Below are positions 1 through 64,000 of a DNA stretch of 64,000 bases, piece by piece. Source of the DNA: Moorena sp. SIOASIH. GTDB lineage: Bacteria; Cyanobacteriota; Cyanobacteriia; Cyanobacteriales; Coleofasciculaceae. How positions within the stretch are numbered: position 1 is the first letter of the stretch; every line of letters begins with the position of its first letter. The translations under genes were made by a program, and so were the position numbers. Below the pieces are notes generated by a model that saw nothing but the letters and a program-made list of their open reading frames with translations, searched no databases and was not told the DNA's origin. The DNA is taken from the NCBI RefSeq assembly GCF_010671925.1, contig NZ_JAAHIH010000001.1, positions 613,053 to 677,052 on the forward strand. The letters run 5' to 3'.

Positions 1-486
1 AGAAGGCTCTGCTTGGAATTTCTTGGCTACGCCTTAGGGGTAGCGAGAAGACACAGGAGCATTCTGTAAGACTTAGAAAAAACTGGGTAACAAATCCTAT
101 AAATCCCTAGAAATAGTTATAAATAGTAGGGTGGGTTATTAAAGTACTCTACTAGTAGAGTTACTGGGGAAGTCTTGTCCTAGTTGCTGATCTATTATTT
201 CTGTCAAGAACCTGGGAGTAGTGCAACCCCACGCATAGAATCCGGGGGCTTGTAACCTCAATACTTGACCAGCTTAAGTCCTAAGCGGACTCCGTTGTCA
301 GTAAGTGTTCAAGTTCCTACCTTGGGATGCGTCGCTAGTTCCAAGCTCTAGAACCAAATTGTTAAACATCTGTATCAGGTTAAGGGAGTGCAATTTGGAT
401 AGTACCGACTGACAACATTAGCGTTCGCGGCAGCGTGTGCGAAGCACTCAGCGAACTTAACCCTAGAAATAGGAGTAAACGTAATT
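1..486 (+). ncRNA. Candidate omega-RNA (guide + scaffold) region immediately upstream of iscB
   Basis: 486 nt with no ORF directly 5' of an IscB gene. By established IS200/IS605 OMEGA biology the omega-RNA is encoded here and overlaps the iscB start. An inverted repeat GTTCGC..GCGAAC lies at 424-455. The structure was not folded; the left boundary may lie outside the window. Confidence 0.3.
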
Positions 487-1761
487 ATGCGCGTATTTGT
501 ACTCGACAAAAACAAAAAACCATTAGACCCTTGTCAGCCTGCTAGAGCCAGAATTCTACTCAAACAGGGGAAAGCAAGAGTTCTAAAAAGATACCCGTTC
601 ACAATCATTATGCCAGAATTGGAGGTCAAAAACTGTGTAACCCACGAACATCAACTCAAAATAGACCCCGGTGCTAAGACTACGGGCTTAGCCATTGTCC
701 AGGATAATAAAGTTGTTTGGGGAGCTGAACTAACTCACAGGGGTTTTCAAATCAGAGATGCTCTAATCTCTCGTAGGCGGTTAAGGCGTTCTAGGCGTAA
801 CCGGAAAACTCGTTACCGTCAGCCTAGATTTTTGAATCGAAAACGCTCAGTTGGCTGGCTAGCTCCTAGTTTAATGTCACGAGTTCACAATATCTTGACT
901 TGGACTAAAAAGTTAAGTAGATTATGCCCAATTGTTGGTATTTCTCAGGAGTTAGTCCGTTTTGACACTCAAAAAATGGAAAATCCCGAAATATCTGGTG
1001 TCGAGTATCAGCAAGGCACATTGTACGGGTATGAACTACGGGAGTATCTACTTGAAAAATGGAACCGCCAATGTGCTTACTGTGGAGCAGCTAACACTCC
1101 TCTAGAAATAGAGCATATCAAGCCATTAGCTAGGGGAGGCTCTAACCGAGTCTGTAACTTAGCTATTGCTTGTCACAAATGTAATCAGACGAAAGGAGTT
1201 CAGGAAATCGAACAATTTTTGTCTGGCAAACCTAGTGTCTTAAAGCGAGTTTTGGCTCAGGCGAAAAAGCCTTTAGCTAATGCAGCAGCGGTTAACTCAA
1301 CCAGATGGAAATTATACAATCACCTTAAGTCAACTGGTTTACCGATTGAGACCGGTAGTGGTGGATTAACTAAGTATAATCGTTGCCGTCAAAATCTCCC
1401 TAAAACCCATTGGTTGGATGCCGCTAATGTCGGTAAAGTTGATAACTTGTACATCGAAAGCTATCAACCATTATTGATTACAGCTAAAGGACATGGAACT
1501 CGTCAGATGTGTCGAACGAATAAGTTTGGTTTCCCGACTCGTTATGTCCCCAGGTACAAAGAAGTTAAAGGTTTTCAAACCGGAGATATTGTAAAAGCCA
1601 TTGTAACCAAAGGTAAGAAAATAGGAACCTATACAGGCAGAGTAGCTACTCGCCAAACCGGCTCATTTAATATCTCTACAAAACCTGGACTGGTTCAAGG
1701 AATTAGTCACAAATATTGCAGCGTTATACACCGGAAAGATGGATACTATTATAGTTTCTAA
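487..1761 (+). CDS. iscB: IscB, OMEGA RNA-guided nuclease (PLMP domain, RuvC-I/II/III, bridge helix, HNH)
   Basis: 424 aa. N-terminal MRVFVLDKNKKPLDPCQPARARILLK is a PLMP-like domain. KIDPGAKTTGLAIV is RuvC-I. An Arg-rich bridge helix RRRLRRSRRNRKTRYRQPRF follows. CAYCGAANTPLEIEHIKPLARGGSNRVCNLAIACHKCNQTKG is the HNH domain. HWLDAANVG is RuvC-III. The size is typical of IscB. Confidence 0.8.
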   Translation: MRVFVLDKNKKPLDPCQPARARILLKQGKARVLKRYPFTIIMPELEVKNCVTHEHQLKIDPGAKTTGLAIVQDNKVVWGAELTHRGFQIRDALISRRRLRRSRRNRKTRYRQPRFLNRKRSVGWLAPSLMSRVHNILTWTKKLSRLCPIVGISQELVRFDTQKMENPEISGVEYQQGTLYGYELREYLLEKWNRQCAYCGAANTPLEIEHIKPLARGGSNRVCNLAIACHKCNQTKGVQEIEQFLSGKPSVLKRVLAQAKKPLANAAAVNSTRWKLYNHLKSTGLPIETGSGGLTKYNRCRQNLPKTHWLDAANVGKVDNLYIESYQPLLITAKGHGTRQMCRTNKFGFPTRYVPRYKEVKGFQTGDIVKAIVTKGKKIGTYTGRVATRQTGSFNISTKPGLVQGISHKYCSVIHRKDGYYYSF

Positions 1762-1797
1762 TTCCCAGGAAACTCTGTCAAACTGCTGTTTATGTAA

Positions 1798-1869
1798 GGG
1801 GAGCGACTCCTTCCCATGCATGAATGACAGGGGTTTCCGTCGCTCCCCTTACCAACCCCTATTTTTTTG
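1798..1869 (+). terminator. Hairpin GGGGAGCGAC..GTCGCTCCCC followed by a T7 run; terminator and/or IS right-end structure
   Basis: A 10-bp perfect inverted repeat at 1798-1807 / 1839-1848, with an internal CATGCATG palindrome and a TTTTTTT run at 1863-1869. Confidence 0.4.
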
Positions 1870-4218
1870 ATGATTGACTTGCTTGCGATCGCACTCAGGG
1901 TGCTTTTAGGCTTATTTATTTTTGCGATTGGGCTAACCCTTGCTAAGTGGATTCCCAATCACCGGATTCGAGCTATTACCCAACCAAACCGTTGGTTTAG
2001 GCAAAGGGTTACTCTAGGACTGATGATCCTGACTAGTTTGATGATGCTGGGGTCAATTGTATTAGTCACTGATACTGTTAAGGTAAATTCAGGACAGGCT
2101 GAGGTAGTTAGCTCTCGGAAATACCAGAAGAACATCCGCCTCGGAACAACGAATGTAGCCATCGGAGGTGGTGGTTATGTCACTGGTGTTTACCTCCATC
2201 CACTGGAGAAAGACTTAGTTTATATTCGGACTGATGTTGGTGGCTTCTATCGTTGGGATGAGGGGAAGCAACGTTGGATTCCCCTGACAGAACACTTTCC
2301 CTTCTCTGAGAGAAACTATTATGGAGGAGAAGCACTAGCTGTTGATCCCAATGATCCAACTATTGTCTATATTGCGGCTGGAAAATATCCCTGGGCTGAA
2401 CCGGGAGCACTATTTAAATCTACCGATAAAGGACAAACTTGGACAAAGTTGAACCTAGATCTCAAGATGGGGGCTAACCACAAGAAAAAATGGCTAGGAG
2501 AGAGACTAGCCGTTGATCCGTTCAATTCCAATATTATCCTGTTCGGCTCTAGAGAAGATGGACTTTGGAAATCATCGGATGCTGGTGCTACCTGGCAAAA
2601 CGTGACCTCTTTTGCAGGTAAACCAGATAACAAAATTGGTATTACAGCGATTGTCTTTGATAAACAGGTACCGGGCTTAGTGTATGCTTCTCCCTATGGA
2701 GATGGCATCTACAAATCTACTGACTCTGGGGTCAGCTGGACTCAGGTAGCTGGTAGCCCAAAAACAGTCAATCGCATGGCTGTGGGAAACAATAATATCC
2801 TCTACGTCACCAGTACCAGTAATCCTGGAGTCCACAAGTATGCCAATGGTGTCTGGAAAACCATGAAACCACGGGGCGCTAATCGGATTTTTGGTCCGGT
2901 AAGTGTGAATCCTGCTAATCCTGAGGATATCTTAGTTGCCCTAAACCGCACACAAAAAACTAAATTCTACCGTTCCCTGGATGGCGGCGCTACCTGGAAA
3001 CAGCAGCAGTCTTTTGCTAACAATACTATTCCTTGGTGGCCGAAGAAGTTTTTTGCCAATCATATGGCAGGGATGGAATTTGACCCGAAAGTACCGGGAA
3101 GAGTGTGGTTTACGGATTGGTATGGTGTATGGCGGACAGATGATCTTAATGCTAATCCCGTTGTCTGGACTAACTATGCAGCAGGACACGAGGAAGTGGT
3201 TCCGTTCACTCTAGTTTCACCACCCCGTGGTCCGATACTGGTAAGTGGGGTGGCGGATGTAGATGGTTTCTACCATAACCAAGGATTAGATACTTACCCC
3301 TCTCAACGACTTGGTCTGGGGGAGCCCGGTAAGTCATTCCAGGAAACCTATAGTATTGCTTACTGTGAAACTAAACCCTTGCAGATGGTTCGGGTTGGTG
3401 GTAACCGCTGGAATTCAACCTACACTGGAGCTACTTCCAGCGATGGCGGTCTGACATGGCAACAGTTTGCCTCATTTCCAGACAATACGATGCCGATGCG
3501 GGTCGCTATGTCTGCTACTAACCCCAATCTATTTGTTGTGACAGTTAGTCAAGGTCAGCCACTGCGCACTACGGATCGAGGGGTGACCTGGCAAAAGGTT
3601 TCAGGATTACCCAATGGTCCGGGTGGTCCATGGAACTGGTCTCAATCTTTAGCGGCAGACCCTGTAGATGGCAACACGTTTTATTACTATGCCAAACGGA
3701 AAGTCTATCGTTCCAATGACGGTGGCTCATCTTTTCAAATTGTGAATGATTCACTGCGGAATGAAGGTTGGCATTCCCTGAAAACGGTGCCAGGGGTTAA
3801 GGGTGAAATTTGGCTGAGTCTAGACCGCAAGGGTTTCTATCGCTCTACCGATGGCGGTCAGTCATTCCTTAAGCTGCCTTCAGTAACCAGAGCTCACCTA
3901 TTTGCTTTTGGTAAAGCACCCCAGGGCAGCGACACTCCAGCACTATATATTTATGGCAATATTGATGGAAATGTTCCCAATCTCGGAAATGGGGTTAGAA
4001 ATCAGGAAGCTAGAGGAAGCTTAGCAAGCTCAGCCAAAAGCCGTGCCCAAGAACCAGGAATATTCCAGTCCCTTGACATGGGACGCACGTGGACACGGAT
4101 GGGCGATCGCTCCCGACCAATTGGCAATAGACCTACTGTGATGGAGGCGAGTAAGCAGGAGTTCGGACTTGTCTTTATTGGTACCAATGGTAGGGGAATA
4201 TACTACGGAACACAATAG
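1870..4218 (+). CDS. Membrane-anchored BNR/Asp-box repeat beta-propeller protein (GH74/sialidase-like)
   Basis: Two N-terminal hydrophobic helices. At least nine S-x-D-x-G-x-T-W Asp-box motifs: STDKGQTW, SSDAGATW, STDSGVSW, SLDGGATW, SSDGGLTW, TTDRGVTW, SNDGGSSF, STDGGQSF, SLDMGRTW. The ORF track starts at a TTG at 1867; the first ATG is 1870. Confidence 0.75.
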   Translation: MIDLLAIALRVLLGLFIFAIGLTLAKWIPNHRIRAITQPNRWFRQRVTLGLMILTSLMMLGSIVLVTDTVKVNSGQAEVVSSRKYQKNIRLGTTNVAIGGGGYVTGVYLHPLEKDLVYIRTDVGGFYRWDEGKQRWIPLTEHFPFSERNYYGGEALAVDPNDPTIVYIAAGKYPWAEPGALFKSTDKGQTWTKLNLDLKMGANHKKKWLGERLAVDPFNSNIILFGSREDGLWKSSDAGATWQNVTSFAGKPDNKIGITAIVFDKQVPGLVYASPYGDGIYKSTDSGVSWTQVAGSPKTVNRMAVGNNNILYVTSTSNPGVHKYANGVWKTMKPRGANRIFGPVSVNPANPEDILVALNRTQKTKFYRSLDGGATWKQQQSFANNTIPWWPKKFFANHMAGMEFDPKVPGRVWFTDWYGVWRTDDLNANPVVWTNYAAGHEEVVPFTLVSPPRGPILVSGVADVDGFYHNQGLDTYPSQRLGLGEPGKSFQETYSIAYCETKPLQMVRVGGNRWNSTYTGATSSDGGLTWQQFASFPDNTMPMRVAMSATNPNLFVVTVSQGQPLRTTDRGVTWQKVSGLPNGPGGPWNWSQSLAADPVDGNTFYYYAKRKVYRSNDGGSSFQIVNDSLRNEGWHSLKTVPGVKGEIWLSLDRKGFYRSTDGGQSFLKLPSVTRAHLFAFGKAPQGSDTPALYIYGNIDGNVPNLGNGVRNQEARGSLASSAKSRAQEPGIFQSLDMGRTWTRMGDRSRPIGNRPTVMEASKQEFGLVFIGTNGRGIYYGTQ

Positions 4219-4225
4219 GGTTAAT

Positions 4226-4427
4226 GTAAGCATTCAGCCGTCAGCCGTTGGCCGTAGGCCAAGCTACTTGAGGTGCCGTCAGCTTATTTTTCAAGTACCG
4301 TGCGCTATGGGCATAAACTGTTGCCGTAGCGTGACCACAGGCCTTTAGCCGTTCCCGTAGCGTGCGCGTAGCGCATTAGCCTTTAGCTGATACGCGACAC
4401 GCTGATAGCTGATAGCTGAATGCTTAG
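4226..4427. repeat. MITE-like element bounded by inverted GTAAGCATTCAGC ... GCTGAATGCTTAG termini
   Basis: Terminal inverted repeats at 4226-4238 and 4415-4427. Internal modules CAGCCGT heptamers, GCTACTTGAGGTGC, GCGTAGCGTGCGCGTAGCGC and GCTGATA heptamers recur in similar elements across the window. Confidence 0.5.
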
Positions 4428-4776
4428 GGGTTAATTTTGATTAATTGTTTAAGATTTTTATAAAATTTTCCTTGTAATTTGGGTAATCCTTATTGAATAG
4501 GGAATACACTAAATTACTGACTTGTTTCGTGTTAATCAGGGAATCAAACTATGGCACTCCTGCAATTTTTAATCATTAGCGCCATTTGTATGGTGTTAAT
4601 CAAGTTTGTTGCCTCTTGGTTTGGGTATGGCAACATACCGATACTGAATAAATTAGTGACTATTATTCTCAGCGTCTTCGTGACCTTTGAAATTATTCAG
4701 CTGGTGCAAGCTATAATTATCAAATTTGGTTGAGGGCTGTTCGCCCTTGGCGTTCCCGTAGGGTCGGTTGAGGGAG

Positions 4777-4846
4777 GGTTGAAGGTTGAAGGTTGAAGGT
4801 TGAAGGTTGAAGGTTGAAGGTTGAAGGTTGAAGGTTGAAGGTTGAC
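4777..4846. repeat. Heptamer tandem repeat (GGTTGAA)n, about 10 copies
   Basis: Direct reading of a perfect tandem heptamer array. Confidence 0.9.
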
Positions 4847-4946
4847 CTTCAATAAGATGCGATCGCTTAAGTTATTAATAAGTTACTAAAGTTAAAAGTT
4901 GACTAGAGCGTTTCTCCTACTTATGAGGTAAAGTCAATTTTCTTAC

Positions 4947-5062
4947 CCCTACTCCCTACTCCCTACTCCCTACTCCCTACTCCCTACTCCCTACTCCCTA
5001 CTCCCTACTCCCTACTCCCTACTCCCTACTCCCTACTCCCTACTCCCTACTCCCTACTCCCT
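4947..5062. repeat. Heptamer tandem repeat (CTACTCC)n, about 16 copies
   Basis: Direct reading of a perfect tandem heptamer array. Confidence 0.9.
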
Positions 5063-5085
5063 GTATTACGCAATAGTTTCTAGCA

Positions 5086-7679
5086 GTGTCTGGAAAATCA
5101 AATAGGCTGAAGTAGCACGGGCGACCGAATATTGGCGCACCTGGGAGCGAGAGGAGTAAGACCCTCTCCCCCCCTAGGATTCAGGAGGGTTCCCACTCGA
5201 AGGTGCAAAAGACGATGGACATCTCGGAAAGAAAAATCTAGGATTATCCCGAAGTCTTTTGTATCAGAGCTAGAGAGAAAGTAGGTTATAACCGAACCAC
5301 CGAATAGGAAATAACCGAACAGGGAAAGAACGACAAGGTTGAAGGACATGAATCGTTGTTTAAAGGCACCGTCATCAGTGATAACCCCGCTAAACTCGGT
5401 GATGGGGTTATAGGCTCCAGGATTACATTGCGTGTTAGATGTAATCGAATCCCATGAAGGACCCGGTGTAGAGACGGCAACCTTTAGTTCGCAACTCACA
5501 GGCGCGTAAACGGGTAAGCCGAGATTGAGTCCATATTGTCTGGTCGATAAATATGGTAGCCAAACCGCAAGGAAAGGTATAACTCTCAGTCCGGTAAAAG
5601 TCTGAACCAAGCAAAGGCCGACACCTGAAAAGGAACGGGAATACATAACCGGTCGGATAGAGGGAAGTCCCTCGCTCGAAAGAGCGCTGAATTTCAGAGC
5701 TGATTCCGAGCCAAGAGGAAACGTACTTAATTAACTTAAAGTGTACATGGAAAAGATAGAACCTATATCGCAAGATACGGGTATCGTAACTGAACACACC
5801 ACTGAATGGCACTCCATAAATTGGAAGAAAGCCTACAGACAGGTGAGGAAATTAAGACAACGTATTTTCAAAGCGACACGTGAAGGAAACTGGAAAAAGG
5901 TCAATAAACTCCAAAGATTGATGCTTAGGAGTTACAGCAATGTCCAGATATCCGTCAAAACAGCCACCCAACAAAATAAAGGAAAGAGAACGGCAGGGGT
6001 TGATCAAGAAAAATGCCTGAATCCTCAAGAAAGAGGACAGATGGTAGACAGATTAATCAACCTCAAATCATGGGCAGCTAAACCCACCAAACGCATCTAC
6101 ATACCCAAGGCCAACGGCAAACAAAGACCCTTAGGGATACCAAGTATCACCGACAGATGTCTACAAGCCATAGTCAAAAACACACTAGAACCTGCCTGGG
6201 AAGCCCAGTTTGAAGGAACCTCATACGGGTTCAGACCAGGCAGAAGTGCCCATGATGCCCGACAACGCATCTTCTCAAATATTAAAGGGGAAAAGAATAG
6301 GAAATGGTGGATAGTGGAAGCGGACATAAAAGGATGCTTCGACAATATAGCCCACCAACCACTTCTGGAATCCATCGGAAACTTTCCAGCAAGAAAGCAA
6401 ATTAAAGACTGGTTAAAGGCAGGGTACGTAGATAAAAATACGTTCCACCCGACAGAATCAGGCACCCCACAGGGGGGAATAATAAGCCCACTTCTGGCCA
6501 ACATTGCTTTACACGGACTGGAAACAGAGTTAGGAATAACCTATAAAAGGGTTAAAAGAAACAACAGGGCAAGTTACTGGGAAAATAAATCCAATAGAAC
6601 AATAGCTCGCTTTGCGGATGACTTTGTAATCATAACAGAGAGCAAAGAAGATGCTGTGAACGCTAAGGAAATCACGAAGAAGTGGTTATCCAAAAGAGGG
6701 TTAGAACTATCGGAAGAAAAAAACCAAGATAACTCACCTAACAGAAGGATTCGATTTCCTAGGATGGAACTTCAGGAAATATAAAACAACCGGAAAAAAG
6801 TCAGGGTACATTACACTAATTAAACCCTCCAAGAAAAGCCTGAAGAACATCAAGAAGGAGATAAAAATAGCCATGGCTCAACTAAAGGGTGCATCAGAAG
6901 ATGTGGTGATAGCCAAGTTACAACCTCTCATAAGAGGATGGACCAACTATCACAACGGGACAGTGGCTAAAGAAACCTTCAACAACCTAAATGAATACGT
7001 AAGATGGAAATTAGTAAGATGGTGCCTAAGAAGATACCCAAAAAATAAAAGTTGGGAATGGATTAAAGCCAAACACTTCGGCAAATTCTGCCCTGGAAGG
7101 GAAGATAACCATGTGTTCGGAAGGAAAGACAATTATCTGGACAAAGCACAATGGACAAACATCACCAGGCATGTGCTAGTAACCCACAACTACTCTAAGG
7201 ACGACCCTGAACTCCAAGAATATTGGAAGAAAAGGCAAGAAAAAAATGGGAAAAAAGCAGCAGAAGGAGCACTATCCAAAGGTAGGAATAAGATAGCCTT
7301 AAGGCAAAAATACACCTGCCCATACTGCGGACAACCACTTGGAGAATATAATAATGTTCATCTACACCACATTATCCCTAGGGAAAATGGGGGAAAAGAT
7401 GAAGCAGGGAACCTAGTATATGTCCACGAAGATTGTCACAGGACCATCCACGCCTTGGGAGCCAGCAATCCTGAGATACAGGAAAAACTGTATCGAGCGA
7501 TAAAAACCCGTCCAAGGAACCGGAAGAAAAGCCAAAAGGTACAAACCCGGTTATCCAAAGACTAAAAGCTGGATGAAAAGATAACGTGTATAAAGGAATT
7601 GGTTGCGCCGTGTGCTTGGTAACTTGCTCGCACGGTGCTTAGGGGGCGAAGAGGGAGCAATCCCTCCGACCTACCCAAT
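5086..7679 (+). mobile_element. Group II intron, about 2.6 kb, with its intron-encoded protein in domain IV
   Basis: An RT-X-HNH ORF is flanked by non-coding RNA-like sequence. A domain V-like hairpin GCGCCGTGTGC-TTGGTAACTTGC-TCGCACGGTGC lies at 7604-7638. A domain VI-like segment ends in ..CCAAT at 7679. The proposed 5' end GTGTC at 5086 and the 3' end are inferred from reconstructing the interrupted dhaL reading frame: joining 5085|7680 restores ..GHQDPVLETIA-stop on the minus strand. Boundaries are within a few nt. Confidence 0.6.
5741..7565 (+). pseudogene. Group II intron-encoded reverse transcriptase/maturase/HNH endonuclease, split by a +1 frameshift in an A7 run (6717-6723)
   Basis: ORF 5741-6784 carries RT domains 0-7 (RPLGIPSITDRCLQA, FRPGRSAHDA, FADDFVII). 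ORF 6873-7565 carries the X/maturase motif RGWTNYH and an HNH domain (CPYCGQ..HHIIPRENGG..HEDCH). Deleting one A from GAAGAAAAAAACC restores the canonical ..LSEEKTKITHLTEGFDFLGWNFRKY.. junction. This is either a genuine pseudogene or a homopolymer sequencing error. Confidence 0.8.
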
Positions 7680-8253
7680 CAGGGTCTTGATGTCCAGCAC
7701 TGCGCTCCCCTAAATAACTGGCTCGTCCTTTCTTGGCCACCAACGGAATAGTATTTTTCATCCCTTCTTCTGCGGCGTTGACGGCCTGTTGCAAGGCTGC
7801 TAGCATACTGTCTCCTTTATCTACAGCTTGTGCGAAGGCATTGGCTGCGGGTGATAGAGCATCTAACATGGTCTTATCTCCCAAGTTGGCTTTGCCTCGC
7901 TGGACGACTCCCTCCACTGCTGCTTGGAATAGTTTGACCATATCCTCTTTTGTCAGTTCTTGCTTTCCTGCTACTGCTGCACTTGAGCGCAAGAACAGGG
8001 TGCCATAAAGTGGTCCACTGGCACCTCCGACACTGGAAATTAGAGTCATGCTGACGGTTTTGAGAATACTGCCAATGTCTTTATCTGCCACTTTAGGAAG
8101 CTCAGTGATCACCTTTTGAAAGCCACGATTCATATTGATACCGTGGTCAGCATCACCAATAGCAGCATCAAGTTCGGTTAGATAGTCCTTGTTTTGTTCT
8201 AGTACAGTAGCGACTGCTTGTAACCACTGTAGAATTTGATGTTTAGTTACCAT
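7639..8253 (-). CDS. dhaL: Dihydroxyacetone kinase ADP-binding subunit DhaL; its C-terminus is replaced by intron-derived sequence
   Basis: ELDAAIGDADHGINMNRG, GGASGPLYGT and KKGRASYLGERSAGHQDPD motifs. The last 12 codons (..DWVGRRDCSLFAP) are read from the group II intron 3' end rather than from dhaL. Confidence 0.8.
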   Translation of the reverse strand: MVTKHQILQWLQAVATVLEQNKDYLTELDAAIGDADHGINMNRGFQKVITELPKVADKDIGSILKTVSMTLISSVGGASGPLYGTLFLRSSAAVAGKQELTKEDMVKLFQAAVEGVVQRGKANLGDKTMLDALSPAANAFAQAVDKGDSMLAALQQAVNAAEEGMKNTIPLVAKKGRASYLGERSAGHQDPDWVGRRDCSLFAP

Positions 8254-8299
8254 AGTGGCAGACTGGGTCAGGGGATGAGAGCCTCAGGGTAGCAATGAG

Positions 8300-8497
8300 G
8301 TAAGCATTCAGCTATCAGCTATCAGCTAATGCGCTACTTGAGATGCTACTTGAGGTGCTAATGGCCTATGGCCACGCTAATTTATGTGCTTATAGGCTAT
8401 TAGCAAGCTATGAGACTTTTGAATAAAACAAGTAAGCATTCGAATAATGCTGAGTTATGGAAAGCTGACGGCTGACCGCTGACGGCTGAATGCTTAC
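8300..8497. repeat. MITE-like element with GTAAGCATTCAGC / GCTGAATGCTTAC inverted termini
   Basis: Terminal inverted repeats at 8300-8312 and 8485-8497. Internal CAGCTAT heptamers, GCGCTACTTGAGATGCTACTTGAGGTGC and CTGACGG heptamers. A GCAATTA x4 array lies just outside at 8500-8525. Confidence 0.5.
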
Positions 8498-8566
8498 GCA
8501 ATTAGCAATTAGCAATTAGCAATTAGCTAAGCTTTACGATACTGATGCTCCCAGATATCATATTAA

Positions 8567-9640
8567 TCATAATCCCCAACGCAGGGCTGGTGTCTTGACT
8601 GGTGCATCCCAGAATTTAATTAGCTCATCGTTCATCTTGAGTAGGGTAATCGAGCAGCCTTGCATTTCTAGAGACGTAATATAAGGACCAATCAGACTAC
8701 GCACGATTTCCAGTCCCTTTTGTTCACAGATTTGGGCTAATTTCCGATACACAATGTATAGTTCCGACAGGGGAGTACCACCCATGCTATTCACGAATGC
8801 TAGAATGCGATCGCTTTTCTGAAAAGGCGGGTCAGTTATTTCCAACTCTGTCCATTCTGCTTTATCTTCATCCCACTCTCGCAATGTGCGGCTATAGGCA
8901 GAATCTTCAATAATCGATAGCGCTAGCATTTCAGTTATCTCATCCGCTGATTTTAGGGACATTCGTTTTCTTCCCGGTTCTCCGTGAATGCCAATCCCAA
9001 ATTCTATTTCCGCTTCCCCCAAGTCAAACATGGGACTACCTTTAGCAGGAGGGGTGCAGGATGTCAAGGCCATACCCATGCTGCGTCCATTACCATTAAC
9101 CTGGCGACAGAGATTAGCCAGTTGTTTGAGGTCATAACCGGCAGCAGCGGCAGCGCCACAGATTTTCTCGGCTAATAATGTCGTCCCTACCCCCCGCCTG
9201 CCTTGAGTATAGAGGCTATCTTTAACCGCTACATCATCATCAATTAGGATATTGAGGACTCGGATGCCTTCTGAGATAGCTAATTCCGCAGCTAACTCAA
9301 AATTCATGACGTCACCGCTATAGTTTTTGACAATATTAAGAACCCCCGCGCCACTGTTGACTATTTTGGCAGCTTCTAGCATTTGGTCGGGAGTGGGAGA
9401 GGTAAACACTTCACCGGGACAGGCGGCATCTAACATTCCCGCACCCACAAAGCCCCCGTGCAAGGGTTCATGACCACTACCACCACCGGAAATAATCGCT
9501 ACTTTGTTTGATATGGGAGCATCAGCGCGGTAGATCAAGGGGGGGTCAAGATTAATTTTGAGCAGGTCAGGATGGGCTACAGCCATGCCTTCTAGGCTTT
9601 CTCTGACAACATTATCGGGATGATTGATTAATTTTTTCAT
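8567..9640 (-). CDS. dhaK: Dihydroxyacetone kinase DHA-binding subunit DhaK
   Basis: 357 aa. Motifs [30 protein letters not shown] and PGRKRMSL match the Dak1/DhaK family. Upstream of dhaL on the same strand. Confidence 0.85.
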
Positions 9641-10455
9641 GATTGATATCAGTAGTCATGGGTAATGGGTAATGGGTAATAGGTAATTGGTGATCCCATT
9701 ACCCATTACCTAGGCTTTACAATACCGATGCTACCGAACTTGATATAGTGGTTTTCAAGGCGCGCTAATTACAATAACAACAAGTAGTCATTAGTCATTA
9801 GCTAGGATTCGGGATTATACTTAACCTACAAGCAAACCGCTATTTTAGCAAAAAACGGAAGTAGCAATTATCAAGCTCAAACGGCACTCTGTCAAAATTA
9901 TTATCCCTGTTAAAGCCCAAAAAATAAAAATTATAACCCTTTAACATTCTGATTACGGTACGCAATAAAGATTGTTATTAGGAAACCAGAGTAAGGCTAC
10001 ACTCAATTGATGAAGTTTAATAAATATTTGTAAATAACGGCGGCCACTTTCAAAAAGTATAGGTTGAGGAAATAGTGCTGCTAATCTTTCACTTATAAAG
10101 TGTTTATGAAATTGGTGCAGCCCTAGCAACAGCTGAAGGGTTAGACATTGAATGACGTTTAATCGACTTTGAAATTGAGCCTGAATCAAATTGAGATAAC
10201 ATTTTGCAATAAAACGGGATTGTTGACAATTGAGACCGTTATTTTTCTCCCACAACTTGCTCTGATTACCAAGCCATAAGTCTTTTAGCCAGGTTGTGAC
10301 CCCGTCAACAACTGTGGACATCTGGACAACCCTGATTACCTTACCAAGTTGACCAAGACCTTTAACTAATTGTGCCATGCTTAAACCTAAATGCTAGTAT
10401 AATCCCGATACCAATTTTTTTTTGAAATTAGGGTAACACATAAGGAAATTCAACC

Positions 10456-11964
10456 ATGACCATAACCAAACCAATGTCATCTCAACGATATGCAGAATTT
10501 GACCAGGTCTTCCAGTTATTTGATGCCAATGGTGATGGATTCATCAGTCGTCAGGAGATCATCGATGCTCTAGAGATTCTGGGACAAGGCATTTCCCTTC
10601 AAGACCGAAGTAATCTGTTAAATCTGCTCAACACAGATGATGTTGTAACACGGGATGCCTTTATGGAGTGGATGGTAAACCGCCAAGATCTCGATATTAG
10701 GGCTGATCTGCGACAGGTGTTTGAACTGATTGATGTTGATGGTAGTGGCAAGTTATCGATTGAGGAGTTCACCCAGATTATCCGGTGCTTCAACACCACC
10801 GTAACTGATTCAGAAATTGCTGCCTTAGTGAGAAAAGCTGATTTAAATGGAGATGGTGAAATTGATTTTGAAGAGTTTATTGTCACTCAGACTTACGAAT
10901 CGGCTCTGAAAATTTCGATCGCAGGGTTACGCAGTTTCAAAAAGATTTTACTTCAGTACCAGAAAGTCGCAAAGTTTTCCTCCATTGCCCTGATTGAAGT
11001 TGATTCTGAATTAGGAGCGGGAACGCGCGGTCAATCCATGGGAACTGCTGCTTTGAGAGAAGCTGCCATCCAAAAACAGGCAGCACGGATGCATGCCGAG
11101 AATGGTGTTTTGAGTCTGGATAGTTTACAAGTACAAACCGAAAATTGGGCAGATGCTCTGGGACACAAACATCAATACGCCAAGTATATTCACAAGCTAT
11201 ATCAGGTGCTGAGCCGAACTACAGATGTAGTCGCCCAAACCCTACAGGAGGGGCTGTTTCCAGTGGTACTCGGTGGGGATCATTCAACGGCAGCAGGGAC
11301 AATCGCCGGAATCAAAAAAGCCTTTCCGAATCATCGCCTGGGAGTGGTTTGGATTGATGCCCATGCCGATATTCACTCCCCCTATACGACTCCATCGGGA
11401 AATATGCATGGGATGCCTCTGGCGATGGCGACTGCTACTGATAATCTGGCCAAGCAAATCAATGATCTTGACTCAGACACCGTAAAACTGTGGAACTTGT
11501 GCCAACGATTGGGGCTGGCAGATGGCGCGAATTTTAGCATTGAGGATTTGGTTTATATTGCGGTACGAGATACGGAAGAGGCAGAAGACCATTTGATTGA
11601 AACACACCAGATCCTAAACATGACCAGTGAGCACGTTCGTACCTTGGGTGCGGATGTCGTTGCCCAACGGTGTTTAGAGAAGCTAGAAGGGGTGGATCTG
11701 ATTTACGTTACCTTCGACGTGGACAGTATGGACTCGACAATTTGTATGGGAACGGGAACCCCGGCTCCAAATGGGATTTTTGTCAAGGAAGCCTGTCTGC
11801 TCAACGAAACTTTGGTTAAAGATCCACGGGTGTGTTGTTGGGAAATCTGTGAAATTAATCCTCTGCTTGATACCCTCAACACCATGGTGGAAAACTCTTT
11901 GGGCATTTTTGAAACCGTAGTGGATGCCATTGCCAATCGCCTAGAAGTCACAGGGAAAGCATAA
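10456..11964 (+). CDS. EF-hand calcium-binding domain fused to an arginase-family ureohydrolase
   Basis: N-terminal EF loops DANGDGFISRQE, DVDGSGKLSIEE and DLNGDGEIDFEE. The C-terminal part aligns with arginase: VVLGGDHSTAAG, VVWIDAHADIHSPYTTPSGNMHGMPLA (compare [26 protein letters not shown]), VYIAVRDTEE, IYVTFDVDSMD..GTGTP, EICEINPLLD. Confidence 0.8.
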   Translation: MTITKPMSSQRYAEFDQVFQLFDANGDGFISRQEIIDALEILGQGISLQDRSNLLNLLNTDDVVTRDAFMEWMVNRQDLDIRADLRQVFELIDVDGSGKLSIEEFTQIIRCFNTTVTDSEIAALVRKADLNGDGEIDFEEFIVTQTYESALKISIAGLRSFKKILLQYQKVAKFSSIALIEVDSELGAGTRGQSMGTAALREAAIQKQAARMHAENGVLSLDSLQVQTENWADALGHKHQYAKYIHKLYQVLSRTTDVVAQTLQEGLFPVVLGGDHSTAAGTIAGIKKAFPNHRLGVVWIDAHADIHSPYTTPSGNMHGMPLAMATATDNLAKQINDLDSDTVKLWNLCQRLGLADGANFSIEDLVYIAVRDTEEAEDHLIETHQILNMTSEHVRTLGADVVAQRCLEKLEGVDLIYVTFDVDSMDSTICMGTGTPAPNGIFVKEACLLNETLVKDPRVCCWEICEINPLLDTLNTMVENSLGIFETVVDAIANRLEVTGKA

Positions 11965-11979
11965 GACAAATGTTCAACT

Positions 11980-13635
11980 ATGATTAAACCTTCTATTCCC
12001 CCGGCTACCCCTGAACCCTCACCGCTCCATGAACTAATTGCCAAGCTAGTACTGTTCAAACCCCATCGGACTAAGCTATTTCCCTGGTTGCTACCTGGTG
12101 CAGGCACATTGCCATCTCTCAATCAACGGTTAGGCCATCAACCCCTGTTGGATTTTTTGAATTACAACTTGCGTGGCATTGGCCAGGTAATCTTTGTGAA
12201 CAACCCCCTGAGTGGGTTATTGATTCTGGTAGCACTGTTTATTCAGTCACCTTGGGTAGGGGTGATGAGTGTAGTGGGTGTGGTGGCTTCAACCGTAACT
12301 GCCATCTTCCTTGATCTTAATCGCGATAGTCTTCGCAACGGTATTTTTGGCTATAACGGGATTTTAGTCGGAGCAGCACTTGCTACTTTTGGGGCATCCG
12401 GGAATGGTAACTGGAATCCCCTCTGGATCATCGCTGCTATCATCTTTTCTGCTCTTACCACTCTGCTGATCAAGACCGTCGGAGTCTGGTTTGCCAGCAA
12501 GCTGAAATTTCCCCCCCTAACCTTGCCCTTTATTGCGGCAACCCTGTTATTTCTGGTGATTGCGGTCTGGATGCCTCAACCAGTTTATACCTTGGGGAGC
12601 ACGCCGACTCCCCCACCTGTCTTGGAACCGATCAATTGGTGGCAACTTGCCACCTCCGTGCCGATTGGGTTTGGACAGGTGTTTTTAATGGATAAGTTTG
12701 TGGCTGGGGTGCTTGTCCTGGCCGCAGTTGCCTGGTGTACACCGATTGGGGCAGCTGTCGGATTATTGGGGGGAGTATTCGGTACCCTGGCGGCGCTGAT
12801 CACAGGTGTCGGTGCTGACACCATCTCGGCTGGATTGTGCAGTTACAACGCCATCTTGACAGCAATGGCTATTTCTGGAGTATTTTTTGCCCCCAACCTG
12901 CGCAGCTTACTTGCGGGCATTTTTTTGGCTTTTTTTTCAACTCTCCTGGGGGGCATTTTAAGCCACATCTTCAGCCTACTTAACTTGCCCATCCTGACCT
13001 TACCCTTCTGTTTGGTCACAATCCTAGGTTTCCGGTATTTGCAGCAGACACTGCCATCATTAGTCCCAGTTCCCCTACATGCGATCGCTAGCCCAGAAGA
13101 ACATTACCAGCGTTACCTGGTTGCCAAAGATATCCTTACCACATTTCGCCGTCAGATGCAAGGGGCAATGGCCGGTACACCCCACCTATATTTATTTGAG
13201 TCTGCCTCCGCCTCAACCAAAGGAAATATCGAATATCTCTTTAATGCCATTGATACCGATTTCAGTAACACCCTTTCGGTTAACGAGCTAGCAGAACACC
13301 TGCGGCAAGTCAAACGAGGTATGTCTCAACAGGAATTGGATTATTTGTTTCGTTGTATGGATATTGATGGCAGTGGTGAAATTGATCTGGCTGAGTTTGG
13401 TGAATTGTTATTGCGTCAGCAACGATTGATGTCTAACTATAACGACTTCATTACTTACTTTATACCAATTGATGCTAATCAGGATGATGCTATCAGTATC
13501 GATGAAATGAATTTAGCTTTTGCCAGTGTAGGTGAATCACCCCTTAGTGTACATGAAGTGAACTTTTTATATGGTCGCATGAATGGAGAAGCTATCACCT
13601 GGAATCGCTTTATTGAAGTTTTATTGGTGACTTGA
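11980..13635 (+). CDS. Urea transporter (UT family) fused to a C-terminal multi-EF-hand domain
   Basis: The UT signature LRGIGQVIFVNNPLSGLLIL is followed by about 8 predicted TM helices. The C-terminal ~190 aa carries EF loops DTDFSNTLSVNE, DIDGSGEIDLAE and DANQDDAISIDE. Confidence 0.75.
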   Translation: MIKPSIPPATPEPSPLHELIAKLVLFKPHRTKLFPWLLPGAGTLPSLNQRLGHQPLLDFLNYNLRGIGQVIFVNNPLSGLLILVALFIQSPWVGVMSVVGVVASTVTAIFLDLNRDSLRNGIFGYNGILVGAALATFGASGNGNWNPLWIIAAIIFSALTTLLIKTVGVWFASKLKFPPLTLPFIAATLLFLVIAVWMPQPVYTLGSTPTPPPVLEPINWWQLATSVPIGFGQVFLMDKFVAGVLVLAAVAWCTPIGAAVGLLGGVFGTLAALITGVGADTISAGLCSYNAILTAMAISGVFFAPNLRSLLAGIFLAFFSTLLGGILSHIFSLLNLPILTLPFCLVTILGFRYLQQTLPSLVPVPLHAIASPEEHYQRYLVAKDILTTFRRQMQGAMAGTPHLYLFESASASTKGNIEYLFNAIDTDFSNTLSVNELAEHLRQVKRGMSQQELDYLFRCMDIDGSGEIDLAEFGELLLRQQRLMSNYNDFITYFIPIDANQDDAISIDEMNLAFASVGESPLSVHEVNFLYGRMNGEAITWNRFIEVLLVT

Positions 13636-13654
13636 GCGAGAGGGGTTGGTGAAT

Positions 13655-13860
<206 letters not shown>

Positions 13861-14226
13861 CTAATCACTATCGACCAAAACAGTAACCGCTGCAACAGCA
13901 ATCAGCATGTCATCATTTTTATCATTAAGTTCTGGAATTGCTCTGCCTTGAACTACCATTCCACCGGACTCAAGGGATAGAGTTTTCTGACCAAAAGGCA
14001 GTACAGCGAGTACTTCATCTTCCCGGACTTGCTCTGGGTAAGGCACGGCGACTTGAACTTCAACTATCATTTGATTGGGATGCTCTAAACCAGCTACTTC
14101 CCAAACACCAGGCAAGGCATTGTGAGCAATAGCGTTGCGTACAGCTCTTGCTGCTGCTACGGTTGGGTCTTGACCGTGTTGGTCTACTCCCATTCCCATT
14201 TCAATAATTAAGCGTTTACGAACCAT
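13861..14226 (-). CDS. Conserved hypothetical protein, Lin0512-like family (MGMGVDQHGQDPT motif)
   Basis: The 142-aa ORF probably starts at the internal MVRKRLIIEMGMGVDQHGQD, giving 121 aa. Family assignment is from memory of TIGR02058-like proteins and is not verified. Confidence 0.45.
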   Translation of the reverse strand: MVRKRLIIEMGMGVDQHGQDPTVAAARAVRNAIAHNALPGVWEVAGLEHPNQMIVEVQVAVPYPEQVREDEVLAVLPFGQKTLSLESGGMVVQGRAIPELNDKNDDMLIAVAAVTVLVDSD

Positions 14227-14899
14227 GGTGAGTATATTCAATGCGCAACCGTTGAATTGGGTCATCCTCTGATTCTGGGACAGTATCACGACGGATTTCG
14301 ACTAAGCCCAATTCCTCAAAGTAAGCTAGTTCTGTATCAGACAACGGCCAAGGGGGACCATCCGGTTCAGTGTCAGTATCGCGAAATCGAGTTATCACTA
14401 ACAGGGTTCCTCCTGGGGCGACTAAGGATGCGATCGCATTCATCACAGTTGACCGAACCTTCAGGGGTAAGGCTTGGATGTTACGACATTCAAAGACAAA
14501 ATCAAATTTCTGATGCCATGCTGGATCTAAGGCAAATAAATCCGCCACTTGGTACTTGACTTGGGAATCGGGAAATCGTTTTTGGCACCATGCGATCGCA
14601 GTCGAGGAAATATCAAAGGCAGTGACTTGGAAACCCTGCTGCGCCAACGCTTCAGCATCATCCCCTAACCCACAACCAACCACTAGGGCAGAGCGACCCG
14701 ACCCTTGGGGTGTATTACGCGCTAACCAATTCTGTAGATCGGGATGGGGTGTTAAACGCGCCCAAGGTATTTGCCCCGAATCCCCATTAGCGTCAGCATA
14801 TAAAACCTCAAACCATTGAGATGGATTATCTTGGCGCATCGATTCCAATGCCAAAAGTTTGACCTTCTGCTGTAGTCCTTGTGGTTGTTGCTCGAACAT
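14216..14899 (-). CDS. Class I SAM-dependent methyltransferase (TPMT-like)
   Basis: The SAM-binding motif ALVVGCGLGDDAEALAQQGFQVTAFDIS is followed by FDFVFECRNIQAL and VAPGGTLLVI. Confidence 0.7.
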   Translation of the reverse strand: MFEQQPQGLQQKVKLLALESMRQDNPSQWFEVLYADANGDSGQIPWARLTPHPDLQNWLARNTPQGSGRSALVVGCGLGDDAEALAQQGFQVTAFDISSTAIAWCQKRFPDSQVKYQVADLFALDPAWHQKFDFVFECRNIQALPLKVRSTVMNAIASLVAPGGTLLVITRFRDTDTEPDGPPWPLSDTELAYFEELGLVEIRRDTVPESEDDPIQRLRIEYTHHGS

Positions 14900-15094
14900 A
14901 GATTTGGGGTTGGTAATGGTTCCTAATTTTATAGCACTACCGATTAAGCTGTTTTAGTTAACTTTTGCCTCTAGCATGCATGCCAATGCCATTGCGCGTA
15001 GCGCTATAACTGTTCCAATCTAAATCCCTGTCTGGTGAGGGAGATCAGGTTAGCAGTACCACATTACAAACTAAGCCATTTGGCTGATTTTTGC

Positions 15095-15117
15095 AATGAG
15101 GGGTGACACCCCTCATT
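15095..15117. promoter_or_regulatory. Perfect 23-bp palindrome AATGAGGGGTG-A-CACCCCTCATT (operator or terminator hairpin)
   Basis: 11-bp perfect arms. It lies 150 nt downstream of the dhaM stop on the minus strand and about 200 nt upstream of the methyltransferase start. Confidence 0.4.
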
Positions 15118-15263
15118 TGCTCAGGTATATTTGAAATATAAGATGCACCCTGATGATCGAGAGAGTCAGTAACACGGCTCTCTTTTTTTTTGCCTTTTGC
15201 CTTTTGCCTCTAGCATGCATGCCTTTTGCCTTGTTTATAGCGCTATATCAACCCTGCCAAGAC

Positions 15264-18110
15264 TCAAACCGACCTGTCGAGTTGGTTGATAATATACTCT
15301 TTAACCCCAAAAGCCGAATCTAGCTGCAACGCCTCACCAGCAAGCATCTCGGCCTGGTTGATACTCAACTGTGTAATAACTGAAATCACAGTAGCGATCG
15401 CAGGTGGATTCACACTCAACTCATCCACCCCCAATCCTAATAAAATCGGTATCCCTACTGGATTCGATGCCAACTGACCACAGACACTAACTGGAATCCC
15501 TGCTTGATGAGCAACAGTTACCGTTTGCTGAATCATCCGTAGCACAGCTGGTTCAAGGGCATCAGCCAGCTTCGCCACCTTGGGATTAGTACGGTCAGCG
15601 GCCATCACATATTGACTCAAATCATTGGTACCAATGCTGAAAAAGTCCACTTCAGCGGCTAACTGATCAGCCATGGTTACTGCTGCCGGGACTTCTACCA
15701 TAATCCCCACTGGCATCTGTTCATTAAAACGATGCCCTTCTTGGCGCAACTCGGCTTTAGCCTCTGCTAGGATTTCCTTAGCAGCCCGTACCTCTTGTAC
15801 TGAAGAAACCATAGGAAACATCACTTTAATGTTGTGTCCATAACTCCCTCGTAGAATCGCCCGCAGTTGGATTTTGAGCATCTCTGGACAATCCAAACTC
15901 TGACGAATTCCCCGCCATCCTAGGAAAGGGTTAGGCTCTGGGGTGTGCGGAGCAGAGGAAGCATCAGAAGACGCTAGATTCAGGAAGGGAATGGGCTTGT
16001 CACCGCCAATATCCAAAGTACGAATCGTTAGGGGATGGGTACCCATAATTTGCGCAATGGCTTGATAGGTTGCCAACTGCTCTTCCTCGCTCGGAATAGT
16101 TAAGCGTTCCAGATAAAGAAACTCAGTCCTAAGTAAACCGACCCCTTGAGCACCACAATCGAGAGCCAATTTAGCATCAGCCTCTCCCAAAACATTTGCC
16201 ATCAAGGGAATTTTGTGTCCATCATGAGTAATTACCTCCCTAGGTAATTCATCCTTACTGTTGCTCTGTAGCTGTAATTCTTGCTTTTGTTCCTCAGAAG
16301 GCTCTACCCAAATTTCACCGGTTGTCCCATCCAGTGCCAACTCCGTACCAGCTGGCAACGACAACAGATCCTGACCAACACCAACCACCATCGGTATACC
16401 GAGCATATTGGCGATTAGGGCACTATGGGCTGTAGCACTGCCCCTAGCGCAACAGATACCTAGGACTTGGATCGGATTTAGTTGTGCGACCTCAGAGGGA
16501 GTTAAATCAGCAGCAACCAGAATACCAGGCTCAGTCACATCTATTTGACTTACTAAGTTTAGTTGGTTTTGCCCCCCTGCCCCCCAATTTTTCGGTGCGA
16601 CCCGTGGCGAATTTAATTCGCCAACGGAAAGCGCACCGGGAGGGGTAATCATGTCAAAGTCCCCCGCCCCCCTAACCCCCCAATTCTGGGGGGAATTAGC
16701 GGATGCTTTGCTTTTTGACATTGGGGGATTTAGGGGGCTCTTGCGTAAGTCCTGATCTAGACAGCTTTCTTTCCTATTCGTGAGTAATCGCAACACTCGC
16801 CAGCCGACATCGATCACATCATTTCCGCGAGCTTGCATGTAGGAGTCTTCCAGAGTTTGGTAATTTGCTACGGTTTCATCGATCACAGTTTTCCAAGCCG
16901 CCCCTGCCCATAGATGCTGGTCAACTATAATCTGATAAGCTCTATTAACTAGGGCTGGATCCTCTAAATAGAGCAAGTGAGCCTGAAAAATATCTGCCTG
17001 ATCGTTAGTAACAGTATTGATCAGGTGTTCAAGTTGCTGTTGTGCTGTTTTAATAGCAAGTTGTAGGGTTTCCCACTCCCCTTGAGGATTATCTGTTTGC
17101 TCTTCAATAATTTCTGGACGTTTGGGTTGGTAGACAATAACCGCTCCGATAGCAATACCAGCAGCAGCGGGAATTCCAACTAACCTATCAAGTGTGACAG
17201 ATGACGAGTGAAGGGATTGGTTACTGGGAGGGTTAGAGTCTTGGTTGATGTCTTCTTTTGGTTTATCTAGTTTTTCCCCAAAATTGTTATGGACTAGCTG
17301 CTGCAACGCGATCAAGGCTAATTCCGCATCTTCTCCTACTGCATAGATGACTATTTTATCTCCCTGTTGGATACCTAAAAGCATCACATTATTAATGCTT
17401 TTTCCATTAACTATATTGCTAGTTTTGGTTAGGTTTTGTAGGGTTATTTCACAGTTAAACCGATTAGCTGTAGTAACAAATTGGGCAGCAGGACGAGCAT
17501 GAATTCCCTGTTGATTCTGGACAGTAAGATGGATTTCTTTGGTTGTAGTTCCGTAGGGTGCGTTAGGGACGGGCTCACCCTGATTTTCCCCTTCGTAGCC
17601 AGGGTTGGAACAGCCAGTCCCACCCACGGGCAAGATGCCCGTTCCACCCACGGGCAAGATGCCCGTTCCACCCACGGGCAAGATGCCCGTTCCACCCACC
17701 GGGTCTGATAACTGAGAGGCTTTAGCGGTTAAGGCTGATCTAGCTTCAGCAATCACTTGGTCGATATCACCACCAGCCGCAGCTTGGACAACCGCTGCGA
17801 TCGCACCTTCCACTAATGGCGCTTCGCACAATCTTACCTTGGGTTTCTGCTCTTCATCCAGAAACTCCAGTGCCATTTCCGCACTGAGCACGGCACTGCC
17901 TAAATCCATTAATACCACTACCCCAGCATCGGAGTAAACCGACTCAATGGCAGCTTGGACTTGCAGCACATCGGTACCAAAGGGATTTTCCGGGTCATCG
18001 ATACCAGCTGCGATCGCAATCGGTACGGATGTCTGAACCATCTGTTGGGCTAATTCCTTGACCCCAGCCGCTAGCTTAGCACTGTGGGAGATAATCACAA
18101 TTCCAATCAT
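15264..18110 (-). CDS. dhaM: Multidomain phosphotransferase DhaM/PtsP-like: EIIA(Man)-like domain, then a hairpin-repeat linker, then HPr, then Enzyme I
   Basis: MIGIVIISHSAKLAAG is the EIIA-Man/DhaM N-domain. GIHARPAAQFV is the HPr His site. GSATAHSALIANMLGIPMVVG, GGLLRTEFLY, IRTLDIGGDK and FSIGTNDLSQY are Enzyme I/PEP-utilising motifs. The ORF track starts at 18197 inside a (GGCAAGA)n array; the conserved start MIGIV is at 18110. Confidence 0.85.
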   Translation of the reverse strand: MIGIVIISHSAKLAAGVKELAQQMVQTSVPIAIAAGIDDPENPFGTDVLQVQAAIESVYSDAGVVVLMDLGSAVLSAEMALEFLDEEQKPKVRLCEAPLVEGAIAAVVQAAAGGDIDQVIAEARSALTAKASQLSDPVGGTGILPVGGTGILPVGGTGILPVGGTGCSNPGYEGENQGEPVPNAPYGTTTKEIHLTVQNQQGIHARPAAQFVTTANRFNCEITLQNLTKTSNIVNGKSINNVMLLGIQQGDKIVIYAVGEDAELALIALQQLVHNNFGEKLDKPKEDINQDSNPPSNQSLHSSSVTLDRLVGIPAAAGIAIGAVIVYQPKRPEIIEEQTDNPQGEWETLQLAIKTAQQQLEHLINTVTNDQADIFQAHLLYLEDPALVNRAYQIIVDQHLWAGAAWKTVIDETVANYQTLEDSYMQARGNDVIDVGWRVLRLLTNRKESCLDQDLRKSPLNPPMSKSKASANSPQNWGVRGAGDFDMITPPGALSVGELNSPRVAPKNWGAGGQNQLNLVSQIDVTEPGILVAADLTPSEVAQLNPIQVLGICCARGSATAHSALIANMLGIPMVVGVGQDLLSLPAGTELALDGTTGEIWVEPSEEQKQELQLQSNSKDELPREVITHDGHKIPLMANVLGEADAKLALDCGAQGVGLLRTEFLYLERLTIPSEEEQLATYQAIAQIMGTHPLTIRTLDIGGDKPIPFLNLASSDASSAPHTPEPNPFLGWRGIRQSLDCPEMLKIQLRAILRGSYGHNIKVMFPMVSSVQEVRAAKEILAEAKAELRQEGHRFNEQMPVGIMVEVPAAVTMADQLAAEVDFFSIGTNDLSQYVMAADRTNPKVAKLADALEPAVLRMIQQTVTVAHQAGIPVSVCGQLASNPVGIPILLGLGVDELSVNPPAIATVISVITQLSINQAEMLAGEALQLDSAFGVKEYIINQLDRSV
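17618..17701. repeat. 24-nt tandem repeat (CCCACGGGCAAGATGCCCGTTCCA, about 3.5 copies) inside dhaM, encoding (GGTGILPV)n
   Basis: Direct reading. The unit contains the hairpin AACGGGCAAGATGCCCGTT, which also occurs at 35770-35830, 19390-19420 and within the 61-bp satellite at 22895-23290. Confidence 0.85.
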
Positions 18111-18149
18111 AAGGTATATAAACACCTTTGTATCTGGGTTGTGAACATA

Positions 18150-18205
18150 CTCCCAAAGGCAAGAGGCAAGAGGCAAGAGGCAAGAGGCAAGAGGCAAGAG
18201 GCAAA
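18150..18205. repeat. Heptamer repeat (GGCAAGA)6 in the dhaM 5' leader
   Basis: Direct reading; duplicated at 19555-19585. Confidence 0.85.
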
Positions 18206-18446
18206 AGGGAAGGCATTGCTGATTAATAGAATGATGGAAAGTAACTGAGGAGTACGCAAATAATCCTAATGGCTGGTGTTATTATGCCCGGTGTTTGTTT
18301 GACAGGGGTGAAAATCAGGGAGCGGCTGAAGCTATTCAGAAAGCTGATCATCTATGCTCGAATAATTGGCTAGTTTATGGGGCCTTATATAAGATTTTGA
18401 ACAAGTCACCCCTTATCCCTTTCTTAGTAGGAGAGGGCGAAATAAC

Positions 18447-18821
18447 TTGAGGAGGGATATTTTTGTTATTATAAACCTATCTACAGCGTTTTGTATAACT
18501 CAAATGACACCATCATCTTCCCATCACACTGTAAAGCGAGGACGGGTTTTTCCGGAGAAACGACTGTCTCCTGAAGAAAAAGCCAGAATTAAAGCAGAAG
18601 ACGCAGTATTTTATAAGCGTTGTCGAGAGGTCTTTGAGCGAGTACAACCAGAATTGATTCAAGAGCATTATGATTGGTTTATTATTATTGAACCTGATAG
18701 TGGGGAGTATTTTATCGATGAAGATAAAAATGTAGCACTTTCAAAATCCCGTTATAAACATCCAGGTAAAAAGTGTATTATTATGCGAATTAATGAAACG
18801 GGAACTTGTGGCAGAATATGA
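18447..18821 (+). CDS. Hypothetical small protein, translationally coupled to the downstream retropepsin-like protease
   Basis: 124-aa ORF whose stop overlaps the next ORF's start by 16 nt. No recognised domain. Confidence 0.35.
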   Translation: MRRDIFVIINLSTAFCITQMTPSSSHHTVKRGRVFPEKRLSPEEKARIKAEDAVFYKRCREVFERVQPELIQEHYDWFIIIEPDSGEYFIDEDKNVALSKSRYKHPGKKCIIMRINETGTCGRI

Positions 18822-19183
18822 TCCAAGGTGAATTTAATAGGTTCGGGGAGTTATTTTTTGAAATTGGCTTGATGTCTGCTGATGGGGAGGTTTTTCCCGT
18901 TATGGCACTGTTAGATACAGGGTTTACAGGTTGGTTAGCTATTGATAATCAAGATGCTGAGAGTTTAGGGTGGGTGCGTAATAATGAGCCACAGGATATG
19001 CAAACAGCCCAGGGCGAAGCACGGTTTAATTTATATGAGGGAAAGGTGGTTATTGAGGAAGAGGAGTTTACGGTTGAAGTGTTAGGAGGAGATGAACTGG
19101 TCAATACTCTTTTAGGTGTTTTGTGGTTACGAACAAAGCGTTTAGTTGTAGATTTTCCTATGGGAGTGTTAACCCTAGGATAA
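18806..19183 (+). CDS. Clan AA (retropepsin-like) aspartic protease, DTGF-type
   Basis: LLDTGFTGWLAID contains the D-T-G-F active-site motif characteristic of the AF_0612/TIGR03698-like family. About 125 aa, consistent with a single-lobe retropepsin that dimerises. Confidence 0.55.
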   Translation: MWQNMIQGEFNRFGELFFEIGLMSADGEVFPVMALLDTGFTGWLAIDNQDAESLGWVRNNEPQDMQTAQGEARFNLYEGKVVIEEEEFTVEVLGGDELVNTLLGVLWLRTKRLVVDFPMGVLTLG

Positions 19184-19454
19184 GCGAACGCATTACTGAT
19201 AGTTAAAGAGGTGCGTTACACTTGGTTAACGCACCTGACAAGATAAGCGATCGCACTTGGTTAACGCATCCGACAAGATAGGCGATCGCACTTGGTTGTC
19301 AAGCGATCGCCTATTCCAAACTTGGCGTTGCTTAATAATGGAATGATTTTAAGAGTTTTGTGGAATAGGCATCTTGGTGGAACTGGCATCTTGCCAGTTT
19401 CATGCTTATTTTCGGGCGGGCAGGATACCCACCCTACTCCTATTCATTCAAAGA

Positions 19455-19600
19455 TTCAGCAACGCCGCTAGCTTAGCACTGTGGGAGATAATCACAATTC
19501 CAATCATCAGGTATATAAGGGCGTTGGTATCATCGGTTGTGAACATACTCCCAAAGACAAGAGGCAAGAGGCAAGAGGCAAAAGGGAAGAACGAAAACAG
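19455..19600. pseudogene. Duplicated fragment of the dhaM promoter/5' end (first ~12 codons + leader + (GGCAAGA)n)
   Basis: 19463-19600 matches 18061-18200 almost base for base (CCGCTAGCTTAGCACTGTGGGAGATAATCACAATTCCAATCAT..). No downstream gene body. Confidence 0.6.
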
Positions 19601-19829
19601 ATCCCGAGTTTTATTGGACAATAAAAAAAGACCATACAGGTTTACATCTCATTTATAAATGCTATAGAAAAAAACACCGACAAGACCTACATTTGTAGAA
19701 TCTCGCGGGGCTTTGATTTTTTATACTATGATGTCTCAGCCGAAGCCTTAGAGATTGCTCTGAAGACTATTGAGCGCTTTGATAAACCGATTTCCCGGTT
19801 TATCAAAGCTTATCGGGCTGATTAGTTTA

Positions 19830-20309
19830 TTATTTTAGTGGTTCTTGGGTAGTGATTCTTACGAACACTTCCGCACTACCTTGGTTATCATAGTGCGTTC
19901 CTCGTGCATCATTCTGGCAAAAAGAGATCCTTTGACCTGGGTAAACCTCAAAGTTCATCGAAGCTCCTCCACCCAATGTGAATCCTGGTGGCATTGTCTG
20001 GTCATAGGCAATCAGTTCATTAATTTTGTTTGGTGGCACGGGAAATTCACAGCTATCACACGGCTGGCTAAAATCTCCATTTGGATTAACTTTTGGTAGA
20101 TTTGGACCATTATTCCATGCTCCTTGTGCATTCGCTGTCAGAATTGATGCATTAGAGAATGGGTTGGAAATTGTATGAGCTGGACACTCACTAGTCGCTT
20201 CAACTGTGAAATAAAATGTCTGCTCATTAGCACTGGCTGCTGCAGGAGACATCAGCAGGGATAGGCTGATGATTACCATCGCGAGGATAGTTGAGACAAA
20301 TTTACGCAT
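19830..20309 (-). CDS. Secreted hypothetical protein (signal peptide, several Cys)
   Basis: N-terminal MRKFVSTILAMVIISLSLLMSPAAASA signal peptide; 159 aa; no recognised domain. Confidence 0.45.
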   Translation of the reverse strand: MRKFVSTILAMVIISLSLLMSPAAASANEQTFYFTVEATSECPAHTISNPFSNASILTANAQGAWNNGPNLPKVNPNGDFSQPCDSCEFPVPPNKINELIAYDQTMPPGFTLGGGASMNFEVYPGQRISFCQNDARGTHYDNQGSAEVFVRITTQEPLK

Positions 20310-20754
20310 TTTTACTTCAAATTACACTCTGTTTTGTTTTGTCAAAGAAATGATTAGTCGCTCGTTACCAAGGGGTGGGTTGCTCCTTGTAGGGCTTCCT
20401 CACTTTTCTCTGACATTTCTAAGACGGGGCAACTAACTCTTTTGTGACTGGCGACGGAGAAGTTTTTCTACTCTATTTTTTCCTTAATATATGTATGTCT
20501 TTTTTTTGTTTGGGGCTTTTTTTTGGGGATTGTTCCTTTGGCTAGTTGGCTTGTTTCCAGTGCTCATAGCCATGATGATTTTATCCCTTCTATACTGTTG
20601 GTTCAAGCTTTAAAGGAACTTTTTTACCGTTTTTTGTTTTGCTTTTTGTCATGGAAATACTAGCTGGTCGTGAAAAAAACACACCAGCATTTTTTAGTAG
20701 CTACTTTATCTTTAGCCTTTGAGCTACTATCAGCTAATTACCTATGACCACAAA

Positions 20755-22101
20755 TTAAAGCTGATCTGGCGGTCCTCTATCCCCTTGAGCTAATTTGTGA
20801 TTGCTGCTTGGCTCTACCTTTGTTTTGAGATTTTCCAACCAAGACGCAATTCTCGCCAAAATCGGGATGGGAAATTGGGAAATATCCTTTGCTATTGGTG
20901 CTTCAATGCTCCCATACCCTAGCAGTGGTGGAGAAATTGCTATCTCTTGGGGCATAAGCAGTTTAACGCCATGGCTCTGGATAGGATTGCGATCGCTCCC
21001 CTGCTTTGATTGGGGATTTGGAGTACTTTCCAATCGTAATTTTCCAGCCAAGGGGAGTAATGCCTGGGAGCTTCTTGGTCTGCTTAAAATTTGCTGGCTT
21101 TTGGTGTCCCTACTTTTGGGCTCTTTTTTAATTGGGATTACTTTTGGTACTTCAGATAGTGGCTCAACTGCCAATGCTGGCTCTACCAGTAACGTTATCT
21201 CCCCTCCCGTTTTCTCTAAATCCTTGGAGCATCCCTCGACAGCAGACTCCGACACTACCATCGGCCTTAAAGACTCCGACTGCTCAGTTGTCTCCTGCTC
21301 CCCTTTTCCTATTTCTTTGTTTGAGGGAGTGACATAGCTTTCTTCGTCTTTTTCTTCCTTACTCTCCTGCTCTTCTACTCCCCTAATCTCCTGCAAAAAG
21401 GCTATTTCCCCGTAAGCCTTCTCATCCAACCCTGCCAGATACTTAGTTAACCGCTTTTGCAGTCTTGCCCTAGCTCGTTGGATACGTTTACGAACGCTAT
21501 CGTTGGAAATTGCCAGTCGTTGAGCTATCTCTTGGTGAGACAACTCCTGCTCAAAGCGCAAGACACATACCTGACGCTGATTCTCCGGCAAATCCTCTAG
21601 AGCACTTTGGATTACCTCTAATAGTTCCCTCTTTTCTACAACTAAATCTGGGGTATCGAATTCCGTAACCAACCCATTCCCCTCTGGCACTGCTATCGCT
21701 TCGAGGTTTTCTACTCCGATTGCCCCAGAGTTGTTTTCTCGATGTCGGTCTATACAGAAGTTACAGGCAAATTTGGTCAGCCATCCTTTGAGATTGGTAA
21801 TCTTTGGGGCAAATTTGGGCAATTTTTCCCAAGCCTTGACCATAATCTCAGAAAGAGCATCTTGTGCTTGGGAGCGATTACCCCCCATCCAGCTCAAGCA
21901 GCGATGGTAAAGATAGTCTTTATAGTGTTCCCACAGCGGCCAAAAGGCGCTGCTATCTCCATCAGACAGTTTTTCCAGGAGAGGCTCGACCCAAGAACTT
22001 GTTTCTTTTTCAGTCTTTTCGCCCCATTGGCCATCAGAACTTAGGTTTGTTGCCAGCATCAGTCCTGCTGAAACACCAAACTCAATTCGCCTTAATCTCA
22101 T
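20755..22101 (-). CDS. Sigma-70/ECF-family sigma factor with a ~250-aa Pro/Ser/Glu-rich C-terminal extension
   Basis: Region 2: YLYHRCLSWMGGNRSQAQDALSEIMVKAW. Region 4 HTH: LPENQRQVCVLRFEQELSHQEIAQRLAISNDSVRKRIQRARARL. The remaining ~250 aa are low complexity with no TM segment. Confidence 0.7.
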   Translation of the reverse strand: MRLRRIEFGVSAGLMLATNLSSDGQWGEKTEKETSSWVEPLLEKLSDGDSSAFWPLWEHYKDYLYHRCLSWMGGNRSQAQDALSEIMVKAWEKLPKFAPKITNLKGWLTKFACNFCIDRHRENNSGAIGVENLEAIAVPEGNGLVTEFDTPDLVVEKRELLEVIQSALEDLPENQRQVCVLRFEQELSHQEIAQRLAISNDSVRKRIQRARARLQKRLTKYLAGLDEKAYGEIAFLQEIRGVEEQESKEEKDEESYVTPSNKEIGKGEQETTEQSESLRPMVVSESAVEGCSKDLEKTGGEITLLVEPALAVEPLSEVPKVIPIKKEPKSRDTKSQQILSRPRSSQALLPLAGKLRLESTPNPQSKQGSDRNPIQSHGVKLLMPQEIAISPPLLGYGSIEAPIAKDISQFPIPILARIASWLENLKTKVEPSSNHKLAQGDRGPPDQL

Positions 22102-22894
22102 ATTTGTAAATGAATCCCTGAGCTAACCAGCTAATCAGAATCTAAATAATCTAATCAGAGTTAAAGTATTCCAATTTCATGTTTTTACAAAACTGAGATG
22201 CACCGAAATTAATTATTCCATACTCGTTATTTTAAAACAAGTTAGGTTAGTCAACTTAATAGTTGAAGTGTAGTTATAGCTTAAATTAGAAGTTTATTTT
22301 AATTTATTTAACCTCATTGTTTAACCTTAGAGATGCCAAGATTAATCAATTAAAAATTACGTCATGACAGAGTCCACTAATCATTTTTAAACAATGATTA
22401 GTGGTAAGCATTCAGCCCTCAGCCGTCAGCCGTCAGCCAATGGCTGATAGCACCTCAAGTAGCACCTCAAGTAGTGCATTAGCTGATAGCTGATACCTAT
22501 CAGTTATCAGTTTGTGAATAAGCGATGCAGCGTGGTCTTGGGGGTTCCCCCCATGAGCGACTGCATCAAGACAACAGTAACCATTTTTTTGATCTGAGTT
22601 AAGTCACAGGCTGGAAGCCTGTGCCACAAAGCTGACCGCTGACGTTTTCAGTTACCTCTTTACCTCTTACTAGTGTTGGTAAAAAGTCCTGAAATAAAAC
22701 TAGAACATCCTCCATAACAATCCGGTTTGAGGCTATCCTTATCCTTGCGGTTTTGTCCAGCCCACTTCTAAGACGGTTTCGGATTCATTTTGTGACTGCT
22801 GGATTTAAAACCTGGAAACTTGGCTGATCTTGTTTCCTTGTCCTTCTAATCAAACAGGCATTGCTGAGGGGCGGAATGAATAGCAGTAGAGTGG

Positions 22895-23290
22895 GCATCC
22901 TGCCCGCGCGAAGATTGTAACAGGCAAGATGCCTGTTCCACCAAGATGCCCATTCCACTAAAGCCTTAAAATCCATGATTAAGCAATGCCAGGAACAGGC
23001 AAGATGCCTATTCCACTAAAGACTTAAAATCCATGATTAAGCACCGGAACAGGCAAGATGCCCATTCCACTAAAGCATTAAAATTATTCCATTATTAAGC
23101 ACCGCTGGAACAGGCAAGATGCCTATTCCACTAAAGCATTAAAATTATTCCATTATTAAGCACCGGAACAGGCAAGATGCCCATTCCACCTCAGCCTTAA
23201 AATCATTCCATTATTAAGCACCGCTGGAACAGGCAAGATGCCCATTCCACCTCAGCCTTAAAATCATTCCATTATTAAGCACCGCCATCG
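22895..23290. repeat. 61-bp satellite-like tandem repeat, about 6.5 copies
   Basis: Unit GGAACAGGCAAGATGCCCATTCCAC(TAAAG/CTCAG)CCTTAAAATCATTCCATTATTAAGCACCGCT. Each unit contains the GGCAAGATGCC hairpin core. Confidence 0.85.
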
Positions 23291-23384
23291 AACACGCACC
23301 CTACTCAGGATGCATATCCTAAAAGCTATTTAACCTGATGCTGCATTACGAGACGGACTCTTCTAACACTGCTAAGGAGGGGGA

Positions 23385-23720
23385 AAATTAGGGCGAGCTG
23401 CTCCCTAAAGAACCCTACGTAACATTTATCAAAGTAAGACGCACCCTGCACCCTTTTGTCCGAGTGCAGCTTCGAGTTTACAGCCCCCAAAAGCTTCTGC
23501 TATCTCGATCAGAAAGTTTTTCCAAGAGGAACTTGACCCAAGAAACAACCTCCTGTTCCGCATTTTCACCCCATGGGCGATCAGAACTGAGGTTTGTTGC
23601 CAGAATTAGTCCTGTTGATGCACCAAAACTCACTATCCCATACTTGTTCTAATAAAACAAGTTAAGTTCGTCAACTTAATCCTTCAAGTGCAGTCAGAGC
23701 TTGAGTTGGGATTGTTTATT
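23385..23720. pseudogene. Degenerate duplicate of the ECF sigma factor 5' coding/promoter region
   Basis: 23490-23720 is collinear with the reverse complement context of 21950-22300 (..TCGATCAGAAAGTTTTTCCAAGAGGAACTTGACCCAAGAAACAACCTCCTGTTCC..CATGGGCGATCAGAACTGAGGTTTGTTGCCAG..AAAACAAGTTAAGTTCGTCAACTTAAT..) at roughly 80% identity. Confidence 0.45.
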
Positions 23721-24339
23721 AAATTTTTTTTCAGCCTTTTTTCTCTTTTTATTAACCTTAAGTTAACTTGTTTTCTATACTACACATTAACAACCTGTCA
23801 ACTTCAAGTTTTTACCTTCAACTTAAAGTATTTTACAAAGGATTTGTAAACAATAATTATAGTTTTTGACCTTCCATAAAATGCCTATAGAGTTGATTAG
23901 CTCTTACCTCTAGCCTCTAGCCTCTTGCCTTTCTTTAAAGGATTATGTTTACAACTCAAATAGAAATTCTATCGGCTCTGTAGGGTGGGCAACATGTATA
24001 GCGCTACGCGCAAGTCAGAAGTCAGAAGTCAGAAGTCAGAAGTCCGTTATGACTAAGTTTCGGATTTTAGGAGCGATGCAGCGCGGTCTTGGGGAGGCAG
24101 CGCGGTCTTGGGGGTTCCCCCCATGACCGCGCTGCCGTGGTTTCCCCCATGAGCGACTGCATCAAGACAATGTCCTGACCTTCATGGGTAGTGCTATAGT
24201 TAAAAATTTTGTCTCTAAAGGAAAATAGGGTAGTGGTAAAGATGTAATGATTTGGCTAGGGTCTGGTAAAAGTAATGGGAGCTAAAATCACGAATTGTGT
24301 ACCATTACCGAAAACAGATTATTTTTATCTCTATCTAAA

Positions 24340-24476
24340 GGGTGAAATAGAGATAACTAATATCAAGTCCGGTTGAATACCCATAATTAGAGGGAGGGTG
24401 GGGAGATGGTCAGATGGGGAGGTGGTCAGATGGGGAGATAGGGAGATGGGGAGGTGGTCAGATGGGGAGATTTTTA
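24340..24476. repeat. G-rich (GGGGAGATGGTCAGAT / GGGGAGAT)n array joined to a conserved 30-nt motif GGGTATTCAACCGGACTTGATATTAG (reverse orientation here)
   Basis: The same two-part architecture occurs at 56190-56370 and 63090-63185 in the opposite orientation. Confidence 0.7.
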
Positions 24477-24731
24477 TTAAGGGTAATTATCCCGACATGA
24501 TATAACCTCTAGGTTTAAAGACAGACAAAAGTAGTGCTTCCCATAGTTCATGGGGTTTGTCCTTAATTTTGATGAATAAATTGGACTGGTAAGCTATCAG
24601 CTTAAGCGCTACGCGCACGCTACGCGAACAGCCATCAGCTATCAGCTATCAGTTTATGGGCAGGCCACACCGAACAGCTTTTTAATAAAACAGGTAAGCA
24701 TTGGAATAATGCTGAGTTAAATCTGCTGACA

Positions 24732-24764
<33 letters not shown>

Positions 24765-24909
24765 ATGCTTACTTGGACTGTGTGCTGAAACCCTACCAGC
24801 AGCGGGAATCCCAACTAAAGTATCAAGTGTCACCGATGAAGGTTCAGAACTGTTAACTAAAATCTAGCAATAATTGACAGTACTTACCAATATTTGCTAG
24901 ATTTTAGTC

Positions 24910-25506
24910 ATGGCATTAGTACCTATCCGTAAGGCGGTCGAACTTACAGGACTATCTCCAAACACACTACGGAAGTATGCAGACAATGGCACCATTCGAT
25001 GCGAGAGAACCCCAGGAGGGACTAGACTCTTTGACTCAACAGATCTTCGCAGTTTTGGAAAAGCTCGAAGGGCTAGTAGACCCAACAATGTCACCATCTG
25101 CTACTGCCGAGTCAGTAGCAGTAAACAACGAGACGATCTCGCTCGCCAAGTCGCCTATCTGCATTCCCTCTTCCCCGAAGCAGAAATCATCTTTGACATC
25201 GGTTCCGGCCTCAACTACAAAAGAAAGGGGCTTAGAACCATACTGGAGCGAGTTGTCTGCGGAGATAAGCTCACGATTGTTGTTGCCTGTAAAGACCGAC
25301 TTACCCGATTCGGGTTTGAACTCATTGAGTACTTGGTCGGTCTCAACGGTGGAAAAATCCTGGTTCTCGACCAGTCTAAAAACTGCCCAGAATCAGAGCT
25401 TACCGCAGATCTTCTCTCCATCATTCACGTCTTCTCCTGTCGGGTTCACGGACTCAGGAAATACGGTCAGAAAATCAAAGAAGATTCGTCTGTTCCTAAA
25501 CCCTAG
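24910..25506 (+). CDS. tnpA: IS607-type TnpA: MerR-like HTH + serine recombinase (resolvase) catalytic domain
   Basis: HTH LVPIRKAVELTGLSPNTLRKYADNG. Resolvase motifs ICYCRVSSSKQRDDLARQ (catalytic Ser) and VVACKDRLTRFG. Confidence 0.8.
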   Translation: MALVPIRKAVELTGLSPNTLRKYADNGTIRCERTPGGTRLFDSTDLRSFGKARRASRPNNVTICYCRVSSSKQRDDLARQVAYLHSLFPEAEIIFDIGSGLNYKRKGLRTILERVVCGDKLTIVVACKDRLTRFGFELIEYLVGLNGGKILVLDQSKNCPESELTADLLSIIHVFSCRVHGLRKYGQKIKEDSSVPKP

Positions 25507-26581
25507 TCAGCGATCGCTAGTCCGTAAGTGGTTCGGAGTGTCCCGTTATGTTTTCAATAAAACAGTTAAAATTCTCCAGAGTGGCGAAGTAAAAGCCAAC
25601 TGGAAAGCCATTAAAACTGGTATTCTAAATGACCTACCCGACTGGTGCAAGGAAGTGCCTTATCAGATCAAATCGATAGGGATTAAGGATGCTTGCACTG
25701 CTGTCAGGGAGGCTAAGAAGAAGTACAAGAAAACATTAGATATAAACCGGGTAAGGTTTAGATCTCGAAAGAATCCTATTCAGTCTTGCTATATCCCAAA
25801 GTCAGCCATTTCAGATGTAGGGATGTATCACACTAAATTAGGCGAGCTAAAGTATTCAGAGCCTCTTCCAATAGAAGTGTGCGACAGCCGACTAACCAGC
25901 AATAATGGGGACTTCTATTTAGTAGTTCCCCATAAAGTAACAAAAACGAATGCCGAAAACCAAGGTAGAGTAGTTGCTTTAGACCCTGGAGTCAGAACTT
26001 TCATTACTTTTTTCAGTGAGACATCTGTCGGGAAGATTGGGCATGGGGACTTTTCAAGAATCCAGCGACTCTGCCAACACCTAGACAACCTACTGTCTAA
26101 AATCAGTAAAGCTAAAGGTGGGCAAAAGCGTCGGATGAAGAAAGCCGCCAGGCGAATGGTTATTAAGATTCAAAATCTAGTCAACGAATTGCACCATAAG
26201 ACGGCTAGATTCTTGGTTGATAACTTCGATGTAATTCTTATCCCTACTTTTGAGACATCTCAGATGTCAAGGAAAGGGAACAGGAAAATTAGATCTAAAA
26301 CCGTTCGTAATATGCTCACCTTCGCTCATTACCGTTTCAAAGAATTTCTAAAACATAAAGCCCAGGAAATGGGGAAACTGGTAATAGATGTCTGTGAGGC
26401 TTACACCAGTAAGACTGTTAGTTGGACAGGTGAATTGCTCAACATTGGTGGAAGCAAAATAATCACATCGAAAGTTGATGGTCGATCTATGGATCGAGAC
26501 ATTAACGGCGCTCGGGGGATATTCCTCAGAGCCTTGGGAGATACCCCCTGGTTGCGAGAGCAACTTGCATTAGTGAGCTAA
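25472..26581 (+). CDS. tnpB: TnpB (OrfB) RuvC-like RNA-guided nuclease-family protein of the IS607 element
   Basis: KIRLFLNPSQRSLVRKWFGVSRYVFN is a typical TnpB N-terminus. ALDPGVRTF is RuvC-I. The C-terminal DINGARGI follows a zinc-finger-like region. The start codon is uncertain: there is no in-frame ATG near the conserved N-terminus, so it is probably a GTG/TTG start overlapping the tnpA end. Confidence 0.75.
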   Translation, partial: KSKKIRLFLNPSQRSLVRKWFGVSRYVFNKTVKILQSGEVKANWKAIKTGILNDLPDWCKEVPYQIKSIGIKDACTAVREAKKKYKKTLDINRVRFRSRKNPIQSCYIPKSAISDVGMYHTKLGELKYSEPLPIEVCDSRLTSNNGDFYLVVPHKVTKTNAENQGRVVALDPGVRTFITFFSETSVGKIGHGDFSRIQRLCQHLDNLLSKISKAKGGQKRRMKKAARRMVIKIQNLVNELHHKTARFLVDNFDVILIPTFETSQMSRKGNRKIRSKTVRNMLTFAHYRFKEFLKHKAQEMGKLVIDVCEAYTSKTVSWTGELLNIGGSKIITSKVDGRSMDRDINGARGIFLRALGDTPWLREQLALVS

Positions 26582-26606
26582 GATTTACCTTGGTAGATTT
26601 TGGTAG

Positions 26607-27017
26607 CTAAAAAGTATCGGCTGATCTAGCTAATCCAATCACTTGGTCTATATCACCACCAGCTGCAGCTTGGACAACGGCTGCGATCGCACTTTCCACT
26701 AATGGCGCTTCGCACAATATTACCTTGGGTTTCTGCTCTTCATCCAGAAACTCCAGTGCCATTTCCGCACTCAGCACTGCACTGCCTAGATCCATTAATA
26801 CCACTACCCCAGCATCGGAGTAAACCGACTCAATGGCAGCTTGGACTTGCAGCACATCGGTACCAAAGGGATTTTCCGGGTCATCAATACCAGCTGCGAT
26901 CGCAATTGGTACGGAGGTCTGAACCATCTGTTGAGCTAATTCCTTGACCCCAGCTGCTAGCTTAGCACTGTGGGAGATTATCACAATTGAGATCATAAGG
27001 TATATAGCATTTCTCAA
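26607..27017 (-). CDS. Truncated paralog of the dhaM EIIA(Man)-like N-domain (a recent segmental duplicate)
   Basis: About 97% nt identity to 17755-18120 over ~400 bp. The protein is identical to DhaM residues 1-115 (after MRNAIYL) except for 2 substitutions, and diverges 25 nt from the TnpB stop. A single-domain DhaM might still be functional. Confidence 0.55.
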   Translation of the reverse strand: MRNAIYLMISIVIISHSAKLAAGVKELAQQMVQTSVPIAIAAGIDDPENPFGTDVLQVQAAIESVYSDAGVVVLMDLGSAVLSAEMALEFLDEEQKPKVILCEAPLVESAIAAVVQAAAGGDIDQVIGLARSADTF

Positions 27018-27100
27018 TCTGGGTTAATGGGAGTCGGGAGTCGGGAGTCGGGAGTCGGGAGTCGGGCTGCATCGCTTCTGCCTTCTGGCTTCTGGCTTGC
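27018..27100. repeat. Heptamer repeats (GGGAGTC)5 and (TTCTGGC)3
   Basis: Direct reading. Confidence 0.85.
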
Positions 27101-27171
27101 TGTTAGGCATTTTAAATACATAACAGCTTACCTTGGGTAAACTACGTTAAGGCATAAATGAGGAAACAATA

Positions 27172-28236
27172 ATGAATGATCTAGACCAAGCCAAGGTAGA
27201 TGACTTTTCTGGGAAAATGCTTGATATCCTCAATGGGTCTATGCTAAGTCTTATGATCGGTATTGGGTATCAGACTGGGTTGTTTGAAGTTATGGCCAAT
27301 CTGCCCCCTTCTACTAGCGAACAAATCGCTGTGGTAGCCCAGCTAAAAGAAAGGTATGTCCGTGAATGGCTGGCAGCCATGGTCACTGGGCAAATCATCG
27401 ACTATGACCCAACAACCAATAGCTATAGTTTATCCGCTGAACATGCCTCTGTGCTGACACAGGTGGCAGGACCAAATAACATGGCACGGTTGACACTGGT
27501 TATTCCATTTCTGGCATCAGTCCAAAAAGCTCTTGTTAATAGTTTTCACAACGGTGGTGGCGTTTCCTATTCTGCTTACCCAGACTTCATGAACTTGTGG
27601 GCTGAAATTAATGCCGATAGATTTGATGCCACCATAACCCAAAAAATCCTACCTCTTATGCCTGATGTGGTTGAAAAGATGCGTCAAGGTGTTGATGTTC
27701 TTGATATTGGTTGTGGGGATGGTCATATCCTTAACCTCATGGCTAAAGCCTTTCCCAACAGTAGGTTTACAGGCTATGATTTTTTAGAAAATGGCATTGA
27801 TGCTGCCAGAGCGAAAGCACAATCCCTTGGCCTAACCAATATTAACTTAGAAGTCAAAGATATTACAACCTTAAATGAACCAAACAAGTACGAACTAATT
27901 ACAGCTTTTGATGCCATCCACGATATGGCACAACCAGCTAAAGTATTAAAATCAATTGCCGATTCACTTAAACCTGACGGAACTTTCTTGATGGTTGACT
28001 TGGCAGCATCAAGTAATCTGCACGAAAACCTGGATCACCCCTTAGGGCCGTGGCTATACACAACATCTTGTATGCATTGCATGACCGTTTCATTGGCACT
28101 AAATGGGGCAGGGCTTGGTGCAATGTGGGGGGAACAAAAAGCACTAAAAATGTTAAATGATGCAGGGTTTATACATGTAGATATTAAACAAATTCCAGAA
28201 GACATTTTCAACAATTATTATATTGCCAAAAGGTAA
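27172..28236 (+). CDS. Class I SAM-dependent methyltransferase with an N-terminal substrate-binding/dimerisation domain
   Basis: SAM motif VLDIGCGDGHILNLMAKAF. Motifs DFLENGIDAARAKA, FDAIHDMAQP and LKPDGTFLMVD. The ~150-aa N-terminal domain is typical of small-molecule O-/C-methyltransferases. Confidence 0.75.
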   Translation: MNDLDQAKVDDFSGKMLDILNGSMLSLMIGIGYQTGLFEVMANLPPSTSEQIAVVAQLKERYVREWLAAMVTGQIIDYDPTTNSYSLSAEHASVLTQVAGPNNMARLTLVIPFLASVQKALVNSFHNGGGVSYSAYPDFMNLWAEINADRFDATITQKILPLMPDVVEKMRQGVDVLDIGCGDGHILNLMAKAFPNSRFTGYDFLENGIDAARAKAQSLGLTNINLEVKDITTLNEPNKYELITAFDAIHDMAQPAKVLKSIADSLKPDGTFLMVDLAASSNLHENLDHPLGPWLYTTSCMHCMTVSLALNGAGLGAMWGEQKALKMLNDAGFIHVDIKQIPEDIFNNYYIAKR

Positions 28237-28517
28237 GCCGTCAGCGGTCAACTATCAGCTATCAGCTATCAGCTATCAGCTATCAGCGGTCAGCTATCAG
28301 CGGTTAGCTATCAGCTATCAGCTAAAGGCTTATGGTCAAGGCTGACGGCTGAATGCTTACATTCGCTGAATGCTTATGCCAAAACCTAAATACTCAAGTT
28401 ATTTAAGGGTATAATTACCTGGAGATAAATAAACGGAACTGTGTTAACTTTTGTAACGCTGCCACCTCTGTTCCCTATTCCCTGCTCCCTGCTCCCTGCT
28501 CCCTAAAACCCAAGAAT

Positions 28518-29234
28518 TTGTACCTCATTCAAATAATAATTGCTATAACCATGATGGAATTAGAACTAATAACTAAAGTATATCCGATTACAAAGAATTG
28601 CCAATTATTATATGAACGAGGAGAACATGCACTTTTAGGTATTAGTCCATTTAATAGCTATTTTTCAGAAAAAAATATCGCTATTTTATCAAACTGGGCG
28701 ATGAAGAATTTTAAGAGCTTTAATTTTTTTATACCAGACGAGCCCTATGTCTATACACTAATGGCTTTAGGATACGATAAAGTTAAAGCCATAAAAAAAT
28801 CTAAAAGGCAAGCTAATTATTTAAAAAATAAATGTCTAAGAGCCTTAACAGGATTAGACCTATCAACAAATGAAGCCGAAGCACTAATCTTAGATTTCCG
28901 GTATTTGAACAAAAACAAAAATTATCTCTCAGCACTAAAATTTTATGAAGATAAATATGCTAATGATAGTGAATTTAGAATAAATTGTATCGAAACGTCT
29001 AAGCAGGTAGTGGAAACACGAACATACCTTAGTTATGATCGGTTAGAAATTGCTGTTAAGTATCTATTAGCAGAATTACCTTTGTTTTTTAACAGTGTCA
29101 GTATTTTGGGTAAAAAAGAAGGAGTTTTTTGTTACCGGTATTGCCCCTTGTTAATTCAAACTGTTTTTGAGAAAAAAAATGGGATGGTATTGAATAATCA
29201 AGGTTACCTTATTATAGATATTGAATCTAATTAA
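28518..29234 (+). CDS. Putative tRNA-dependent cyclodipeptide synthase (CDPS, AlbC-like)
   Basis: ERGEHALLGISPFNSYFSEKNIAILSNWA matches the AlbC catalytic-serine region as recalled (..RGEHALIGIS.GNSYFS..). KYLLAELPLF contains the conserved Y-x3-E pair. VFCYRY contains the conserved Tyr. About 238 aa. About 30% GC against roughly 45% in flanking genes. The true start may be the internal MMELEL. Confidence 0.6.
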   Translation: MYLIQIIIAITMMELELITKVYPITKNCQLLYERGEHALLGISPFNSYFSEKNIAILSNWAMKNFKSFNFFIPDEPYVYTLMALGYDKVKAIKKSKRQANYLKNKCLRALTGLDLSTNEAEALILDFRYLNKNKNYLSALKFYEDKYANDSEFRINCIETSKQVVETRTYLSYDRLEIAVKYLLAELPLFFNSVSILGKKEGVFCYRYCPLLIQTVFEKKNGMVLNNQGYLIIDIESN

Positions 29235-29413
29235 ATAGAGCTGAATGAATCAAGCCGCAATGTAAGCCTATGGTATAGGCGGATATGCTTACAATTTTAT
29301 ACTGCCATTACCCCAATTCCATCTACTAGCTAAACTTGCTACCATCCTAATGGCTATATTGTAACCAATTATTACAATTTTTATAAATTGCCTTGTTTTT
29401 TTTTGCTTTTAGC

Positions 29414-29448
29414 TTGACAACAACCCTAGCCAATTGTTATACTATACT
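29414..29448 (+). promoter_or_regulatory. Near-consensus sigma70-type promoter TTGACA-N17/18-TATACT
   Basis: TTGACAacaaccctagccaattgtTATACT. It drives a leader containing a strong hairpin (29460-29500) and an 18-codon uORF ahead of the 29602 ORF. Confidence 0.4.
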
Positions 29449-29459
29449 CATAACAAAAA

Positions 29460-29500
29460 GAGCCGCGCTCTTCGGCGAGCAACCAGGAAGCGCGGCTCTC
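29460..29500 (+). other. 11-bp perfect stem-loop AGAGCCGCGCT..AGCGCGGCTCT at the 5' end of the predicted transcript
   Basis: Direct reading. Followed by CCCCCC rather than a U run, so not a classical terminator. Confidence 0.5.
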
Positions 29501-29601
29501 CCCCCAAGTAAAATTGAGGTAACTATATCATGCCAGAAAAACCATTAGTTTATCATCCCATCGATTACCATGAAGCGTTCGCGTAGCGTGTGCGTAGCAC
29601 A

Positions 29602-40816: not shown

Positions 40817-41270
40817 CTGGTTGAAGGTTAGCTGGTTGAAGGTTGAAGGTTAGCTGGTTGAAGGTTGAAGGTTACCCAGTTGTTCGCGTAGCGTGGCCTT
40901 TTGGCCAAGGTTGTTTGGTTGTTCGCGTAGCGTGGCCTTTTGGCCAAGGTTGAAGGTTACACAGTTGGAGGCTGAAGGTTGAAGCTTGAAGGTTACCGAG
41001 TTGTTCGCGTAGCGTGGCCTTTTGGCCAAGGTTGAGTTAACAACAATCGCGATCGCAAATCCCCCAACACCTCCCCAACGCCACTAGTACTATTAACCCA
41101 ACACCTAACCCCTAAAACCATTACCGTAACATTCAACGGTCAACCCTTTAACAACCTTCAACCTTCAACCAGCTAACCTTCAACCAGCTAACCTTCAACC
41201 TGTTAACCTTAAACCCTTTAACAACCTTCAACCTGTTAACCTTCAACCGATTAACAACTTTCAACCTTCA
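40800..41270. repeat. Composite foldback element: ~60-bp inverted termini built of GGTTGAA/GGTTAGC heptamers, enclosing three copies of the hairpin repeat GTTCGCGTAGCGTGGCCTTTTGGCCAAGG
   Basis: 40800-40870 is the reverse complement of about 41155-41225. Hairpin copies at about 40871-40900, 40916-40950 and 41003-41035. Lies between convergent genes. Confidence 0.6.
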
Positions 41271-41274
41271 ACTT

Positions 41275-42087
41275 TCAACTATCCTTAACTGCTACTAGCT
41301 CTAATTGATAGCGATAGAGAGCCACAGGTTGTTCCAAAGCTTTAAAGTAATCGGGGTCTTGTGGTGAGAGGTAAACCGCTGTAACTTGGTCAGCCTTAAT
41401 AATTGGACTAGGTGATTTATAGAACTGATATGCTGTTGTGGTTTCTACTTCGTTGAAAAAAGGTCGGCGAGTACCGCGAAAGACTTGGTTGACAACTTCT
41501 GTGGCAATAAACTGATCCGGAGCTGGTATTTCAGAAGCACGACCAGTAATCACTGAAACTAGTTGGCTCCCGGTGCGCAGAAGGGTAATCTGACGATTAG
41601 GGGTATTGGGGTCTACTTTGACAGCTCTAATTATGCGTTCGCCTAAGTAAGCCTTAGCAATATTCAACCCATTGAACCCTCGGTCAGCAACCACCTCTGA
41701 GGTAGGTTTTAATACTGATAGATTTTGTCTAGAACGTCGAGTTCTAAAGGGAATAAACCAATCCCCAAGCCCTGAGCTTGATTTCCCAACTTGTTGAAAC
41801 CTCACCAGAAAACTAATTGGCTCCTTGAGATGACTGCGATTACCTTCAAATCCTGGGGTGACTATTTCTGGTGCTAGAGGTGCTATCTGCTCGATCAGGG
41901 TGCTGGTAACTTTCCAAGTCCCCTTCATCCAAGTGGGATATAGCAAATCACCGGTCGCCGCTGTCACTGGTGGTTTGCTTTTCCAATCGGGAAACTGACC
42001 TAAACGCTCAGCTAACTCTCCTGCCTGAGCCTCACCACTACCAAAGAGTAAGGTCAACACCAGACATAATCCCAAAATTCTTTTCAA
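41275..42087 (-). CDS. Secreted conserved hypothetical protein (signal peptide)
   Basis: MKRILGLCLVLTLLFGSGEAQA signal peptide; 270 aa; coding-like composition; no recognised domain. Confidence 0.45.
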   Translation of the reverse strand: MKRILGLCLVLTLLFGSGEAQAGELAERLGQFPDWKSKPPVTAATGDLLYPTWMKGTWKVTSTLIEQIAPLAPEIVTPGFEGNRSHLKEPISFLVRFQQVGKSSSGLGDWFIPFRTRRSRQNLSVLKPTSEVVADRGFNGLNIAKAYLGERIIRAVKVDPNTPNRQITLLRTGSQLVSVITGRASEIPAPDQFIATEVVNQVFRGTRRPFFNEVETTTAYQFYKSPSPIIKADQVTAVYLSPQDPDYFKALEQPVALYRYQLELVAVKDS

Positions 42088-42414
42088 ACCAAAATTCCTC
42101 TCAGCTTAGACTGGTCAGCTATCTTGCGGTAAGGCAGGTCGCCCCATCCAAGCAAGAATCAAAGCAACAGGGGAGTGCTGACCTTTACCATTTTAACTTT
42201 GGGTGTCTGCACTATAGATGTTTCCACTGTCGGTGTTTTCACTAAGATATCCTTTTAGATATTCCTTAGCCTAATCCAGGGCTAACTGTCAAGTATAGTT
42301 CACTCTCGCGAGAACTGTCCAAAATCTGTAGAGTTTTTGATAATCGATGATTTTACTGACTTTTACTTCAATTCCTGGTAAGTGAACTACCACGACCTAC
42401 TTCGTTGTTAGCAT

Positions 42415-43950
42415 TCGCGCAGCGGAGGCCGTAGGCCAAAAGCGTGGCCTACGGCCAGGTCGTGGCTTCCAGCTTCACGGAAGAATGCCTCAACTTGGAC
42501 GGACGTCCACGTCTTGGTCTTACTTCTTCGACCCTGGCGTTGACCTCCCCCGTCCCAGAGGAGGATAGCATTCTGATCCCTTCTGCTCTAATATTCTTTG
42601 CCGCATTACCATCTCTATCATGATGAGTGCCACAGCTTGGACAAACCCAAGACCTTACATGTAGCGGTAACTCTTTGATTCGGTAATGACAATTAGAGCA
42701 GGTTTTGGAACTGGGAAACCATCGATCTATCTCAACTAGTACTTTTCCTTCTTTTTCGCATTTATAAGAAAGAAAATTAACAAAATTTCCCCAACTTAGA
42801 TCAGATATTGCTTTAGCTAATTTGTGGTTACGAACCATGCCCTTGACGTTTAGGTTTTCGACTACCACTACCTGGTTATTGTCAACTATTTTTCTAGATA
42901 GCTTATGCAAGTAGTCTTGGCGGACATTTCCAATCCGTTCGTATACCTTAGCTACAATCTTTTTGGCCTTTTTGCGTCCATTGCTCCCTTTCTTTTTTCG
43001 GGCAGCAATACGCTGCTTTTTCGCTAGTTTATTTTCGTACTTTGCTAAATGCTTGGGATTCCCAAATTTAGAAGTTTTTTCACCATCGTAGGTGATCGCA
43101 AAATCTTTAATACCTAAATCAATACCAATCACTTTACCTGTGGCCTTTGGCCACGCTGCGCGAACAATAGATGGCTTTACGTCGTTCGAGTCGTATTGCA
43201 TCAGTACAGAGGCATAGTATTTACCGGAAGGAGTCTTGCTGACTGTGACAGTTTTGATTTCTCCATCTAATGGTCGGTGGATTATTGCTTTAACAACTCC
43301 CAACTTTCCGGGAAATTTGAGACAGTCACCTACCTGTTTTACGTACTGTGGATATTGGATTGATTGACGGTGATGATATGACTTGAATTTAGGATATTTA
43401 GCTCTACCTTGGCCTATGGCCACGCTACGCGAACAAAAAAGTTTTGATATCCACGACTAAGATTGAGACTGACCGATTGCAAAATCTGAGAGTAACAATC
43501 CTTTAGCCATACGGTTTTCTCGTCTTTTTTGAGTTTTGGCAACATAGCATTAAGTGCAGAACGAGACAATCCTTTCCCGGTTTCCTTGTAGGTTTCTATG
43601 CACTGATTTAGAGCATAATTCCACCACCAACGAGCACAGCCAAAGTGCTGAGCAAGTATATGAACTTGCTCTTGTGTGGGGTAAATTCGGATCTTTACGG
43701 CTTGATGTCTCATTTTTCCTGCATTTGCTATCGACCTATATATCATTATATGTCATTTGTGATAAATCGTCAATTCATCAGCAAAGGTTTTGAGAGGGCT
43801 ATCCATCCTAGAGACGAAACCTGATTGTTAGTGGAGCCTTTATGGTTAGTCGGCTATGCATAAAAGGGTTAAAACTTTTTGATTAAGGCTCCACTATCCT
43901 TACGGTAACTTCAACACCTGGACGTTCGCGCAGCGTGGCCAAAGGCCAGG
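42415..43950 (-). mobile_element. IS200/IS605-family TnpB-only (IS1341-like) element with hairpin repeats at both ends
   Basis: The tnpB reading frames are flanked by GTTCGCGCAGCG-GTGGCC-loop-GGCCAC-type hairpins at 42420-42470 and 43924-43948. Confidence 0.45.
42449..43746 (-). pseudogene. tnpB: tnpB split into two ORFs by insertion of a 25-nt REP-like hairpin repeat
   Basis: The N-terminal ORF 43414-43746 (KIRIYPTQEQ..) ends ..FVRVAWP at a TAG created by the repeat (43410-43437, TGGCCTATGGCCACGCTACGCGAACAA). The C-terminal ORF 42449-43423 carries RuvC motifs (IGIDLGIKDF, VVVENLNVKGM) and a zinc finger (CSNC..CPSCG). A second copy of the repeat at 43141-43167 is in frame and encodes VRAAWPKA. 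Confidence 0.75.
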
Positions 43951-44357
43951 TGGGAGAATTTCGCCCCCTCAAACTCCCCCTATTTCGTTAAAAATTAGTC
44001 TAATAGGCTTACCATAGAGAGCTTAAAACTATGTGGCTATATCAAAAAGATTTAGTGAAGTTAATATAAATTAACGGGAACAAAGTTAATCAGTAAGGTT
44101 CATAATAAAAGTGTATATATAATACTAGTGTATATACTTAGATCTTAATAAAGGCTTCAAGATTTCAGTTAAGGTCACCAGCCTGATGTTTACCAAACCC
44201 TGACCATAGTACTATTCCCCTCAGTATTGTGATTCAGTGTAATTCAGTGTGATTCAGTGTGATTCACTCCTAAGCAGCTGATACCCCAGGGTGCATCTGA
44301 CCTCAGCTTAAAAACAGACGTATTAGGAAATTGCTAATCTCATCCTGTAGTTGACTA

Positions 44358-47300
44358 ATGCATTTTGGAATTCAGGATAGCCGATTAAAAACGATATTAC
44401 CCATGAGCCAAATCAAATTAGCTGTGAGTCAAATCAGCCAGTCCCTGGCAGCCGTATCTTTGTTGGTAGCCCATATTGGTGTCATGCCAACTCAAGCACA
44501 GCCCATTCAAGCCGATGGTAGCACTCCGACCCAAGTCACCCCCAATGACAATCAATTTGATATTGATGGTGGAACCCCCTCTGGAAATAATCTCTTTCAC
44601 AGCTTTCAAGAGTTTGGTCTAGACCAAGACCAAATTGCTAACTTCCTATCTCAACCGGGTATACAAAACATTCTGAGTCGGGTCACCGGTGGTAATGCTT
44701 CTGTGATCAACGGTCTAATACAAGTTACAGGGGGCAGCCCTAACCTGTTTTTAATGAACCCAGCGGGGATAATTTTTGGTGCTAATGCCCAGCTGAATGT
44801 CCCTGCTTCTTTAACTGCAACTACGGCCACCAGCATTGGCTTTGGTGATGACAATTGGTTTAATGCCTTTGGTGACAATGACTACTCTAGCTTAGTCGGT
44901 ACACCCAGTGCCTTTGCGTTTGATACATCCCAGACACCTGGGACATCCCAGACACCGGGACTAATTTTTAATGAGGGTATAGAAATCCTAGAAGGAAATA
45001 ACCTGACTTTAATCGGTGGTACTGTCATTAACACCAATCAACTGGAGCTTCCAGACGGAACAATTACTATAGCTACGGTGCCTGGGGGAAGTTTGGTAAA
45101 AATTAGCCAGCAAGGAAGTTTGCTGAATTTGGAAGTTGAACCCCTAACCTCAAATCCCTCCACAGCAGAACAATCTTTTACACCGCTCTCTTTAGCGGAG
45201 CTATTAACCGGGGATGATGTCAGTCATGCCACAGAATTCACGGATAATGGTGATAACACGGTGACCTTGACTAGTTCTGGCATCACTATATCGCCTGGTG
45301 ATGTAACTGTTTCTGCCAACAATAACCTGACTCTGAGAGGAAGCCAGCTATCTAGCACGGGGGAATTAACCCTATTGGCGAAAGAGACCGTACTGATCAG
45401 GGACACACCAGAGAATTCCTTCCAAGCAGTAGCAGGAGGAAACCTCAAGATTCAGGGGGATGGGGGCATTGATATCCAAGCACTGAAGAATCCCAACACC
45501 CGCTTCGAGAGTGGTGGCGACCTGACATTGGTCAGCGATGGCACGATCTCTACAGATGCTCACTTTGCCAGTGGCGGTAATTTCTCAATTGAAAATTTAG
45601 CTGGTGAACCAGGTAACTTTGTTAGCCTCCAAGACCCAATTATCACTGCTGACGGAGATGTTACGTTTGGGAATTACACAGGGTCTTCTCTTAAAGTAGA
45701 ATCCACAGGAAATATTGAAGCTGGGAATATCAAAATCACCGCACCAGATACTGGGCTAGCCGATTTAGACTCAGAGTTAACAGATACTCAGCCAGAAAAT
45801 TTTCTAGAGTTAGTTTCCACTTCAAAGCGGAACGAATTAGATAGTGAAACTTTAAACAAATTAGAGAATCAAACCTTAAAAACTACTCGTGCCGTGATTT
45901 TAAGGGCGGGTTTGAATAAAGATGAATTGAGCAATCAAGTTACGGTAAATTCTGGAGATGCTTCATCCAATCAAGTTACGGACAATGCTGGAGATGCTTC
46001 ATCCAAAGGGAGTATCACCATTGGTAATATCGATACCAGTAATCCTCCTAATGGTGGTGGTAATAATGCTCCTGGAATTCAAGGTGATGCTGGTCCTGTG
46101 ATATTATCTGCTAAAGGTGACATTATTTTTCGCAATAGCAATAGTGATGGGACAAATAATAATATTAGAAATAATAATTTAACCCAAATAAGAACCACAG
46201 AAACAAATGGGAATAATTCTGGTAATGTATTTTTGGAAACCAAAGAGGGCAGTATTAGGATAGAGGGAGTAGGACTCGATATCAACACTGAGGTTTCAAG
46301 CGATGGTAATGCTGGGAAAGTAACGTTTCAGGTTCCAAATTTAGATAATATCGACTCTGGTAAGTTGCAACTCAGGACAAGAGCTCGGGGTAGTGCTGAT
46401 GCTGGTGATGTAGAGTTTGTTAGTCAGCAAGAGAGCAGCCCAGAGCAGAAACAACAAATAAGAGATCAAATCGAGGAAGATGTGCGGGCTTTCGGTGGAG
46501 GGGGTATAGGTGATTTTATTTTTAGCCGTTTTCCCACAGATACTAATACAGAAGAGGAAACAAACCAACAAAACGACACAAACCAACAAGAAGAAACAGA
46601 CCTTATAGAAGAAACCGACCTTATAGACACTGGTGAAACCGACCTTATAGACACTGGTGAAACCGACCTTATAGACACTGGTGAAACCGACCTTATAGAC
46701 ACTGGTGAAACCGACCTTATAGACACTGGTGAAACCGACTCTGACTCTAACCTTAATGTTAGCTTGGGCGAAGGTAATGAAATTGTTAATGAAACATCCC
46801 CTGAAACAAGTGACTCCAACGGTGGAAACAGTGGTAAGCAGACTCCCGCTTCCACCTCTGACAAGACTGCGATCACTGACACCCAAGAGTCCTCTAGCTC
46901 AGACCCTAGTAGCTCAGACCCTGGTAGTTCAGACGCTAGTAGTTCAGACCCTGGTAGTTCAGAACCTGGAACCCCTACTGCTTCATCTCAATCAAATTCC
47001 CCAACTGAGGAGGTCTCACCTGAAACTGACCCAGTTTATTTAATTGAAGAAGCCTTCACCAAAGAATATCAGTCACACTTTCAGCGATCGTTCAAGACGA
47101 AAATCAACACACAGAATGATGTCCGCAATCGGACTCGGGAGCTTGAGAGGGAGACAGGGCTAAAGACTGCGGTGATTTACGTCAGTTTTGTCGAAAATTC
47201 CAGTACCTTACCAGGCACTCGATGTCAAAGTCCCTCAATCCCTGTTTCCAAAATCGACCGACGGTTTGGTTACCGACTCTCTCAGGTGCCTCAAGCACCA

Positions 47301-48353
47301 GAGCGTTGCTTACCAAAACCAAACGACCAGCTGGAACTTTTGGTGATCACCGCTGAAGGTAATCCAATTCTGCGGCGAATCAATGGTGCAAGTCGTGATC
47401 AAGTCCTAGCTGTGACCAATACATTTCAGCGATCGCTTAGCAATCCCCACAGCTTGGATGCCAAAGCCCACCTAAATCCAGGTGAGCAACTTTATCAATG
47501 GATCATAGCGCCCTTACAGAAGGAATTAAATGACCGCAAGATTCAGAGCCTAATATTTGCTATGGATGAGGGTTTGCGCTCCCTACCCCTAGCAGCTATC
47601 TACGATGGGCAACAATATCTGGTTGAGAAGTATGGTGTTAATTTGGTGCCTAGTCTGAGCTTAACCTATTCTCGTCACACAGATGTGAGACCCTTCCGGG
47701 TTCTGGCAATGGGAGCATCGAAATTTCGTTATCAAAATCCTTTGCCTGGGGTAGAAGTGGAGTTAAGCACCATCACTGAAAAACTGTGGAAAGGTCGCTC
47801 TTTTCTCAACGAAGCCTTTACTCTCGAAAATTTAATGGCTCAACGACAACAGCGGCAATATGGCATCATTCACCTAGCCACCCATGCAGAGTTCAACTCG
47901 GGAACTCCTAACGATTCCTACATTCAGATGTGGAACCGCAAACTAAGGCTGTATGAAATGAAAAATCTACTTTATGAGCCATCGGTAGAGTTGTTGGTAC
48001 TCAGCGCTTGCCGAACCGCTTTGGGCAATCGAGAAGCGGAGTTGGGTTTTGCTGGGTCAGCTTTTCAGGCAGGAGTTGACTCGACTTTGGCAACCCTTTG
48101 GTATGTCAGTGATCAAGGTGCTCTGGGGCTAACTACTGAGTTTTACCGTCAGTTGAGAAAGACATCGAGTAAAAGTGAAGCTTTGCGACAGGCACAGTTA
48201 GCGATGATTCAAGGCAATGTGCGTATCGAGAATAATCAGTTATATGGCTCGGGCAAGAACATCTCGTTACCGCCAGAATTGTCAGGAGCAGGAAAACAAA
48301 GCTTTTCTCATCCCTACTATTGGGCTGCTTTTACCCTAGTTGGGGATCCCTAG
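44358..48353 (+). CDS. Giant protein: filamentous-haemagglutinin N-terminal (TPS-type) domain + internal repeats + C-terminal CHAT (caspase-like) domain
   Basis: N-terminal FHA-N motifs: NFLSQPGIQNILSRVTGGNASVINGLIQV, NLFLMNPAGIIFGANAQLNV. Internal (ETDLIDTG)5 and SSDPGSSD repeats. C-terminal CHAT motifs: IIHLATHAEF (His) and LVLSACRTALG (Cys). Confidence 0.8.
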   Translation: MHFGIQDSRLKTILPMSQIKLAVSQISQSLAAVSLLVAHIGVMPTQAQPIQADGSTPTQVTPNDNQFDIDGGTPSGNNLFHSFQEFGLDQDQIANFLSQPGIQNILSRVTGGNASVINGLIQVTGGSPNLFLMNPAGIIFGANAQLNVPASLTATTATSIGFGDDNWFNAFGDNDYSSLVGTPSAFAFDTSQTPGTSQTPGLIFNEGIEILEGNNLTLIGGTVINTNQLELPDGTITIATVPGGSLVKISQQGSLLNLEVEPLTSNPSTAEQSFTPLSLAELLTGDDVSHATEFTDNGDNTVTLTSSGITISPGDVTVSANNNLTLRGSQLSSTGELTLLAKETVLIRDTPENSFQAVAGGNLKIQGDGGIDIQALKNPNTRFESGGDLTLVSDGTISTDAHFASGGNFSIENLAGEPGNFVSLQDPIITADGDVTFGNYTGSSLKVESTGNIEAGNIKITAPDTGLADLDSELTDTQPENFLELVSTSKRNELDSETLNKLENQTLKTTRAVILRAGLNKDELSNQVTVNSGDASSNQVTDNAGDASSKGSITIGNIDTSNPPNGGGNNAPGIQGDAGPVILSAKGDIIFRNSNSDGTNNNIRNNNLTQIRTTETNGNNSGNVFLETKEGSIRIEGVGLDINTEVSSDGNAGKVTFQVPNLDNIDSGKLQLRTRARGSADAGDVEFVSQQESSPEQKQQIRDQIEEDVRAFGGGGIGDFIFSRFPTDTNTEEETNQQNDTNQQEETDLIEETDLIDTGETDLIDTGETDLIDTGETDLIDTGETDLIDTGETDSDSNLNVSLGEGNEIVNETSPETSDSNGGNSGKQTPASTSDKTAITDTQESSSSDPSSSDPGSSDASSSDPGSSEPGTPTASSQSNSPTEEVSPETDPVYLIEEAFTKEYQSHFQRSFKTKINTQNDVRNRTRELERETGLKTAVIYVSFVENSSTLPGTRCQSPSIPVSKIDRRFGYRLSQVPQAPERCLPKPNDQLELLVITAEGNPILRRINGASRDQVLAVTNTFQRSLSNPHSLDAKAHLNPGEQLYQWIIAPLQKELNDRKIQSLIFAMDEGLRSLPLAAIYDGQQYLVEKYGVNLVPSLSLTYSRHTDVRPFRVLAMGASKFRYQNPLPGVEVELSTITEKLWKGRSFLNEAFTLENLMAQRQQRQYGIIHLATHAEFNSGTPNDSYIQMWNRKLRLYEMKNLLYEPSVELLVLSACRTALGNREAELGFAGSAFQAGVDSTLATLWYVSDQGALGLTTEFYRQLRKTSSKSEALRQAQLAMIQGNVRIENNQLYGSGKNISLPPELSGAGKQSFSHPYYWAAFTLVGDP
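46595..46740. repeat. 24-nt in-frame tandem repeat (GAAACCGACCTTATAGACACTGGT)x5 inside the FHA/CHAT gene
   Basis: Direct reading; encodes ETDLIDTG units. Confidence 0.85.
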
Positions 48354-48363
48354 TGAATACCCT

Positions 48364-49320
48364 TTATTGTTCATAATTTTGATAAGCAGTAACAATCCTC
48401 TGAACGAGGGGATTACGGACAACATCCTTATTGGTGAGTTCGCAGAAAGCAATACCTTCTACAGATCTTAAGATTTTTAGGGTGATCGCTAATCCTGAGG
48501 GTTGGTTGCTAGATAAATCGGTCTGGGTGAGATCACCAGTCACTACCATCCGAGAACGTGAACCCAAACGAGTCAAAACCATCTTCATCTGGGCTGGTGT
48601 GGTATTCTGAGCTTCATCAATAATCACGAAGGCATTATTGAGGGTGCGACCTCGCATATACGCTAGGGGAGCCACTTCAATAATGCCCCGTTCCATTAAA
48701 TTGGCAGTCTTCTCTGTATCAATCAGTTCATGGAGAGCATCATAAAGGGGGCGCAAATAGGGATTAATTTTTTGCTGCAAGTCTCCTGGTAAAAAGCCAA
48801 GTTTTTCACCAGCTTCTACCGCTGGTCGTGTCAGAATCAGCCGTTCATATTGATTATTGAGTAACGCCTGAGCGGCGATTACCACAGCTAGGAAAGTTTT
48901 ACCAGTGCCTGCTGGTCCCACACAGAAGGTGAGGTCATGGCTTAGTACAGCTTTGATATACTGCCGTTGCCGGAAGGTTTTAGCTCGGATTACCTCACCC
49001 CGGCGAGTATGAGCCAGTACATCTTGATGTAAATCTTTTAATTCATCCTGTCGCTTGGTATCTAAGGCATGAATTGCGGTTTGGATGTCTACTCCTGTAA
49101 TCCTTTTACCTTCGAGCCAATAGGTTTTAAGCGATCGCACTAGGGATGATACCCGCTCGACCTGTTTCTCGGTGCCAGAAATCAATAACTCTTGCCCTCG
49201 CAGCACCAGATGCGCACCGGTTTGCCGTGATAGGGTTTTGAGGTTTTCTTCCTGGTCTCCAACCAAGGCAATTGCACTTTCTGGGCTGGGTAGCTCAATT
49301 GTTTTGGATACTTCACTCAA
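48364..49320 (-). CDS. phoH: PhoH-family ATPase (YbeZ-like) with an N-terminal KH-like domain
   Basis: Walker A GPAGTGKTFLAV; FVIIDEAQNTT; VVTGDLTQTDL; 318 aa. Confidence 0.9.
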   Translation of the reverse strand: MSEVSKTIELPSPESAIALVGDQEENLKTLSRQTGAHLVLRGQELLISGTEKQVERVSSLVRSLKTYWLEGKRITGVDIQTAIHALDTKRQDELKDLHQDVLAHTRRGEVIRAKTFRQRQYIKAVLSHDLTFCVGPAGTGKTFLAVVIAAQALLNNQYERLILTRPAVEAGEKLGFLPGDLQQKINPYLRPLYDALHELIDTEKTANLMERGIIEVAPLAYMRGRTLNNAFVIIDEAQNTTPAQMKMVLTRLGSRSRMVVTGDLTQTDLSSNQPSGLAITLKILRSVEGIAFCELTNKDVVRNPLVQRIVTAYQNYEQ

Positions 49321-49527
49321 GGTTTATCAACTACAGGCTTCAGTCTCAACTATCGAAGTTAACTGGTAACTTAAGTAAGTTAATATACAACTCAATCTAC
49401 CAATCTTGACCAATCTTCAAGGTTTCCTGCCATTGGTAATGAGAGGTACAGCAGCAGGATGTTTTTTACTCCCTTTTCTCCATTGTCCTCTCATTACCCA
49501 AACCTTCAAAACTATTGCAATAGAGCA

Positions 49528-49944
49528 CTAGGTGCGAAATCTTGGAGTTACTCTAGGTCTGGAAACTCGGCGAGGTAAATTTCTTCTGACAATGGTTCTA
49601 CGACTAGGGCCATTGTCTCGACGAGGGCTACTACCTGAGCCTGAGCCTTCATAGATATCCAAATAAACAGTTTGACCAGCAGCTTGGGCTGCTGCTTTAA
49701 TTACTGTCCGAATCGCTTGAATATTGCGACCACCCCGACCGAAAACTCGCCCTTTATCCTCTCCATTAAAAGCTAGTCTAATCCAAACACGCTCTTTCCC
49801 ATTTGATTTCTCACAGTCCACGCTGAGGGAGTCTGGTGATTCCAAGAACGGCTCGATTAAAAATCTCACTAGTGCTGAATAATCTGGGTCATCATCTCGA
49901 ACAGAAGCAGATAGGATTTCAGGTACGGATTTGTTCAAAAACAT
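49528..49944 (-). CDS. KH-domain RNA-binding protein (KhpA-like) with an Arg-rich tail
   Basis: [59 protein letters not shown] is the KhpA/UPF0109 fold. Immediately downstream of rpsP, as is typical. The start is uncertain (the track ORF begins at 49992, inside rpsP). Confidence 0.7.
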
Positions 49945-50167
49945 TGGCTTTTTGCAAGATATTACGCACGGTTTGTGTTGGCTGAGCTCCATTTTTGAGC
50001 CACTTCACTATTGCTGGTACATTCAGCCTCGTTTCATCATTTCTTGGATTATAGAATCCCAGTTCTTCTAGAGGACGTCCATCACGGCGTGCACTGCTGG
50101 GAATTGCCACTATTCGATAGCTGACTTCACGCTTTTTGCCGAATCGTTTTAATCTGATTTTGATCAT
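49919..50167 (-). CDS. rpsP: 30S ribosomal protein S16
   Basis: [25 protein letters not shown] is the canonical S16 N-terminus; 82 aa. Confidence 0.9.
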
Positions 50168-50407
50168 TGTACCTAATTAATTCACCTGTTTGATTTTAAG
50201 CGATCTTTGGGGGTTTGAAAGTGAACAGGTTGAATGGTGAAGATTTTAACTGACTCAGCAGGCAAGCCGCTACCTCTTTACAATCTTCTCACCTACCCGA
50301 CACCGCACGCCTCAGGGAACGGACTAACCTTCAGGCTAACCTTTTACTGGCTAACCTTCTACCAGATAACCTATCCTAAACCGAATCGCCAAAGGCGAAC
50401 AACAGGC

Positions 50408-50545
50408 TAACCTTCAGCGTAACCTTGGCCAAAAGGCCACGCGATCGCGTTCAACCTTCTAACCTTGGCCAAAAGGCCACGCAATCGCGTTCAACCTTCT
50501 AACCTTGGCCAAAAGGCCACGCAATCGCGTTCAACCTTCCTTCTA
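50408..50545. repeat. Three tandem copies of the hairpin repeat AACCTTGGCCAAAAGGCCACGC(G/A)ATCGCGTTCAACCTTCT
   Basis: Direct reading. The core GGCCAAAAGGCC palindrome plus a GCGATCGC (HIP1) variant of the GTTCGCG..GTGGCC family. Lies downstream of ffh. Confidence 0.8.
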
Positions 50546-51985
50546 CTATAATTGCCCAAATCCCTTCTTCTTCTTGGCTTTTTTCTTTTTCTTGCCAGAG
50601 CCACTACCACGCCAACCCGGTAGATTACCAGGATTTCCACCGCCCATACCACCTAACATACCACCTAACCCGCCCATGGCTGGCATCTGACCTTGACCCA
50701 TTTGCTGCATAAGCGATCGCATTCTGGTAAATTCACTCACCAGACCCCTGACGTCTTTTTCCGTATGACCAGAACCTTGGGCAATGCGGCGGCGGCGGCT
50801 CGGAGAGCTAGCTAATAAATCTGGGTTACGACGCTCCTCTGAGGTCATGGAACTAATCATAGCTTCGGACTGCTTGAGCTTGGTTTCCCCTTGTTGAAGT
50901 TGAGCAGAACTGAGTTTGCCCATGCCTGGAACCAGTTTCATCAAGCCACCAAGGGAGCCCATGTTTTTTAACAGGCGCATCTGCTTCAAGAAATCGCTGA
51001 AATCAAATTTTGCTTCCAGCATTTTCTGTTGCATCTGTTCAGCATCAGCGATGTCAATCTCTTCCTGGGCTTTCTCAACCAAGGTGAGTACATCCCCCAT
51101 ACCCAGAATCCGGGATGCCATCCGGTCAGGATAAAATGGTTGTAGTGCCTCGACCTTTTCCCCAACCCCAACAAATTTAATCGGCTGACCTGAAATTCGC
51201 CTGACTGAAAGGGCAGCACCACCACGACTATCCCCATCAAGTTTGGAGAGAATTGCCCCAGTAATGCCGATTTGGTCATGGAAAGTGCGGGTCAGGGTTG
51301 CTGCTTCCTGACCAGTCATGGCATCCACCACTAGTAGGGTATCGTGGGGTTGGACGGTTTCTTTAATGCGGGAGAGTTCTCCCATCATCTCTTGGTCGAT
51401 TTGCAGTCGTCCCGCTGTATCGATAATTACCGTATCAATAGCCATTGCTTTTGCCCGTTCTACCCCTTGACGAGCAATGTCTACTGGGTCAGCTTCTGTA
51501 CCTAACTCAAACACCGGTACATCAATTTGTTGACCGAGGGTGACTAATTGATCAATAGCTGCGGGTCGATACACGTCTGTAGCCACTAGCAAACAGCTAC
51601 GTTCAAGCTTACGCAGATGTAAAGCGAGTTTTGCACTGGCCGTAGTTTTACCAGTACCTTGTAGACCAGCCATTAGCACAACGGTTGGTGGGGTGTCTGC
51701 TTTAGCTAGGGGAACATTGGTTTCCCCCATCACTTGCACCAGTTCGTCGTAGACTATTTTGATGAACTGCTGGTCAGGGCGAACACCTGATATCACTTCA
51801 TTGCCTTGTGCTTTCGCTTCTACTTCAGCAACGAAATCTTTAACTACTTGTAGGTTGACGTCTGCCGATAAGAGGGCGCGACGCACTTCTTTTAGGGCGT
51901 CTTGGATGTTAGAATTAGAGATCTTGTCCTGACCCCGTAGTTTTTTCCAAGCATCTTCTAAGCGTTCGGCGAGAGCATCAAACAT
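50546..51985 (-). CDS. ffh: Signal recognition particle protein Ffh
   Basis: MFDALAERLE; GLQGTGKTTASAKLA; the M-domain; a Gly/Met-rich and Lys-rich tail; 479 aa. Confidence 0.95.
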   Translation of the reverse strand: MFDALAERLEDAWKKLRGQDKISNSNIQDALKEVRRALLSADVNLQVVKDFVAEVEAKAQGNEVISGVRPDQQFIKIVYDELVQVMGETNVPLAKADTPPTVVLMAGLQGTGKTTASAKLALHLRKLERSCLLVATDVYRPAAIDQLVTLGQQIDVPVFELGTEADPVDIARQGVERAKAMAIDTVIIDTAGRLQIDQEMMGELSRIKETVQPHDTLLVVDAMTGQEAATLTRTFHDQIGITGAILSKLDGDSRGGAALSVRRISGQPIKFVGVGEKVEALQPFYPDRMASRILGMGDVLTLVEKAQEEIDIADAEQMQQKMLEAKFDFSDFLKQMRLLKNMGSLGGLMKLVPGMGKLSSAQLQQGETKLKQSEAMISSMTSEERRNPDLLASSPSRRRRIAQGSGHTEKDVRGLVSEFTRMRSLMQQMGQGQMPAMGGLGGMLGGMGGGNPGNLPGWRGSGSGKKKKKAKKKKGFGQL

Positions 51986-52195
51986 ACGTCAATTGTGATG
52001 GTTTTGTTATAATGGTTACTTTACTGAGTCGCCAGAGTTTTGATATTCTATACATCTTAGCTACATATCTTATTAGGATAGCGCTTGTGAGGATTTTAGT
52101 TCAATGTTTTGGTAAGCATTTAACCCTGGGCTATTCGTGACATTGATTCAAGGGTTTAAAATCAAGGAATGACTTAAGAGCTACTGGGGAATTCG

Positions 52196-53131
52196 GTGAG
52201 CGTTAATCAACTTTCTGTGCAGAAGACCAGGGCTAGTTTTTCTCGATGCCAGCTACCACCACCCTTAAAACCGCCAGATCTATTGCGGGTAATTGTTCCC
52301 AGTGGAACCTTGCGTGAGGTTGATGCTTTCAATCGGGGGATTGAGATTTGGCGATCGCGTGGCTACCATGTCCAATTACCACACAACTGGAATGCTAGGG
52401 AAGGTTACCTAGCTGGAACCGATAGTCAGCGACGGCAACAGTTGCTCGAAGCGTGTCTTGACCCCAAATGTCGCGGCATTCTCTGTGCTAGAGGAGGTTA
52501 TGGTAGCGCTAGACTTCTGGAAGACTGGACATGGCCAGAACAGTTGAAGTGGTTGATTGGTTTTTCTGATATTACAGCTTTACTGTGGAGTCTTGCTCAG
52601 ATTGGGGTTTCGGGTGTTCATGGTCCGTTACTGACTACTATTGCTGCTGAACCGGAATGGTCACTTAAACGGTTGTTTGATTGGGTGGAAGGACGACCCA
52701 TAGCTCCATTGAAAGGGGTTGGTTGGGGAGGTGGTAAGGTTTATGGTGTGTTGCTACCGGCTAATCTTACAGTCGCTACTCACCTGCTGGGTACACCCCT
52801 ACAACCTTCCTTATCAGGAGTTATTCTTGCTCTCGAAGATGTCACTGAGGCTCCCTACCGCATTGACCGGATGTTGACTCAGTGGCGGATGAGTGGTGCA
52901 ATGGCCGGGGTTAAAGGTATTGCGTTAGGGCGGTTTAGCCGTTGTGCTCCTCCCAAGGATGTTCCTAGCTGGAGTGTGGAGGAAGTGTTGCGCGATCGCA
53001 TTTCAGATCTGGGTATACCAGTTGTCTCTGACTTGCCTTTCGGTCACGATGGGATTAACGCTGCCCTTCCTGTAGGACAGCTGGTTGAACTAGATGCTGA
53101 GGTCGGGACCTTGAGTTGGGTTGGAGGTTAG
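52196..53131 (+). CDS. ldcA: LD-carboxypeptidase (peptidase S66, muramoyltetrapeptide carboxypeptidase-like)
   Basis: ILCARGGYGSARLL and GFSDITALL (Ser nucleophile); the C-terminal GHDGINAALPVG contains the catalytic His. Confidence 0.75.
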   Translation: MSVNQLSVQKTRASFSRCQLPPPLKPPDLLRVIVPSGTLREVDAFNRGIEIWRSRGYHVQLPHNWNAREGYLAGTDSQRRQQLLEACLDPKCRGILCARGGYGSARLLEDWTWPEQLKWLIGFSDITALLWSLAQIGVSGVHGPLLTTIAAEPEWSLKRLFDWVEGRPIAPLKGVGWGGGKVYGVLLPANLTVATHLLGTPLQPSLSGVILALEDVTEAPYRIDRMLTQWRMSGAMAGVKGIALGRFSRCAPPKDVPSWSVEEVLRDRISDLGIPVVSDLPFGHDGINAALPVGQLVELDAEVGTLSWVGG

Positions 53132-53300
53132 CAGGTTAGCAGGTTAGCAGGTTGAAAGTTGGCAGGTTGAAGGTTAGCCAGTTAGCAGGTTAGCAGGTTG
53201 AAGGTTAGCAGGTTGAAGGTTAGCAGGTTGAAGGTTAGCCAGTTAGCAGGTTAGCAGGTTAGCAGGTTGGCAGGTTGGCAGGTTGGCAGGGTGAAGAGTG
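53132..53300. repeat. Heptamer repeat block (GGTTAGCA/GGTTGAA/GGTTGGCA)n
   Basis: Direct reading. Confidence 0.85.
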
Positions 53301-53456
53301 AAAGGTTGTTATTCCCTTTCTTTCCATCACCTTTTAAGGAAGGCACTACCTTCGATTGTAACTTAGTGTTAACACTTAAAATCAGTAGAGTAAAGGGAAT
53401 ACCAGCATGATAAGCTGACAAATACACTTAAAAAAGTATAATAGGATAGATACCAT

Positions 53457-54518
53457 ATGGCTGGGTCAACCCAGGTTCCTTATTTGTTGAGGGCGGCTCA
53501 TGGTGAGGAGTTAGAGCGCCCCCCTGTGTGGATGATGCGACAGGCAGGTCGTTATATGAAGGTTTATCGCGATTTACGGGATAAGTATCCGAGTTTTCGC
53601 GAGCGCTCCGAAAACCCAGACATCGCGATTGAGATTTCTCTACAACCCTGGAAAGCGTTTAAACCAGATGGAGTGATTTTGTTCTCTGATATTCTAACTC
53701 CATTGCCAGGGATTGGTATCGATTTTGATATTGTCGAAAGTAAAGGGCCAATCATTAACCAACCGATTCGTACCCAGAAACAAATTGACCAGCTACATCT
53801 GTTGGATTTAGAGAAATTTGGGTTTATCCAGGAAATTTTGAAGGCGCTACGGGAAGAAGTGGGCAATGACGCAGCAGTGCTGGGTTTTGTCGGTGCTCCC
53901 TGGACTTTGGGGGCTTATGCAATTGAGGGTAAAAGTTCTAAAAATTACTCCATTATTAAAGGGATGGCGTTCTCACAACCAGCTATGCTACACCAATTCT
54001 TGGGTAAGCTAGCTGATGCGATCGCTATCTATGTCCGTTACCAAATTAATAGCGGTGCTCAGGTCATACAAATGTTTGACTCTTGGGCAGGTGAACTGAG
54101 TCCCCAAGACTACGAAACCTTTGCCTTACCCTATCAGCAGCGAGTAGTACAGCAGGTTAAAGCAACTCACCCAAATACCCCCTTCATTCTCTATATCAGT
54201 GGTAGCGCTGGAGTGCTTGAACGCATGGGACAGTCGGGGGTTGATATGGTCAGCGTAGACTGGACCGTAGACATGGCAGAAGCTAGAACAAGATTGGGTG
54301 ATAAGATGAAAGTTCAGGGCAATATCGACCCAGGAGTGCTGTTTGGGTCACAAGCTTTTATCCGCGATCGCATTGTCGATACTATTCGCAAAGCTGGCAA
54401 CAAAGGTCATATCTTAAATCTCGGTCATGGTGTTTTACCCGGAACTCCAGAAGATAATGTTAGATTCTTCTTTGAAACTGCCAAACAGGCAGATCAATTA
54501 ATGGCTGTTCATGCATAA
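53457..54518 (+). CDS. hemE: Uroporphyrinogen decarboxylase
   Basis: [12 protein letters not shown] is the signature N-terminus; 353 aa, full length. Confidence 0.95.
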
Positions 54519-54589
54519 TAGATAAAATAAGAGGAAGTAGATAGTAAATTACTAGATTCTGTGCCATTTTATCCCTCTAACAGTCATAG

Positions 54590-54760
54590 GTTTGGGGAGC
54601 GCTAGTCCCCCCTAGGGTATCCTGCGGTCAGAGTTGGACCGGGCTTTCAAGGTGCAGACGTTTACTTGTCCACGTAGCCCCTCCGCTAAATGGAATCCCC
54701 GCCTCAGTCTCATCCCCTTGAAGGGGATGAGATGAACAACAAATTAGACTACTAAGGATA
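54590..54760 (+). ncRNA. Candidate structured RNA element in a long 5' leader (weak resemblance to guanidine-I/ykkC conserved segments)
   Basis: CTAGGGTATCC..GGTCAGAG..GGACCGGGC resembles the ykkC blocks CUAGGGUUCCG / GGUCCGAGAG / GCCCGGG only partially. A strong hairpin TCATCCCCTTGAAGGGGATGA lies at 54709-54729. Not verified. Confidence 0.2.
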
Positions 54761-54911
54761 GAATCCTTCAAGATGCATCACCACCACAATCAAGGGAGTG
54801 TTCTTCACTCCATCAAAACCTTTTTGTACCCCTAGAAGTAGTTGACCTAGTTGTCTATTAGTGTTAGGTCAGGGTCAGTAGTATATCACGAAATCTAAAA
54901 TCCAAAATCCC

Positions 54912-55907
54912 ATGACCTCCAAGCGGATTTTTATCACTGGTGCTAGTGGCTGCATTGGTCACTACATCACTGAAGCGTTAAGTCTCGAAACTGACCATGA
55001 GTTGTATTTGTTAGTCAGAAACCCTGACAAATTCAAGTTTGACGACTTGAAGTGTGGCGACAAGAGGCGTGCTGGCATTACCATCCTAGAAGGTGACCTG
55101 CGGCAGATTGAAGACTTTGGTGACTTGCTCAAGACAATGGATGCGGCAATTCTGGCAGCAACCGCTTGGGGAGGGCAACAGGAAACATTCGATATTAACG
55201 TTGTCAAAACTATCCAGTTAATGAACTTGCTTGACCCTACTGTTTGTGAGCAAGTGATTTATTTCTCTACTGCTAGCGTACTGGATAGGAATAACCAATT
55301 ACTGACAGAGGCCGGTGAACTTGGAACAGAATATATCTATTCCAAATACACTTGTCTGAAGCGCTTATCCCAATTAGCGTCCGCTCCTAAGATTACTACC
55401 CTATTTCCTACCTTGGTACTGGGGGGAGACGAAACTAAACCCTACTCCCATCTATCATCGGGACTCCCAGATATTGTCAAATGGATTAACTTGATTCGTT
55501 GGTTTAAAGCTGATGGCAGTTTCCACTTCATCCACGCCCAAGATATTGCTCAGGTCGTGCGATACCTGATTGATCATCCTCCCTATCAAGCATTGAGTGC
55601 AGAACCAGAGTGGATGTCTAGTGGTAGATTAGTTTTGGGTTGTCAGCCGTTGAGTGTCAACCAAGCCGTAGAAGAAGTTTGTAGGTATCTTGGTATTCAA
55701 ATTTATTTTCGCCTACCATTGTTTATCTGGCTTGCCAATATCTTTATTGTGCTGTTCCGGATTCAGATGGATCCTTGGAGTCGGTTTTCCTTGAACTACC
55801 GACATTTTATTTATCAGAACCCCGTTAATCCAACCACCTTTGGTTTACCGACTTACTGTCCTACACTTACTGACGTTCTCAAAGTTAGTGGCATTAGCAG
55901 AGATTAG
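54912..55907 (+). CDS. NAD-dependent epimerase/dehydratase-family protein (extended SDR)
   Basis: N-terminal IFITGASGCIGHYITEAL Rossmann motif; the catalytic YSKYTCLK (Y-x3-K); 331 aa. Confidence 0.8.
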   Translation: MTSKRIFITGASGCIGHYITEALSLETDHELYLLVRNPDKFKFDDLKCGDKRRAGITILEGDLRQIEDFGDLLKTMDAAILAATAWGGQQETFDINVVKTIQLMNLLDPTVCEQVIYFSTASVLDRNNQLLTEAGELGTEYIYSKYTCLKRLSQLASAPKITTLFPTLVLGGDETKPYSHLSSGLPDIVKWINLIRWFKADGSFHFIHAQDIAQVVRYLIDHPPYQALSAEPEWMSSGRLVLGCQPLSVNQAVEEVCRYLGIQIYFRLPLFIWLANIFIVLFRIQMDPWSRFSLNYRHFIYQNPVNPTTFGLPTYCPTLTDVLKVSGISRD

Positions 55908-56189
55908 ATTTTTCAAATCGTGACACTTTAAACTAGAAACAAGACTCCTATTTAAGTTGTCTTTAAGTTTTCCATTGCTGAAATATAAATTCTGCTTAAT
56001 TTTAACATAACACCATCAAATGATCCATAACTCGGCTCAAGTCCACTAGCTTAATTCGTTGATAGTCTTAGGATAAACAACGCGATTAACCGAGGTTGCT
56101 CTAACTCACAAATTTATCTGAATAAAATAATACTATCATCTCCGGTTGACTAATTATTAGAATCAGTAATTAGTCTCGGAGGGAGACAA

Positions 56190-56370
56190 GCGCACCCCCC
56201 ATCTCCCCATCTCCCCATCTCCCCATCTCCCCATATTCCCTCCTGGGAGGGGTTAGGGGTGGGTCCCCATCTCCCCATCTCCCCATCTCCCCATCTCCCC
56301 ATCTCCCCATCTCCCCACCCTCCCTCTAATTATGGGTATTCAACCTGACTTGATATTAGTTATTACCCAT
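56190..56370. repeat. (CCCCATCT)n C-rich/G-rich octamer array joined to the conserved motif GGGTATTCAACCTGACTTGATATTAGTTATTACCC
   Basis: Same architecture as 24340-24476 (inverted orientation) and 63090-63185. Confidence 0.7.
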
Positions 56371-56749
56371 TACTAAACACAAGGTATTCAAAGCTTTTTA
56401 AGCATCCAATCAAAGCTTTTTATAAATCCTTTACCTGCCGTAAATTAATTTTACAAAATCTTTAAATAATCCATACGTATAATTACGCTGACTTTATAAT
56501 CAATAGCGAATTTTTCGCTTATTCTTAATCTATAAATGGAAGTATTCAGCCCTCAGCTAACGCCCTAGGCGTATCTACCATTGCCAGCTATCAGCCATTG
56601 CCTGAGCTGAATGCTTACCTATAAATAGGGATTTTTTTCCGGTTAATTATATTATATGAATGGTAAAAAATCAATTCATTATAATGATATTCCGGATTTT
56701 TTTAGGCACCAATCAATATCTGTGCTCACTGTTGATTACAACAATTACA

Positions 56750-56905
56750 ACGTAAGCATATGCGCTACGCGCAGGCTACGCCAACAGCTATCAGCTATCA
56801 GCTATCAGCTAATGCGCTACAGATGGTGCTACTTGAGGTGCTATCAGCTATCAGCGACCACTAACCACTGAGCACTGACTACTGACGGCTGAATGCTTAC
56901 ATTAC
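56750..56905. repeat. MITE-like element (GTAAGCATATGCGCTACGCGCAG.. (CAGCTAT)n .. GCTACTTGAGGTGC .. GACGGCTGAATGCTTAC)
   Basis: Same modules and terminus as the 4226 and 8300 elements. Confidence 0.5.
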
Positions 56906-57020
56906 AACACTAGTATCAGAACAATTATTGTGCCTTGAATTTCCCAAATTGAACCGCAAATTTAGGCAGTTCAAAAAAAACTTCGTTGGCTGAAATTTAT
57001 TCCACAACACCCAGAAAAAT

Positions 57021-57860
57021 ATGAAAATGAACAAAACCATTGCTAAAAAATTATTACTGTTCGCTACAGTAACCGGTTCCGTTCTCGCTGCTGCACCCAG
57101 TTTGGCTGCTACTTTCGCTTTGTCTAAAGGATCCTTTGACTTGAGAAACTTTAGTACTGATCCTCTGGAAGTCGTTACCCTGGCTGAAGCCGACACTTTT
57201 ACGATTTCAACTGGGGGTGAGGTGATTGCTGAGGCGAACGCGGAGTCAAGTTTTACCCCTGATTCACTCAATCCACTAAAACGAGCTCGTAATAAATCTT
57301 TGAGTACCGCTGAGGGTGAAGGAAGCAACTACCGTGGTGTGGCGGAAAGTTTTGCTGGACTTATCGGTTACAACTTCTTTGTCGATGCAGGGGAAACCTT
57401 TTCTTTCGATTTCAATGGTTTTCTCGATCTAATCACATTAATCGACAATCCACCTGCAGAAAGTGCAAGTGCCGAGGGCACCATAACTTTGGAGTTATAT
57501 CACAGCAATGACTTGAGTACTCCCATCGACTTCTTCGCTCTCTCTGGTAACTTAGAGACTCTAGGAGATGATGATTTCCTTGTGTCTGCTCACAGTGACA
57601 ATGTGTTTGCTGATAACGACTTTACTAAGTTGTTTGGAGGAACAGAGGAATTTGCTCTGGCTGATGTTCAGGGTTATTATGAGCGCACTTTCGAGACAGC
57701 AACTTATTTGACCTTAGTCGAAGCTAAAACGAATAAGGTAACCGTTAAAGCTCCTGAATCCTCAAACTTGCTAGGCTTACTTTTCTTTGGTTTACTGAGC
57801 ATTGGATACCGAGTAAAAACTAAAAGTTTTACCGATAAGTCAAAATTATTAAGGGATTAA
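57021..57860 (+). CDS. Secreted PEP-CTERM-anchored protein
   Basis: N-terminal signal peptide. C-terminal APESSNLLGLLFFGLLSIGYRVKTK is a PEP-like motif followed by a TM segment and a basic cluster, i.e. an exosortase sorting signal. Confidence 0.65.
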   Translation: MKMNKTIAKKLLLFATVTGSVLAAAPSLAATFALSKGSFDLRNFSTDPLEVVTLAEADTFTISTGGEVIAEANAESSFTPDSLNPLKRARNKSLSTAEGEGSNYRGVAESFAGLIGYNFFVDAGETFSFDFNGFLDLITLIDNPPAESASAEGTITLELYHSNDLSTPIDFFALSGNLETLGDDDFLVSAHSDNVFADNDFTKLFGGTEEFALADVQGYYERTFETATYLTLVEAKTNKVTVKAPESSNLLGLLFFGLLSIGYRVKTKSFTDKSKLLRD

Positions 57861-58040
57861 TCCTACTAATAATCAAGTCCGGTTAATCACGTATCAACTC
57901 CTGGATTGTTGCTCATTAGTAATCGGTAATGAGTAATCGTAAACTACCAATTACTAATCCCCCTATTACCAATTACTAATTACCCGATCAGGAATATGAT
58001 AATTAGTCAACCGGATTTGATAGGATTAGTTATTAGTTGG

Positions 58041-58077
58041 AAAAAAATAAGGGAGCATTTTGCTCCCTTATTTTTTT
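58041..58077. terminator. Bidirectional intrinsic terminator A7-TAAGGGAGC-loop-GCTCCCTTA-T7
   Basis: A 9-bp perfect stem flanked by an A-run and a T-run, 180 nt downstream of the PEP-CTERM gene. Confidence 0.7.
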
Positions 58078-58458
58078 CCTGATTTTGCTCTCTTATCTTT
58101 GACCGTAGAAGAAGCAAAGCTAGAGCTGGAACTTCTACTATAACTCCTGCCCGACTCTCTGGTCACAGTAACCTCTTGACTGGTGTTTGCTTGATCACTA
58201 GATGCAAATGCCCTACTTTCCGCTTGGACTACTACCTTTCCATCTGGTGAAACTATCCATTTTCTGATTATCGGGGAGCGAATCATAATTTAATGCCTCC
58301 ATGGCTTTTTTGATAGATGTTTACCTACTTTAAAGGGTAAGCTATCAGCTGATAGCTGATAGCTGATAGCACCTCAAGTAGCGTGCGCGTAGCGCATAAG
58401 CTGATAGCTTACGACTGATAGCTGACTTACCCATTACCCATTACCCTAAATAATTCCA

Positions 58459-59241
58459 CTACTGACTTAACGCCTCAACAGTTTGACTCTCAACATTATC
58501 AAGCATAGTGTCACTATGAAGCATATAGTTGAGTTCACGATTGAGCCAATCCTGAAACAGTCTATCCAATATCTCGTCGTACCTTTCCGGTGTTAATTCA
58601 GCAGGGATAAATGTTTCTACCATCAAGATATGATAACCCTGAGGAGTTTTGACCGGATTGACCACTTGTCCAATAGGTACACCAAAGACAATCGCTGCTA
58701 TATCTGGACGTAAATTCCAACGGTAAAGCTTCCCTTCAAAACCGCACTTCTGTCGGCGTTCCTCATCAATGTCATAGATATGAGCTGCTTCATAAAAGCT
58801 AATTTCTTTTTCTTCAATTTGATAGAAAAGTTCTTGGGCAAGTTTACCGTTTTCTACAAGGATTTGATAAAGCAAGATTTGGTCAAAATCTAGTCGGTTT
58901 TGACCAAAAAACTTTTCCACGTCTTTATCAAATAGAGACTTGGATAACTTTTTAGCTAGCAATTGCTGGCGAATTCCGGCTTCCCAGTCATCGGAAGTAA
59001 TCATATTATCCGCTAGCCAAGCTAGAGTGTCTGAAGCCTTCTCCAAGCGATTTTGGTGACGGAATTTATCTGCCTCTTCCTGAATTTCTTCGGCGGTGAC
59101 GGTTAAGTTTCTTTCGACAGCAGCTCGATTAATGACTTTTTGATACAAAATTTTCTCAGAGACGTCTTTGAGCTTGATTTCTCGTTTCAGAAACTCAGTA
59201 ATTTCCTGTGGTTCAAGAGATGCTCTAGAAAGAATAGTCAT
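58459..59241 (-). CDS. PpiC-type peptidyl-prolyl cis-trans isomerase (SurA-like N-domain + parvulin domain)
   Basis: The C-terminal KTPQGYHILMVE is the parvulin signature; 260 aa. Confidence 0.7.
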   Translation of the reverse strand: MTILSRASLEPQEITEFLKREIKLKDVSEKILYQKVINRAAVERNLTVTAEEIQEEADKFRHQNRLEKASDTLAWLADNMITSDDWEAGIRQQLLAKKLSKSLFDKDVEKFFGQNRLDFDQILLYQILVENGKLAQELFYQIEEKEISFYEAAHIYDIDEERRQKCGFEGKLYRWNLRPDIAAIVFGVPIGQVVNPVKTPQGYHILMVETFIPAELTPERYDEILDRLFQDWLNRELNYMLHSDTMLDNVESQTVEALSQ

Positions 59242-59341
59242 GGTTAGGTTTTATTTGCTCAGATTTTAGCTGATGGGGTAATCGGGCAATATATGAGTTA
59301 ACAGATGTAAGGGATGGGGTGATTCCGACTACTTATCAATT

Positions 59342-60172
59342 TTATGCTAAAATTGGATCAGATACTGTGATGAAATCAGCATCAGTGAGGGTAGTTGCAC
59401 TCTGTCCATCCACGGTTCCTTGGACTACAGCTAGAATATCGTTATTGAATTTCACCAAAGTGGCATCAACAATGCCATTACCAGTGCTATCAAATACGTC
59501 TAGTAGGATGTCCTCCCCAGATAGTCCCCCAGTTAAACCAATCTTGTCATTGTCAGCAGCATTGAAATCAGTGATTACATCAGCTAGAGAGGGGTCAGTT
59601 ATCGGACTAGTTGTTTCCAATCCCAGCACAAATGTATCGCTACCGTTTCCCCCTGTGAGAGTATCCGTACCAAAGCCACCAATCAAGACATCGTCCCCAT
59701 CTCCGCCAGTTAGTTCATCATTGCCCTGAGTACCCCGCACTGTGCTATTGCCATTAATAGTAGTCATGCTCATCACATTGGAGCCTACACCTGCACTCAC
59801 ACTGCTGATTAAGCCATTGCTACTGCTTGAACTCAACCGATTACTTGATAAACTGCTATTTGTGCTATTTGTTTGTGAGTCGTTAGTTACTATCCTAATA
59901 CCATCGTTACCATTGATAGCGAGGCTATTGTTTGTGATCGTTCTGGAAGAATTGTTTGAAGAATTGTTTGTAGTCGCAGTTGAACTAGTAATTACACTAG
60001 GGTTCTCTGGGATACTGTCTGGGATACTGTCTGTGATGCTGTCTGTGATACTGTCTGTGATGCTCTGTGTGATGGGCTTTGTGAACCTCTGTTTGAGCCT
60101 CTCTGCAATTCGGCTCAAACGAGGAAATGTAAACCTTATTGTTCTGATGAAACTTCTGTTTAAATCAAACAT
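59342..60172 (-). CDS. Calcium-binding protein with haemolysin-type (RTX) nonapeptide repeats
   Basis: [36 protein letters not shown] are GGxGxD repeats. N-terminal (SITD)n repeats. Confidence 0.7.
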
Positions 60173-60695
60173 GGTTCTGAATCGGTTAGAAGCCGTGTAT
60201 TATTATTAAGCTGCACCTGTTGAACCTGGTTTGTGGAGTGTTAAGTGTTGCATGTGGAGTGTTGACCGTTAACTGCTCTATAGACGAACAAACAGGTCTT
60301 ACTCCTACCAACCTTCAACCGTTAACTGTCAGCAAAAATCGCTCAATTCAAAAACTATGTCAATTAAATGGTGATTAGCTTAAGCCTTTAACCTGTCTCT
60401 ATAAGGCTGCTCCACTCATCGGATAATTGTCTGGTAATTGATTGGTAATTGATTGGTAATTGATTGGTAATTAAATATCTATGAGTTTAGGGAGTTTAGG
60501 CTCAACCTAAAAAAGGAATGAAAATCTTTTACCCTTCATTCCTAATTCGATTCCCTCCTAATTATCAAGCTAGGGGCTAGGTGCTAGGCTATAGAAAGTT
60601 TAGTTACCATCGCCCATCGCCTAGTCTCCCTTACCTATTACCGAAAATTACCGAAAACCCTTATTGATTTATAGCCGGATTTACTACAATCGGTA

Positions 60696-61001
60696 TTATC
60701 TATATCTACCGAAAAACAAAGACAAACTGTCAGACTGAGCCCGGAAAAGTCCTTTCCTAGTCCTAGACTCAGCATCAGCACTCGCCTTGGCGATGCTCTT
60801 CTTTGAAAACCTGCTATTTATTACTCTTGAATCAGCATCAGTCACTGCTGAGGTTTGATCGCCATCAGCGAATGCATTAGCGTCTGCTAATGCCACGTCA
60901 GCTCTAGCAAGTGTTCTGGTATTTGCCTGAGCAATTCCACCGCCTATAATCCAGCTTTCCTGAGCATATTCCCGAAAAAAATTTAGGTTATTAATAATCA
61001 T
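60696..61001 (-). CDS. Small protein with a double-glycine-type leader-like N-terminus (MIINNLNFFREYAQESWIIGGG) and an Ala/Asp-rich body
   Basis: 101-aa ORF upstream of three related tandem genes. Leader assignment is by pattern only. Confidence 0.3.
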   Translation of the reverse strand: MIINNLNFFREYAQESWIIGGGIAQANTRTLARADVALADANAFADGDQTSAVTDADSRVINSRFSKKSIAKASADAESRTRKGLFRAQSDSLSLFFGRYR

Positions 61002-61389
61002 TAATCAACCTCTACCTGTATAGCTGTGCCTCTTAGATTGATGATAAGGATGGATAAGCCTCACATTCTTTTATGAATAAAAAGGGGGTTCCTATCCCAA
61101 AATCCCTAATTTCAAACTACCTACATTTTAAACTACCTGGGCATCACTAGTTTTTGTTAACTGATAGTTTTCAGTAAACTAAAATTACGAAAACCTTTCT
61201 GTTCCAGGTTCTCCGTTCCCTTTTCTTTGTATCCACCCAGTTAATTGGAATTGTTTCCAAATTTGCTCTTTCTATTGGCCTTAATTAAGGGGGAAGCATT
61301 GGTCAGTAAATCTAGAGATGAATTTATCCTATATAGAAATGCTTACCCCCAGCAATCTGATCAGGTACTACGATTAGTCCCTACTAAGA

Positions 61390-61683
61390 TTAGTTCACAA
61401 AAGCCACAGAAAGAGAAATTGCCGAAGAGCCGAAGGAATTGGCTTGAGCGTCAGTAATGGTTTCAGCCAGACTATCCTTACCAACAGCATCAGCGGTAGC
61501 TTCAGCAGTAGCGGCGTTGCCCCGAACCTTCACAATAGACTCAAAGCGCTCTCTGATATCGACCCTTTTATTGATATCAATGTCCTTGAAATCGCGGAAG
61601 AATACACGTCCGGAGAATCCTGCGCCAACGATGTTAGTTTCTTCGTTAACAACTTCGATGTGATTTAGGTCAGAAATATTCAT
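61390..61683 (-). CDS. Small protein, tandem paralog 1 (MNISDLNHIEVVNEETNIVGAG.. leader-like N-terminus)
   Basis: 97 aa. Three near-identical copies at a 506-bp period, each with its own copy of the upstream hairpin/promoter module. Confidence 0.5.
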   Translation of the reverse strand: MNISDLNHIEVVNEETNIVGAGFSGRVFFRDFKDIDINKRVDIRERFESIVKVRGNAATAEATADAVGKDSLAETITDAQANSFGSSAISLSVAFVN

Positions 61684-61895
61684 GGTTGATCTGCTCTTTG
61701 GTTAGTTTTATGTTACTCAACAACTTGGTTGTTGTTACTTTTATTCTACCGCTTCTTATTCAATTTGTATCACTTGTCAAGCCAATTTGGCGGAAACTTG
61801 ATTAAGTTTGGTAGGTGGCTAAGCAAATGCTTAATCCTAGCAATCTTAGTAGGGAATACGGTTTAGTCCCTACTAAGATTTAGTCCCTACTAAGA

Positions 61896-62189
61896 TTAGT
61901 CGACAAAAGCCACAGAAAGAGAAATTGCCGAAGAGCCGAAGGAATTAGCTTGAGCGTCAGTAATGGTTTCAGCCAGACTATCCTTACCTTTAGCATCAGC
62001 AGTAGCTTCAGCAGTAGCGGCGTTGCCCCGAACCTTCACAATAGACTCAAAGCGCTCTCTGATATCGACCCTTTTATTGATATCAATGTCCTTGCGATCG
62101 CGGAAGAATACACTTCCGGAGAATCCTGCGCCAACGATGTTAGTTTCTTCGTTAACAACTTCGATGTGATTTAGGTCAGAAATATTCAT
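61896..62189 (-). CDS. Small protein, tandem paralog 2
   Basis: About 95% identical to paralog 1 at the protein level. Confidence 0.5.
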   Translation of the reverse strand: MNISDLNHIEVVNEETNIVGAGFSGSVFFRDRKDIDINKRVDIRERFESIVKVRGNAATAEATADAKGKDSLAETITDAQANSFGSSAISLSVAFVD

Positions 62190-62401
62190 GGTTGGTCTGC
62201 TCTTTGGTTAGTTTTATGTTACTCAACAACTTGGTTGTTGTTACTTTTATTCTACCGCTTCTTATTCAATTTGTATCACTTGTCAAGCCAATTTGGCGGA
62301 AACTTGATTAAGTTTGGTAGGTGGCTAAGCAAATGCTTAATCCTAGCAATCTTAGTAGGGAATACGGTTTAGTCCCTACTAAGATTTAGTCCCTACTAAG
62401 A

Positions 62402-62695
62402 TTAGTCGACAAAAGCCACAGAAAGAGAAATTGCCGAAGAGCCGAAGGAATTAGCTTGAGCGTCAGTAATGGTTTCAGCCAGACTATCCTTACCTTTGGC
62501 ATCAGCAGTAGCTTCAGCAGTAGCCGCGTTGCCCCGAACCTTCACAAGAGACTCAAAGCGCTCTTGGATATTGACCCTTTTATTGATATCAATGAACTTG
62601 CGATCTTTGAAGTATACACTTCCGGAGAATCCTGCGCCAATGATGTTAGTTTCTTCGTTAACAACTTCGATGTGATTTAGGTCAGAAATATTCAT
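62402..62695 (-). CDS. Small protein, tandem paralog 3
   Basis: About 90% identical to paralogs 1 and 2. Confidence 0.5.
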   Translation of the reverse strand: MNISDLNHIEVVNEETNIIGAGFSGSVYFKDRKFIDINKRVNIQERFESLVKVRGNAATAEATADAKGKDSLAETITDAQANSFGSSAISLSVAFVD

Positions 62696-62699
62696 GGTT

Positions 62700-63060
62700 G
62701 GTCTGCTCTTTGGTTAGTTTTATGTTACTCAACAACTTGGTTGTTGTTAGTTTCATCCTACCGCTATTAATTGAATTTGTCTCACTTGTCACGCCAATTT
62801 GGCTGAAACTTTAGATCGACACTTTTAAGTTAGGTAGCTAACAACAACTTTGGGTTTGTTGTTACTTTAATCCTACCGCTATTAATTGAATTTGTATCAC
62901 TTGTCACGCCAATTTGGCTGAAACTTTAGCTGGATACTTGATTAAGTTAGGTAGGTTGCTAACAACCCCTTGGTTGTTGTTACTTTAATCCTACCGCTAT
63001 TACTTGAATTTGTATCACTTGTCACGCCAATTTGGCGGTAAAGTTTTATATCATGTCAGG
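62700..63060. repeat. Three additional gene-less copies of the ~115-bp upstream module (hairpin AACAACTTGGTTGTTGTT + CTACCGCT..TTGTATCACTTGTCA(A/C)GCCAATTTGGC)
   Basis: Direct reading; the same module precedes each of the three small genes. Confidence 0.8.
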
Positions 63061-63357
63061 ATAATTACCCTTAATAAAAATCTCCCCTATCTCCCCATCT
63101 TCCCATCTCCCCACACCTCCCACCCTCCCCACCCTCTCCTTAATTAATTAAGGGTATTCAACCAGACTTGATATTAGGGATAGTTGAATGTTACAAATTG
63201 TTATGAAAAATACCCAAGTTATGGAAAACTAACTTGGGAGTATTAATGCAATTTATGCAGTATCAAAAAATTAAGAAAAACAAAATAAATTCAGCGATTG
63301 GGGGACTGTAAGCATTGAGCTATCAGCCCCTCACCTTAATGGTGAGATTACCAGTCA

Positions 63358-63792
63358 CTAGAAAAAGCTTACATTCCTAGTAGTTGAGTAGAATTTTTGC
63401 AATTTGTGGTTAAACCACTGTTCTTGAGAGCCCCCTTGCACTAGTTGGCTTCTCCTGTCAAGGGGCTTTGCATAGTCGAGATCTTTAATGTTCCTTAAGC
63501 ACTTCTGAGCAACTGAAACATTAGACAGGGTACCAGCATCTTCCCTATCCTGCTTAAGGCTGTCGGTTGTAGCTTGATTGAGTGAGTCCATTTTCTCGTT
63601 ATCCCGTCGCAATCGGCAGTAGGTTCGCGACGGTATGTATTCTAAGGGGTTAAGACCCAAACAACGCAGCATCAAAACACAAGCCCACGAATACTTGCGA
63701 TCGCGAATTGCTTCTTCAATCAAACTAATCTTTTCAGGATCTAGGGTTTTGCCCAGTTGGCGATTAGAACGACGAAGCATGGAGTAACTCAT
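63358..63792 (-). CDS. HetP-family protein (heterocyst differentiation-related)
   Basis: [33 protein letters not shown] aligns with the HetP core [33 protein letters not shown]. Confidence 0.75.
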   Translation of the reverse strand: [144 protein letters not shown]

Positions 63793-64000
63793 GATGATTT
63801 CTCTTTGATCTGAAGGTCAACGAATTGGATTTGCAGGATTTACGCTTGAACTCTACCTCTAGTTTCAATAGTCAGTGATTCTGGTTGGTCAATTAAGTGA
63901 AGAGTTAGAGTACTGATCTAACCATCTGATTTGAGTTGTGAAACCTCCGAAGATGGCGTGATCGGGTGATCGGGTGATCGGGTGATCTCGAAGAATCTCA

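Follow-up and report, generated by a model that had tools for sequence, protein, structure and literature searches.

An intact IscB element next to a host start codon in Moorena sp. SIOASIH, with possible signs of homing between strains

The window analysed here (64,000 nt of the Moorena sp. SIOASIH genome) carries close to its left edge a 1667 bp element at 203–1869 on the + strand, which in all probability belongs to the IS200/IS605 family, as a non-autonomous insertion sequence of IscB type (ISC/HEARO, OMEGA), and acts in the manner we propose below. It is an intact and ordinary member of the well-known IscB family, IscB being the ancestor of Cas9, and its components are already known, as standard pipelines name the protein IscB and Rfam models the RNA. 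The value of this copy lies in the exact ends, guide, target motif and empty alleles that could be recovered across 13 assemblies of a single genus. We also suggest, tentatively and with less than even confidence, that homing guided by RNA has left a natural footprint in the element and that its clade 'docks' on host start codons.

The ends of the element were fixed by comparing alleles in 13 Moorena assemblies, nine of which are empty at this site and four occupied. L041 has ...CTGATCTATTATTTCT|ATGATTGAC at its empty site, and eight further assemblies are likewise empty; when the empty ...TTATTTCT|ATGATTG... is set against the occupied allele, in which 203–1869 lies between ...TTATTTCT and ATGATTG..., the insertion is seamless, with no target-site duplication, and the element has no terminal inverted repeats. 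Paralogues with different flanks (L003, L005 and L006) part from the window exactly at the element ends and all finish in ...TTTTTG|ATGA, and the terminal 17 nt (CAACCCCTATTTTTTTG, 1853–1869, + strand) are conserved in the paralogues up to the junction, with the heptamer CAACCCC from this stretch recurring near the other end at 223–229. The initial annotation had the element run from 1 to 1869 and proposed a search for other copies to define its ends; the paralogues and empty sites bear out 1869 to the base but move the start to 203, since 1–202 is host DNA, with the 3′ end of an upstream methyltransferase gene at 1–37 and intergenic DNA at 38–202 (in which TATAAAT boxes can be picked out at 98–104 and 118–124, by eye only). 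L002 had been considered as a second locus as it lacks an exact match to nucleotides 1–100 of the window, and pairwise alignment showed it to be the orthologous locus in another strain. The upstream gene is co-oriented with the element, which is general for IscB elements, and in these the omega RNA end is the transposon right end and the hairpin end the left end (Meers et al. preprint, bioRxiv 10.1101/2023.03.14.532601).

The same preprint (Meers et al., bioRxiv 10.1101/2023.03.14.532601) places IscB guides 5′ of the scaffold and outside the transposon. From the ends set by the empty sites it therefore follows that the putative guide is encoded by the host flank CTGATCTATTATTTCT (187–202, + strand), which makes up the final 16 nt of host DNA (5′ UTR or intergenic), adjoins the scaffold and is unique in the window (a guide of 16 nt is assumed, as in characterised IscBs). 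At the other end of the element is the target or transposon-adjacent motif ATGA (1870–1873, + strand), which lies outside the element, reads TCAT on the transposase strand and is present once in the empty sites. It adjoins the iscB-distal end in every related family examined (Moorena, Marinobacter, Anaerolineae and the single-copy families), and it corresponds to the fixed 4–5-nt target motif next to one end that characterises IS200/IS605 insertions. HEARO elements reportedly integrate next to ATGA or GTGA.

The iscB gene (487–1761, + strand) encodes a 424-aa protein which had been read as a complete IscB, and every part named in that reading is present. The NCBIfam model NF040563 ('RNA-guided endonuclease IscB') is matched along its whole length (positions 1–314 of 314) with 470 bits, the cut-off being 175, and Pfam finds the entire RRXRR profile at residues 3–177 (2e-73), together with HNH and HNH_5 at residues 196–238. 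The protein has a PLMP-type N-terminal domain (although the motif itself is PLDP, not PLMP), a split RuvC, an Arg-rich bridge helix at about residues 95–121 and an HNH domain with a zinc-binding CxxC...CxxC motif between RuvC-II and RuvC-III; there is no REC lobe, and the length falls in the IscB range of ~400–500 aa. Degenerate catalytic residues would have told against an active nuclease, but D60, E155, H308 and D311 of the split RuvC are all present and align with catalytic positions of OgeuIscB (D60 with D61 and E155 with E193; we take the counterparts of H308 and D311 to be H340 and D343), as does H210 of the HNH domain with H247. In 17 relatives these catalytic residues, H210 included, vary little or not at all: D60, E155 and H308 never change and conservation of D311 is at least 90%. 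N224, N233 and C196/C199/C229/C232 are also invariant, and both CxxC pairs are intact. Judged by its sequence, the protein is an IscB of the RNA-guided endonuclease family with intact active-site residues, and from this we infer that it would cleave DNA.

The best match among solved structures is TbaIscB (PDB 9K30), which residues 1–315 match at 2.7e-43, or at 1.1e-69 when a profile is used, in a stretch that takes in PLMP, RuvC, bridge helix and HNH. The chain in 9K30 has 1068 aa, the IscB-like part of which begins at residue 496, whereas the Moorena protein is a minimal 424-aa form. OgeuIscB (PDB 7XHT, 7UTN and 8CSZ) shares domain order and catalytic residues with the Moorena protein, has an RNA scaffold of the same multi-stem pseudoknotted type, and is matched at about 1e-25 in two stretches, with residues 3–114 aligning to its N-terminus; it differs in length (496 aa compared to 424 aa) and leaves the C-terminal ~80 aa of the Moorena protein unaligned. 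Residues ~343–424 are conserved among relatives but align to no solved IscB even when a profile is used, and this divergent C-terminal part is presumably the TAM-interacting domain. The Moorena ATGA fits the NWRR of the motif NWRRNA given for OgeuIscB (PMC12660989).

The initial annotation had also predicted an omega RNA upstream of the gene, in 486 nt said to be free of ORFs. This stretch holds only mechanical minus-strand ORFs of 40–46 aa, and Rfam HEARO (RF02033) places the omega RNA scaffold at 203–461 on the + strand with 117.4 bits against a gathering threshold of 83 (E 5e-25; model positions 1–211 of 211), including a P1 stem (203–208 / 265–270), a pseudoknot and a multi-stem core. The iscB ATG at 487 lies on the same strand, 26 nt beyond the end of the scaffold, a layout found in 17 other loci. 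In an alignment of 13 relatives, compensatory changes maintain 34 of the 47 pairs predicted by RNAalifold. Folded as a single sequence, 187–490 is no more stable than shuffled versions (z −0.15), even though the centroid recovers the HEARO helices, and because of this the support for the structure comes from the covariance model and covariation. Immediately downstream, a small GNRA-loop hairpin, CCUA-GAAA-UAGG, can be read directly from the sequence (462–475, with the hairpin at 462–473, + strand), the 3′ arm of which overlaps the iscB Shine-Dalgarno AGGAG (471–475). The loop is GAAA, GCAA or GUAA in Moorena copies, while other families show covariation in the stem (CCC-GCAA-GGG and CUGC-GAAA-GCAG), and we consider this structure the probable terminal hairpin of the omega RNA.

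The downstream gene, which encodes a 782-aa BNR/Sortilin-type protein (1870–4218), uses the ATG of the ATGA motif (1870) as its start codon, and the gene call in the empty assemblies begins at the same ATG. The pattern is a recurrent one in this IscB clade, where, at 9–11 of ~18 independent sites, an intact host gene of the same orientation has its start codon in the ATGA (the genes concerned include pfkA, mutS2, ppsR and a fixJ-like gene). A docked element would have both transcription and a guide for its omega RNA supplied by the host promoter and 5′ UTR and, if true, this would explain how the guide is transcribed for an element without a guide promoter of its own. A sigma-70 promoter scan of 1–2100 called none in 1–202, and overall found no more sites than in shuffled sequences. 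In the mechanism we propose, transcription starting upstream in host DNA would read through 187–202 at the end of the 5′ UTR to produce the guide, and would then run on into the omega RNA scaffold (203 to ~475) and the iscB ORF. The complex of IscB and omega RNA would recognise DNA matching the guide and then ATGA, a combination that should be confined to the empty site (CTGATCTATTATTTCT|ATGA); where the element is already in place, the guide match is followed by the scaffold, and self-cutting would therefore be avoided. HNH and RuvC would cut the empty allele, or the donor joint left after excision by a transposase, and homologous repair from an occupied copy would put the element back.

When strains are compared, the element differs at just 2 of 1642 aligned sites (0.12%) compared to 94 of 2550 (~4%) for the flanks (Fisher p = 2e-18), and judged by the flanking gene the occupied strains do not form a single clade. 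This combination of low divergence within the element and high divergence outside it suggests recent homing-like spread between strains, and such a footprint would be expected if guided cleavage of an empty allele were repaired from the incoming occupied allele. The near-identity could also be due to homologous recombination of the ordinary kind, with no involvement of IscB, in a population that is highly mosaic, and we regard this as a serious possibility falling a little short of an even chance, given that the left flank is mosaic at a 100-bp scale beyond the shared tract (the distal-left of L048, for example, resembles L049). It accounts less readily for a shared tract that ends no more than 10 bp to the right and ~100 bp to the left of the element, for the fact that L041 and PAL, which come closest to the occupied clade-B strains in their flanks, are empty at the site, or for the exact match of the guide to the empty allele of those relatives (16/16, with ATGA alongside). 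Should they hold, the divergence contrast and the start-codon pattern would amount to population-level evidence for the 'cut-and-copy' homing model, which has reportedly been shown so far mainly in E. coli assays.

Downstream of iscB, a subterminal hairpin with a perfect 14 bp stem and a 31-nt loop (1794–1852, arms 1794–1807 / 1839–1852, + strand) has its foot 17 nt from the end of the element, and is followed after a 9-nt spacer by a T-run (T7, 1862–1868). The DNA fold is strong (z −5.2 to −6.1) and the stem covaries, with GAGCGAC/GTCGCTC replaced by GAGAAAC/GTTTCTC in L003 and L004, in contrast to the weak DNA folds at the omega RNA end (z −0.9 to −1.6). Subterminal hairpins bound by the transposase are typical of IS608-type elements and have a similar position with respect to the end, and the Moorena hairpin is more likely to be a candidate for the TnpA-recognised hairpin of the transposon left end, where a Y1 TnpA provided in trans would act on 1794–1852 and the TCAT target; it may also attenuate transcription. 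Hairpin and T-run together had been suggested as a possible mark of the right end of the element, and the hairpin does mark the end region, although this is the left end in transposase terms and the structure is not a canonical terminator. We think it unlikely that the two are merely an intrinsic terminator of iscB with no part in transposition, despite the very stable GC-rich stem and the T7 that follow the stop codon, as the terminator scan does not call them, the T-run is 9 nt from the stem and the loop is 31 nt. A strong terminator would, moreover, silence the host gene whose start codon adjoins the element, and conservation of the stem by compensatory change in paralogues, the tolerance of a ~100-nt loop insertion in L003 and the IS608-like location also speak against this reading.

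The only ORF in the element is iscB. No Y1 TnpA was found by regex or tblastn in the window, nor by tblastn in the loci L001–L040, which are related to IscB, and 3 kb to either side of them; the tblastn searches used IS200 and IS608 TnpA sequences as queries and had no positive control. Because no TnpA was found, the element is on sequence grounds non-autonomous, as are most IscB elements (Meers et al. preprint, bioRxiv 10.1101/2023.03.14.532601).

The omega RNA 3′ tail contains a 25-nt GC-rich insertion relative to the HEARO consensus (TTCGCGGCAGCGTGTGCGAAGCACT, 424–448, + strand). The initial annotation had pointed out a GTTCGCG motif here and related it to a REP-like hairpin family elsewhere in the window; the motif is indeed present (GTTCGCGGCAGCGTG at 423–437) and is unique in the window when up to two mismatches are allowed, but it belongs to the insertion and is not native to the omega RNA. 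Its looser relatives at ~29575, 31224 and 43923 of the window are partial matches and, because the link to the REP-like family rests on these, any kinship of the insert with that family is weak. A search for more copies of the 25-nt insert allowing up to six substitutions matched only the window, L001 and L006. The insert is borne by three of the four occupied strains, being present in L001 and L048 and absent from L002, the orthologous copy in M. bouillonii PNG5-198, and the paralogue L006 has a version at the same position which differs at 2 nt and accompanies an intact 432-aa ORF. The PNG5-198 copy without the insert scores 136.1 bits with HEARO compared to 117.4 with it, and the insert could impair the omega RNA, although it sits where the HEARO model is unpaired. 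That the element is an immobile or decayed relic, with an intact gene but an omega RNA disabled by the insert and no TnpA and hence no movement or homing, is improbable: the 19-bit fall in HEARO score, the failure to detect TnpA in the window and L001–L040 flanks and the lack of a detected promoter in 1–202 speak for it, but the PNG5-198 protein is 100% identical to the window IscB with all catalytic residues kept, most occupied strains carry the insert and yet show signs of recent spread, L006 combines the same insertion with its intact ORF, and the insert lies in this unpaired region of the model. If the preferred reading of a functional element is right, a compact 424-aa IscB whose omega RNA has a site naturally tolerant of a 25-nt insertion could inform guide-RNA engineering.

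Among described systems, the GstIscB elements (ISGst family) of Geobacillus stearothermophilus are likewise of the IS200/IS605 family and carry iscB only (Meers et al., bioRxiv 10.1101/2023.03.14.532601). They have TTCAT on the 5′ side of the left end (ATGAA when read in the orientation of IscB), which compares with ATGA(T/A) for the Moorena element, and in both the upstream gene has the same orientation. The Moorena element, a candidate nuclease system, differs in being found in a cyanobacterium, in that no cognate TnpA was found in the window or the L001–L040 flanks, and in the insertion in its omega RNA. In Arthrospira and other cyanobacteria, HEARO RNA/ORF elements (Rfam RF02033; Goltsman et al. 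2022, PMC9755519) belong to the same RNA and ORF family and are multi-copy in filamentous cyanobacteria, and from these the Moorena copy is again set apart by its 25-nt insertion, as well as by an empty site defined to the base and a known distribution over strains.

The only long open reading frame in the first 1.9 kb of the window (487–1761, + strand) encodes a 424-aa protein which matches the Pfam RRXRR family over the whole profile (2e-73) as well as three HNH models, and which scores 470 bits against the NCBI equivalog NF040563 'RNA-guided endonuclease IscB' (cut-off 175 bits). The nearest solved structures are TbaIscB (9K30, 2.7e-43) and OgeuIscB (7XHT and 7UTN, ~1e-25), and in a pairwise alignment D61, E193 and H247 of OgeuIscB correspond to D60, E155 and H210 of this protein, with the RuvC-III H..D pair at H308 and D311. 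Among 17 aligned relatives there is no variation at D60, E155, H308, N224, N233 or any of the four zinc cysteines, and conservation at H210 and D311 is at least 90%. The complete IscB architecture claimed in the initial annotation is borne out by these matches, and the RuvC and HNH residues it had proposed checking for degeneration are aligned and conserved. Relatives also share a conserved C-terminus of ~80 residues, which gave no alignment to any solved IscB, profile search included, and is where a putative fast-evolving TAM-interacting domain would lie.

The ends of the element were fixed by assemblies reached through orthologues of the downstream gene, in which this gene and the upstream methyltransferase gene are only ~160 nt apart. 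The empty allele reads ...GTTGCTGATCTATTATTTCT|ATGATTGAC..., and the element is therefore exactly 203–1869 (1667 bp), without a duplication or inverted terminal repeats and directly 5' of ATGA, the ATG of which is the start codon of a 782-aa BNR/Sortilin-type gene. Moorena bouillonii PNG5-198 encodes a 100% identical IscB at the orthologous locus, and its genome also contains two paralogues (83% identical); paralogues in other flanks cease to match the window at these two junctions, with ATGA next in all of them. The other copies suggested as a check thus give the same junctions as the empty alleles, and the hairpin and T-run which had been thought to mark the end of the element lie close to it, as a very stable 14-bp hairpin with a 31-nt loop (1794–1852) is found 17 nt from the end. 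This hairpin is maintained in two other loci (L003 and L004) through a compensatory double change, and was not called in a terminator scan because of the 9 nt before the T-run and the 31-nt loop. We take it for a candidate left-end hairpin to which the transposase would bind, and it may also have an attenuating effect. In the paralogue L003 (~4340–4445) a ~100-nt insertion with an internal inverted repeat is found in the hairpin loop, and the end of this insertion, CTTACGGTAACTTCAA, is similar to window sequence near 43900, beside a TnpB gene.

Upstream of iscB, the predicted omega RNA is matched by the full length of the Rfam HEARO model (RF02033) at 203–461 (+ strand) with 117.4 bits (gathering score 83 bits), and the same RNA is found at the same place in 17 related loci. 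RNAalifold gave 47 consensus pairs for 13 diverse copies, 34 of which are maintained via changes on both sides; support for the RNA comes from the model and this covariation, as its fold energy as a single sequence is unremarkable. Directly beyond the end of the model is a small hairpin (CCUA-GAAA-UAGG, 462–473, + strand) with a maintained GNAA loop and a stem that covaries between families, the 3' arm of which overlaps the Shine-Dalgarno sequence of iscB. The conservation of this GNRA-loop hairpin at the omega RNA 3' end (462–475) and its overlap with the ribosome-binding site suggest that omega RNA folding or IscB binding is coupled to iscB translation.

The motif noted in the initial annotation, GTTCGCGGCAGCGTG, belongs to a 25-nt GC-rich insertion (424–448) in the omega RNA 3' tail, which is unpaired, and its proposed kinship with REP-like hairpins is weak, as elsewhere in the window there are only loose relatives. 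The PNG5-198 copy is without the insertion and scores 136 bits against HEARO, versus 117 in the window. The insertion also occurs in two further copies (L001 and L048), and with 2 nt changed at the identical position in a paralogue with 81% identity (L006, 2937–2961). Insertion at a specific site, gene conversion or loss on several occasions could each account for this distribution. It resembles, and may belong to, the very small dispersed repeats that Elhai and colleagues reportedly described in cyanobacteria in 2008.

The guide of IscB elements is encoded outside the element (Meers et al., bioRxiv 10.1101/2023.03.14.532601), and therefore transcription must begin in host DNA. Here the guide would be 187–202, the empty site its target and ATGA (1870–1873) the target-adjacent motif; the occupied allele would be protected because scaffold sequence, and not ATGA, comes after the guide match. 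ATGA fits the NWRR of the OgeuIscB motif, given as NWRRNA in PMC12660989, and the TTCAT motif of Geobacillus elements (Meers et al.) corresponds to it as reverse complement. A tblastn search with IS200 and IS608 TnpA sequences gave no Y1 TnpA, either in the window or in the IscB-related loci L001–L040; the element is non-autonomous, the usual state among IscB elements (Meers et al.). The original call is correct: this is a known kind of element, with its anatomy now exact.

Elements of this IscB clade very often lie directly before an intact host gene in the same orientation, with the ATGA that follows the element providing its start codon (window 1870–1873 and loci L005, L006, L009, L011, L016, L021–L024 and L029). 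NCBIfam profiles aligned from profile positions 1–4 for eight of ten ORFs tested (PfkA, MutS2, a FixJ-type regulator, PpsR, acetoacetate-CoA ligase, GatD, TIGR03643 and a C45 peptidase). Including the window's own gene there are nine such sites and two more probable ones, i.e. 9–11 of ~18 independent sites. By comparison, an ORF of 70 aa or more begins at only 17.5% of the ATGA sites in this DNA, and 5% of the sites are the earliest start in such an ORF (P about 4e-5 with the lenient null). The displaced Shine-Dalgarno sequence of the host gene is found within several guides. The literature that could be searched, which excluded key older papers, gave no account of the pattern; it is worth following up together with the homing-like footprint of the element.

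This footprint was seen when window 89–1879 was compared with L002 (the PNG5-198 locus) and L048, and with the empty alleles L041–L047, L049 and L050. By their flanks the four occupied strains form two clades, 3.8–4.1% apart in the downstream gene. They are not monophyletic on this gene, and one of the clades has empty strains as its nearest relatives. The element itself varies at only two of 1642 nt across the occupied strains (element versus flank divergence, Fisher p = 2e-18), and the haplotype they share reaches ~100 nt beyond it on the left and less than 11 nt on the right. The region is generally mosaic, and ordinary recombination is a serious possibility, short of a probable one, as the explanation of the shared haplotype. 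Judged by the sequence comparison, the near-identity of the element and the short shared tract look like a fit to the prediction of IscB-driven homing. The guide is matched at 16/16 positions in the empty alleles of L041, PAL (L042) and L049, with one mismatch in JHB (L043, 2985–3000) and three in the 3L clade (L044–L047, 2985–3000), all at the motif-proximal end; if homing is the true model, the JHB and 3L-clade alleles would be cleavage-resistant. M. producens PAL is empty at this site and contains, a few kb further downstream, another RRXRR/IscB gene (L042, 7849–8349), and in a Marinobacter locus (L018; 276, 2250) there is another HEARO start behind the first IscB element, in a tandem arrangement.

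Other elements were also noted in the window. An IS607-type pair (24910–26581) consists of a MerR-HTH serine recombinase (24910–25506) overlapping a 534-aa TnpB (24977–26581), and a further TnpB (42449–43423, − strand) has OrfB_IS605 and Cas12f1-like TNB domains, with its N-terminal HTH part apparently in a separate frame upstream; with IscB there are therefore three different OMEGA-class nucleases in the window. An N-terminal segment of PTS/DhaM is present in near-identical form at both ~17.8 and ~26.7 kb. In a group II intron (5741–7679) the reverse transcriptase (5741–6784) and the maturase/HNH part (6873–7565) are split between two ORFs, followed by an Rfam Intron_gpII domain (7603–7679). 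Just 3' of the BNR gene are perfect heptamer tandem arrays, GGTTGAA x 9.9 (4777–4845) and CCCTACT x 16.6 (4947–5062), and GGTTGAG/GGTTGAA arrays of a similar kind occur upstream in the PNG5-198 locus.

Follow-up and report, generated by a model that had tools for sequence, protein, structure and literature searches.

A chloroplast-like group II intron inserted antisense into dhaL of Moorena sp. SIOASIH, with a frameshift in its own reading frame

The stretch of Moorena sp. SIOASIH DNA analysed here (64,000 nucleotides, hereafter the window) carries a chloroplast-like (IIB) group II intron at positions 5119-7679. The reading that we favour, with a probability of about 0.9, is that a mobile intron of this class inserted recently, in antisense orientation, into dhaL, that the gene lost its tail, and that the reading frame of the intron is itself frameshifted. 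This is an ordinary mobile-element insertion, and the current understanding of group II introns is unchanged by it.

Results

Extent and boundaries of the intron

The presence of a group II intron antisense to dhaL, as put forward in the original prediction, was borne out: the Rfam RF00029 match and the Pfam domains RVT_N, RVT_1, GIIM and HNH all lie on the plus strand, and dhaL lies on the minus strand. The two ends were fixed by an empty allele and by end-to-end blastn alignments:

5119-7679, plus strand: complete group II intron, 2,561 nt, 5'-GGGCGACCG ... CCUACCCAAU-3'

The dhaL allele of Moorena sp. SIO3I6 (L001) is empty and reads gaccctg|gtgctacttc, which corresponds, base for base, to the two window flanks joined together; relative to it, neither target-site duplication nor deletion accompanied the insertion. 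Close copies of the intron were gathered via exact-protein look-ups, and a scan of genome contigs with the repaired intron protein added two distant relatives only (38-39%). By blastn, the copy in L006 aligned over intron positions 1-2561 with 99.88% identity, and those in L002 and L003 over the same positions with 76% identity. Related copies start with GGGCGACCGA, or, in L010 alone, with GGGCCACCGA (7 copies), and their flanks diverge directly upstream of this block; all seven end in CCYAYCCRAT.

It had first been proposed that the intron spans 5086-7679 and starts with GTGTC, DhaL ending natively in GHQDPVLETIA and just its last few codons being affected. The frame does close across 5085|7680, and GTGTC loosely resembles GUGYG. 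However, the 33 nt at 5086-5118 are collinear with the intron-free dhaL and encode 10 DhaL residues, the seven relatives all begin at the GGGCGACCGA or GGGCCACCGA block, and no homologue ends in DPVLETIA. The closed frame arose solely because an error of 33 nt amounts to 11 codons. Comparison with the empty site refutes this span, which has practically no chance of being right, and moves the 5' boundary to 5118|5119. The 3' boundary, 7679|7680, had been placed correctly, the Rfam covariance model ending exactly at 7679.

Group II introns have the consensus 5' GUGYG and 3' AY, with natural variants at the 5' end such as GAGCG in yeast aI5gamma. The present intron begins with GGGCG, in which G1, G3, C4 and G5 fit and U2 is replaced by G, and ends in AAU, as expected from AY. 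GGGCG is found in 6 of the 7 other copies, the last one (L010) having GGGCC, and is therefore a trait of the lineage rather than damage; a disabling mutation was rejected on this ground. The deviation from canonical GUGYG, at one consensus position, was counted against our best explanation.

Ribozyme structure

The RF00029 match (domains V/VI) extends over 7603-7679 and covers model positions 1-77, with a score of 45.8 bits for a gathering threshold of 40. Two hairpins were delineated:

7605-7638, plus strand: domain V, catalytic hairpin with CGC triad (RF00029 alignment)
7642-7676, plus strand: domain VI with bulged branch-point candidate A7673 (RF00029 alignment and MFE fold)

A7673 is the seventh base from the 3' end; in the MFE fold, UA at 7672-7673 was unpaired and both hairpins were formed, and the fold z-score of 7603-7679 was -3.9. 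Domains V and VI do look intact, as had been noted at the outset. A permissive Rfam run over 4950-7750, at E values up to 1, gave no match to the models for domains I-IV and returned only a spurious lncRNA match on heptamer repeats. The architecture of domains I-III rests on homology to relatives, in which the first 620 nt of the intron are kept end to end (86% identity per column on average). A promoter and terminator scan of 4300-5800 found nothing over shuffle expectation.

Pairing with the target site

The elements of the intron and of its 5' exon that may pair with one another are the following:

5106-5112, plus strand: IBS2, GCTGAAG, pairing with EBS2 at 6 of 7 positions
5113-5118, plus strand: IBS1, TAGCAC, pairing with EBS1 at 6 of 6 positions
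5373-5379, plus strand: EBS2 candidate, CAUCAGU; the same columns in relatives complement their own positions -13 to -7
5432-5437, plus strand: EBS1, GUGUUA, in a hairpin loop (stem 5420-5428 / 5439-5446)
5471, plus strand: EBS3, G, pairing with C7680, the first base of the 3' exon

All six EBS1-IBS1 pairs are formed, one of them being a G-U, and across 7 independent copies covariation links the EBS1 columns to the 5' exon (4 to 6 of 6 pairs). When the EBS1 hairpin was folded in isolation with RNAfold, part of EBS1 itself was paired. Position 5471 was the only domain I column with a complementary pattern in a three-intron alignment; in each of the 8 copies it is the Watson-Crick complement of position +1 (five G-C, one A-T and two T-A pairs), and its context, CGGYGUA_AGACG, is nearly invariant. 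As to EBS2, the candidate columns matched the relatives' own -13 to -7 positions at 7/7 in L003, 6/7 in L010 and 5/7 in L008. Scoring by fixed columns failed for L002 and L009, in the latter because of a one-column alignment shift: by eye, AATATAT of L009 pairs 7/7 with -13 to -7. An alternative EBS2, TCAGTC at 5586, was rejected, as it lies downstream of EBS1, whereas 5373-5379 covary in relatives.

Altogether, EBS1, EBS2 and EBS3 pair at 13 of 14 positions with the dhaL site, compared to 6 of 14 with the sites of other introns; the IBS/EBS pairing that was to be looked for at the insertion site is indeed found.

Disruption of dhaL

On the minus strand, dhaL is split by the intron as follows:

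7639-8253, minus strand: dhaL as now read, Dak2 domain, 204 aa, ending in DWVGRRDCSLFAP-stop
7680-8253, minus strand: 5' part of dhaL, codons 1-191 and first base of Gly192 (Dak2 profile, homology)
7639-7679, minus strand: intron-antisense tail, (D)WVGRRDCSLFAP and stop (translation)
5066-5118, minus strand: displaced 3' fragment of dhaL, (G) and 16 residues, then TAA, matching L001

The Pfam Dak2 match on dhaL covers profile positions 1-160 of 174 and then stops. Likewise, the protein is 97% identical to DhaL of SIO3I6 over 93% of the query, up to GHQDP. Joining 5118 to 7680 gave a DhaL of 208 aa whose C-terminus is identical to that of the M. producens DhaL (P0255). The insertion point, initially assigned to the last codons of the gene, is 17 codons upstream of the stop, within the conserved DPGA motif, and the last 17 residues are replaced by 13 that are read from the antisense strand of the intron. 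That DhaL is permanently modified in its tail holds as far as the replacement goes, but this was an understatement, as the 17 residues lost are conserved and align with the E. coli DhaL structure 2BTD. The intron-derived tail was absent from all 14 other Moorena DhaL proteins compared. These 14, as well as more distant cyanobacterial ones, keep the GATSxYLI..LL sequence. Judged by the DPGA motif and the last helix, dhaL is an incomplete, disrupted member of the Dak2 family. Because the insertion in the DPGA motif replaces the last 17 residues, the gene is probably inactivated. A DhaL without its last helix could retain some activity.

An intact dhaK and a dhaM-like gene are present on the same strand:

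8567-9640, minus strand: dhaK (Dak1), intact upstream partner, 357 aa, Pfam Dak1 E 8.8e-125
15264-18197, minus strand: DhaM-like EIIA(Man)-HPr-enzyme I fusion, 977 aa, presumed phosphoryl donor of DhaL

The length of dhaK is that of other Moorena strains, and the DhaM-like ORF matched Pfam EIIA-man, PTS-HPr, PEP-utilisers_N, PEP-utilizers and PEP-utilizers_C.

The intron-encoded protein and the A7 run

The protein encoded by the intron is in two pieces, separated at a homopolymer:

5747-6784, plus strand: N-terminal ORF, RVT_N and RVT_1, FADD active-site motif (Pfam)
6717-6723, plus strand: A7 homopolymer, the in-frame state being A6 (L006 and relatives)
6723-7565, plus strand: C-terminal part in the +1 frame, end of RT, GIIM and HNH (repaired translation)

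The N-terminal ORF ends at a premature stop past the frameshift and is exactly RefSeq WP_293090997.1 (P0153, Moorena sp. SIOASIH); the RVT_N and RVT_1 matches fall within an ORF at 5741-6784, and the GIIM and HNH matches within one at 6873-7565. The RT-maturase-HNH frame is broken by one extra A, as had been proposed: upon removal of one A from the run, a single continuous ORF of 605 aa was obtained, homologous throughout. RT, maturase and HNH, which are in two frames in the window copy, are in one frame in the twin protein (P0243). In five relatives, SE(E/Q)KT(K/R)I is read in one frame at this site, with runs of A6 at most. The A7 run reflects either a mutation of recent date or an error in sequencing.

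The twin copy and other insertion sites

The twin copy is carried by M. producens (assembly ERZ25878582, L006:3373-5932; protein WP_424103660.1). It is 99.88% identical to the window intron over the full length, with identical EBS sequences, and differs from it over 2.56 kb by two substitutions and the extra A; it has A6 and an intact RT-maturase-HNH protein of 605 aa. At 5281 the window has the base of the relatives, and at 6005 a derived base, which was taken as a sign of recency. The interrupted gene differs as well: the L006 intron is inserted, in antisense orientation, into the 3' end of a tnpB of the IS605 family rather than into dhaL. The two targets nevertheless share 15 of 17 positions, being identical at -16 to -9, -7 to -3, -1 and +1. 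No second copy of the L006 target was found in the window with up to 3 mismatches.

At 5 of the 7 independent insertion sites, the intron is antisense and within the last ~35 codons of a gene (tnpB twice, iscB, a phosphoribosyltransferase gene and dhaL once each); a sixth site is just upstream of a tnpB gene. It is conceivable, albeit rather unlikely, that the GGGCG lineage prefers the antisense strand near gene 3' ends, especially those of IS200/IS605-type tnpB and iscB, as a parasite of mobile elements, and hit dhaL only through the 15/17 mimicry of its target.

Discussion

A scenario for the insertion

The following sequence of events would account for these observations. A mobile chloroplast-like IIB intron with an endonuclease domain has most probably entered the SIOASIH chromosome recently, at 5118|5119. 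It is likely that its RNA reverse-spliced into the plus strand and was then copied by target-primed reverse transcription; recognition of the target, TAGGCTGAAGTAGCAC|C, presumably relied on base pairing with EBS2, EBS1 and EBS3. As the plus strand is antisense for dhaL, the dhaL mRNA would contain the complement of the intron, devoid of ribozyme activity. Because the intron lies antisense to dhaL, it cannot be spliced out of this mRNA, a point on which the original prediction holds. Translation would stop once 13 codons of this complement have been read, the 17 conserved C-terminal residues having been moved 2.56 kb away. Since this C-terminus is displaced, DhaL, which binds ADP in the PEP-dependent dihydroxyacetone kinase (DhaK-DhaL-DhaM), is most likely inactive in SIOASIH. 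The change from A6 to A7 splits the fingers and palm of the RT off from the domains for maturase and HNH; if it is real, this copy would be unable to make the protein on which its splicing and mobility depend, and would be at the start of its decay.

Other explanations

The genome of SIOASIH is a hybrid HiSeq/PacBio RS metaSPAdes assembly, binned, from a non-axenic culture, and two alternatives stem from this. The A7 run may be an homopolymer error of the assembly, the real intron having A6, an intact 605-aa protein and the autonomy of an active retroelement; dhaL would still be disrupted. The twin copy differing by just two substitutions plus a single A speaks for such an error, as does the use of PacBio RS long reads in the hybrid run, with the long-read consensus most likely applied in repeated elements. 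However, the other window genes examined are unbroken (dhaK, a 783-aa ORF and the 977-aa dhaM-like ORF), and contigs of hybrid SPAdes assemblies are built chiefly from the Illumina graph, Illumina rarely miscounting runs of 6-7 nt. We regard an error as possible, but as the less likely case. The two split intron proteins in RefSeq derive from the same assembly, and are not independent evidence for A7. A misassembly on a larger scale, in which the intron repeat was misthreaded into a dhaL that is intact in the organism, could be suspected from the binned metagenomic origin of the genome and from the presence of related introns in Moorena genomes. Yet both junctions fall exactly at the first and last nucleotides of the intron, and the flanking dhaL bases pair with EBS1, EBS2 and EBS3 at 13 of 14 positions, neither of which is expected from a random misjoin; moreover, the annotation of the SIOASIH genome shows no further copy at 90% identity. 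Such a chimera is very improbable.

We also considered that A7 might be a programmed recoding signal, by transcriptional slippage or +1 ribosomal frameshifting, limiting the production of full-length intron protein. Runs of at least 7 A are slippage sites in some bacterial mobile elements, and the out-of-frame part is otherwise undamaged. Against this, all six intact copies, of which one is 99.9% identical and five are more distant, have A6 or an interrupted run at this site and are read in a single frame. Being unique to the window copy, the shifted state is not a conserved feature, and recoding is hardly credible. The recent antisense insertion of a mobile intron, with loss of the dhaL tail, is the explanation that we retain.

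Comparison with known introns

Among solved structures, the maturase-RT of T.el4h (TeI4h), a chloroplast-like IIB intron of Thermosynechococcus, is the nearest homologue of the intron protein (RNP structure, PDB 6ME0, E 3.9e-123). The domains of the two proteins follow in the same order (an N-terminally extended RT, then maturase X, DNA-binding and HNH endonuclease), and both introns are cyanobacterial, with IIB-type target recognition and a separate EBS3 in domain I. In contrast to T.el4h, the Moorena lineage has 5' GGGCG instead of GUGYG, and the window copy is frameshifted and antisense in a metabolic gene. An intron antisense to a gene produces a non-conditional disruption (PMC3898094), and non-conditional knockouts made with targetrons on the antisense strand (Ll.LtrB, TeI3c/4c) follow the same unspliceable, permanent logic (PMC3898094). 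Targetrons are engineered IIA or IIB introns, whereas the dhaL case is natural and involves a native IIB intron.

Significance

From the pair of empty and filled sites, together with a twin copy at a second site, the rule TAGGCTGARGTAGCWC|C can be drawn for the targets of this young IIB intron and its unusual GGGCG 5' end. In RefSeq, the 204-aa product is listed as a normal DhaL, and the halves of the intron ORF as two proteins; the dhaL locus would be better annotated as a pseudogene interrupted by a group II intron. As for strain SIOASIH itself, it has probably lost PEP-dependent dihydroxyacetone kinase activity.

Identity and boundaries of the intron

A mobile element has indeed inserted at the dhaL locus, and the event is an ordinary one: the element is a group II intron, a kind already known, and this specific copy is new. 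The features concerned are as follows.

5119-7679 (+): group II intron, 2,561 nt, whose joined flanks equal the empty allele
5373-5379 (+): exon-binding site EBS2, CAUCAGU, 6/7 pairs with exon positions −13 to −7 before the intron
5432-5437 (+): EBS1, GUGUUA in a hairpin loop, 6/6 pairs with TAGCAC, the six exon bases just before the intron
5471 (+): EBS3, a G pairing with C7680
5741-6784 (+): first of two intron ORFs, with RVT_N and RVT_1 matches
6873-7565 (+): second intron ORF, with GIIM and HNH matches
7639-8253 (−): present dhaL ORF, 204 aa, ending DWVGRRDCSLFAP-stop
8567-9640: dhaK, intact
15264-18197: DhaM-like EIIA(Man)-HPr-enzyme I, 977 aa

The ORFs 5747-6784, 6873-7565, 7639-8253 and 8567-9640 each match a Moorena sp. 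SIOASIH RefSeq/GenBank protein exactly, the genes of these proteins being placed on a 1.717-Mb contig.

A plus-strand group II intron with intact-looking domains V/VI had been proposed, and these domain matches bear it out together with the covariance search: 7603-7679 (+) matches Rfam Intron_gpII (domains V/VI) at 45.8 bits, above the gathering score of 40, and folds into both expected hairpins with A7673, the 7th base from the 3′ end, unpaired (z = −3.9). Rfam models for domains I-IV gave no match to the intron. The nearest solved protein is the maturase-RT of T.el4h, a Thermosynechococcus IIB intron (6ME0, E 3.9e-123), and on this basis the element belongs with the chloroplast-like IIB introns.

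The ends were fixed by comparison with an uninterrupted allele, a check suggested beforehand. After ...GHQDP, the protein continues as GATSxYLI..LL in the nearest DhaL (P0001, from Moorena sp. SIO3I6 at 97% identity) and in every other homologue. The intron-free DNA that encodes P0001 (L001) reads ...gaccctggtgctacttcagcctatttgattttccagacactgctagaaac... On the minus strand of the window, ...gaccctg stops at 7680 and gtgctacttcagcc... picks up again at 5118. When 7680 is joined to 5118, the result matches the empty allele exactly and nothing is duplicated or lost, so that the intron spans 5119-7679. Independently, by blastn, the related copies L002 and L003 (76% identical) and the M. producens twin L006 (99.88%) match intron positions 1 to 2561 end to end. 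Introns in L002, L003, L006, L008, L009 and L011 start with GGGCGACCGA, right where flank similarity ends, and that of L010 with GGGCCACCGA. The original prediction was thus right in kind and in its 3′ end (7679), but its 5′ start, 5086 (GTGTC), lay 33 nt too far upstream. As 33 nt make 11 codons, the wrong junction still closed the dhaL frame, which explains why that reconstruction looked plausible.

The whole lineage departs from the canonical GUGYG start: position 2 is G in the GGGCG of the window (5119-5123), L002, L003, L006, L008, L009 and L011, and L010 has GGGCC. A 182-aa minus-strand ORF (5098-5646), antisense to domains I-III, has a counterpart annotated as hypothetical in L006 (3247-3900), and L002 and L008 have comparable hypothetical minus-strand ORFs annotated within or near the intron 5′ part. 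The 182-aa ORF is probably spurious, propagating with the intron.

Target recognition and distribution

The suggested IBS/EBS check gave pairing at 13/14 positions with the intron's own site, versus 6/14 on the sites of other introns. Eight copies, representing seven independent sites, were compared: in 8/8 the base in the EBS3 column can pair with the first 3′-exon base (G-C, A-T and T-A all seen), and EBS1 follows the 5′ exon of each copy with 4 to 6 of 6 pairs. The M. producens twin has identical EBS, and its target, GTTAGGCTGAGGTAGCTC then C, resembles that of the window, AATAGGCTGAAGTAGCAC then C, so the same RNA selected both. Such a match is what reverse splicing leaves behind as its signature; by analogy with the known family, the intron would have entered by reverse splicing into the EBS-paired target.

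The insertion was absent from the dhaL of the other Moorena strains examined, and 2 substitutions over 2.56 kb separate the window copy from its M. producens twin; the event is therefore recent. A third genome carries the element, as a 5′-truncated fragment next to an HTH_23/HTH_32 gene (Moorena sp. SIO2I5, L007:1360-1964, 99.2% identical to intron positions 1696-2300).

Several related copies also lie at gene ends. Those of L006 and L003 sit in antisense orientation in the extreme 3′ terminus of IS605-family tnpB genes (L006:5924-7213 and L003:3886-5166, 49% identical to each other), and the codon hit is almost the same in both. L011 is antisense to an iscB 3′ end (L011:4346-5491), and L008, likewise antisense, lies in a phosphoribosyltransferase gene (L008:4352-5089), 33 codons ahead of its stop. 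L010 lies directly upstream of a tnpB gene (L010:4365-5720) in sense orientation; L002 and L009 are intergenic. Host ORFs of the antisense 3′-end copies stop inside the intron complement (...YWVGQRDYSLFAP* in L003), akin to the DhaL tail of the window. Such placement recurs (tnpB twice, iscB, phosphoribosyltransferase), in a sample too small for a rule.

The frameshift in the intron ORF

The single extra A said to break the RT-maturase-HNH ORF is confirmed: shortening the A7 run (6717-6723) by a single A restores a 605-aa ORF. The M. producens twin (L006:3373-5932) has A6 and encodes an intact 605-aa protein (P0243), differing otherwise by two substitutions only, at 5281 and 6005, and in five relatives that are further removed the site reads SE(E/Q)KT(K/R)I(T/S)HL in one frame. 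The shift is specific to the window copy, which counts against A7 being a programmed recoding site. Decay and homopolymer error had both been proposed, and we keep both. The genome is a hybrid HiSeq 4000 and PacBio RS metaSPAdes assembly from a non-axenic culture (PMC7825088), and a real recent mutation is favoured over an assembly error by roughly 70:30. No intact intron copy of at least 90% identity is annotated in the SIOASIH genome, which does carry annotated, more distant intron proteins (61-66% identity).

Other features of the window

A HEARO RNA (RF02033, 117 bits, 203-461, +) directly precedes a 424-aa RRXRR + HNH ORF (487-1761, +); the two make up an RNA-guided nuclease of IscB type and the scaffold of its guide RNA, apparently complete. 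At 10456-11964 (+), EF-hand domains and an arginase-family domain are joined in a single 502-aa ORF; in Moorena sp. SIO3I6 the same region (L001:905-2413) is annotated as two genes, one for a 119-aa EF-hand protein and one for a 378-aa arginase. The ORF that follows in the window, 11980-13635, encodes a urea transporter that has EF-hands at its C-terminus. Perfect heptanucleotide tandem arrays lie on both sides of dhaL (4777-4845, GGTTGAA x9.9; 4947-5062, CCCTACT x16.6; 8498-8527, GCAATTA x4.3). The DhaL C-terminus varies (...ETGNTGSRE as against ...ETIA or ...ETIG), since several other Moorena strains have a dhaL ORF that runs on into the GGGAGTA array.

Consequences for dhaL

Since the two lie on opposite strands (dhaL minus, intron plus), the dhaL mRNA carries the intron complement, which is unable to splice, as had been argued. 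Antisense "non-conditional" targetron knockouts use the same principle, an unspliceable antisense intron (PMC3898094). The corrected native DhaL is 208 aa long, with a C-terminus identical to that of M. producens (P0255). The intron-derived tail was found in 0/14 other Moorena DhaL proteins, intron-free relatives sharing it having been named as grounds for refutation. Tail replacement therefore stands, but the damage had been understated, a conserved segment being gone: its conservation reaches as far as E. coli DhaL (solved structure 2BTD), with an alignment that runs through GHQDPGATS...QML, and the Pfam Dak2 match in the present DhaL ends at position 160 of 174. With dhaK and the DhaM-like protein, the predicted PEP-dependent system is otherwise complete in this strain, and dhaL itself is probably inactivated.

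Follow-up and report, generated by a model that had tools for sequence, protein, structure and literature searches.

A two-gene Moorena locus pairing an arginase-type ureohydrolase with a urea channel, each with a predicted calmodulin-like sensor of its own

Why should a predicted urea-releasing enzyme and a probable urea channel lie side by side in a cyanobacterium, each with a putative Ca2+-binding module attached? The question is raised by a locus of Moorena sp. SIOASIH, located in a window of 64,000 nucleotides of contig NZ_JAAHIH010000001.1, the whole stretch of DNA analyzed here. Judged by its sequence, the locus is a two-gene unit of an arginase-type enzyme (gene 1) and a urea channel (gene 2), each provided with its own calmodulin-like sensor; the coordinates of all features are compiled in Table 1. 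A check of the translations upheld the reading frames, the strand and the 15-nt spacing given in an earlier sequence-only reading, as well as the motifs quoted there (GGDHS, DAHAD, SGNMHGMP and DVDSMD in gene 1, LRGIGQVIFVNNPLSG in gene 2). The two fusion architectures are likewise real, with Pfam domains assigned in each protein and each architecture recurring in more than 100 homologue clusters defined at 90% identity. The genes are co-stranded and separated by a short gap free of a terminator, their adjacency is kept across taxa, and they look like one operon. A −10-like TATAAT hexamer and an AGGA element 9 nt 5' of the gene 1 ATG might serve as expression signals; for want of a −35 match, the hexamer was not called by a consensus promoter scan. 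The gene 1 protein, in which neither a signal peptide nor a transmembrane segment was found, matches, at 100% identity, an entry of Moorena sp. SIOASIH annotated 'arginase'.

Table 1. Features of the gene pair, in positions of the window (aa, residues of the respective protein)
Feature	Position	Strand	Evidence
Gene 1 candidate expression signals: TATAAT −10-like hexamer (10398-10403) and AGGA (10443-10446)	10398..10446	+	sequence reading
Gene 1: EF-hand (calmodulin-like)/arginase-fold ureohydrolase fusion, 502 aa	10456..11964	+	ORF, Pfam, NCBIfam
Gene 1 predicted four-EF-hand calmodulin-like domain, aa 9-146	10480..10893	+	calmodulin alignment, loop conservation
Gene 1 canonical EF loop, aa 23-34	10522-10557	+	ligand positions
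Gene 1 canonical EF loop, aa 93-104	10732-10767	+	ligand positions
Gene 1 canonical EF loop, aa 129-140	10840-10875	+	ligand positions
Gene 1 basic amphipathic linker helix, aa 155-172, IAGLRSFKKILLQYQKVA	10918..10971	+	predicted helix, conservation
Gene 1 arginase-fold ureohydrolase domain, aa 176-478	10981..11889	+	1CEV/2EIV alignment, invariant columns, Foldseek
Intergenic spacer, 15 nt, terminator-free	11965..11979	+	sequence scan
Gene 2: UT-family urea channel/EF-hand fusion, 551 aa	11980..13635	+	ORF, Pfam UT E 2.5e-76
Gene 2 N-terminal cytoplasmic motif, aa 12-25, PSPLHELIAKLVLF	12013..12054	+	conservation
Gene 2 UT channel core, aa 53-380	12136..13119	+	alignment to human UT-A
Gene 2 pore threonine T181 in PPLTLPF	12511-12531	+	aligned with UT-A vfTlpf/pcTwpf Thr motifs
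Gene 2 pore threonine T340 in LPILTLPF	12985-13008	+	aligned with UT-A vfTlpf/pcTwpf Thr motifs
Gene 2 long linker helix, aa 372-397, PEEHYQRYLVAKDILTTFRRQMQGAM	13093..13170	+	predicted helix, conservation
Gene 2 C-terminal four-EF-hand domain, aa 411-550	13210..13629	+	Pfam, calmodulin match, conservation, predicted helices

Pfam places EF-hand families at aa 14–143 of gene 1 and at aa 417–479 of gene 2, with matches to the EF-hand_7 pair family among them. The gene 1 domain can be aligned with calmodulin over its whole length (aa 7–146, 78 bits, 31% identity); its counterpart in gene 2 matches calmodulin with 40 bits, and eight helices are predicted for it in the AF2 model. Three EF-hands had been counted in each protein, which is correct for the canonical loops (in gene 2 at aa 425–436, 461–472 and 498–509), but each domain comprises four EF-hands, one of them degenerate: EF2 around aa 59 in gene 1, and the fourth loop around aa 534 in gene 2. 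Conservation was assessed on alignments of 103 gene 1 and 111 gene 2 homologues, in which the canonical loops carry Asp at position 1 in 94–100% and Glu at position 12 in 93–100% of the sequences. Position 6 is Gly in 75–100% for five of the loops; the third gene 2 loop has Asp or Asn there. In three loops per protein, strong conservation holds for the oxygen-ligand positions (1, 3, 5 and 12) as well as for hydrophobic position 8. The canonical ligand positions are thus retained on proper alignment, and because they are conserved throughout both sets of homologues, the EF loops are not a matter of chance.

Gene 1 is predicted to encode a soluble ureohydrolase of the arginase fold, with a binuclear metal center and, at its N-terminus, a calmodulin-like domain; Pfam assigns the Arginase family PF00491 at aa 177–475 (E 3e-51). 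Compared with the arginase metal-ligand set (rat numbering His101, Asp124, His126, Asp128, Asp232 and Asp234, together with His141 and Glu277), the six ligands H276, D301, H303, D305, D421 and D423 align in 1CEV and 2EIV and are family-invariant. H318 and E466 correspond to His141 and Glu277 and are equally invariant; E466 is part of an EINP motif, which is preceded by a conserved Cys-Cys pair. Loop A, IHSPYTTPSGNM, has the full arginase length and keeps Ser137 (S314) and Asn139 (N316), both invariant, and loop B, D372-T-E374-E-A-E377, also of arginase length, keeps Asp181 (D372) and Glu186 (E377). The position of Asn130, on the other hand, is occupied by His307, invariant across the clade, that of Asp183 by an invariant Glu374, and the clade as a whole displays the signature DAHADxH[ST]P. 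The NCBIfam model TIGR01229 (rocF) scores 216.5 bits, as against 67 for agmatinase and 70 for formimidoylglutamase, and the agmatinase models altogether reach 53–67 bits only; the score misses the NCBI arginase equivalog cut-off of 227.6 bits by 11 bits. All neighbors of gene 1 in a PDB sequence search are arginases, as are all of the best 50 Foldseek matches in the PDB (TM-score normalized to target 0.59–0.76; predicted model pLDDT 72.6), with no agmatinase among these 50.

The domain groups with arginase and not with agmatinase, as had been proposed, by HMM scores, PDB sequence search and fold alike. With the arginases (RocF; Bacillus caldovelox 1CEV, Thermus thermophilus 2EIV, human ARG1 2AEB), its best matches in sequence and structure, it shares the fold, the six metal ligands, His141 and Glu277, the SGNxHGxP motif and the lengths of loops A and B. 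Unlike these enzymes, it is preceded by a calmodulin-like domain and a junction helix, together ~175 aa, and it differs further in Asn130→His, Asp183→Glu, the Cys-Cys pair before EINP and the sub-cut-off score. We know of no arginase with a fused Ca2+ sensor, and searches turned none up. The designation as a 'genuine arginase' stands as far as sequence and fold are concerned, but it is overstated in view of the score, the two substitutions and the polyamine context of the relatives, and the arginase identity of gene 1 is only partly secure. Urea is the product whether the substrate is arginine or of the agmatine type.

The polyamine context comes from the nearest unfused relatives of the catalytic domain, enzymes of Bacteroidota with 45–52% identity, which have the His130 signature DAHADxH[ST]P, the Cys-Cys motif and a near-cut-off arginase score in common with gene 1 (218.6 bits on TIGR01229 for one of them). 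They lack the EF-hands and the junction helix, and begin at strand β1. Their flanks contain an ancestral-type arginine decarboxylase (ADC) in 61 of 72 loci, argS in 56 of 72 and a SpeY/DHS-like gene in 18 of 72, often in the tight order ADC/ureohydrolase/SpeY/argS, and no urea channel was present within 10 kb. The same type of cluster in another Bacteroidota species provides homospermidine via agmatine with a dedicated ureohydrolase (PMC13625781). Instead of an arginase, gene 1 might accordingly encode a guanidino-amine ureohydrolase whose substrate is agmatine or else a polyamine carrying guanidino groups, e.g., N1,N9-bis(guanidino)homospermidine; the operon would then serve polyamine synthesis under Ca2+ control, and the channel would deal with the by-product urea. 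Beyond these clusters and the missed equivalog cut-off, this proposal draws on His307, since it occupies the very position at which the N130D mutation of an arginase led to dual specificity with agmatinase activity gained (PMC9224512); the substitution and the company of the unfused relatives mean that agmatine-type substrates have to be reckoned with. In the same study, however, agmatine-only specificity required a shortened loop A, not a change of residue 130, and an N130Y triple mutant was still an arginase only (PMC9224512). The invariance of Ser137, Asn139, Asp181 and Glu186 and the full-length loop A suggest that an α-amino-acid substrate is still recognized in gene 1. The low agmatinase scores and the arginase-only fold matches point in the same direction; the cyanobacterial pairs have no ADC or SpeY gene nearby, and a dedicated urea channel appears better suited to high-flux catabolism than to polyamine synthesis. 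Membership of the characterized W. algicola enzyme (WP_138435142) in the gene 1 clade could not be established. On balance the guanidino-amine assignment is rather unlikely, and an arginase-type enzyme is retained in the following.

The sequence-only reading of gene 2 as a UT channel was correct: the protein is, by all indications of its sequence, a UT-type urea channel whose pore is canonical and whose C-terminus carries an EF-hand domain. The UT family PF03253 covers aa 62–349 (257 bits vs cut-off 25, profile positions 3–286 of 292), and alignment with UT-A assigns two selectivity-filter threonines, one per half; the role of the threonine at the Sm site of UT channels has been described (PMC12171576). 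The core shared with vertebrate UT-A/UT-B and bacterial dvUT and Yut is predicted as helices with an internal repeat (AF2 monomer model, pLDDT 81.5, pTM 0.77), and the NNPxSG motifs are held in common as well. In the PDB search, gene 2 was closer to the vertebrate UT-A and UT-B (150–164 bits, aa 53–384) than to dvUT (117 bits), and in the NCBIfam yut equivalog it scored 166, below the cut-off of 274.6. What sets gene 2 apart from these UTs is the C-terminal four-EF-hand domain, attached through a 26-residue helix, and the conserved N-terminal motif. To our knowledge, no UT is gated by a bound ligand or ion. By homology with the topology of UT-B, the EF domain of gene 2 probably faces the cytoplasm.

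In each of the two proteins, sensor and working domain are separated by a conserved basic amphipathic helix. In gene 1, K162, K163, L165 and Y168 of this helix occur in at least 95% of the 103 homologues, and the helix is a candidate intramolecular target, or 'junction', of the EF domain; the region aa 184–237 of the model is of low confidence. In gene 2, the confidently predicted helix spans the distance from the last transmembrane helix to the EF domain, with P372, E373, H375 and R378 invariant and F389, R390 and A396 at least 90% conserved. The N-terminal motif of gene 2 has a nearly invariant L16, a PLHELI consensus in 52 sequences and a predicted helix at aa 16–23.

Across cyanobacteria, the two genes have been kept together as a unit. 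They stand next to each other in the same orientation in about 30 loci, among them L001, L004/5, L009-13 and 15 metagenome loci, with carriers ranging from picocyanobacteria to filamentous forms and intergenic gaps of −4 to 168 nt, and no other conserved genes surround them in the fetched flanks of up to 10 kb. The AGAT- and GAMT-like genes 20 kb away, to which a possible link had been proposed, do exist, but no connection with the pair was found, around which nothing but the two genes is conserved within the 10-kb flanks. In two Moorena relatives (L006, L124) both genes have decayed together, so the module is dispensable; the Polyangiaceae homologues comprise the EF-ureohydrolase and lack the channel, so the enzyme can work alone. 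Some bacterial UT genes reside in urease loci, and the UT-EF fusion does so in L088, L104 and L105, where a complete urease operon follows it directly. The T/T pore is the type of 23/23 scorable UT-EF genes next to the ureohydrolase and of 3/3 next to urease operons and has no other linkage, whereas the nucleosidase-linked genes have a G/S pore (6/6). This pore-variant subclade adjoins a nucleoside hydrolase and a 5'-nucleotidase, whose EF-hands were acquired independently.

These neighborhoods also bear on the direction of urea flow. The pair might be a vent, in which Ca2+-activated arginine breakdown delivers the wanted ornithine while urea leaves through the channel, be it as waste, as a nitrogen currency within filaments or mats, or as feed for ureolytic carbonate precipitation removing excess Ca2+. 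Consistent with this, the gene of a urea producer directly precedes that of a passive urea channel in about 30 loci, many carriers belong to benthic or mat-forming genera, and no urease gene adjoins an arginase-linked pair or was found among the window genes scanned (to about 37 kb). The same T/T-pore channel, however, stands upstream of the three urease operons. Yut and UreI placed beside urease serve uptake, and by this analogy the UT-EF channel upstream of urease is read as an uptake channel. Moreover, the channel has no intrinsic direction, and the calcification variant is purely speculative. Dedicated export is therefore rather improbable, a shade more so than the guanidino-amine assignment.

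The explanation that we prefer, and to which we assign about an even chance, is a self-contained two-gene operon through which cytoplasmic Ca2+ would directly control both urea production and the urea permeability of the membrane, for Ca2+-triggered mobilization and scavenging of nitrogen via urea. A rise in cytoplasmic Ca2+ would load the EF domains, which would clamp the neighboring helix in the way of calcium-dependent protein kinases and calmodulin-regulated channels, and so alter catalytic activity and pore gating; enzyme and channel would be activated together. The enzyme would most likely convert L-arginine, for example from cyanophycin, to ornithine and urea, and the channel would equilibrate urea across the inner membrane, with inward flow where urease keeps cytoplasmic urea low and outward flow where urea accumulates in the cell. 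We infer that Ca2+ is bound, in which sense it regulates and which way urea moves. Counting against the explanation are the uncertain substrate, the enzyme-only Polyangiaceae homologues, the two decayed copies and the lack, among the window genes scanned (to about 37 kb), of a urease gene, an NtcA site or a riboswitch near the pair. Nitrogen mobilization and scavenging is favored as the role because it fits both the links of UT-EF to urease operons and the EF-tagged nucleotide-catabolic genes beside the pore-variant subclade.

That the EF-hand domains are structural or oligomerization modules, or bind another metal (e.g., buffering or delivering Mn2+ to the binuclear center), and are no Ca2+ switches, is quite improbable: EF-hands are able to bind Mg2+ and Mn2+, arginase requires Mn2+ and each domain has one degenerate EF-hand, but positions 1, 3, 5, 12 and 8 show strong purifying selection in three loops per protein, Gly6 is kept in all canonical loops but one, the channel has no need of Mn2+ and yet carries the same kind of module, and both domains lie in the cytoplasm, with its low and regulated level of free Ca2+. 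In addition, an unrelated third enzyme nearby gained EF-hands independently, which favors a shared signal over protein-specific structural roles.

For the Ca2+-switch operon, the working analogy is provided by CDPK/CCaMK and calmodulin-regulated channels, in which a four-EF-hand domain is fused in cis via a basic amphipathic helix; the CaM-like domain of a CDPK (1S6I) appears among the PDB matches of gene 2. The effector domains differ, and gene 1 has the opposite order, its sensor preceding the enzyme. The analogy is a plausible one, under which autoinhibition or helix clamping in the manner of CDPK would be conceivable. A physiological parallel is offered by Helicobacter pylori, where UreI is a gated inner-membrane channel that controls the supply of urea to urease. 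There, the arginase RocF makes intracellular urea (PMC1853099) and may in this be likened to gene 1. Helicobacter pylori differs in that UreI belongs to another protein family and is proton-gated, not Ca2+-gated, that arginase and channel form no operon, and that the purpose is acid resistance.

Cyanobacterial Ca2+ signaling has been connected with nitrogen metabolism, with only a few Ca2+ effectors on record (PMC7065334, PMC4915528, PMC13578307). Of the cytoplasmic Ca2+-binding proteins CSE and CcbP, both related to nitrogen metabolism, the former is a small stand-alone two-EF-hand protein without enzymatic output and the latter does not belong to the canonical EF-hand proteins, whereas in the present pair the sensor is fused to the metabolic effector itself. 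A literature search for the fusions or their context returned no description. The sensor-bearing pair suggests that calcium may act as a direct switch of urea and nitrogen metabolism in cyanobacteria.

Both open reading frames that the sequence-only reading had proposed, an EF-hand/arginase-fold fusion (gene 1, EF-ureohydrolase) and a UT urea channel/EF-hand fusion (gene 2, UT-EF), were recovered on the strand and at exactly the coordinates claimed, with the quoted motifs all present in the translations, and the Pfam assignments (EF-hand and arginase for gene 1, UT and EF-hand for gene 2) confirm that the two fusion architectures are real. The host, Moorena sp. SIOASIH, is a filamentous marine cyanobacterium. 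In every cyanobacterial locus fetched that holds an intact EF-ureohydrolase gene and enough flanking sequence, a UT-EF gene comes next in the same orientation, the gaps between the two ranging from -4 to 168 nt, and this pair is conserved from picocyanobacteria (44% identity) to filamentous forms. With a gap of 15 nt, no terminator between the two genes in the window and an adjacency kept across the cyanobacteria, the operon arrangement stands, and clustering of all neighbouring ORFs from 19 loci brought out no other conserved gene around the pair. What is shown by these comparisons is one conserved unit, composed of a predicted cytoplasmic ureohydrolase and a predicted urea channel, each joined by a helix to a conserved EF-hand domain of the Ca2+ type.

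Coordinates of the gene pair, its domains and neighbouring features (nucleotides of the window, or residues where aa is given)
Feature	Position	Strand	Remarks
Gene 1	10456..11964	+	ORF, 502 aa; product 100% identical to Moorena sp. SIOASIH protein
Gene 1, EF-hand families	aa 14-143		Pfam
Gene 1, canonical EF loops	start aa 23, 93, 129
Gene 1, linker helix	aa 155-172		IAGLRSFKKILLQYQKVA; predicted helical; conserved among homologues
Gene 1, arginase family	aa 177-475		Pfam, E 3e-51
Gene 1, Cys-Cys motif	aa 458-469 (nt about 11827-11862)		RVCCWEICEINP
Gene 2	11980..13635	+	ORF, 551 aa; 15 nt beyond gene 1
Gene 2, UT core	11980-13119		
Gene 2, UT urea-transporter family	aa 62-349		Pfam, E 2.5e-76
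Gene 2, linker helix	aa 372-397		Last membrane helix straight into EF domain; model pLDDT 81.5, pTM 0.77
Gene 2, EF-hands	aa 417-479		Pfam
Gene 2, canonical EF loops	start aa 425, 461, 498
dhaL and dhaK	7639-9640	-
dhaM-like gene	15264-18197	-	EIIA-HPr-Enzyme I fusion
AGAT/GAMT-like genes	33793-35634	-	Adjacent
Mobile and secondary-metabolism elements	487-1761, 5741-7565, 24977-26581, 27172-29234

Three EF-hands had been counted in each protein; the three canonical loops were found as such, whereas the domain is actually a four-EF-hand one in which one partner loop is degenerate. Alignment of full-length homologues (n = 103 for gene 1, n = 111 for gene 2) gave Asp at loop position 1 in 94-100%, Asp, Asn or Ser at positions 3 and 5, Gly at position 6 in 75-100% for all six loops except the third of gene 2, which has Asp or Asn, Ile, Leu or Val at position 8, and Glu at position 12 in 93-100%. 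A loss of the Ca2+ ligands on proper alignment had been named as an objection to these sensors, and it did not appear, the ligand positions being conserved in both sets. The EF domain of gene 1 aligns with calmodulin from end to end (aa 7-146, 78 bits against PDB calmodulins, 31% identity). Gene 1 has no signal peptide. The termini of UT-B are intracellular by established topology, and homology with UT-B predicts a cytoplasmic location for the EF domain at the C-terminus of gene 2; on these two grounds both sensors should read cytoplasmic Ca2+.

Between sensor and working domain, each protein possesses a strongly conserved, basic amphipathic helix. That the helix of gene 1 might simply be part of the arginase fold is ruled out, since the unfused relatives lack it, their sequences beginning with strand beta1; for the same reason it came with the fusion. 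The placing of this helix in both proteins resembles that of the junction helix of calcium-dependent protein kinases (CDPKs), and by this analogy we infer a clamp mechanism, in which the EF domain would act on the linker helix.

The channel domain of gene 2 aligns with the solved UT-A and UT-B structures over aa 53-384 with 150-164 bits, and both selectivity-filter threonines, T181 and T340, are retained; the role of these threonines in UT channels has been established by mutagenesis (PMC12171576). The solved bacterial dvUT scores only 117 bits against this core, compared with the 150-164 bits of the vertebrate UT-A and UT-B. A metagenome scan with the UT-EF alignment (41 loci), taken together with the genome loci, placed UT-EF in three contexts: with EF-ureohydrolase directly upstream (15 of the 41 metagenome loci and 7 genome loci), with a complete urease operon directly downstream (loci L088, L104 and L105), or with an inosine-uridine nucleoside hydrolase, with or without a 5'-nucleotidase. 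The pore type follows the partner gene. Both threonines are present in all scorable loci of the first two contexts (23/23 beside EF-ureohydrolase, 3/3 beside the urease operon), and Gly together with Ser or Ala occupies these positions in all six scorable loci beside nucleoside hydrolase or 5'-nucleotidase, which links the channel subtype of the window specifically to urea-producing or urea-consuming enzymes. The sequence evidence thereby supports urea as the solute that gene 2 would conduct.

The pore-variant channels form a subclade of their own (L086, L087, L089, L102, L103, L106, L107, L109, L120, L122 and L125), with Gly or Ala and Ser or Ala in place of the two threonines; among these loci linkage to ureohydrolase or urease was never seen and linkage to nucleoside hydrolase was frequent, and the solute of these channels may not be urea. 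A 5'-nucleotidase (Metallophos and 5_nucleotid_C) with three C-terminal EF-hands adjoins UT-EF in L089 (6192-7892) and L112 (6681-8375), with a fragment in L127, and in L089 it also adjoins the inosine-uridine nucleoside hydrolase. It represents a third catabolic enzyme that bears EF-hands. Compared with each other, its EF module and those of genes 1 and 2 score 28-42 bits; compared with calmodulin, they score 42-90 bits. As calmodulin is equally or more similar, a common origin of the three modules is ruled out, and their acquisition was independent.

Whether gene 1 is an arginase in the strict sense requires closer consideration. The metal ligands and catalytic residues of arginase are all found in it and do not vary within its family, the NCBI arginase model gives 216.5 bits (11 bits short of its curated cut-off) compared with 67 bits for agmatinase and 70 bits for formimidoylglutamase, and the best PDB sequence matches, as well as all of the 50 best fold matches, are arginases. 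The grouping with arginase on which the sequence-only reading had staked its case was therefore obtained by HMM, PDB sequence and fold alike; its label of a genuine arginase is weakened by two substitutions and by the polyamine context of the relatives. In arginase Asn130 is a direct ligand of the substrate alpha-carboxylate and Asp183 a ligand of the alpha-amino group. In the gene 1 family the former is an invariant His, the latter an invariant Glu, and DAHADxH[ST]P is a signature of the whole clade, fused and unfused members included. These replacements make an agmatine-type compound a serious rival as the substrate, and so does the setting of the closest unfused relatives, Bacteroidota proteins annotated as arginase (45-52% identity), whose genes neighbour a short arginine-decarboxylase-like gene in 61 of 72 loci, argS in 56 and a SpeY/deoxyhypusine-synthase-like gene in 18, often tightly packed. 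In another Bacteroidota species, a cluster of the same type makes homospermidine from agmatine via a dedicated ureohydrolase (PMC13625781); the characterised diagmatinase of W. algicola (WP_138435142) was absent among the best 120 matches of a Flavobacteriales query. On the other hand, loop A of gene 1 is not shortened and retains Ser137 and Asn139, and work on human arginase showed that N130D lets the enzyme accept agmatine, that an N130Y triple mutant is still an arginase, and that agmatine-only specificity requires a shortened loop A (PMC9224512). On its sequence features L-arginine is thus the most likely substrate of gene 1, and with either substrate the predicted product is urea.

The substrate question bears on genome annotation, as thousands of Bacteroidota and cyanobacterial proteins labelled 'arginase' carry His for Asn130. 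In the Bacteroidota loci (L014-L085, e.g. L060, 8309-13975) such genes are flanked by an ancestral-type arginine decarboxylase gene and argS, and often by a SpeY homologue as well, and in view of this setting the annotation of the entire clade may be incorrect. Genes of this kind dominated the genome survey made with gene 1, where they served as the outgroup, and few cyanobacterial genomes were contained in it. A nearly invariant Cys-Cys pair stands just ahead of the catalytic Glu of EINP in gene 1; the Bacteroidota relatives have it too (VCCWE, VCCFE), whereas Cys is absent at these positions from the solved arginases aligned here. The Cys-Cys pair could be a redox-sensitive site.

Both genes have decayed jointly in two Moorena-like relatives (L006, 10001-12100; L124, 8700-11100). 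In the former, a sister Moorena (96% identity), gene 1 is frameshifted and its linker helix is interrupted by a non-coding insertion of ~430 nt that has hairpin ends, and gene 2 is absent, deleted up to a tract of GCTGATA heptamer repeats, with the flanking genes intact; in the latter (79% identity) both genes are in fragments, with one metal ligand mutated (GGDHS to GGDRS). Polyangiaceae loci (L002, L003 and L007) hold EF-ureohydrolase alone, without UT-EF, and in L002 a Ser/Thr kinase gene precedes it. Their proteins share 59% identity with that of Moorena (66-67% in the catalytic domain), compared with 44% for the picocyanobacterial ones, and this closer relationship points to horizontal gene transfer between filamentous cyanobacteria and myxobacteria.

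In the window the pair lies between dhaKL and the dhaM-like gene, on the strand opposite to these, together with Lin0512-family and TPMT-like methyltransferase genes; a tandem GGTGILPV repeat is inserted in the DhaM-like protein. Rfam at permissive thresholds returned a single chance-level match for positions 9400-14200 and thus no riboswitch or known RNA in or ahead of the pair, no NtcA-type site (GTAN8TAC) is present in 9641-10455 upstream of gene 1, its count over the whole window being at chance level, and no urease gene occurs among the window genes scanned (ORFs up to about 37 kb). The elements nearby comprise an RRXRR-HNH protein, the reverse transcriptase/maturase of a group II intron, divided between two ORFs, a TnpB/Cas12f-like gene and a cyclodipeptide synthase beside an HTH-methyltransferase. 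A link to the AGAT/GAMT locus some 20 kb away had also been suggested. The genes themselves are real, although Pfam and NCBIfam barely detect either: the AGAT-like protein (364 aa) matches L-arginine:glycine amidinotransferase (1JDW, 253 bits), the GAMT-like protein (232 aa) guanidinoacetate N-methyltransferase (3ORH, 200 bits), and by these matches the two resemble a biosynthetic pair of the creatine type, here in a cyanobacterium. A functional link was rejected, as the genes are absent from all other pair loci fetched and nothing else is conserved around the pair, a weak negative with flanks of at most 10 kb.

Arginase, UT channels and EF-hands are already well known, and public databases list the proteins under generic names. 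In the literature searched we found neither fusion described, nor the operon, and no ureohydrolase or UT channel reported to be controlled by Ca2+. In the proposed mechanism, Ca2+ loading of the sensors would alter catalysis by gene 1 and gating of gene 2 together, presumably by activation, and urea produced, or admitted from outside, would feed urease or equilibrate across the membrane. The pair would then probably serve nitrogen mobilisation, a link drawn from the UT-EF genes beside urease operons, from the EF-bearing genes of nucleotide catabolism next to the pore-variant subclade, and from published ties of Ca2+ to nitrogen metabolism in cyanobacteria (PMC7065334, PMC4915528, PMC13578307). 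As of 2026, work on Nostoc counted only two cyanobacterial Ca2+-binding proteins as analysed, with many putative EF-hand proteins unstudied (PMC13578307). The closest functional analogue of the pair is the RocF/UreI/urease system of Helicobacter, from which it differs in that gene 2 is a UT channel with an EF-hand domain. UreI, the channel of that system, is unrelated to the UT family and gated by protons.

The arginase/ureohydrolase and UT parent families are both homotrimers. A wider reading is offered tentatively, as one we consider somewhat improbable: Ca2+ would be a true second messenger acting directly and post-translationally on cyanobacterial nitrogen catabolism, gene 2 the first UT channel gated by a bound ion, gene 1 the first ureohydrolase under fused calmodulin-like control, the two, in view of the homotrimers, possibly joined in a threefold-symmetric, Ca2+-dependent enzyme-on-channel complex, and, with the 5'-nucleotidase, they would belong to a convergent 'calcium regulon without transcription' of nitrogen-scavenging proteins with independently gained EF-hands.

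Bacterial Ca2+ signalling is widely suspected and, to our knowledge, very few effectors have been identified; the pair is a directly testable candidate. With the sensor fused to its output, direct Ca2+ switching of a metabolic step can be tested on purified proteins, the enzyme by a colorimetric urea assay and the channel by flux in liposomes. If Ca2+ control proves true, it would constitute a new regulatory mode for the arginase and SLC14/UT families, a natural Ca2+-gated urea valve of potential use in engineering, and a mechanistic link from the reported Ca2+ transients at nitrogen step-down to nitrogen mobilisation.

Follow-up and report, generated by a model that had tools for sequence, protein, structure and literature searches.

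Rickettsia palindromic elements (RPEs; Ogata et al. 2000) of about 100-150 bp have been reported both in intergenic DNA and in frame within unrelated protein genes, according to two later accounts (PMC10969869, PMC3184786). For cyanobacteria, the repeats SDR1-8 of Nostocaceae (Elhai et al. 2008, Genome Res 18:1484) were described as dispersed units of 21-27 nt whose mobility was deduced from copies nested in other repeats (cited through PMC5861425, PMC3116915, PMC3733652), and they were reported in Nostocaceae only (PMC5861425). REP and REPIN sequences are imperfect palindromes of 20-40 nt with an unpaired GT(A/G)G head, which are mobilised by RAYT proteins and include cyanobacterial GTAG families (PMC3116915, PMC3733652). 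Cyanobacterial MITEs, such as those of Anabaena (Wolk et al. 2010) and Nezha, sometimes fuse in frame to ORFs or inactivate genes (reviewed in PMC3184786).

The event described here, which was found in the dhaM gene of Moorena sp. SIOASIH, is of the same kind as those known from RPEs and the small cyanobacterial repeats. Like RPEs, the dhaM element is a short palindromic selfish repeat which adds peptide at a position compatible with the fold, and its hairpin family has copies in noncoding DNA as well as in-frame ones in NRPS, NirB, CobN-family and oxoprolinase genes. However, the host phylum is another one and the sequences are unrelated; RPEs add a surface loop, whereas the dhaM element replaces a linker and is modular, with a 24-nt hairpin module lying in a REPIN-like base and being tandemly amplified. 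The module resembles SDRs by their description, both being tiny dispersed cyanobacterial units with a filled/empty pattern in other repeats, but its hosts are mainly Oscillatoriales-type genera (such as Moorena, Microcoleus and Tychonema) and mostly not Nostocaceae. Inverted dimers, high abundance and stem covariation are shared with REP/REPINs, although REPs are by definition extragenic, the hairpin head is mostly GTGG instead of GTAG, and no RAYT gene was present among the ORFs scanned in the window (the whole 64,000-nt stretch analysed). MITEs are likewise non-autonomous repeats of filamentous cyanobacteria; in contrast to them, the two junctions of the dhaM linker both lack a TSD, this copy showed no terminal inverted repeats that match an IS element, and the module is far smaller.

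The dhaM gene and the tandem array in its linker

The dhaM ORF (15264-18197, minus strand) is open upstream to a TTG at 18197, the ATG at 18110 being the likely start (Table 1), and the frame is uninterrupted over 948 codons. The order of domains in Pfam was EIIA(Man)-like, linker, HPr and a full Enzyme I (in ORF numbering, residues 32-148 for EIIA-man, 222-303 for PTS-HPr and 341-944 for the domains of Enzyme I). The EIIA(Man)-like domain with its phospho-His stands at the N-terminus (PF03610, E = 1.6e-26), HPr and Enzyme I are fused in one chain (PF00381, PF05524, PF00391 and PF02896 all matched), and the Enzyme I part matched PEP-utilisers_N, PEP-utilizers and PEP-utilizers_C. The best protein matches were Moorena proteins named DhaM. 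The phospho-His H9 and the HPr motif GIHARPA were invariant in the DhaM alignment (A1), and the Enzyme I motif TAHSA was read directly in the translation. DhaK and DhaL, the kinase subunits served by DhaM, are intact and non-adjacent, 5.6 kb from dhaM. Compared with the orthologue of Moorena sp. SIO3F7 (L001), dN/dS was 0.245 overall and 0.025 in EIIA, as an average over the whole divergence and not over the time since the insertion; the domains flanking the linker are under purifying selection, and DhaM probably continues to function.

Table 1 Features of the dhaM region and repeat copies in the window
Feature	Position	Strand	Details
DhaL (Dak2)	7639-8253	-	Pfam E = 8.6e-55
DhaK (Dak1)	8567-9640	-	Pfam E = 8.8e-125
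dhaM CDS	15264..18110	-	948 codons from ATG at 18110; ORF list
Second in-frame repeat insertion	16544..16753	-	210 nt, 70 codons, ...SPLNPP...PQNWGVRGA...
Interdomain linker	17549..17704	-	156 nt, 52 codons, DPVGG...NAPYG
GTAG-headed arm of palindromic base element	17553..17579	+	GTAGGGTGCGTTAGGGACGGGCTCACC; coding strand ...EPVPNAPY
Tandem array of 24-nt hairpin module	17613..17699	-	coding strand GGTGGAACGGGCATCTTGCCCGTG; 3 full units and a partial one
Intergenic hairpin copy	19360..19404	-	compensated stem ACTGGCA/TGCCAGT and 17-nt partial duplicate
61-nt satellite, 5.9 copies	22917..23285	+	GGCAAGATGCC core in each unit
Base-element copy without hairpin module	23335..23430	+	BLAST to linker positions 94-165; alignment A2
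Two intergenic hairpin copies 30 nt apart	35767..35829	-	plus-strand GTAG head GTAGAATGGGCATCTTGCCCGTT

Tandem Repeats Finder reported the array at 17613-17699 with period 24, 3.6 copies and 96% matches; the period is perfect over 17620-17699 (80 nt, 3.33 copies), and the exact 24-mer CCCACGGGCAAGATGCCCGTTCCA occurs three times against an expectation of 0. The array is translated in frame from the minus strand as (GGTGILPV)n, and the predicted peptide sequences spanning the DhaM insert are ...SQLSDPVGGTGILPV... and ...NAPYGTTTK. An initial annotation of this DNA had described about 3.5 copies of a 24-nt repeat exactly between EIIA and HPr, translated as this same octapeptide; the former statement agreed with Tandem Repeats Finder and Pfam and the latter with the in-frame minus-strand ORF. 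The 8-bp stem given there had to be revised, since the palindrome of the array is a 17-mer (ACGGGCA-AGA-TGCCCGT) with a stem of 7 bp and a loop of 3 nt, and the 19-mer cited for the longer stem, AACGGGCAAGATGCCCGTT, is absent from both strands. Folding, which had been proposed as a check, gave a 7-bp hairpin for each 24-nt unit (-7.8 kcal/mol, z = -4.1); for the whole array z was -4.6 as DNA and -3.7 as RNA, the folding energy of its mRNA being -60.6 kcal/mol. No known RNA family was found at the array in Rfam at gathering thresholds. None of the six frames of the 24-nt module contains a stop codon, and a stop-free array is therefore weak evidence of selection.

Extent and copies of the composite element

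The whole 156-nt linker is one composite dispersed element, which stands in place of the ancestral linker. It is the sole part of the 5' half of dhaM without homology to L001, and its GC content is 64% compared with 47% in the rest of dhaM. AlphaFold pLDDT is below 50 at exactly residues 136-187 and above 90 in the flanking domains, which places the insert, like those of RPEs, at a fold-neutral site. The linker aligned end to end with the intergenic sequences L122 (M. producens JHB), L123, L074, L048 and L003; copies aligned to its full length came from four Moorena assemblies, to which the window adds a single partial one, and the nucleotide identity spans 150 nt. Thus the 24-nt array proposed initially was retained, but the repeat-derived segment is larger than it and takes in all of 17549-17704. 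Likewise, a linker created from dispersed-repeat DNA was upheld, whereas amplification of a 24-nt unit between intact flanks gave way to replacement of the linker by the composite.

The base element, of about 95 nt, is palindromic, GTAG-ended and REPIN-like, with the 24-nt hairpin module nested inside it. It has two inverted arms with GTAG/GGTG heads, and the GC-rich module, GGTGGAAC-GGGCA-TCT-TGCCC-GTG, lies near its left end. In alignment A2 the GTAG-headed arm of the dhaM copy shows up as a conserved block, ...GAGCCCGTCCCTAACGCACCCTAC; in L122 this arm pairs with the inverted arm GGTGCGTTACGGGCCGG (17 nt, 82% complementary). The dhaM copy has lost the left arm and is truncated at its left end relative to the intergenic copies. 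Because of this truncation and the absent TSD, a classical MITE insertion was ruled out for the dhaM copy. Copies free of the module (L048, L003 and 23335-23430 in the window) read GGTG followed directly by GTGCGTTAC, and in L122 exactly 24 nt, GGTGGAACGGGCATCTTGCCCATG, are inserted at this point; the window copy represents the 'empty' state of the module. The number of modules was 0 in L048 and L003, 1 in L122, about 1.5 in L074, 3.3 in dhaM and about 8 in P0121. Module number thus varies among copies of the element at other sites; for dhaM itself, the polymorphic length expected in the initial annotation is a prediction. This filled/empty pattern points to mobility of the module and would also be compatible with deletion instead of insertion. 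The 'hypothetical proteins' P0122-P0127 are spurious translations of intergenic copies (DPVGGTGILPV...NPGYE.EN.G..PNAPY).

Within the window the core GGCAAGATGCC occurs 12 times against 0.05 expected: three times in dhaM, at 19385, six times in the satellite at 22923-23242, and at 35776 and 35806. The copy at 19360..19404 belongs to a single unit, of about 61 nt, of the satellite family. The initial annotation had already placed the same hairpin core at 19390-19420, at 35770-35830 and in the satellite units; the sites were confirmed, but the stems of the satellite and of the copies near 35,770 are imperfect, and in the satellite at 22917..23285 only the first unit has a perfect 8-bp stem, those of later units being degenerate. 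The 47-84-nt satellites were not accepted as CRISPR arrays, since their 'spacers' do not differ from unit to unit. The Pfam scan covered 41 window ORFs, all 130 aa or longer except for one of 125 aa (53 ORFs in the window list reach 130 aa). It gave no match to Y1_Tnp (RAYT / Y1 transposase); only genes of IS605 OrfB/TnpB were found among the scanned ORFs. The window as a whole is extremely repeat-rich, with 133 rows in the Tandem Repeats Finder output.

Origin of the linker and competing explanations

The orthologue of Moorena sp. SIO3F7 is 94-97% identical at the DNA level on both sides of the linker, and its linker is unrelated, being 186 nt long compared with 156 nt in the window dhaM. The peptide GGTGILPV was absent from the 20-21 other DhaM sequences in the alignment, L001 among them, so that the comparison of orthologues suggested initially showed no peptide shared with other DhaM proteins; in the linkers of other cyanobacterial DhaM proteins, different repeats occupy this position. 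The linker is thus foreign to dhaM. Metagenome scans gave 0 matches for the conserved sequence flanking the linker on the left and 0 for the tandem junction of the array, and among PLSDB plasmids the linker had no BLAST match.

We consider it very probable that the EIIA-HPr linker is non-native, a non-autonomous dispersed palindromic repeat which is tolerated as a passive passenger and is not a selected innovation. Since neither an empty site nor a second dhaM allele with the composite element was recovered, we only infer the direction and mechanism of the event. The element may have entered by illegitimate or microhomology-mediated recombination, or by insertion followed by deletion; clean transposition is unlikely, because the copy is left-truncated and the ancestral linker is gone. 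The module would then have been expanded to 3.3 copies in place, possibly because replication slipped between the GGTG direct repeats and the hairpins that it contains, or it may have arrived already expanded. The event could survive because 156 nt keeps the frame, the module is stop-free in all frames and the site is a tether predicted to be disordered. The only job of this tether would be to allow contact among the domains EIIA, HPr and Enzyme I in the phosphorelay (PEP -> EI-His -> HPr-His -> EIIA-His -> DhaL-ADP), in which the Gly/Pro-rich peptide would act as a passive flexible spacer.

A second in-frame insertion lies in Enzyme I, at the hinge that joins its alpha-helical subdomain to its phospho-His domain. 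This 210-nt insert is absent from L001, where CTAGATC runs straight into TGACTGAG, and it is a repeat mosaic whose parts also occur in L001, L041 and L054. Only the frame in use is stop-free among its three sense frames. Most of the insert has pLDDT below 50 (residues 158-210 of the modelled fragment), with reduced values over about 150-220. It is independent of the linker insertion and, from the predicted structure, tolerated likewise in a hinge loop. As different repeats stand at the same spot in close relatives, both the EIIA-HPr linker and the Enzyme I hinge are marked as permissive.

The view that dhaM is decaying or dispensable, with the repeat insertions as first lesions and the open frame as luck, seems improbable to us, though it has facts in its favour. 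The SIO3F7 orthologue is interrupted by a MITE-like element of about 101 nt that contains a stop, and its homology to the window dhaM is lost near the 3' end, where an IS605 OrfB gene lies close by; this allele is broken, therefore at least one Moorena can do without dhaM, and the window copy might have been inactivated recently and show no signs of it yet. Two separate insertions in one gene, a module unable to make stops in any frame, and the absence from the public protein collection of any protein identical to the window DhaM fit decay as well. Four neighbouring proteins encoded in the window, and P0001 and P0121, likewise had no exact match there. However, the lengths of both inserts (156 and 210 nt) are multiples of 3, the longer one uses its sole stop-free sense frame, the models put both in loops that separate domains folded with confidence, none of the three phospho-His motifs is lost, dN/dS is low, above all in EIIA, and DhaK and DhaL are intact. 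Adaptive domestication, in which the length of the Gly/Pro linker would tune phosphotransfer or mRNA hairpins would tune translation, with copy number as a contingency switch, is in our judgement decidedly improbable. In its favour, the 24-nt periodicity is kept perfect, so that the array is recent or homogenised, and the mRNA fold is strong; the repeats hosted by several cyanobacterial DhaM linkers also speak for it, but repeated colonisation is predicted by a permissive site too. The linker of close relatives is unrelated, therefore no specific sequence is required, an array of the same period occurs in a non-genic context (P0121), and the linker is predicted to be disordered. For the first and last of these reasons, and given the other repeats at this place in other lineages, the term 'domesticated' used initially was dropped.

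Misassembly of a repeat-rich genome, making the copy number or the array itself false, is very unlikely: abundant as tandem repeats are in the window, the 80-nt array is shorter than an ordinary read, its flanks continue in frame into coding sequence that is well conserved, and independent assemblies show similar arrays (P0121, L074). Practically no credence is left for an ancient conserved peptide repeat, with a native linker and coincidental intergenic look-alikes. The in-frame periodicity fits it and nothing else does; it is refuted by the absence of the peptide from all 21 aligned orthologues, even the one with nearly identical flanking DNA, and by the 150-nt match to intergenic copies, and the excess of the core in the window also speaks against it. 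With the passive-passenger reading preferred, the dhaM linker is a clear example, if one with precedents, of a gene that tolerates junk DNA and retains an intact frame. It is a clean natural experiment, in which the interdomain tether of a phosphorelay was wholly swapped for selfish palindromic DNA with the reading frame kept, and it does not overturn current understanding. Such insertion positions are of use to protein engineering as naturally validated linker positions.

The hairpin family across cyanobacteria

The search for the core, suggested initially on a genome-wide scale, was run across other genomes and revealed a dispersed family, in intergenic DNA of other Moorena and in other genera. 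Among the matches listed there are at least 120 loci, of which 111 are cyanobacterial, in Moorena, Microcoleus, Tychonema, Okeania, Symploca, Lyngbya and Caldora. These 111 loci hold at least 260 cores and at least 62 adjacent opposite-strand (inverted) pairs within 120 nt, corresponding to REPIN-like dimers. The stem pair flanking the core was A-T in 134, G-C in 45, T-A in 18 and C-G in 5 of the matches listed, and non-Watson-Crick in only 10 of 212, which indicates strong covariation of the stem. The head is GTGG in most copies and GTAG in those near 35,770 and in the arm of the base element. A full-text literature search with the core sequence returned only unrelated eukaryotic papers.

In-frame copies lie at or close to Pfam domain boundaries of real multidomain genes: at aa 996 of an NRPS, after AMP-binding (577-967); at aa 326 of NirB, between Pyr_redox_2 and Rubredoxin_C; at aa 239 of a CobN-family protein (CobN/ChlH family), between DUF3479 and CobN; and at aa 650 of an oxoprolinase, within the Hydant_A_C match (541-708) and just upstream of the B domain (737). 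It is conceivable, and suggested here only tentatively, that the GTGG-headed hairpin (GTGGAAC-N-GGCA-TCT-TGCC-N'-GTTC) represents phylum-wide, very small mobile modules which survive systematically at boundaries of multidomain proteins and whose six-frame openness was selected. If so, DhaM, NRPS, NirB, ChlH/CobN and oxoprolinase would exemplify a recurrent natural source of interdomain linkers, and the hairpin would be a built-in marker of permissive insertion sites and a cyanobacterial counterpart of the Rickettsia RPEs, undescribed outside Nostocaceae. The family bears on the spread of very small repeats and also on annotation, many Moorena and Microcoleus 'hypothetical proteins' being translations of the hairpin repeat. 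Nine pattern matches among those listed were non-cyanobacterial, which is consistent with chance, for which about 70 matches would be expected by our own estimate (17 fixed bases, 596 Gb, both strands). The matches in Verrucomicrobia adjoin similar hairpins.

The tandem array in the dhaM linker

The ORF at 15264-18197 encodes a multiphosphoryl-transfer form of DhaM, and a protein search returned the DhaM of Moorena bouillonii and Moorena sp. SIO3F7 as its nearest proteins. As the initial annotation had stated, a 24-nt repeat lies in the dhaM frame between EIIA and HPr and is translated as (GGTGILPV)n; it was detected by Tandem Repeats Finder with 3.6 copies and 96% matches, and its perfect period-24 run covers 17620-17699. 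The core GGCAAGATGCC was also present at the other sites named there, with 12 occurrences in the window versus 0.05 expected. The 8-bp stem had to be corrected: the proposed 19-mer was absent from both window strands, and the true palindrome, ACGGGCA-AGA-TGCCCGT, has a stem of 7 bp (-7.8 kcal/mol, z = -4.1).

Coordinates of the features discussed (window positions unless a contig, ORF residues or aa are named)
Feature	Position	Strand	Remarks
HEARO RNA (RF02033, 117 bits) and RRXRR + HNH ORF	203-1761	+	RNA directly upstream of ORF; IscB/OMEGA-type element
Heptamer tandem repeats (examples)	4777-4845; 4947-5062; 29940-30542		Perfect, STRR-like
Group II intron	5741-7679	+	Reverse transcriptase/maturase split (ORFs 5741-6784, 6873-7565); Rfam Intron_gpII match 7603-7679 overlaps dhaL 3' end
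DhaL	7639-8253	-	Kinase partner of DhaM
DhaK	8567-9640		Kinase partner of DhaM
Arginase-family enzyme and adjoining urea transporter	10456-13635	+	Both fused to EF-hand calcium-binding domains
dhaM ORF	15264-18197	-	Likely start ATG at 18110 (948 codons)
EIIA-man	ORF residues 32-148		Pfam
PTS-HPr	ORF residues 222-303		Pfam
PEP-utilisers_N	ORF residues 341-457		Pfam
PEP-utilizers	ORF residues 555-627		Pfam
PEP-utilizers_C	ORF residues 653-944		Pfam
Second in-frame repeat insertion	16544-16753	-	210 nt, 70 codons, SPLNPP...PQNWGVRGA..., Enzyme I hinge
EIIA-HPr linker	17549-17704	-	Composite element
24-nt repeat	17613-17699		
Heptamer array AGGCAAG x8	18157-18212		Immediately upstream of dhaM start
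GTGG-headed hairpins	22627; 33727	-	
IS605 OrfB/TnpB-type ORF	24977-26581	+	
Cyclodipeptide synthase (PF16715, E = 4.7e-54)	28518-29234	+	Adjoins methyltransferase with winged-HTH domain
IS605 OrfB/TnpB-type ORF	42449-43423	-	
TPS-secretion + CHAT-domain protein	44358-48353	+	1331 aa; in-ORF perfect 24-nt tandem repeat x5.4 (46611-46739)
Region of composite element + heptamer arrays	L122 2079-4315		Between Phage_GPD and Phage_base_V genes
MITE-like element in SIO3F7 dhaM	L001 6204-6304		TAGCAG/CTGCTA ends; internal GACTTCT x5; apparent 4-nt duplicated target (TATA)
NRPS hairpin	aa 996		Just C-terminal to AMP-binding (577-967)
NirB-type nitrite reductase hairpin	aa 326		Between Pyr_redox_2 and Rubredoxin_C
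CobN/Mg-chelatase protein hairpin	aa 239		Between DUF3479 and CobN domain; 3 copies, 57- and 66-nt spacing
Oxoprolinase hairpin	aa 650		Within Hydant_A_C match (541-708), just upstream of B domain (737)
Two orthologous PhoD-like proteins			Hairpin within open frame

A composite element in place of the native linker

The SIO3F7 contig carrying the dhaM orthologue (L001) was 94-97% identical to the window in DNA across dhaM, with three exceptions: the EIIA-HPr linker, which is 156 nt in the window versus 186 nt in L001 and unrelated, with L001 carrying a different repeat that encodes PLNPPNLGDF..PQIWGVRGA; the 210-nt insertion, not found in L001; and a MITE-like insertion of about 101 nt, which breaks the L001 gene at that point. 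GGTGILPV was found in 0 of 21 aligned DhaM sequences, and the GC content of the linker was 64% versus 47% in the remainder of dhaM. An ancient linker peptide shared among orthologues is thus contradicted by the unrelated L001 linker, the aligned sequences and the GC contrast. Other cyanobacterial DhaM linkers hold other repeats, such as VVGAGLTEISAFPPTNLINPP in one or two copies.

In a protein search, the linker matched only 'hypothetical proteins' of Moorena and Microcoleus, which read DPVGGTGILPV...NPGYE.EN.G..PNAPY and have the motif order of the DhaM linker. Its DNA could be aligned over the full length with copies at L122 (M. producens JHB), L003 (M. producens 3L), three further loci (L123, L074 and L048) and the window at 23335-23430; for the L122 and L123 copies, an intergenic position was verified from the gene calls. 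The base element is an imperfect palindrome of about 95 nt, whose 17-nt arms show 82% complementarity. Its end, ...CCTAACGCACCCTAC, gives a GTAG head on the opposite strand. The copies at L048, L003 and 23335-23430 have no hairpin module and read GGTG joined directly to GTGCGTTAC, the point at which L122 carries exactly 24 nt (GGTGGAACGGGCATCTTGCCCATG). The number of units was about 1.5 in L074, 3.3 in dhaM and, as translated in the M. producens JHB protein P0121, about 8. Given the empty copies, the exact filling in L122 and these differing numbers, the 24-nt hairpin is a discrete module that can be present or absent and whose tandem copies vary in number.

The foreign repeat origin of the linker proposed in the initial annotation therefore holds, but not as an invasion by the hairpin array alone: the whole linker is the composite element, in which the array is one module, and this element took the place of a native linker. 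Because some 24 nt at the left of the intergenic copies are missing from dhaM and no target-site duplication was seen at its copy, clean transposition is disfavoured, and entry may have occurred by illegitimate recombination or by insertion followed by deletion.

The Phage_GPD and Phage_base_V genes around the L122 copy are VgrG-like halves in different frames and may represent either one VgrG that has been split or two genes in their own right. The AGGCAAG heptamer also flanks this copy and lies upstream of the L001 dhaM. The translated stretch preceding the dhaM start (MPLASCL...) has one more unit in the window than in SIO3F7, suggesting that SIO3F7 has a lower heptamer copy number.

State of the host gene

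AlphaFold predicted the EIIA and HPr domains with pLDDT above 90; the stretch that dropped below 50 was exactly residues 136-187, the 52-codon element. The dN/dS against L001 was 0.245 overall and 0.025 in EIIA, the phospho-His motifs are kept, and both inserts are divisible by three in length. Other Moorena repeats are combined as a mosaic in the 210-nt insert; its single stop-free sense frame is the one used by dhaM, and in an Enzyme I fragment it was predicted as a disordered, low-confidence loop between confident domains. Against a live host gene counts the clearly broken sister allele, by which dhaM is dispensable in at least one Moorena; the SIO3F7 gene is probably a pseudogene. Nothing supports the domestication originally claimed, and the element is most simply explained as a selfish passenger that is tolerated and serves as a passive flexible tether. 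Such a linker is not unprecedented in kind, since Rickettsia RPEs are likewise in-frame palindromic repeats and ORF fusions are known for Anabaena MITEs (PMC10969869, PMC3184786).

Beyond 7382 in L001, homology to the window stops near an IS605 OrfB gene.

The hairpin family and its in-frame copies

A scan with the pattern GGCAAGATGCCNNTTCCAC, one genome per species, gave at least 120 loci. Among the matches listed, 111 of 120 loci were cyanobacterial, and the hosts were Moorena, Microcoleus, Tychonema, Okeania, Symploca, Lyngbya, Caldora and a few Nostocales. The stem pair beside the fixed core covaried in these matches (A-T 134, G-C 45, T-A 18, C-G 5; unpaired in 10 of 212). Some copies stood alone, and others formed inverted doublets (62 adjacent opposite-strand pairs) or satellites whose period ranged from 27 to 114 nt; none of the sampled arrays among them had the 24-nt period. 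The short palindrome and the inverted doublets are shared with REP/REPIN elements, and the GT(G/A)G head, which is GTGG in most copies, may be a further resemblance; GTAG-REP families have been described from cyanobacteria (PMC3733652). A Pfam scan of 41 window ORFs, against 53 listed with a length of 130 aa or more, revealed no RAYT gene; only IS605 OrfB/TnpB genes were found, and among the scanned ORFs no TnpA (Y1) was seen beside the two ORFs of this type. In size and nesting, the 24-nt module is like the 'small dispersed repeats' (SDRs) reportedly described by Elhai et al. in 2008. SDRs have been reported from Nostocaceae only (PMC5861425).

All six frames of the 24-nt unit are free of stop codons. 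In other genomes, the hairpin was found within long open frames with complete domain sets on either side (table). These genic copies are a minority located at or close to domain junctions, and were read as survivorship at permissive sites; the more interesting possibility is family-wide in-frame survival at domain junctions in Oscillatoriales-type cyanobacteria.

The GTGG-headed hairpins in the window are related but have another stem and loop (GTGGCACAGGCTTC[CT]AGCCTGTG), and very similar ones flank pattern matches in Verrucomicrobia MAGs (L055, L110 and L044); GTGG-headed REP-like hairpins may form a wider superfamily. The TPS-secretion and CHAT-domain ORF contains further in-frame repeats besides the 24-nt one. 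Furthermore, heptamer repeats are exceptionally dense in the 64-kb window, with up to about 87 consecutive copies, and the tandem-repeat rows numbered 133.

Follow-up and report, generated by a model that had tools for sequence, protein, structure and literature searches.

A 23-nt repeat in a split Moorena tnpB gene is probably a mobile element resembling the small dispersed repeats of cyanobacteria

We identified a tnpB-only insertion sequence (IS) of the IS200/IS605 family on the minus strand of the window (42382..43986, 1605 bp), the window being the whole 64,000-nucleotide stretch of Moorena DNA that was analyzed. The left end of the IS follows TTTAAC (43992..43987, minus strand) and its right end, GGTAGTTCAC, finishes at 42382 (minus strand). 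TTTAAC precedes every IS copy compared, GTAGTTCAC ends every one, and the flanks of paralogues diverge immediately outside these ends. Hairpins at the left and right ends are kept with compensatory changes among paralogues, and inverted repeats are absent. The IS is a tnpB-only element that relies on TnpA in trans; it lacks a tnpA (Y1 transposase) gene, with only ~270 nt between the left end and the start of tnpB.

Two ORFs of the IS represent one split tnpB, in different frames. The first (43746..43414; Pfam HTH_OrfB_IS605, 1e-20) includes the N-terminal tnpB fragment (43414..43713, minus strand), which begins MRHQAVK (homologues begin MRHQ or MKHK) and runs to QNFF, followed by VRVAWP and a TAG stop contributed by an insert. 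The second (43423..42449; Pfam OrfB_IS605 and Cas12f1-like TNB domain) includes the C-terminal part (42449..43410, minus strand), which extends from GRAKYPKFKS to the stop in frame +2 relative to the N-terminal fragment. TnpB HTH, RuvC (OrfB_IS605), and zinc-ribbon/TNB domains are all found (Pfam), and the protein matches ISDra2 TnpB structures (E=5e-69).

The minus-strand tnpB (43713..42449) contains two copies of a repeat with the consensus TTCGCG-N-AGCG-TGGCC-NNN-GGCC. Exact matches to GTTCGCGYAGCGTGGCC occur at 40882, 40921, 41003, and 43924 on the plus strand and at 43149-43165 and 43418-43434 on the minus strand, and 10 matches with at most 3 mismatches are present in the 64-kb window, compared with 0.08 expected from shuffles. 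The arms at 43141-43165 and 43924-43948 are complementary at 25 of 25 positions. These copies lie where a first-pass annotation of this DNA had placed them, and its translations of the intragenic copies (VRAAWPKA, and VRVAWP followed by a stop) are correct. Its estimate of a 25-nt unit requires revision, as the inserted unit is 23 nt (43411-43433, 43142-43164). This length applies at four tnpB-associated sites; in heptamer arrays, where the loop has 4 nt, the unit is 24 nt. The 23-nt insertions are not accompanied by a target duplication.

The first intragenic copy (site 1; TTCGCGTAGCGTGGCCATAGGCC, 43411..43433, minus strand, 23 nt) lies within the GAA codon of QNFF-E-GRAKYP. The copy does split the gene, as the first-pass annotation held, but not through its stop codon alone: it shifts the frame by +2 and also supplies the TAG. 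The second (site 2; TTCGCGCAGCGTGGCCAAAGGCC, 43142..43164, minus strand) lies in the linker right before the RuvC-I GIDLG motif and, together with one extra downstream base, reads in frame as VRAAWPKA. The site 2 peptide faces a gap before GVDLG in the AI-designed TnpB-like chain 9yyg_A, and the ISDra2 TnpB structures 8bf8, 8exa, and 8h1j match the same query span.

Two further occurrences, previously described as flanking the element, lie inside the IS (42382..43986). One is a copy in the left-end hairpin (43925..43947, plus strand), which matches the site 2 copy base for base in inverted orientation; in the paralogue L081, the left end is clean and reads CCCACCTTCTTACAAGGTGGGG, with the repeat absent. 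The other is a composite, nested or doubled, repeat (42414..42456, plus strand) in the loop of the right-end terminal hairpin, part of the presumed omega RNA, the stem arms of which are at 42390-42397 and 42458-42465. This loop is short in four paralogues (L002, L036, L081, and L082; CTACGTAG and similar), holds a single repeat in L003, and has 22 nt extra, including an inverted first module, in L001. In the RNA fold of the right end, the outer stem is retained and a hairpin of 12 bp is gained. Relative to tnpB transcription, the copies at sites 1 and 2 are sense, and those at the left end, the right end, and a third site found in paralogues are antisense.

The comparison within Moorena covered a small sample, one window and eight loci. 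A second Moorena strain has the orthologous locus (L001), in which tnpB is 99.6% identical and forms an intact 413-codon ORF. Site 1 is empty there (TTTTTTG|AAGGTAG) with the same flanks, the window differing by an unambiguous 23 nt, and is also empty in L002-L005. Either the window gained the copy or L001 lost it precisely, and mobility is implied in both cases. Site 2 shows a 24-nt gap against all paralogues and is filled in L001, with a loop of TAC vs AAA. An exact-protein look-up of four window proteins for orthologous loci found none on record.

Both intragenic copies are insertions into the ancestral gene, because neither VRAAWPKA nor VRVAWP is native sequence in any of 45 close TnpB homologues. 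This was the check by which the first-pass annotation proposed to challenge its reading of the copies as additions, and the clean 23/24-nt gaps opposite both copies in DNA alignments with paralogues bear that reading out. VRAAWPKA is found only in the window and L001. The alternative that the two peptides are native coding sequence and the split an ordinary point mutation has virtually no chance of being correct: some intact Moorena TnpB proteins do read VRVAWPIGQ or VRVSVAYGQ after QNFF, but their DNA carries the same inserted repeat, lengthened to 24 nt, most homologues, all non-Moorena ones, and L001 read QNFF-E-GRAKYP, and the empty orthologous site refutes it.

The site 1 position is also filled in four other paralogues (L032, L036, L081, and L082; ~84-88% identical to the window copy). 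L082 is filled and its 97.6% identical partner L002 is empty, which requires two or more independent events, or ones that descent does not explain. The inserts in L081 (loop AATA) and L082 (GCG-TC-AGC) are both 24 nt and both ORFs are intact; in each of these two genes a +1 nt change has restored the frame. The 23-nt site 1 copies in the window, L032, and L036 leave the genes broken. Broken alleles of this insertion thus exist alongside ones with a restored frame, a pattern consistent with selection for continued function in some tnpB copies. At the third site, L081 and L082 (genes 86% identical) share an identical 27-nt replacement, which suggests that conversion does spread inserts.

Copies lie in both subterminal regions, and the left-end copy is an inverted, identical version of the site 2 copy, which would suit an origin of the repeats from the subterminal TnpA recognition hairpins of the IS itself, duplicated into its interior. 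This explanation is hardly tenable. Clean paralogues (L081, L002, and L036) are without the repeat at the left and right ends, their native hairpins being CCCACCTT...AAGGTGGGG and CCCCAACC...GGTTGGGG, and the repeat takes different left-end positions in L002 and L082. The same repeat is also found outside the IS, in heptamer arrays, a 5' leader, and an IscB omega RNA.

These outside copies are spread over the window. Three 24-nt copies with the loop TTTT (40883-40906, 40922-40945, and 41004-41027, plus strand) each sit at GTTG^AAGGTTG within GGTTGAA heptamer arrays, and a 448-nt block (40808-41255) is wholly missing from L001. A triplet that had been listed at 50408-50545 is present as three tandem 40-nt units (50420..50539, minus strand), but as a variant: it has the same TGGCC-TTTT-GGCC hairpin, and a HIP1-like first module, CGCGAT(C/T)GCG (AACGCGAT[C/T]GCG), replaces CGCGTAGCG. 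Likewise, the relative reported upstream of iscB exists, as a 25-nt insert (424..448, plus strand; TTCGCGGCAGCG-TGTGC-GAA-GCAC-T) within the 3' portion of the HEARO/omega RNA of IscB. This RNA (203-461) lies upstream of iscB (487-1761; IscB domains identified), and the Rfam HEARO match (117 bits) treats 424-448 as an insertion relative to the consensus.

Three more copies differ in their second stem or setting. The first module with a complementary stem, TGCGC-GTA-GCGC, occurs at 24606..24628 (minus strand) in AGCTGAT heptamer repeats, and a similar copy occurs at 4352-4374 (plus strand). A copy with a TGTGC/GCAC stem (29578-29600, plus strand) lies directly upstream of a likely start codon at 29602. 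We considered two additional repeat-broken genes and rejected both: for the small ORF at 29530, the copy at 29578 is just upstream of the likely start, and in the split group II intron ORF (6784/6873) the repeat is absent.

We write the family as TTCGCGNAGCG, followed by TGGCC in Moorena copies. Folding as single-stranded DNA predicts two adjacent hairpins per unit. The first module, TTCGCG-N-AGCG, contains the d(GCGNAGC) mini-hairpin with its GNA triloop, in which the middle base is free (T in 21, C in 7, A in 3, and G in 2 of 33 copies). The stem of the second hairpin is genus-specific (TGGCC-NNN-GGCC in Moorena), and the loop is often C-GTA-G or C-GAA-G. Seven fully complementary second-stem types (TGGCC, TGCGC, TGTGC, TGACC, TGTCC, TCTCC, and GCGC) occur on one first module across genera. 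The second stem covaries, its secondary structure being kept by compensatory changes.

DNA mini-hairpins of the d(GCGNAGC) type, with GNA triloops, were reportedly found to be extraordinarily stable by Hirao, Yoshizawa, and colleagues in the 1990s. They are said to have been described in phage origins and synthetic oligonucleotides, not in a mobile repeat. The likeness here is an exact GCGNAGC in the first module, with all four bases represented at N.

The insertion point lies between G and A(A)GG, and the best target is TTG^AAGGT. Clean copies of the IS contain four GAAGG sites, only one of which, TTG^AAGGT, is filled, matching the array context GTTG^AAGGTTG; with one in four such sites used, GAAGG alone was rejected as the target. 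The boundaries are constant to the nucleotide even where contexts share only a G on the left and an A on the right (site 2, site 3, 29578, the HEARO copy, and Nostoc PCC 7120).

This preference probably accounts for the distribution of copies. GGTTGAA heptamer arrays present the motif in every unit and so gather copies. The IS has one such motif in the coding region and further ones in the end hairpins and, being selfish DNA, tolerates hits, so that one element has gathered four copies. The site 2 copy, common to L001, was put in frame by the one extra base and persists as an 8-residue loop insert. The site 1 copy is still in the raw 23-nt state and has made the window tnpB a pseudogene.

The family extends well beyond Moorena. 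It is found in Nostoc PCC 7120 and in many Nostocales plasmids, and the 5' module is common to Nostocales repeats. A relative with a TCTCC stem and the same first module occurs in pCC7120alpha of Nostoc PCC 7120, and other relatives occur in Mastigocoleus, Scytonema, Brasilonema, a Chroococcales MAG, and Coleofasciculaceae. A plasmid search with the TCTCC variant returned Nostocales matches. The same search with the Moorena variant returned weak enterobacterial matches only, which we judged to be chance. A metagenome scan with TTCGCGNAGCGTGGCC-N3-4-GGCC returned 81 stretches, on contigs of 51-74% G+C and with no Moorena-like context; we regard these as chance matches as well.

In their described features, which are the basis of the match rather than consensus sequences, the small dispersed repeats (SDRs) of cyanobacteria appear to fit this repeat. 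Elhai and colleagues reportedly described SDR1-8 of Nostocaceae in 2008, with units of ~21-27 nt. The SDRs and the Moorena repeat are both a little over 20 nt and dispersed in many copies. Both are embedded in tandem heptamer repeats (here GGTTGAA and AGCTGAT) and small transposons (here the tnpB IS), and both nest in themselves (here the composite at 42414-42456 and the extra 22-nt piece in L001). In both, compensatory changes preserve structure, filled/empty comparisons indicate recent mobility, and the mobilizing mechanism is unexplained. Nostoc PCC 7120, whose genome was used in the 2008 work, carries a relative with this first module.

The two also differ. The Moorena repeat has a GGCC-based second stem, and its target is TTG^AAGGT, whereas the target reported for SDR5 is HIP1. 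SDR5 itself is 21 nt according to a paper citing Elhai et al., 2008, and SDR-like repeats are reported only in Nostocaceae in the summary given in PMC5861425. Moorena belongs to Coleofasciculaceae, outside Nostocaceae, which widens the range without excluding kinship. The locus is a clear example of a known, mechanistically unexplained class in a genus outside Nostocaceae.

Another comparison is with REPs and REPINs, the repeats associated with RAYTs (REP-associated tyrosine transposases) (Bertels and Rainey, 2011, PMC3116915; Di Nocera et al., 2013, PMC3733652). Shared features are a short hairpin with a conserved unpaired 5' tag, high copy number, and no target duplication; coding-region insertions keep the frame and sit in loops. 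However, the stem of the Moorena repeat is much shorter (4-5 bp), and its tag, within the mini-hairpin and 2 nt from the stem, is GNAG with a variable second base rather than a fixed GT[AG]G (or CGTC), although GTAG is its commonest form. An extragenic location does not hold here, with two copies in tnpB coding sequence and others in omega RNA regions, and inverted doublets do not predominate, only the composite at 42414-42456 folding as a long doublet-like hairpin. The first-pass annotation had considered it unusual for such a repeat either to derive from the element's own hairpins or to target TnpB DNA. That was an overstatement, as very small cyanobacterial mobile repeats (Elhai et al., 2008, as cited in later papers) and REPs that keep the reading frame of the cyanobacterial tnpA_REP genes they occupy (Quentin et al., 2018, PMC6006769) have both been recorded.

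The repeat likewise resembles IS200/IS605-derived palindrome-associated elements and MITEs (e.g. Nezha in cyanobacteria), which are non-autonomous, bear hairpins, and are mobilized in trans. As with IS200/IS605-type elements, insertion takes place beside a short specific motif without duplication. These palindrome-associated elements and MITEs, in contrast, are ~70-300 bp and carry both ends of the parent IS, and the 23-nt unit is unlike the ends of its host IS (TTTAAC|... and ...GTAGTTCAC|).

We consider it likely that the repeat is a mobile element of the SDR class, REP-like, that is copied to new G^A(A)GG sites without target duplication. We observed insertions, exact boundaries, filled/empty polymorphism, a recurrent site, stem covariation, and frame-restoring variants. 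In this reading it is a miniature, non-autonomous element whose unit measures 23 nt, or 24 nt where the loop has 4 nt. We tentatively suggest that it moves as single-stranded DNA of the written strand and is handled in trans by a structure-recognizing enzyme, most likely a HUH/Y1-type transposase. How elements of ~20 nt move has been open since their description in 2008, and this locus gives an unusually clean handle: an exact filled/empty pair from two strains, a unit defined to the nucleotide (23 nt), and the recurrent target TTG^AAGGT. The GNA mini-hairpin and covarying stem point to a single-stranded DNA substrate that is synthesizable and testable.

An RNA intermediate with reverse transcription, which Elhai and colleagues reportedly proposed for SDRs in 2008, would also explain the lack of target duplication. 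Copies do lie in sequence that is transcribed, as tnpB mRNA, omega RNAs, or a 5' leader, and a group II intron reverse transcriptase is encoded in the window. Nevertheless, both orientations relative to tnpB transcription occur, none of the 33 copies has a G-U-only stem variant, and the invariant GCGNAGC is, from work attributed to Hirao and colleagues, exceptionally stable as a mini-hairpin of DNA and not of RNA. We therefore regard spread through RNA as rather unlikely.

Similarly doubtful is the explanation that the site 1 copy arose by short-tract gene conversion or microhomology-templated repair from a filled paralogue or a heptamer array, which needs no dedicated enzyme; for conversion, the donor could be a nearly identical paralogue outside the sample. 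The site 1 flanks (TTG and AAGGT) equal those of the array copies, the 27-nt site 3 replacement is identical in paralogues that are only 86% identical, and between strains the IS is ~10 times less diverged than its flanks, which is compatible with homogenization. However, both sides of the insert are identical to L001 and unlike every filled paralogue seen, so that any conversion tract would be under ~30 nt. Boundaries constant to the nucleotide in contexts sharing only G^A also argue against conversion, as does the loop, which is TTTT in the array copies of the window and ATA at site 1.

Mobilization of a REP in the strict sense by a RAYT is unlikely, although several observations favor it. 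The hairpin has a GTAG-like tag 5' of the stem, target duplication is absent, and subclasses of RAYTs that are abundant in cyanobacteria have in-frame REPs in genes (PMC6006769). A search with a repaired Gloeocapsa plasmid pseudogene, itself reached from E. coli RayT, showed RAYT-like proteins to be widespread in cyanobacteria (2131 matches, E<=1e-10). On the other hand, none of the best 120 of these 2131 matches is named Moorena, and no Y1 or RAYT gene was found among the ~50 window ORFs scanned against Pfam, a scan that took in 52 of the window's 58 ORFs with 110 aa or more. The tag has the form G-N-A-G, in which N is free, rather than GT[AG]G (21 of 33 copies have GTAG itself); most copies stand singly or in direct arrays rather than as inverted doublets, and three are intragenic. 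The cyanobacterial RAYTs that we inspected have other cognate REPs: the Anabaena azotica genome carries a TCTCC-type relative in its tnpB, but its RAYT gene has no family member within 5.5 kb and is flanked by unrelated long GTAG REPs, as is the Gloeocapsa RAYT gene. The earlier proposal of an independent REP/RAYT-type repeat targeting TnpB DNA thus holds as to independence and dispersal, but not as to a tnpB target (the target being TTG^AAGGT), the tag, an extragenic location, or a Y1/RAYT gene in the window.

A more specific version of the preferred explanation, mobilization as single-stranded DNA in trans, would make the 23-nt double hairpin a hyperparasite of OMEGA elements. It would be moved by the Y1 TnpA machinery of tnpB and iscB ISs and land preferentially in their coding regions and guide-RNA scaffolds, tuning or disabling RNA-guided nucleases while selection repeatedly repairs the frame. 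We think this improbable; if true, no smaller element with both a defined target and a defined host-element relationship would be known.

The sites relevant to OMEGA systems at which the repeat was seen are the tnpB coding sequence, the TnpB right end (presumed omega RNA), and the IscB HEARO RNA. Such inserts can explain split or oddly long cyanobacterial tnpB genes in annotation, and they mark positions at which extra sequence is tolerated by TnpB and its guide RNA, knowledge that may be of use in engineering. Mini-inserts of 8-17 residues, at five recurrent loop positions, are present in 21 of the 30 closest intact Moorena TnpB representatives.

One tnpB gene lies on the minus strand in this part of the window, broken into two ORFs, one with an HTH_OrfB_IS605 domain (43746..43414, minus strand) and one with OrfB_IS605 and Cas12f1-like TNB domains (43423..42449, minus strand). 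When reconstructed, the protein gives a match to the solved structure of ISDra2 TnpB (E=5e-69). Nearly all of its close relatives belong to Moorena, a genus of marine filamentous cyanobacteria in the Coleofasciculaceae. Two minus-strand copies of a short repeat lie within the gene, site 1 upstream (43411-43433) and site 2 downstream (43142-43164). The first-pass annotation translated them correctly (VRVAWP then TAG, and VRAAWPKA) and held that the upstream copy splits the gene with a stop. This copy does supply the TAG; since the two ORFs are in different reading frames, it also shifts the frame, which the annotation had not said.

The motif GTTCGCGYAGCGTGGCC occurs exactly six times in the window and 10 times with up to three mismatches (0.08 expected); over all 25 nt, the copy at 43924-43948 is the exact reverse complement of the one at 43141-43165. 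That the intragenic copies are insertions, as first proposed, is borne out by intact homologues. Aligned as proteins (46 sequences), the majority of homologues show QNFF-E-GRAKYP and ...KPS-TD-GKVIGIDLG, and none contains VRAAWPKA. In the DNA, the block that fills site 1 is unambiguous: 23 nt, TTCGCGTAGCGTGGCCATAGGCC (43433..43411), lying between TTTTTTG and AAGGTAGAGC without target duplication. We identified the orthologous place in Moorena sp. SS36440bin_2 (locus L001), whose alignment with the window extends over 4.6 kb and takes in both flanks of the element. Its tnpB is 99.6% identical to that of the window, with site 1 exactly empty and a 413-codon ORF intact; the window gene is a fresh pseudogene of which this orthologue is the intact form.

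Every paralogue shows a gap of 24 nt opposite the site 2 copy (43164..43142), which is also present in L001. Removing its 23 nt leaves one base more than in the paralogues (ATTG-AC-A-GGT versus GAC-GGN), so its in-frame state looks secondary. Despite the near identity of the gene around it, the site 2 loop (43146-43148) differs, with AAA in the window but TAC in L001. The inverted copy at the left end, 760 nt off, has the same loop as site 2 of the window, which suggests that conversion took place between these two copies. The copies reported by the first-pass annotation are real, with corrections to the unit size (23 nt) and to the element limits.

Paralogue comparison places the left end of the host IS (a tnpB-only IS200/IS605-family insertion sequence on the minus strand) directly after TTTAAC (43986) and its right end at ...GGTAGTTCAC (42382). 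Both outer, supposedly flanking, repeat copies lie within these limits. One (43925-43947) breaks into the left-end hairpin, whose sequence in the clean paralogue L081 is CCCACCTT-CTTAC-AAGGTGGGG. A composite repeat (42414-42456) fills the loop at the terminal hairpin of the right end (CCACGACC...GGTCGTGG). Paralogues L002, L036, L081 and L082 have a short loop here, L003 has one repeat in it, and in L001 the nested insert is longer still. An RNA fold of the right end retains the outer stem, with the insert folding into a separate hairpin of 12 bp. The outer copies are therefore further insertions. We rejected them as native recognition hairpins, and the earlier suggestion that the element's own subterminal hairpins had been copied inward is refuted by the clean paralogue ends.

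The IS occupies the same site in the window and L001, with 10 differences over ~1600 positions (4 of them in repeats), while the flanks (41256-42381 and 43987-45179) differ by ~3-12% per 200-nt bin. Being far less diverged than its flanks, the IS is younger than the strain split or has been homogenised or re-copied (by homing or conversion).

The DNA fold of the unit comprises two adjacent hairpins. The first, CGC-GNA-GCG, holds the heptamer GCGNAGC, in which N is any of the four bases. Work on GNA triloops has established this heptamer as an exceptionally stable DNA mini-hairpin. In the second, a T...A closing pair is constant and the inner stem varies by lineage with complementarity kept (GGCC, GCGC, GTGC, GACC, GTCC, CTCC, CGCG); many Nostocales plasmids carry the CTCC form, among them one of Nostoc PCC 7120. 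With its constant first module and complementary stems, this is one family with a sequence-conserved and a structure-conserved module. Copies with GCGC or GTGC stems are found within further heptamer arrays and immediately ahead of a start codon. A 25-nt relative (424-448) is inserted in the HEARO/omega RNA (203-461, 117 bits) of an IscB gene; iscB itself (487-1761, RRXRR and HNH domains) follows this RNA near the window start. At 50420-50539, the repeat triplet consists of a 40-nt unit amplified in tandem, its first module having become HIP1-like.

The position after QNFF is also filled in four paralogues only ~84-88% identical to the window copy, by 23 nt with broken ORFs (L032, L036) or by 24 nt with intact ORFs (L081, L082). 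L002 is empty there, though 97.6% identical to filled L082. The intact alleles owe their frame to one added base in different places (loop AATA in L081, GCG-TC-AGC in L082), and it appears that some hit tnpB copies were rescued by selection. Mini-inserts of 8-17 residues, one or two each, are found at five recurrent positions in 21 of the 30 closest intact Moorena TnpB representatives, and many start with VR, encoded by GTTCGC. Site 2 lies directly ahead of the RuvC-I GIDLG motif. TnpB evidently tolerates mini-inserts in linkers.

The site 1 context, TTG^AAGGT (caret, insertion point), is that of three array copies (GTTG^AAGGTTG), with similar contexts at the left-end hairpin (G^AAGGTGG), the right-end loop (TTG^AGGTCG) and L032 and L081 (GTG^AAGCTGG). 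The clean IS has four GAAGG sites, of which the repeat uses only the one preceded by TTG. G precedes the unit in 29 of 33 family copies, and Moorena (GGCC-stem) copies have A directly after the 23 nt.

What is shown is a unit with exact boundaries, present without target duplication at a short target, with filled/empty polymorphism, both orientations, nesting and covariation. On single-stranded DNA, a trans-acting enzyme may recognise the unit by its conserved module and by the form of its second hairpin. An HUH/Y1-type transposase is our preferred candidate: insertion is next to a motif and leaves no duplication, hairpins are present, and the mini-hairpin is of DNA type. The tnpB-only IS likewise depends on Y1 TnpA supplied in trans, so the genome is expected to encode such an enzyme. 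Counting against the Y1 route, a Pfam scan of ~50 window ORFs found no Y1 gene. Also against it, Anabaena azotica, which has a family member in its tnpB, encodes a REP-associated tyrosine transposase (RAYT) flanked by unrelated long GTAG REPs. The first-pass alternative of an independent REP/RAYT-type repeat stands so far as only a resemblance. Spread through an RNA/reverse-transcriptase route is a rival to transposition by a Y1 enzyme. Short-tract conversion is another, but as a general mechanism it is opposed by unit boundaries that stay constant in dissimilar flanks. At this locus, the movement of elements this small can be put to direct test.

The small dispersed repeats (SDRs) of Elhai et al. 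2008 are reportedly ~21-27-nt units that lie in heptamer arrays and small transposons, nest in their own copies, and show compensatory structure and recent mobility. The Moorena repeat matches these descriptions, as given in citing papers, in length, array and transposon location, nesting, compensatory structure and mobility. Citing papers relate that one SDR targets a specific short sequence. A review reports no SDR-like repeat outside Nostocaceae (PMC5861425); Moorena and several other genera here widen the SDR-like range past that family. In-frame REP insertions in cyanobacterial genes are on record in another paper (PMC6006769).

We also detected a 448-nt block (40808-41255), wholly absent from L001, that behaves as a single indel. 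It is made up of GGTTGAA/AGCTGGT heptamer arrays in inverted arrangement, with perfect inverted arms of 50 nt, together with three repeat copies and a HIP1 site. A further, longer ORF at 24977-26581 (534 aa) is also TnpB-like, with weak matches to HTH, OrfB and TNB; ~350 nt upstream of it, AGCTGAT and GCTGACC heptamer arrays hold a GCGC-stem copy (24606-26581 region). A second mini-palindrome family (core GGCGAATTTAATTCGCC) includes a 50-nt perfect palindrome in L001 that is missing from the window (coordinate 44373), a 47-nt insert at the 3' end of L003 tnpB, and a copy at 16595-16637 inside a 977-aa ORF (15264..18197). In other cyanobacterial genera, tnpB coding regions (L010, L014, L018, L023, L024, L029, L034, L037) carry inserts of 15, 21, 24, 27, 48 and 57 nt, mostly multiples of three, from different repeat families (e.g. 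TGAGCGAAGTCGAAG, GCTTGCCCTGAGCGCAGCCGAAGG). An unannotated, frameshifted RAYT pseudogene lies between canonical GTAG REPs (GTAGGATGCGTTACG...) on Gloeocapsa sp. PCC 7428 plasmid pGLO7428.01 (L166, 62551-63824).

A group II intron (5741-7679, 3' domain match at 7603-7679) has reverse transcriptase (5741-6784) and maturase/HNH (6873-7565) ORFs in different frames; its encoded protein is probably frameshifted, and no repeat copy lies at the break (6784/6873). A large TPS-domain/CHAT-domain protein (44358-48353) contains several internal tandem repeats, including 24-nt (46587-46763) and 15-nt (46880-46969) units, and its gene differs from L001 by an 18-nt repeat-unit indel (44939-44956).
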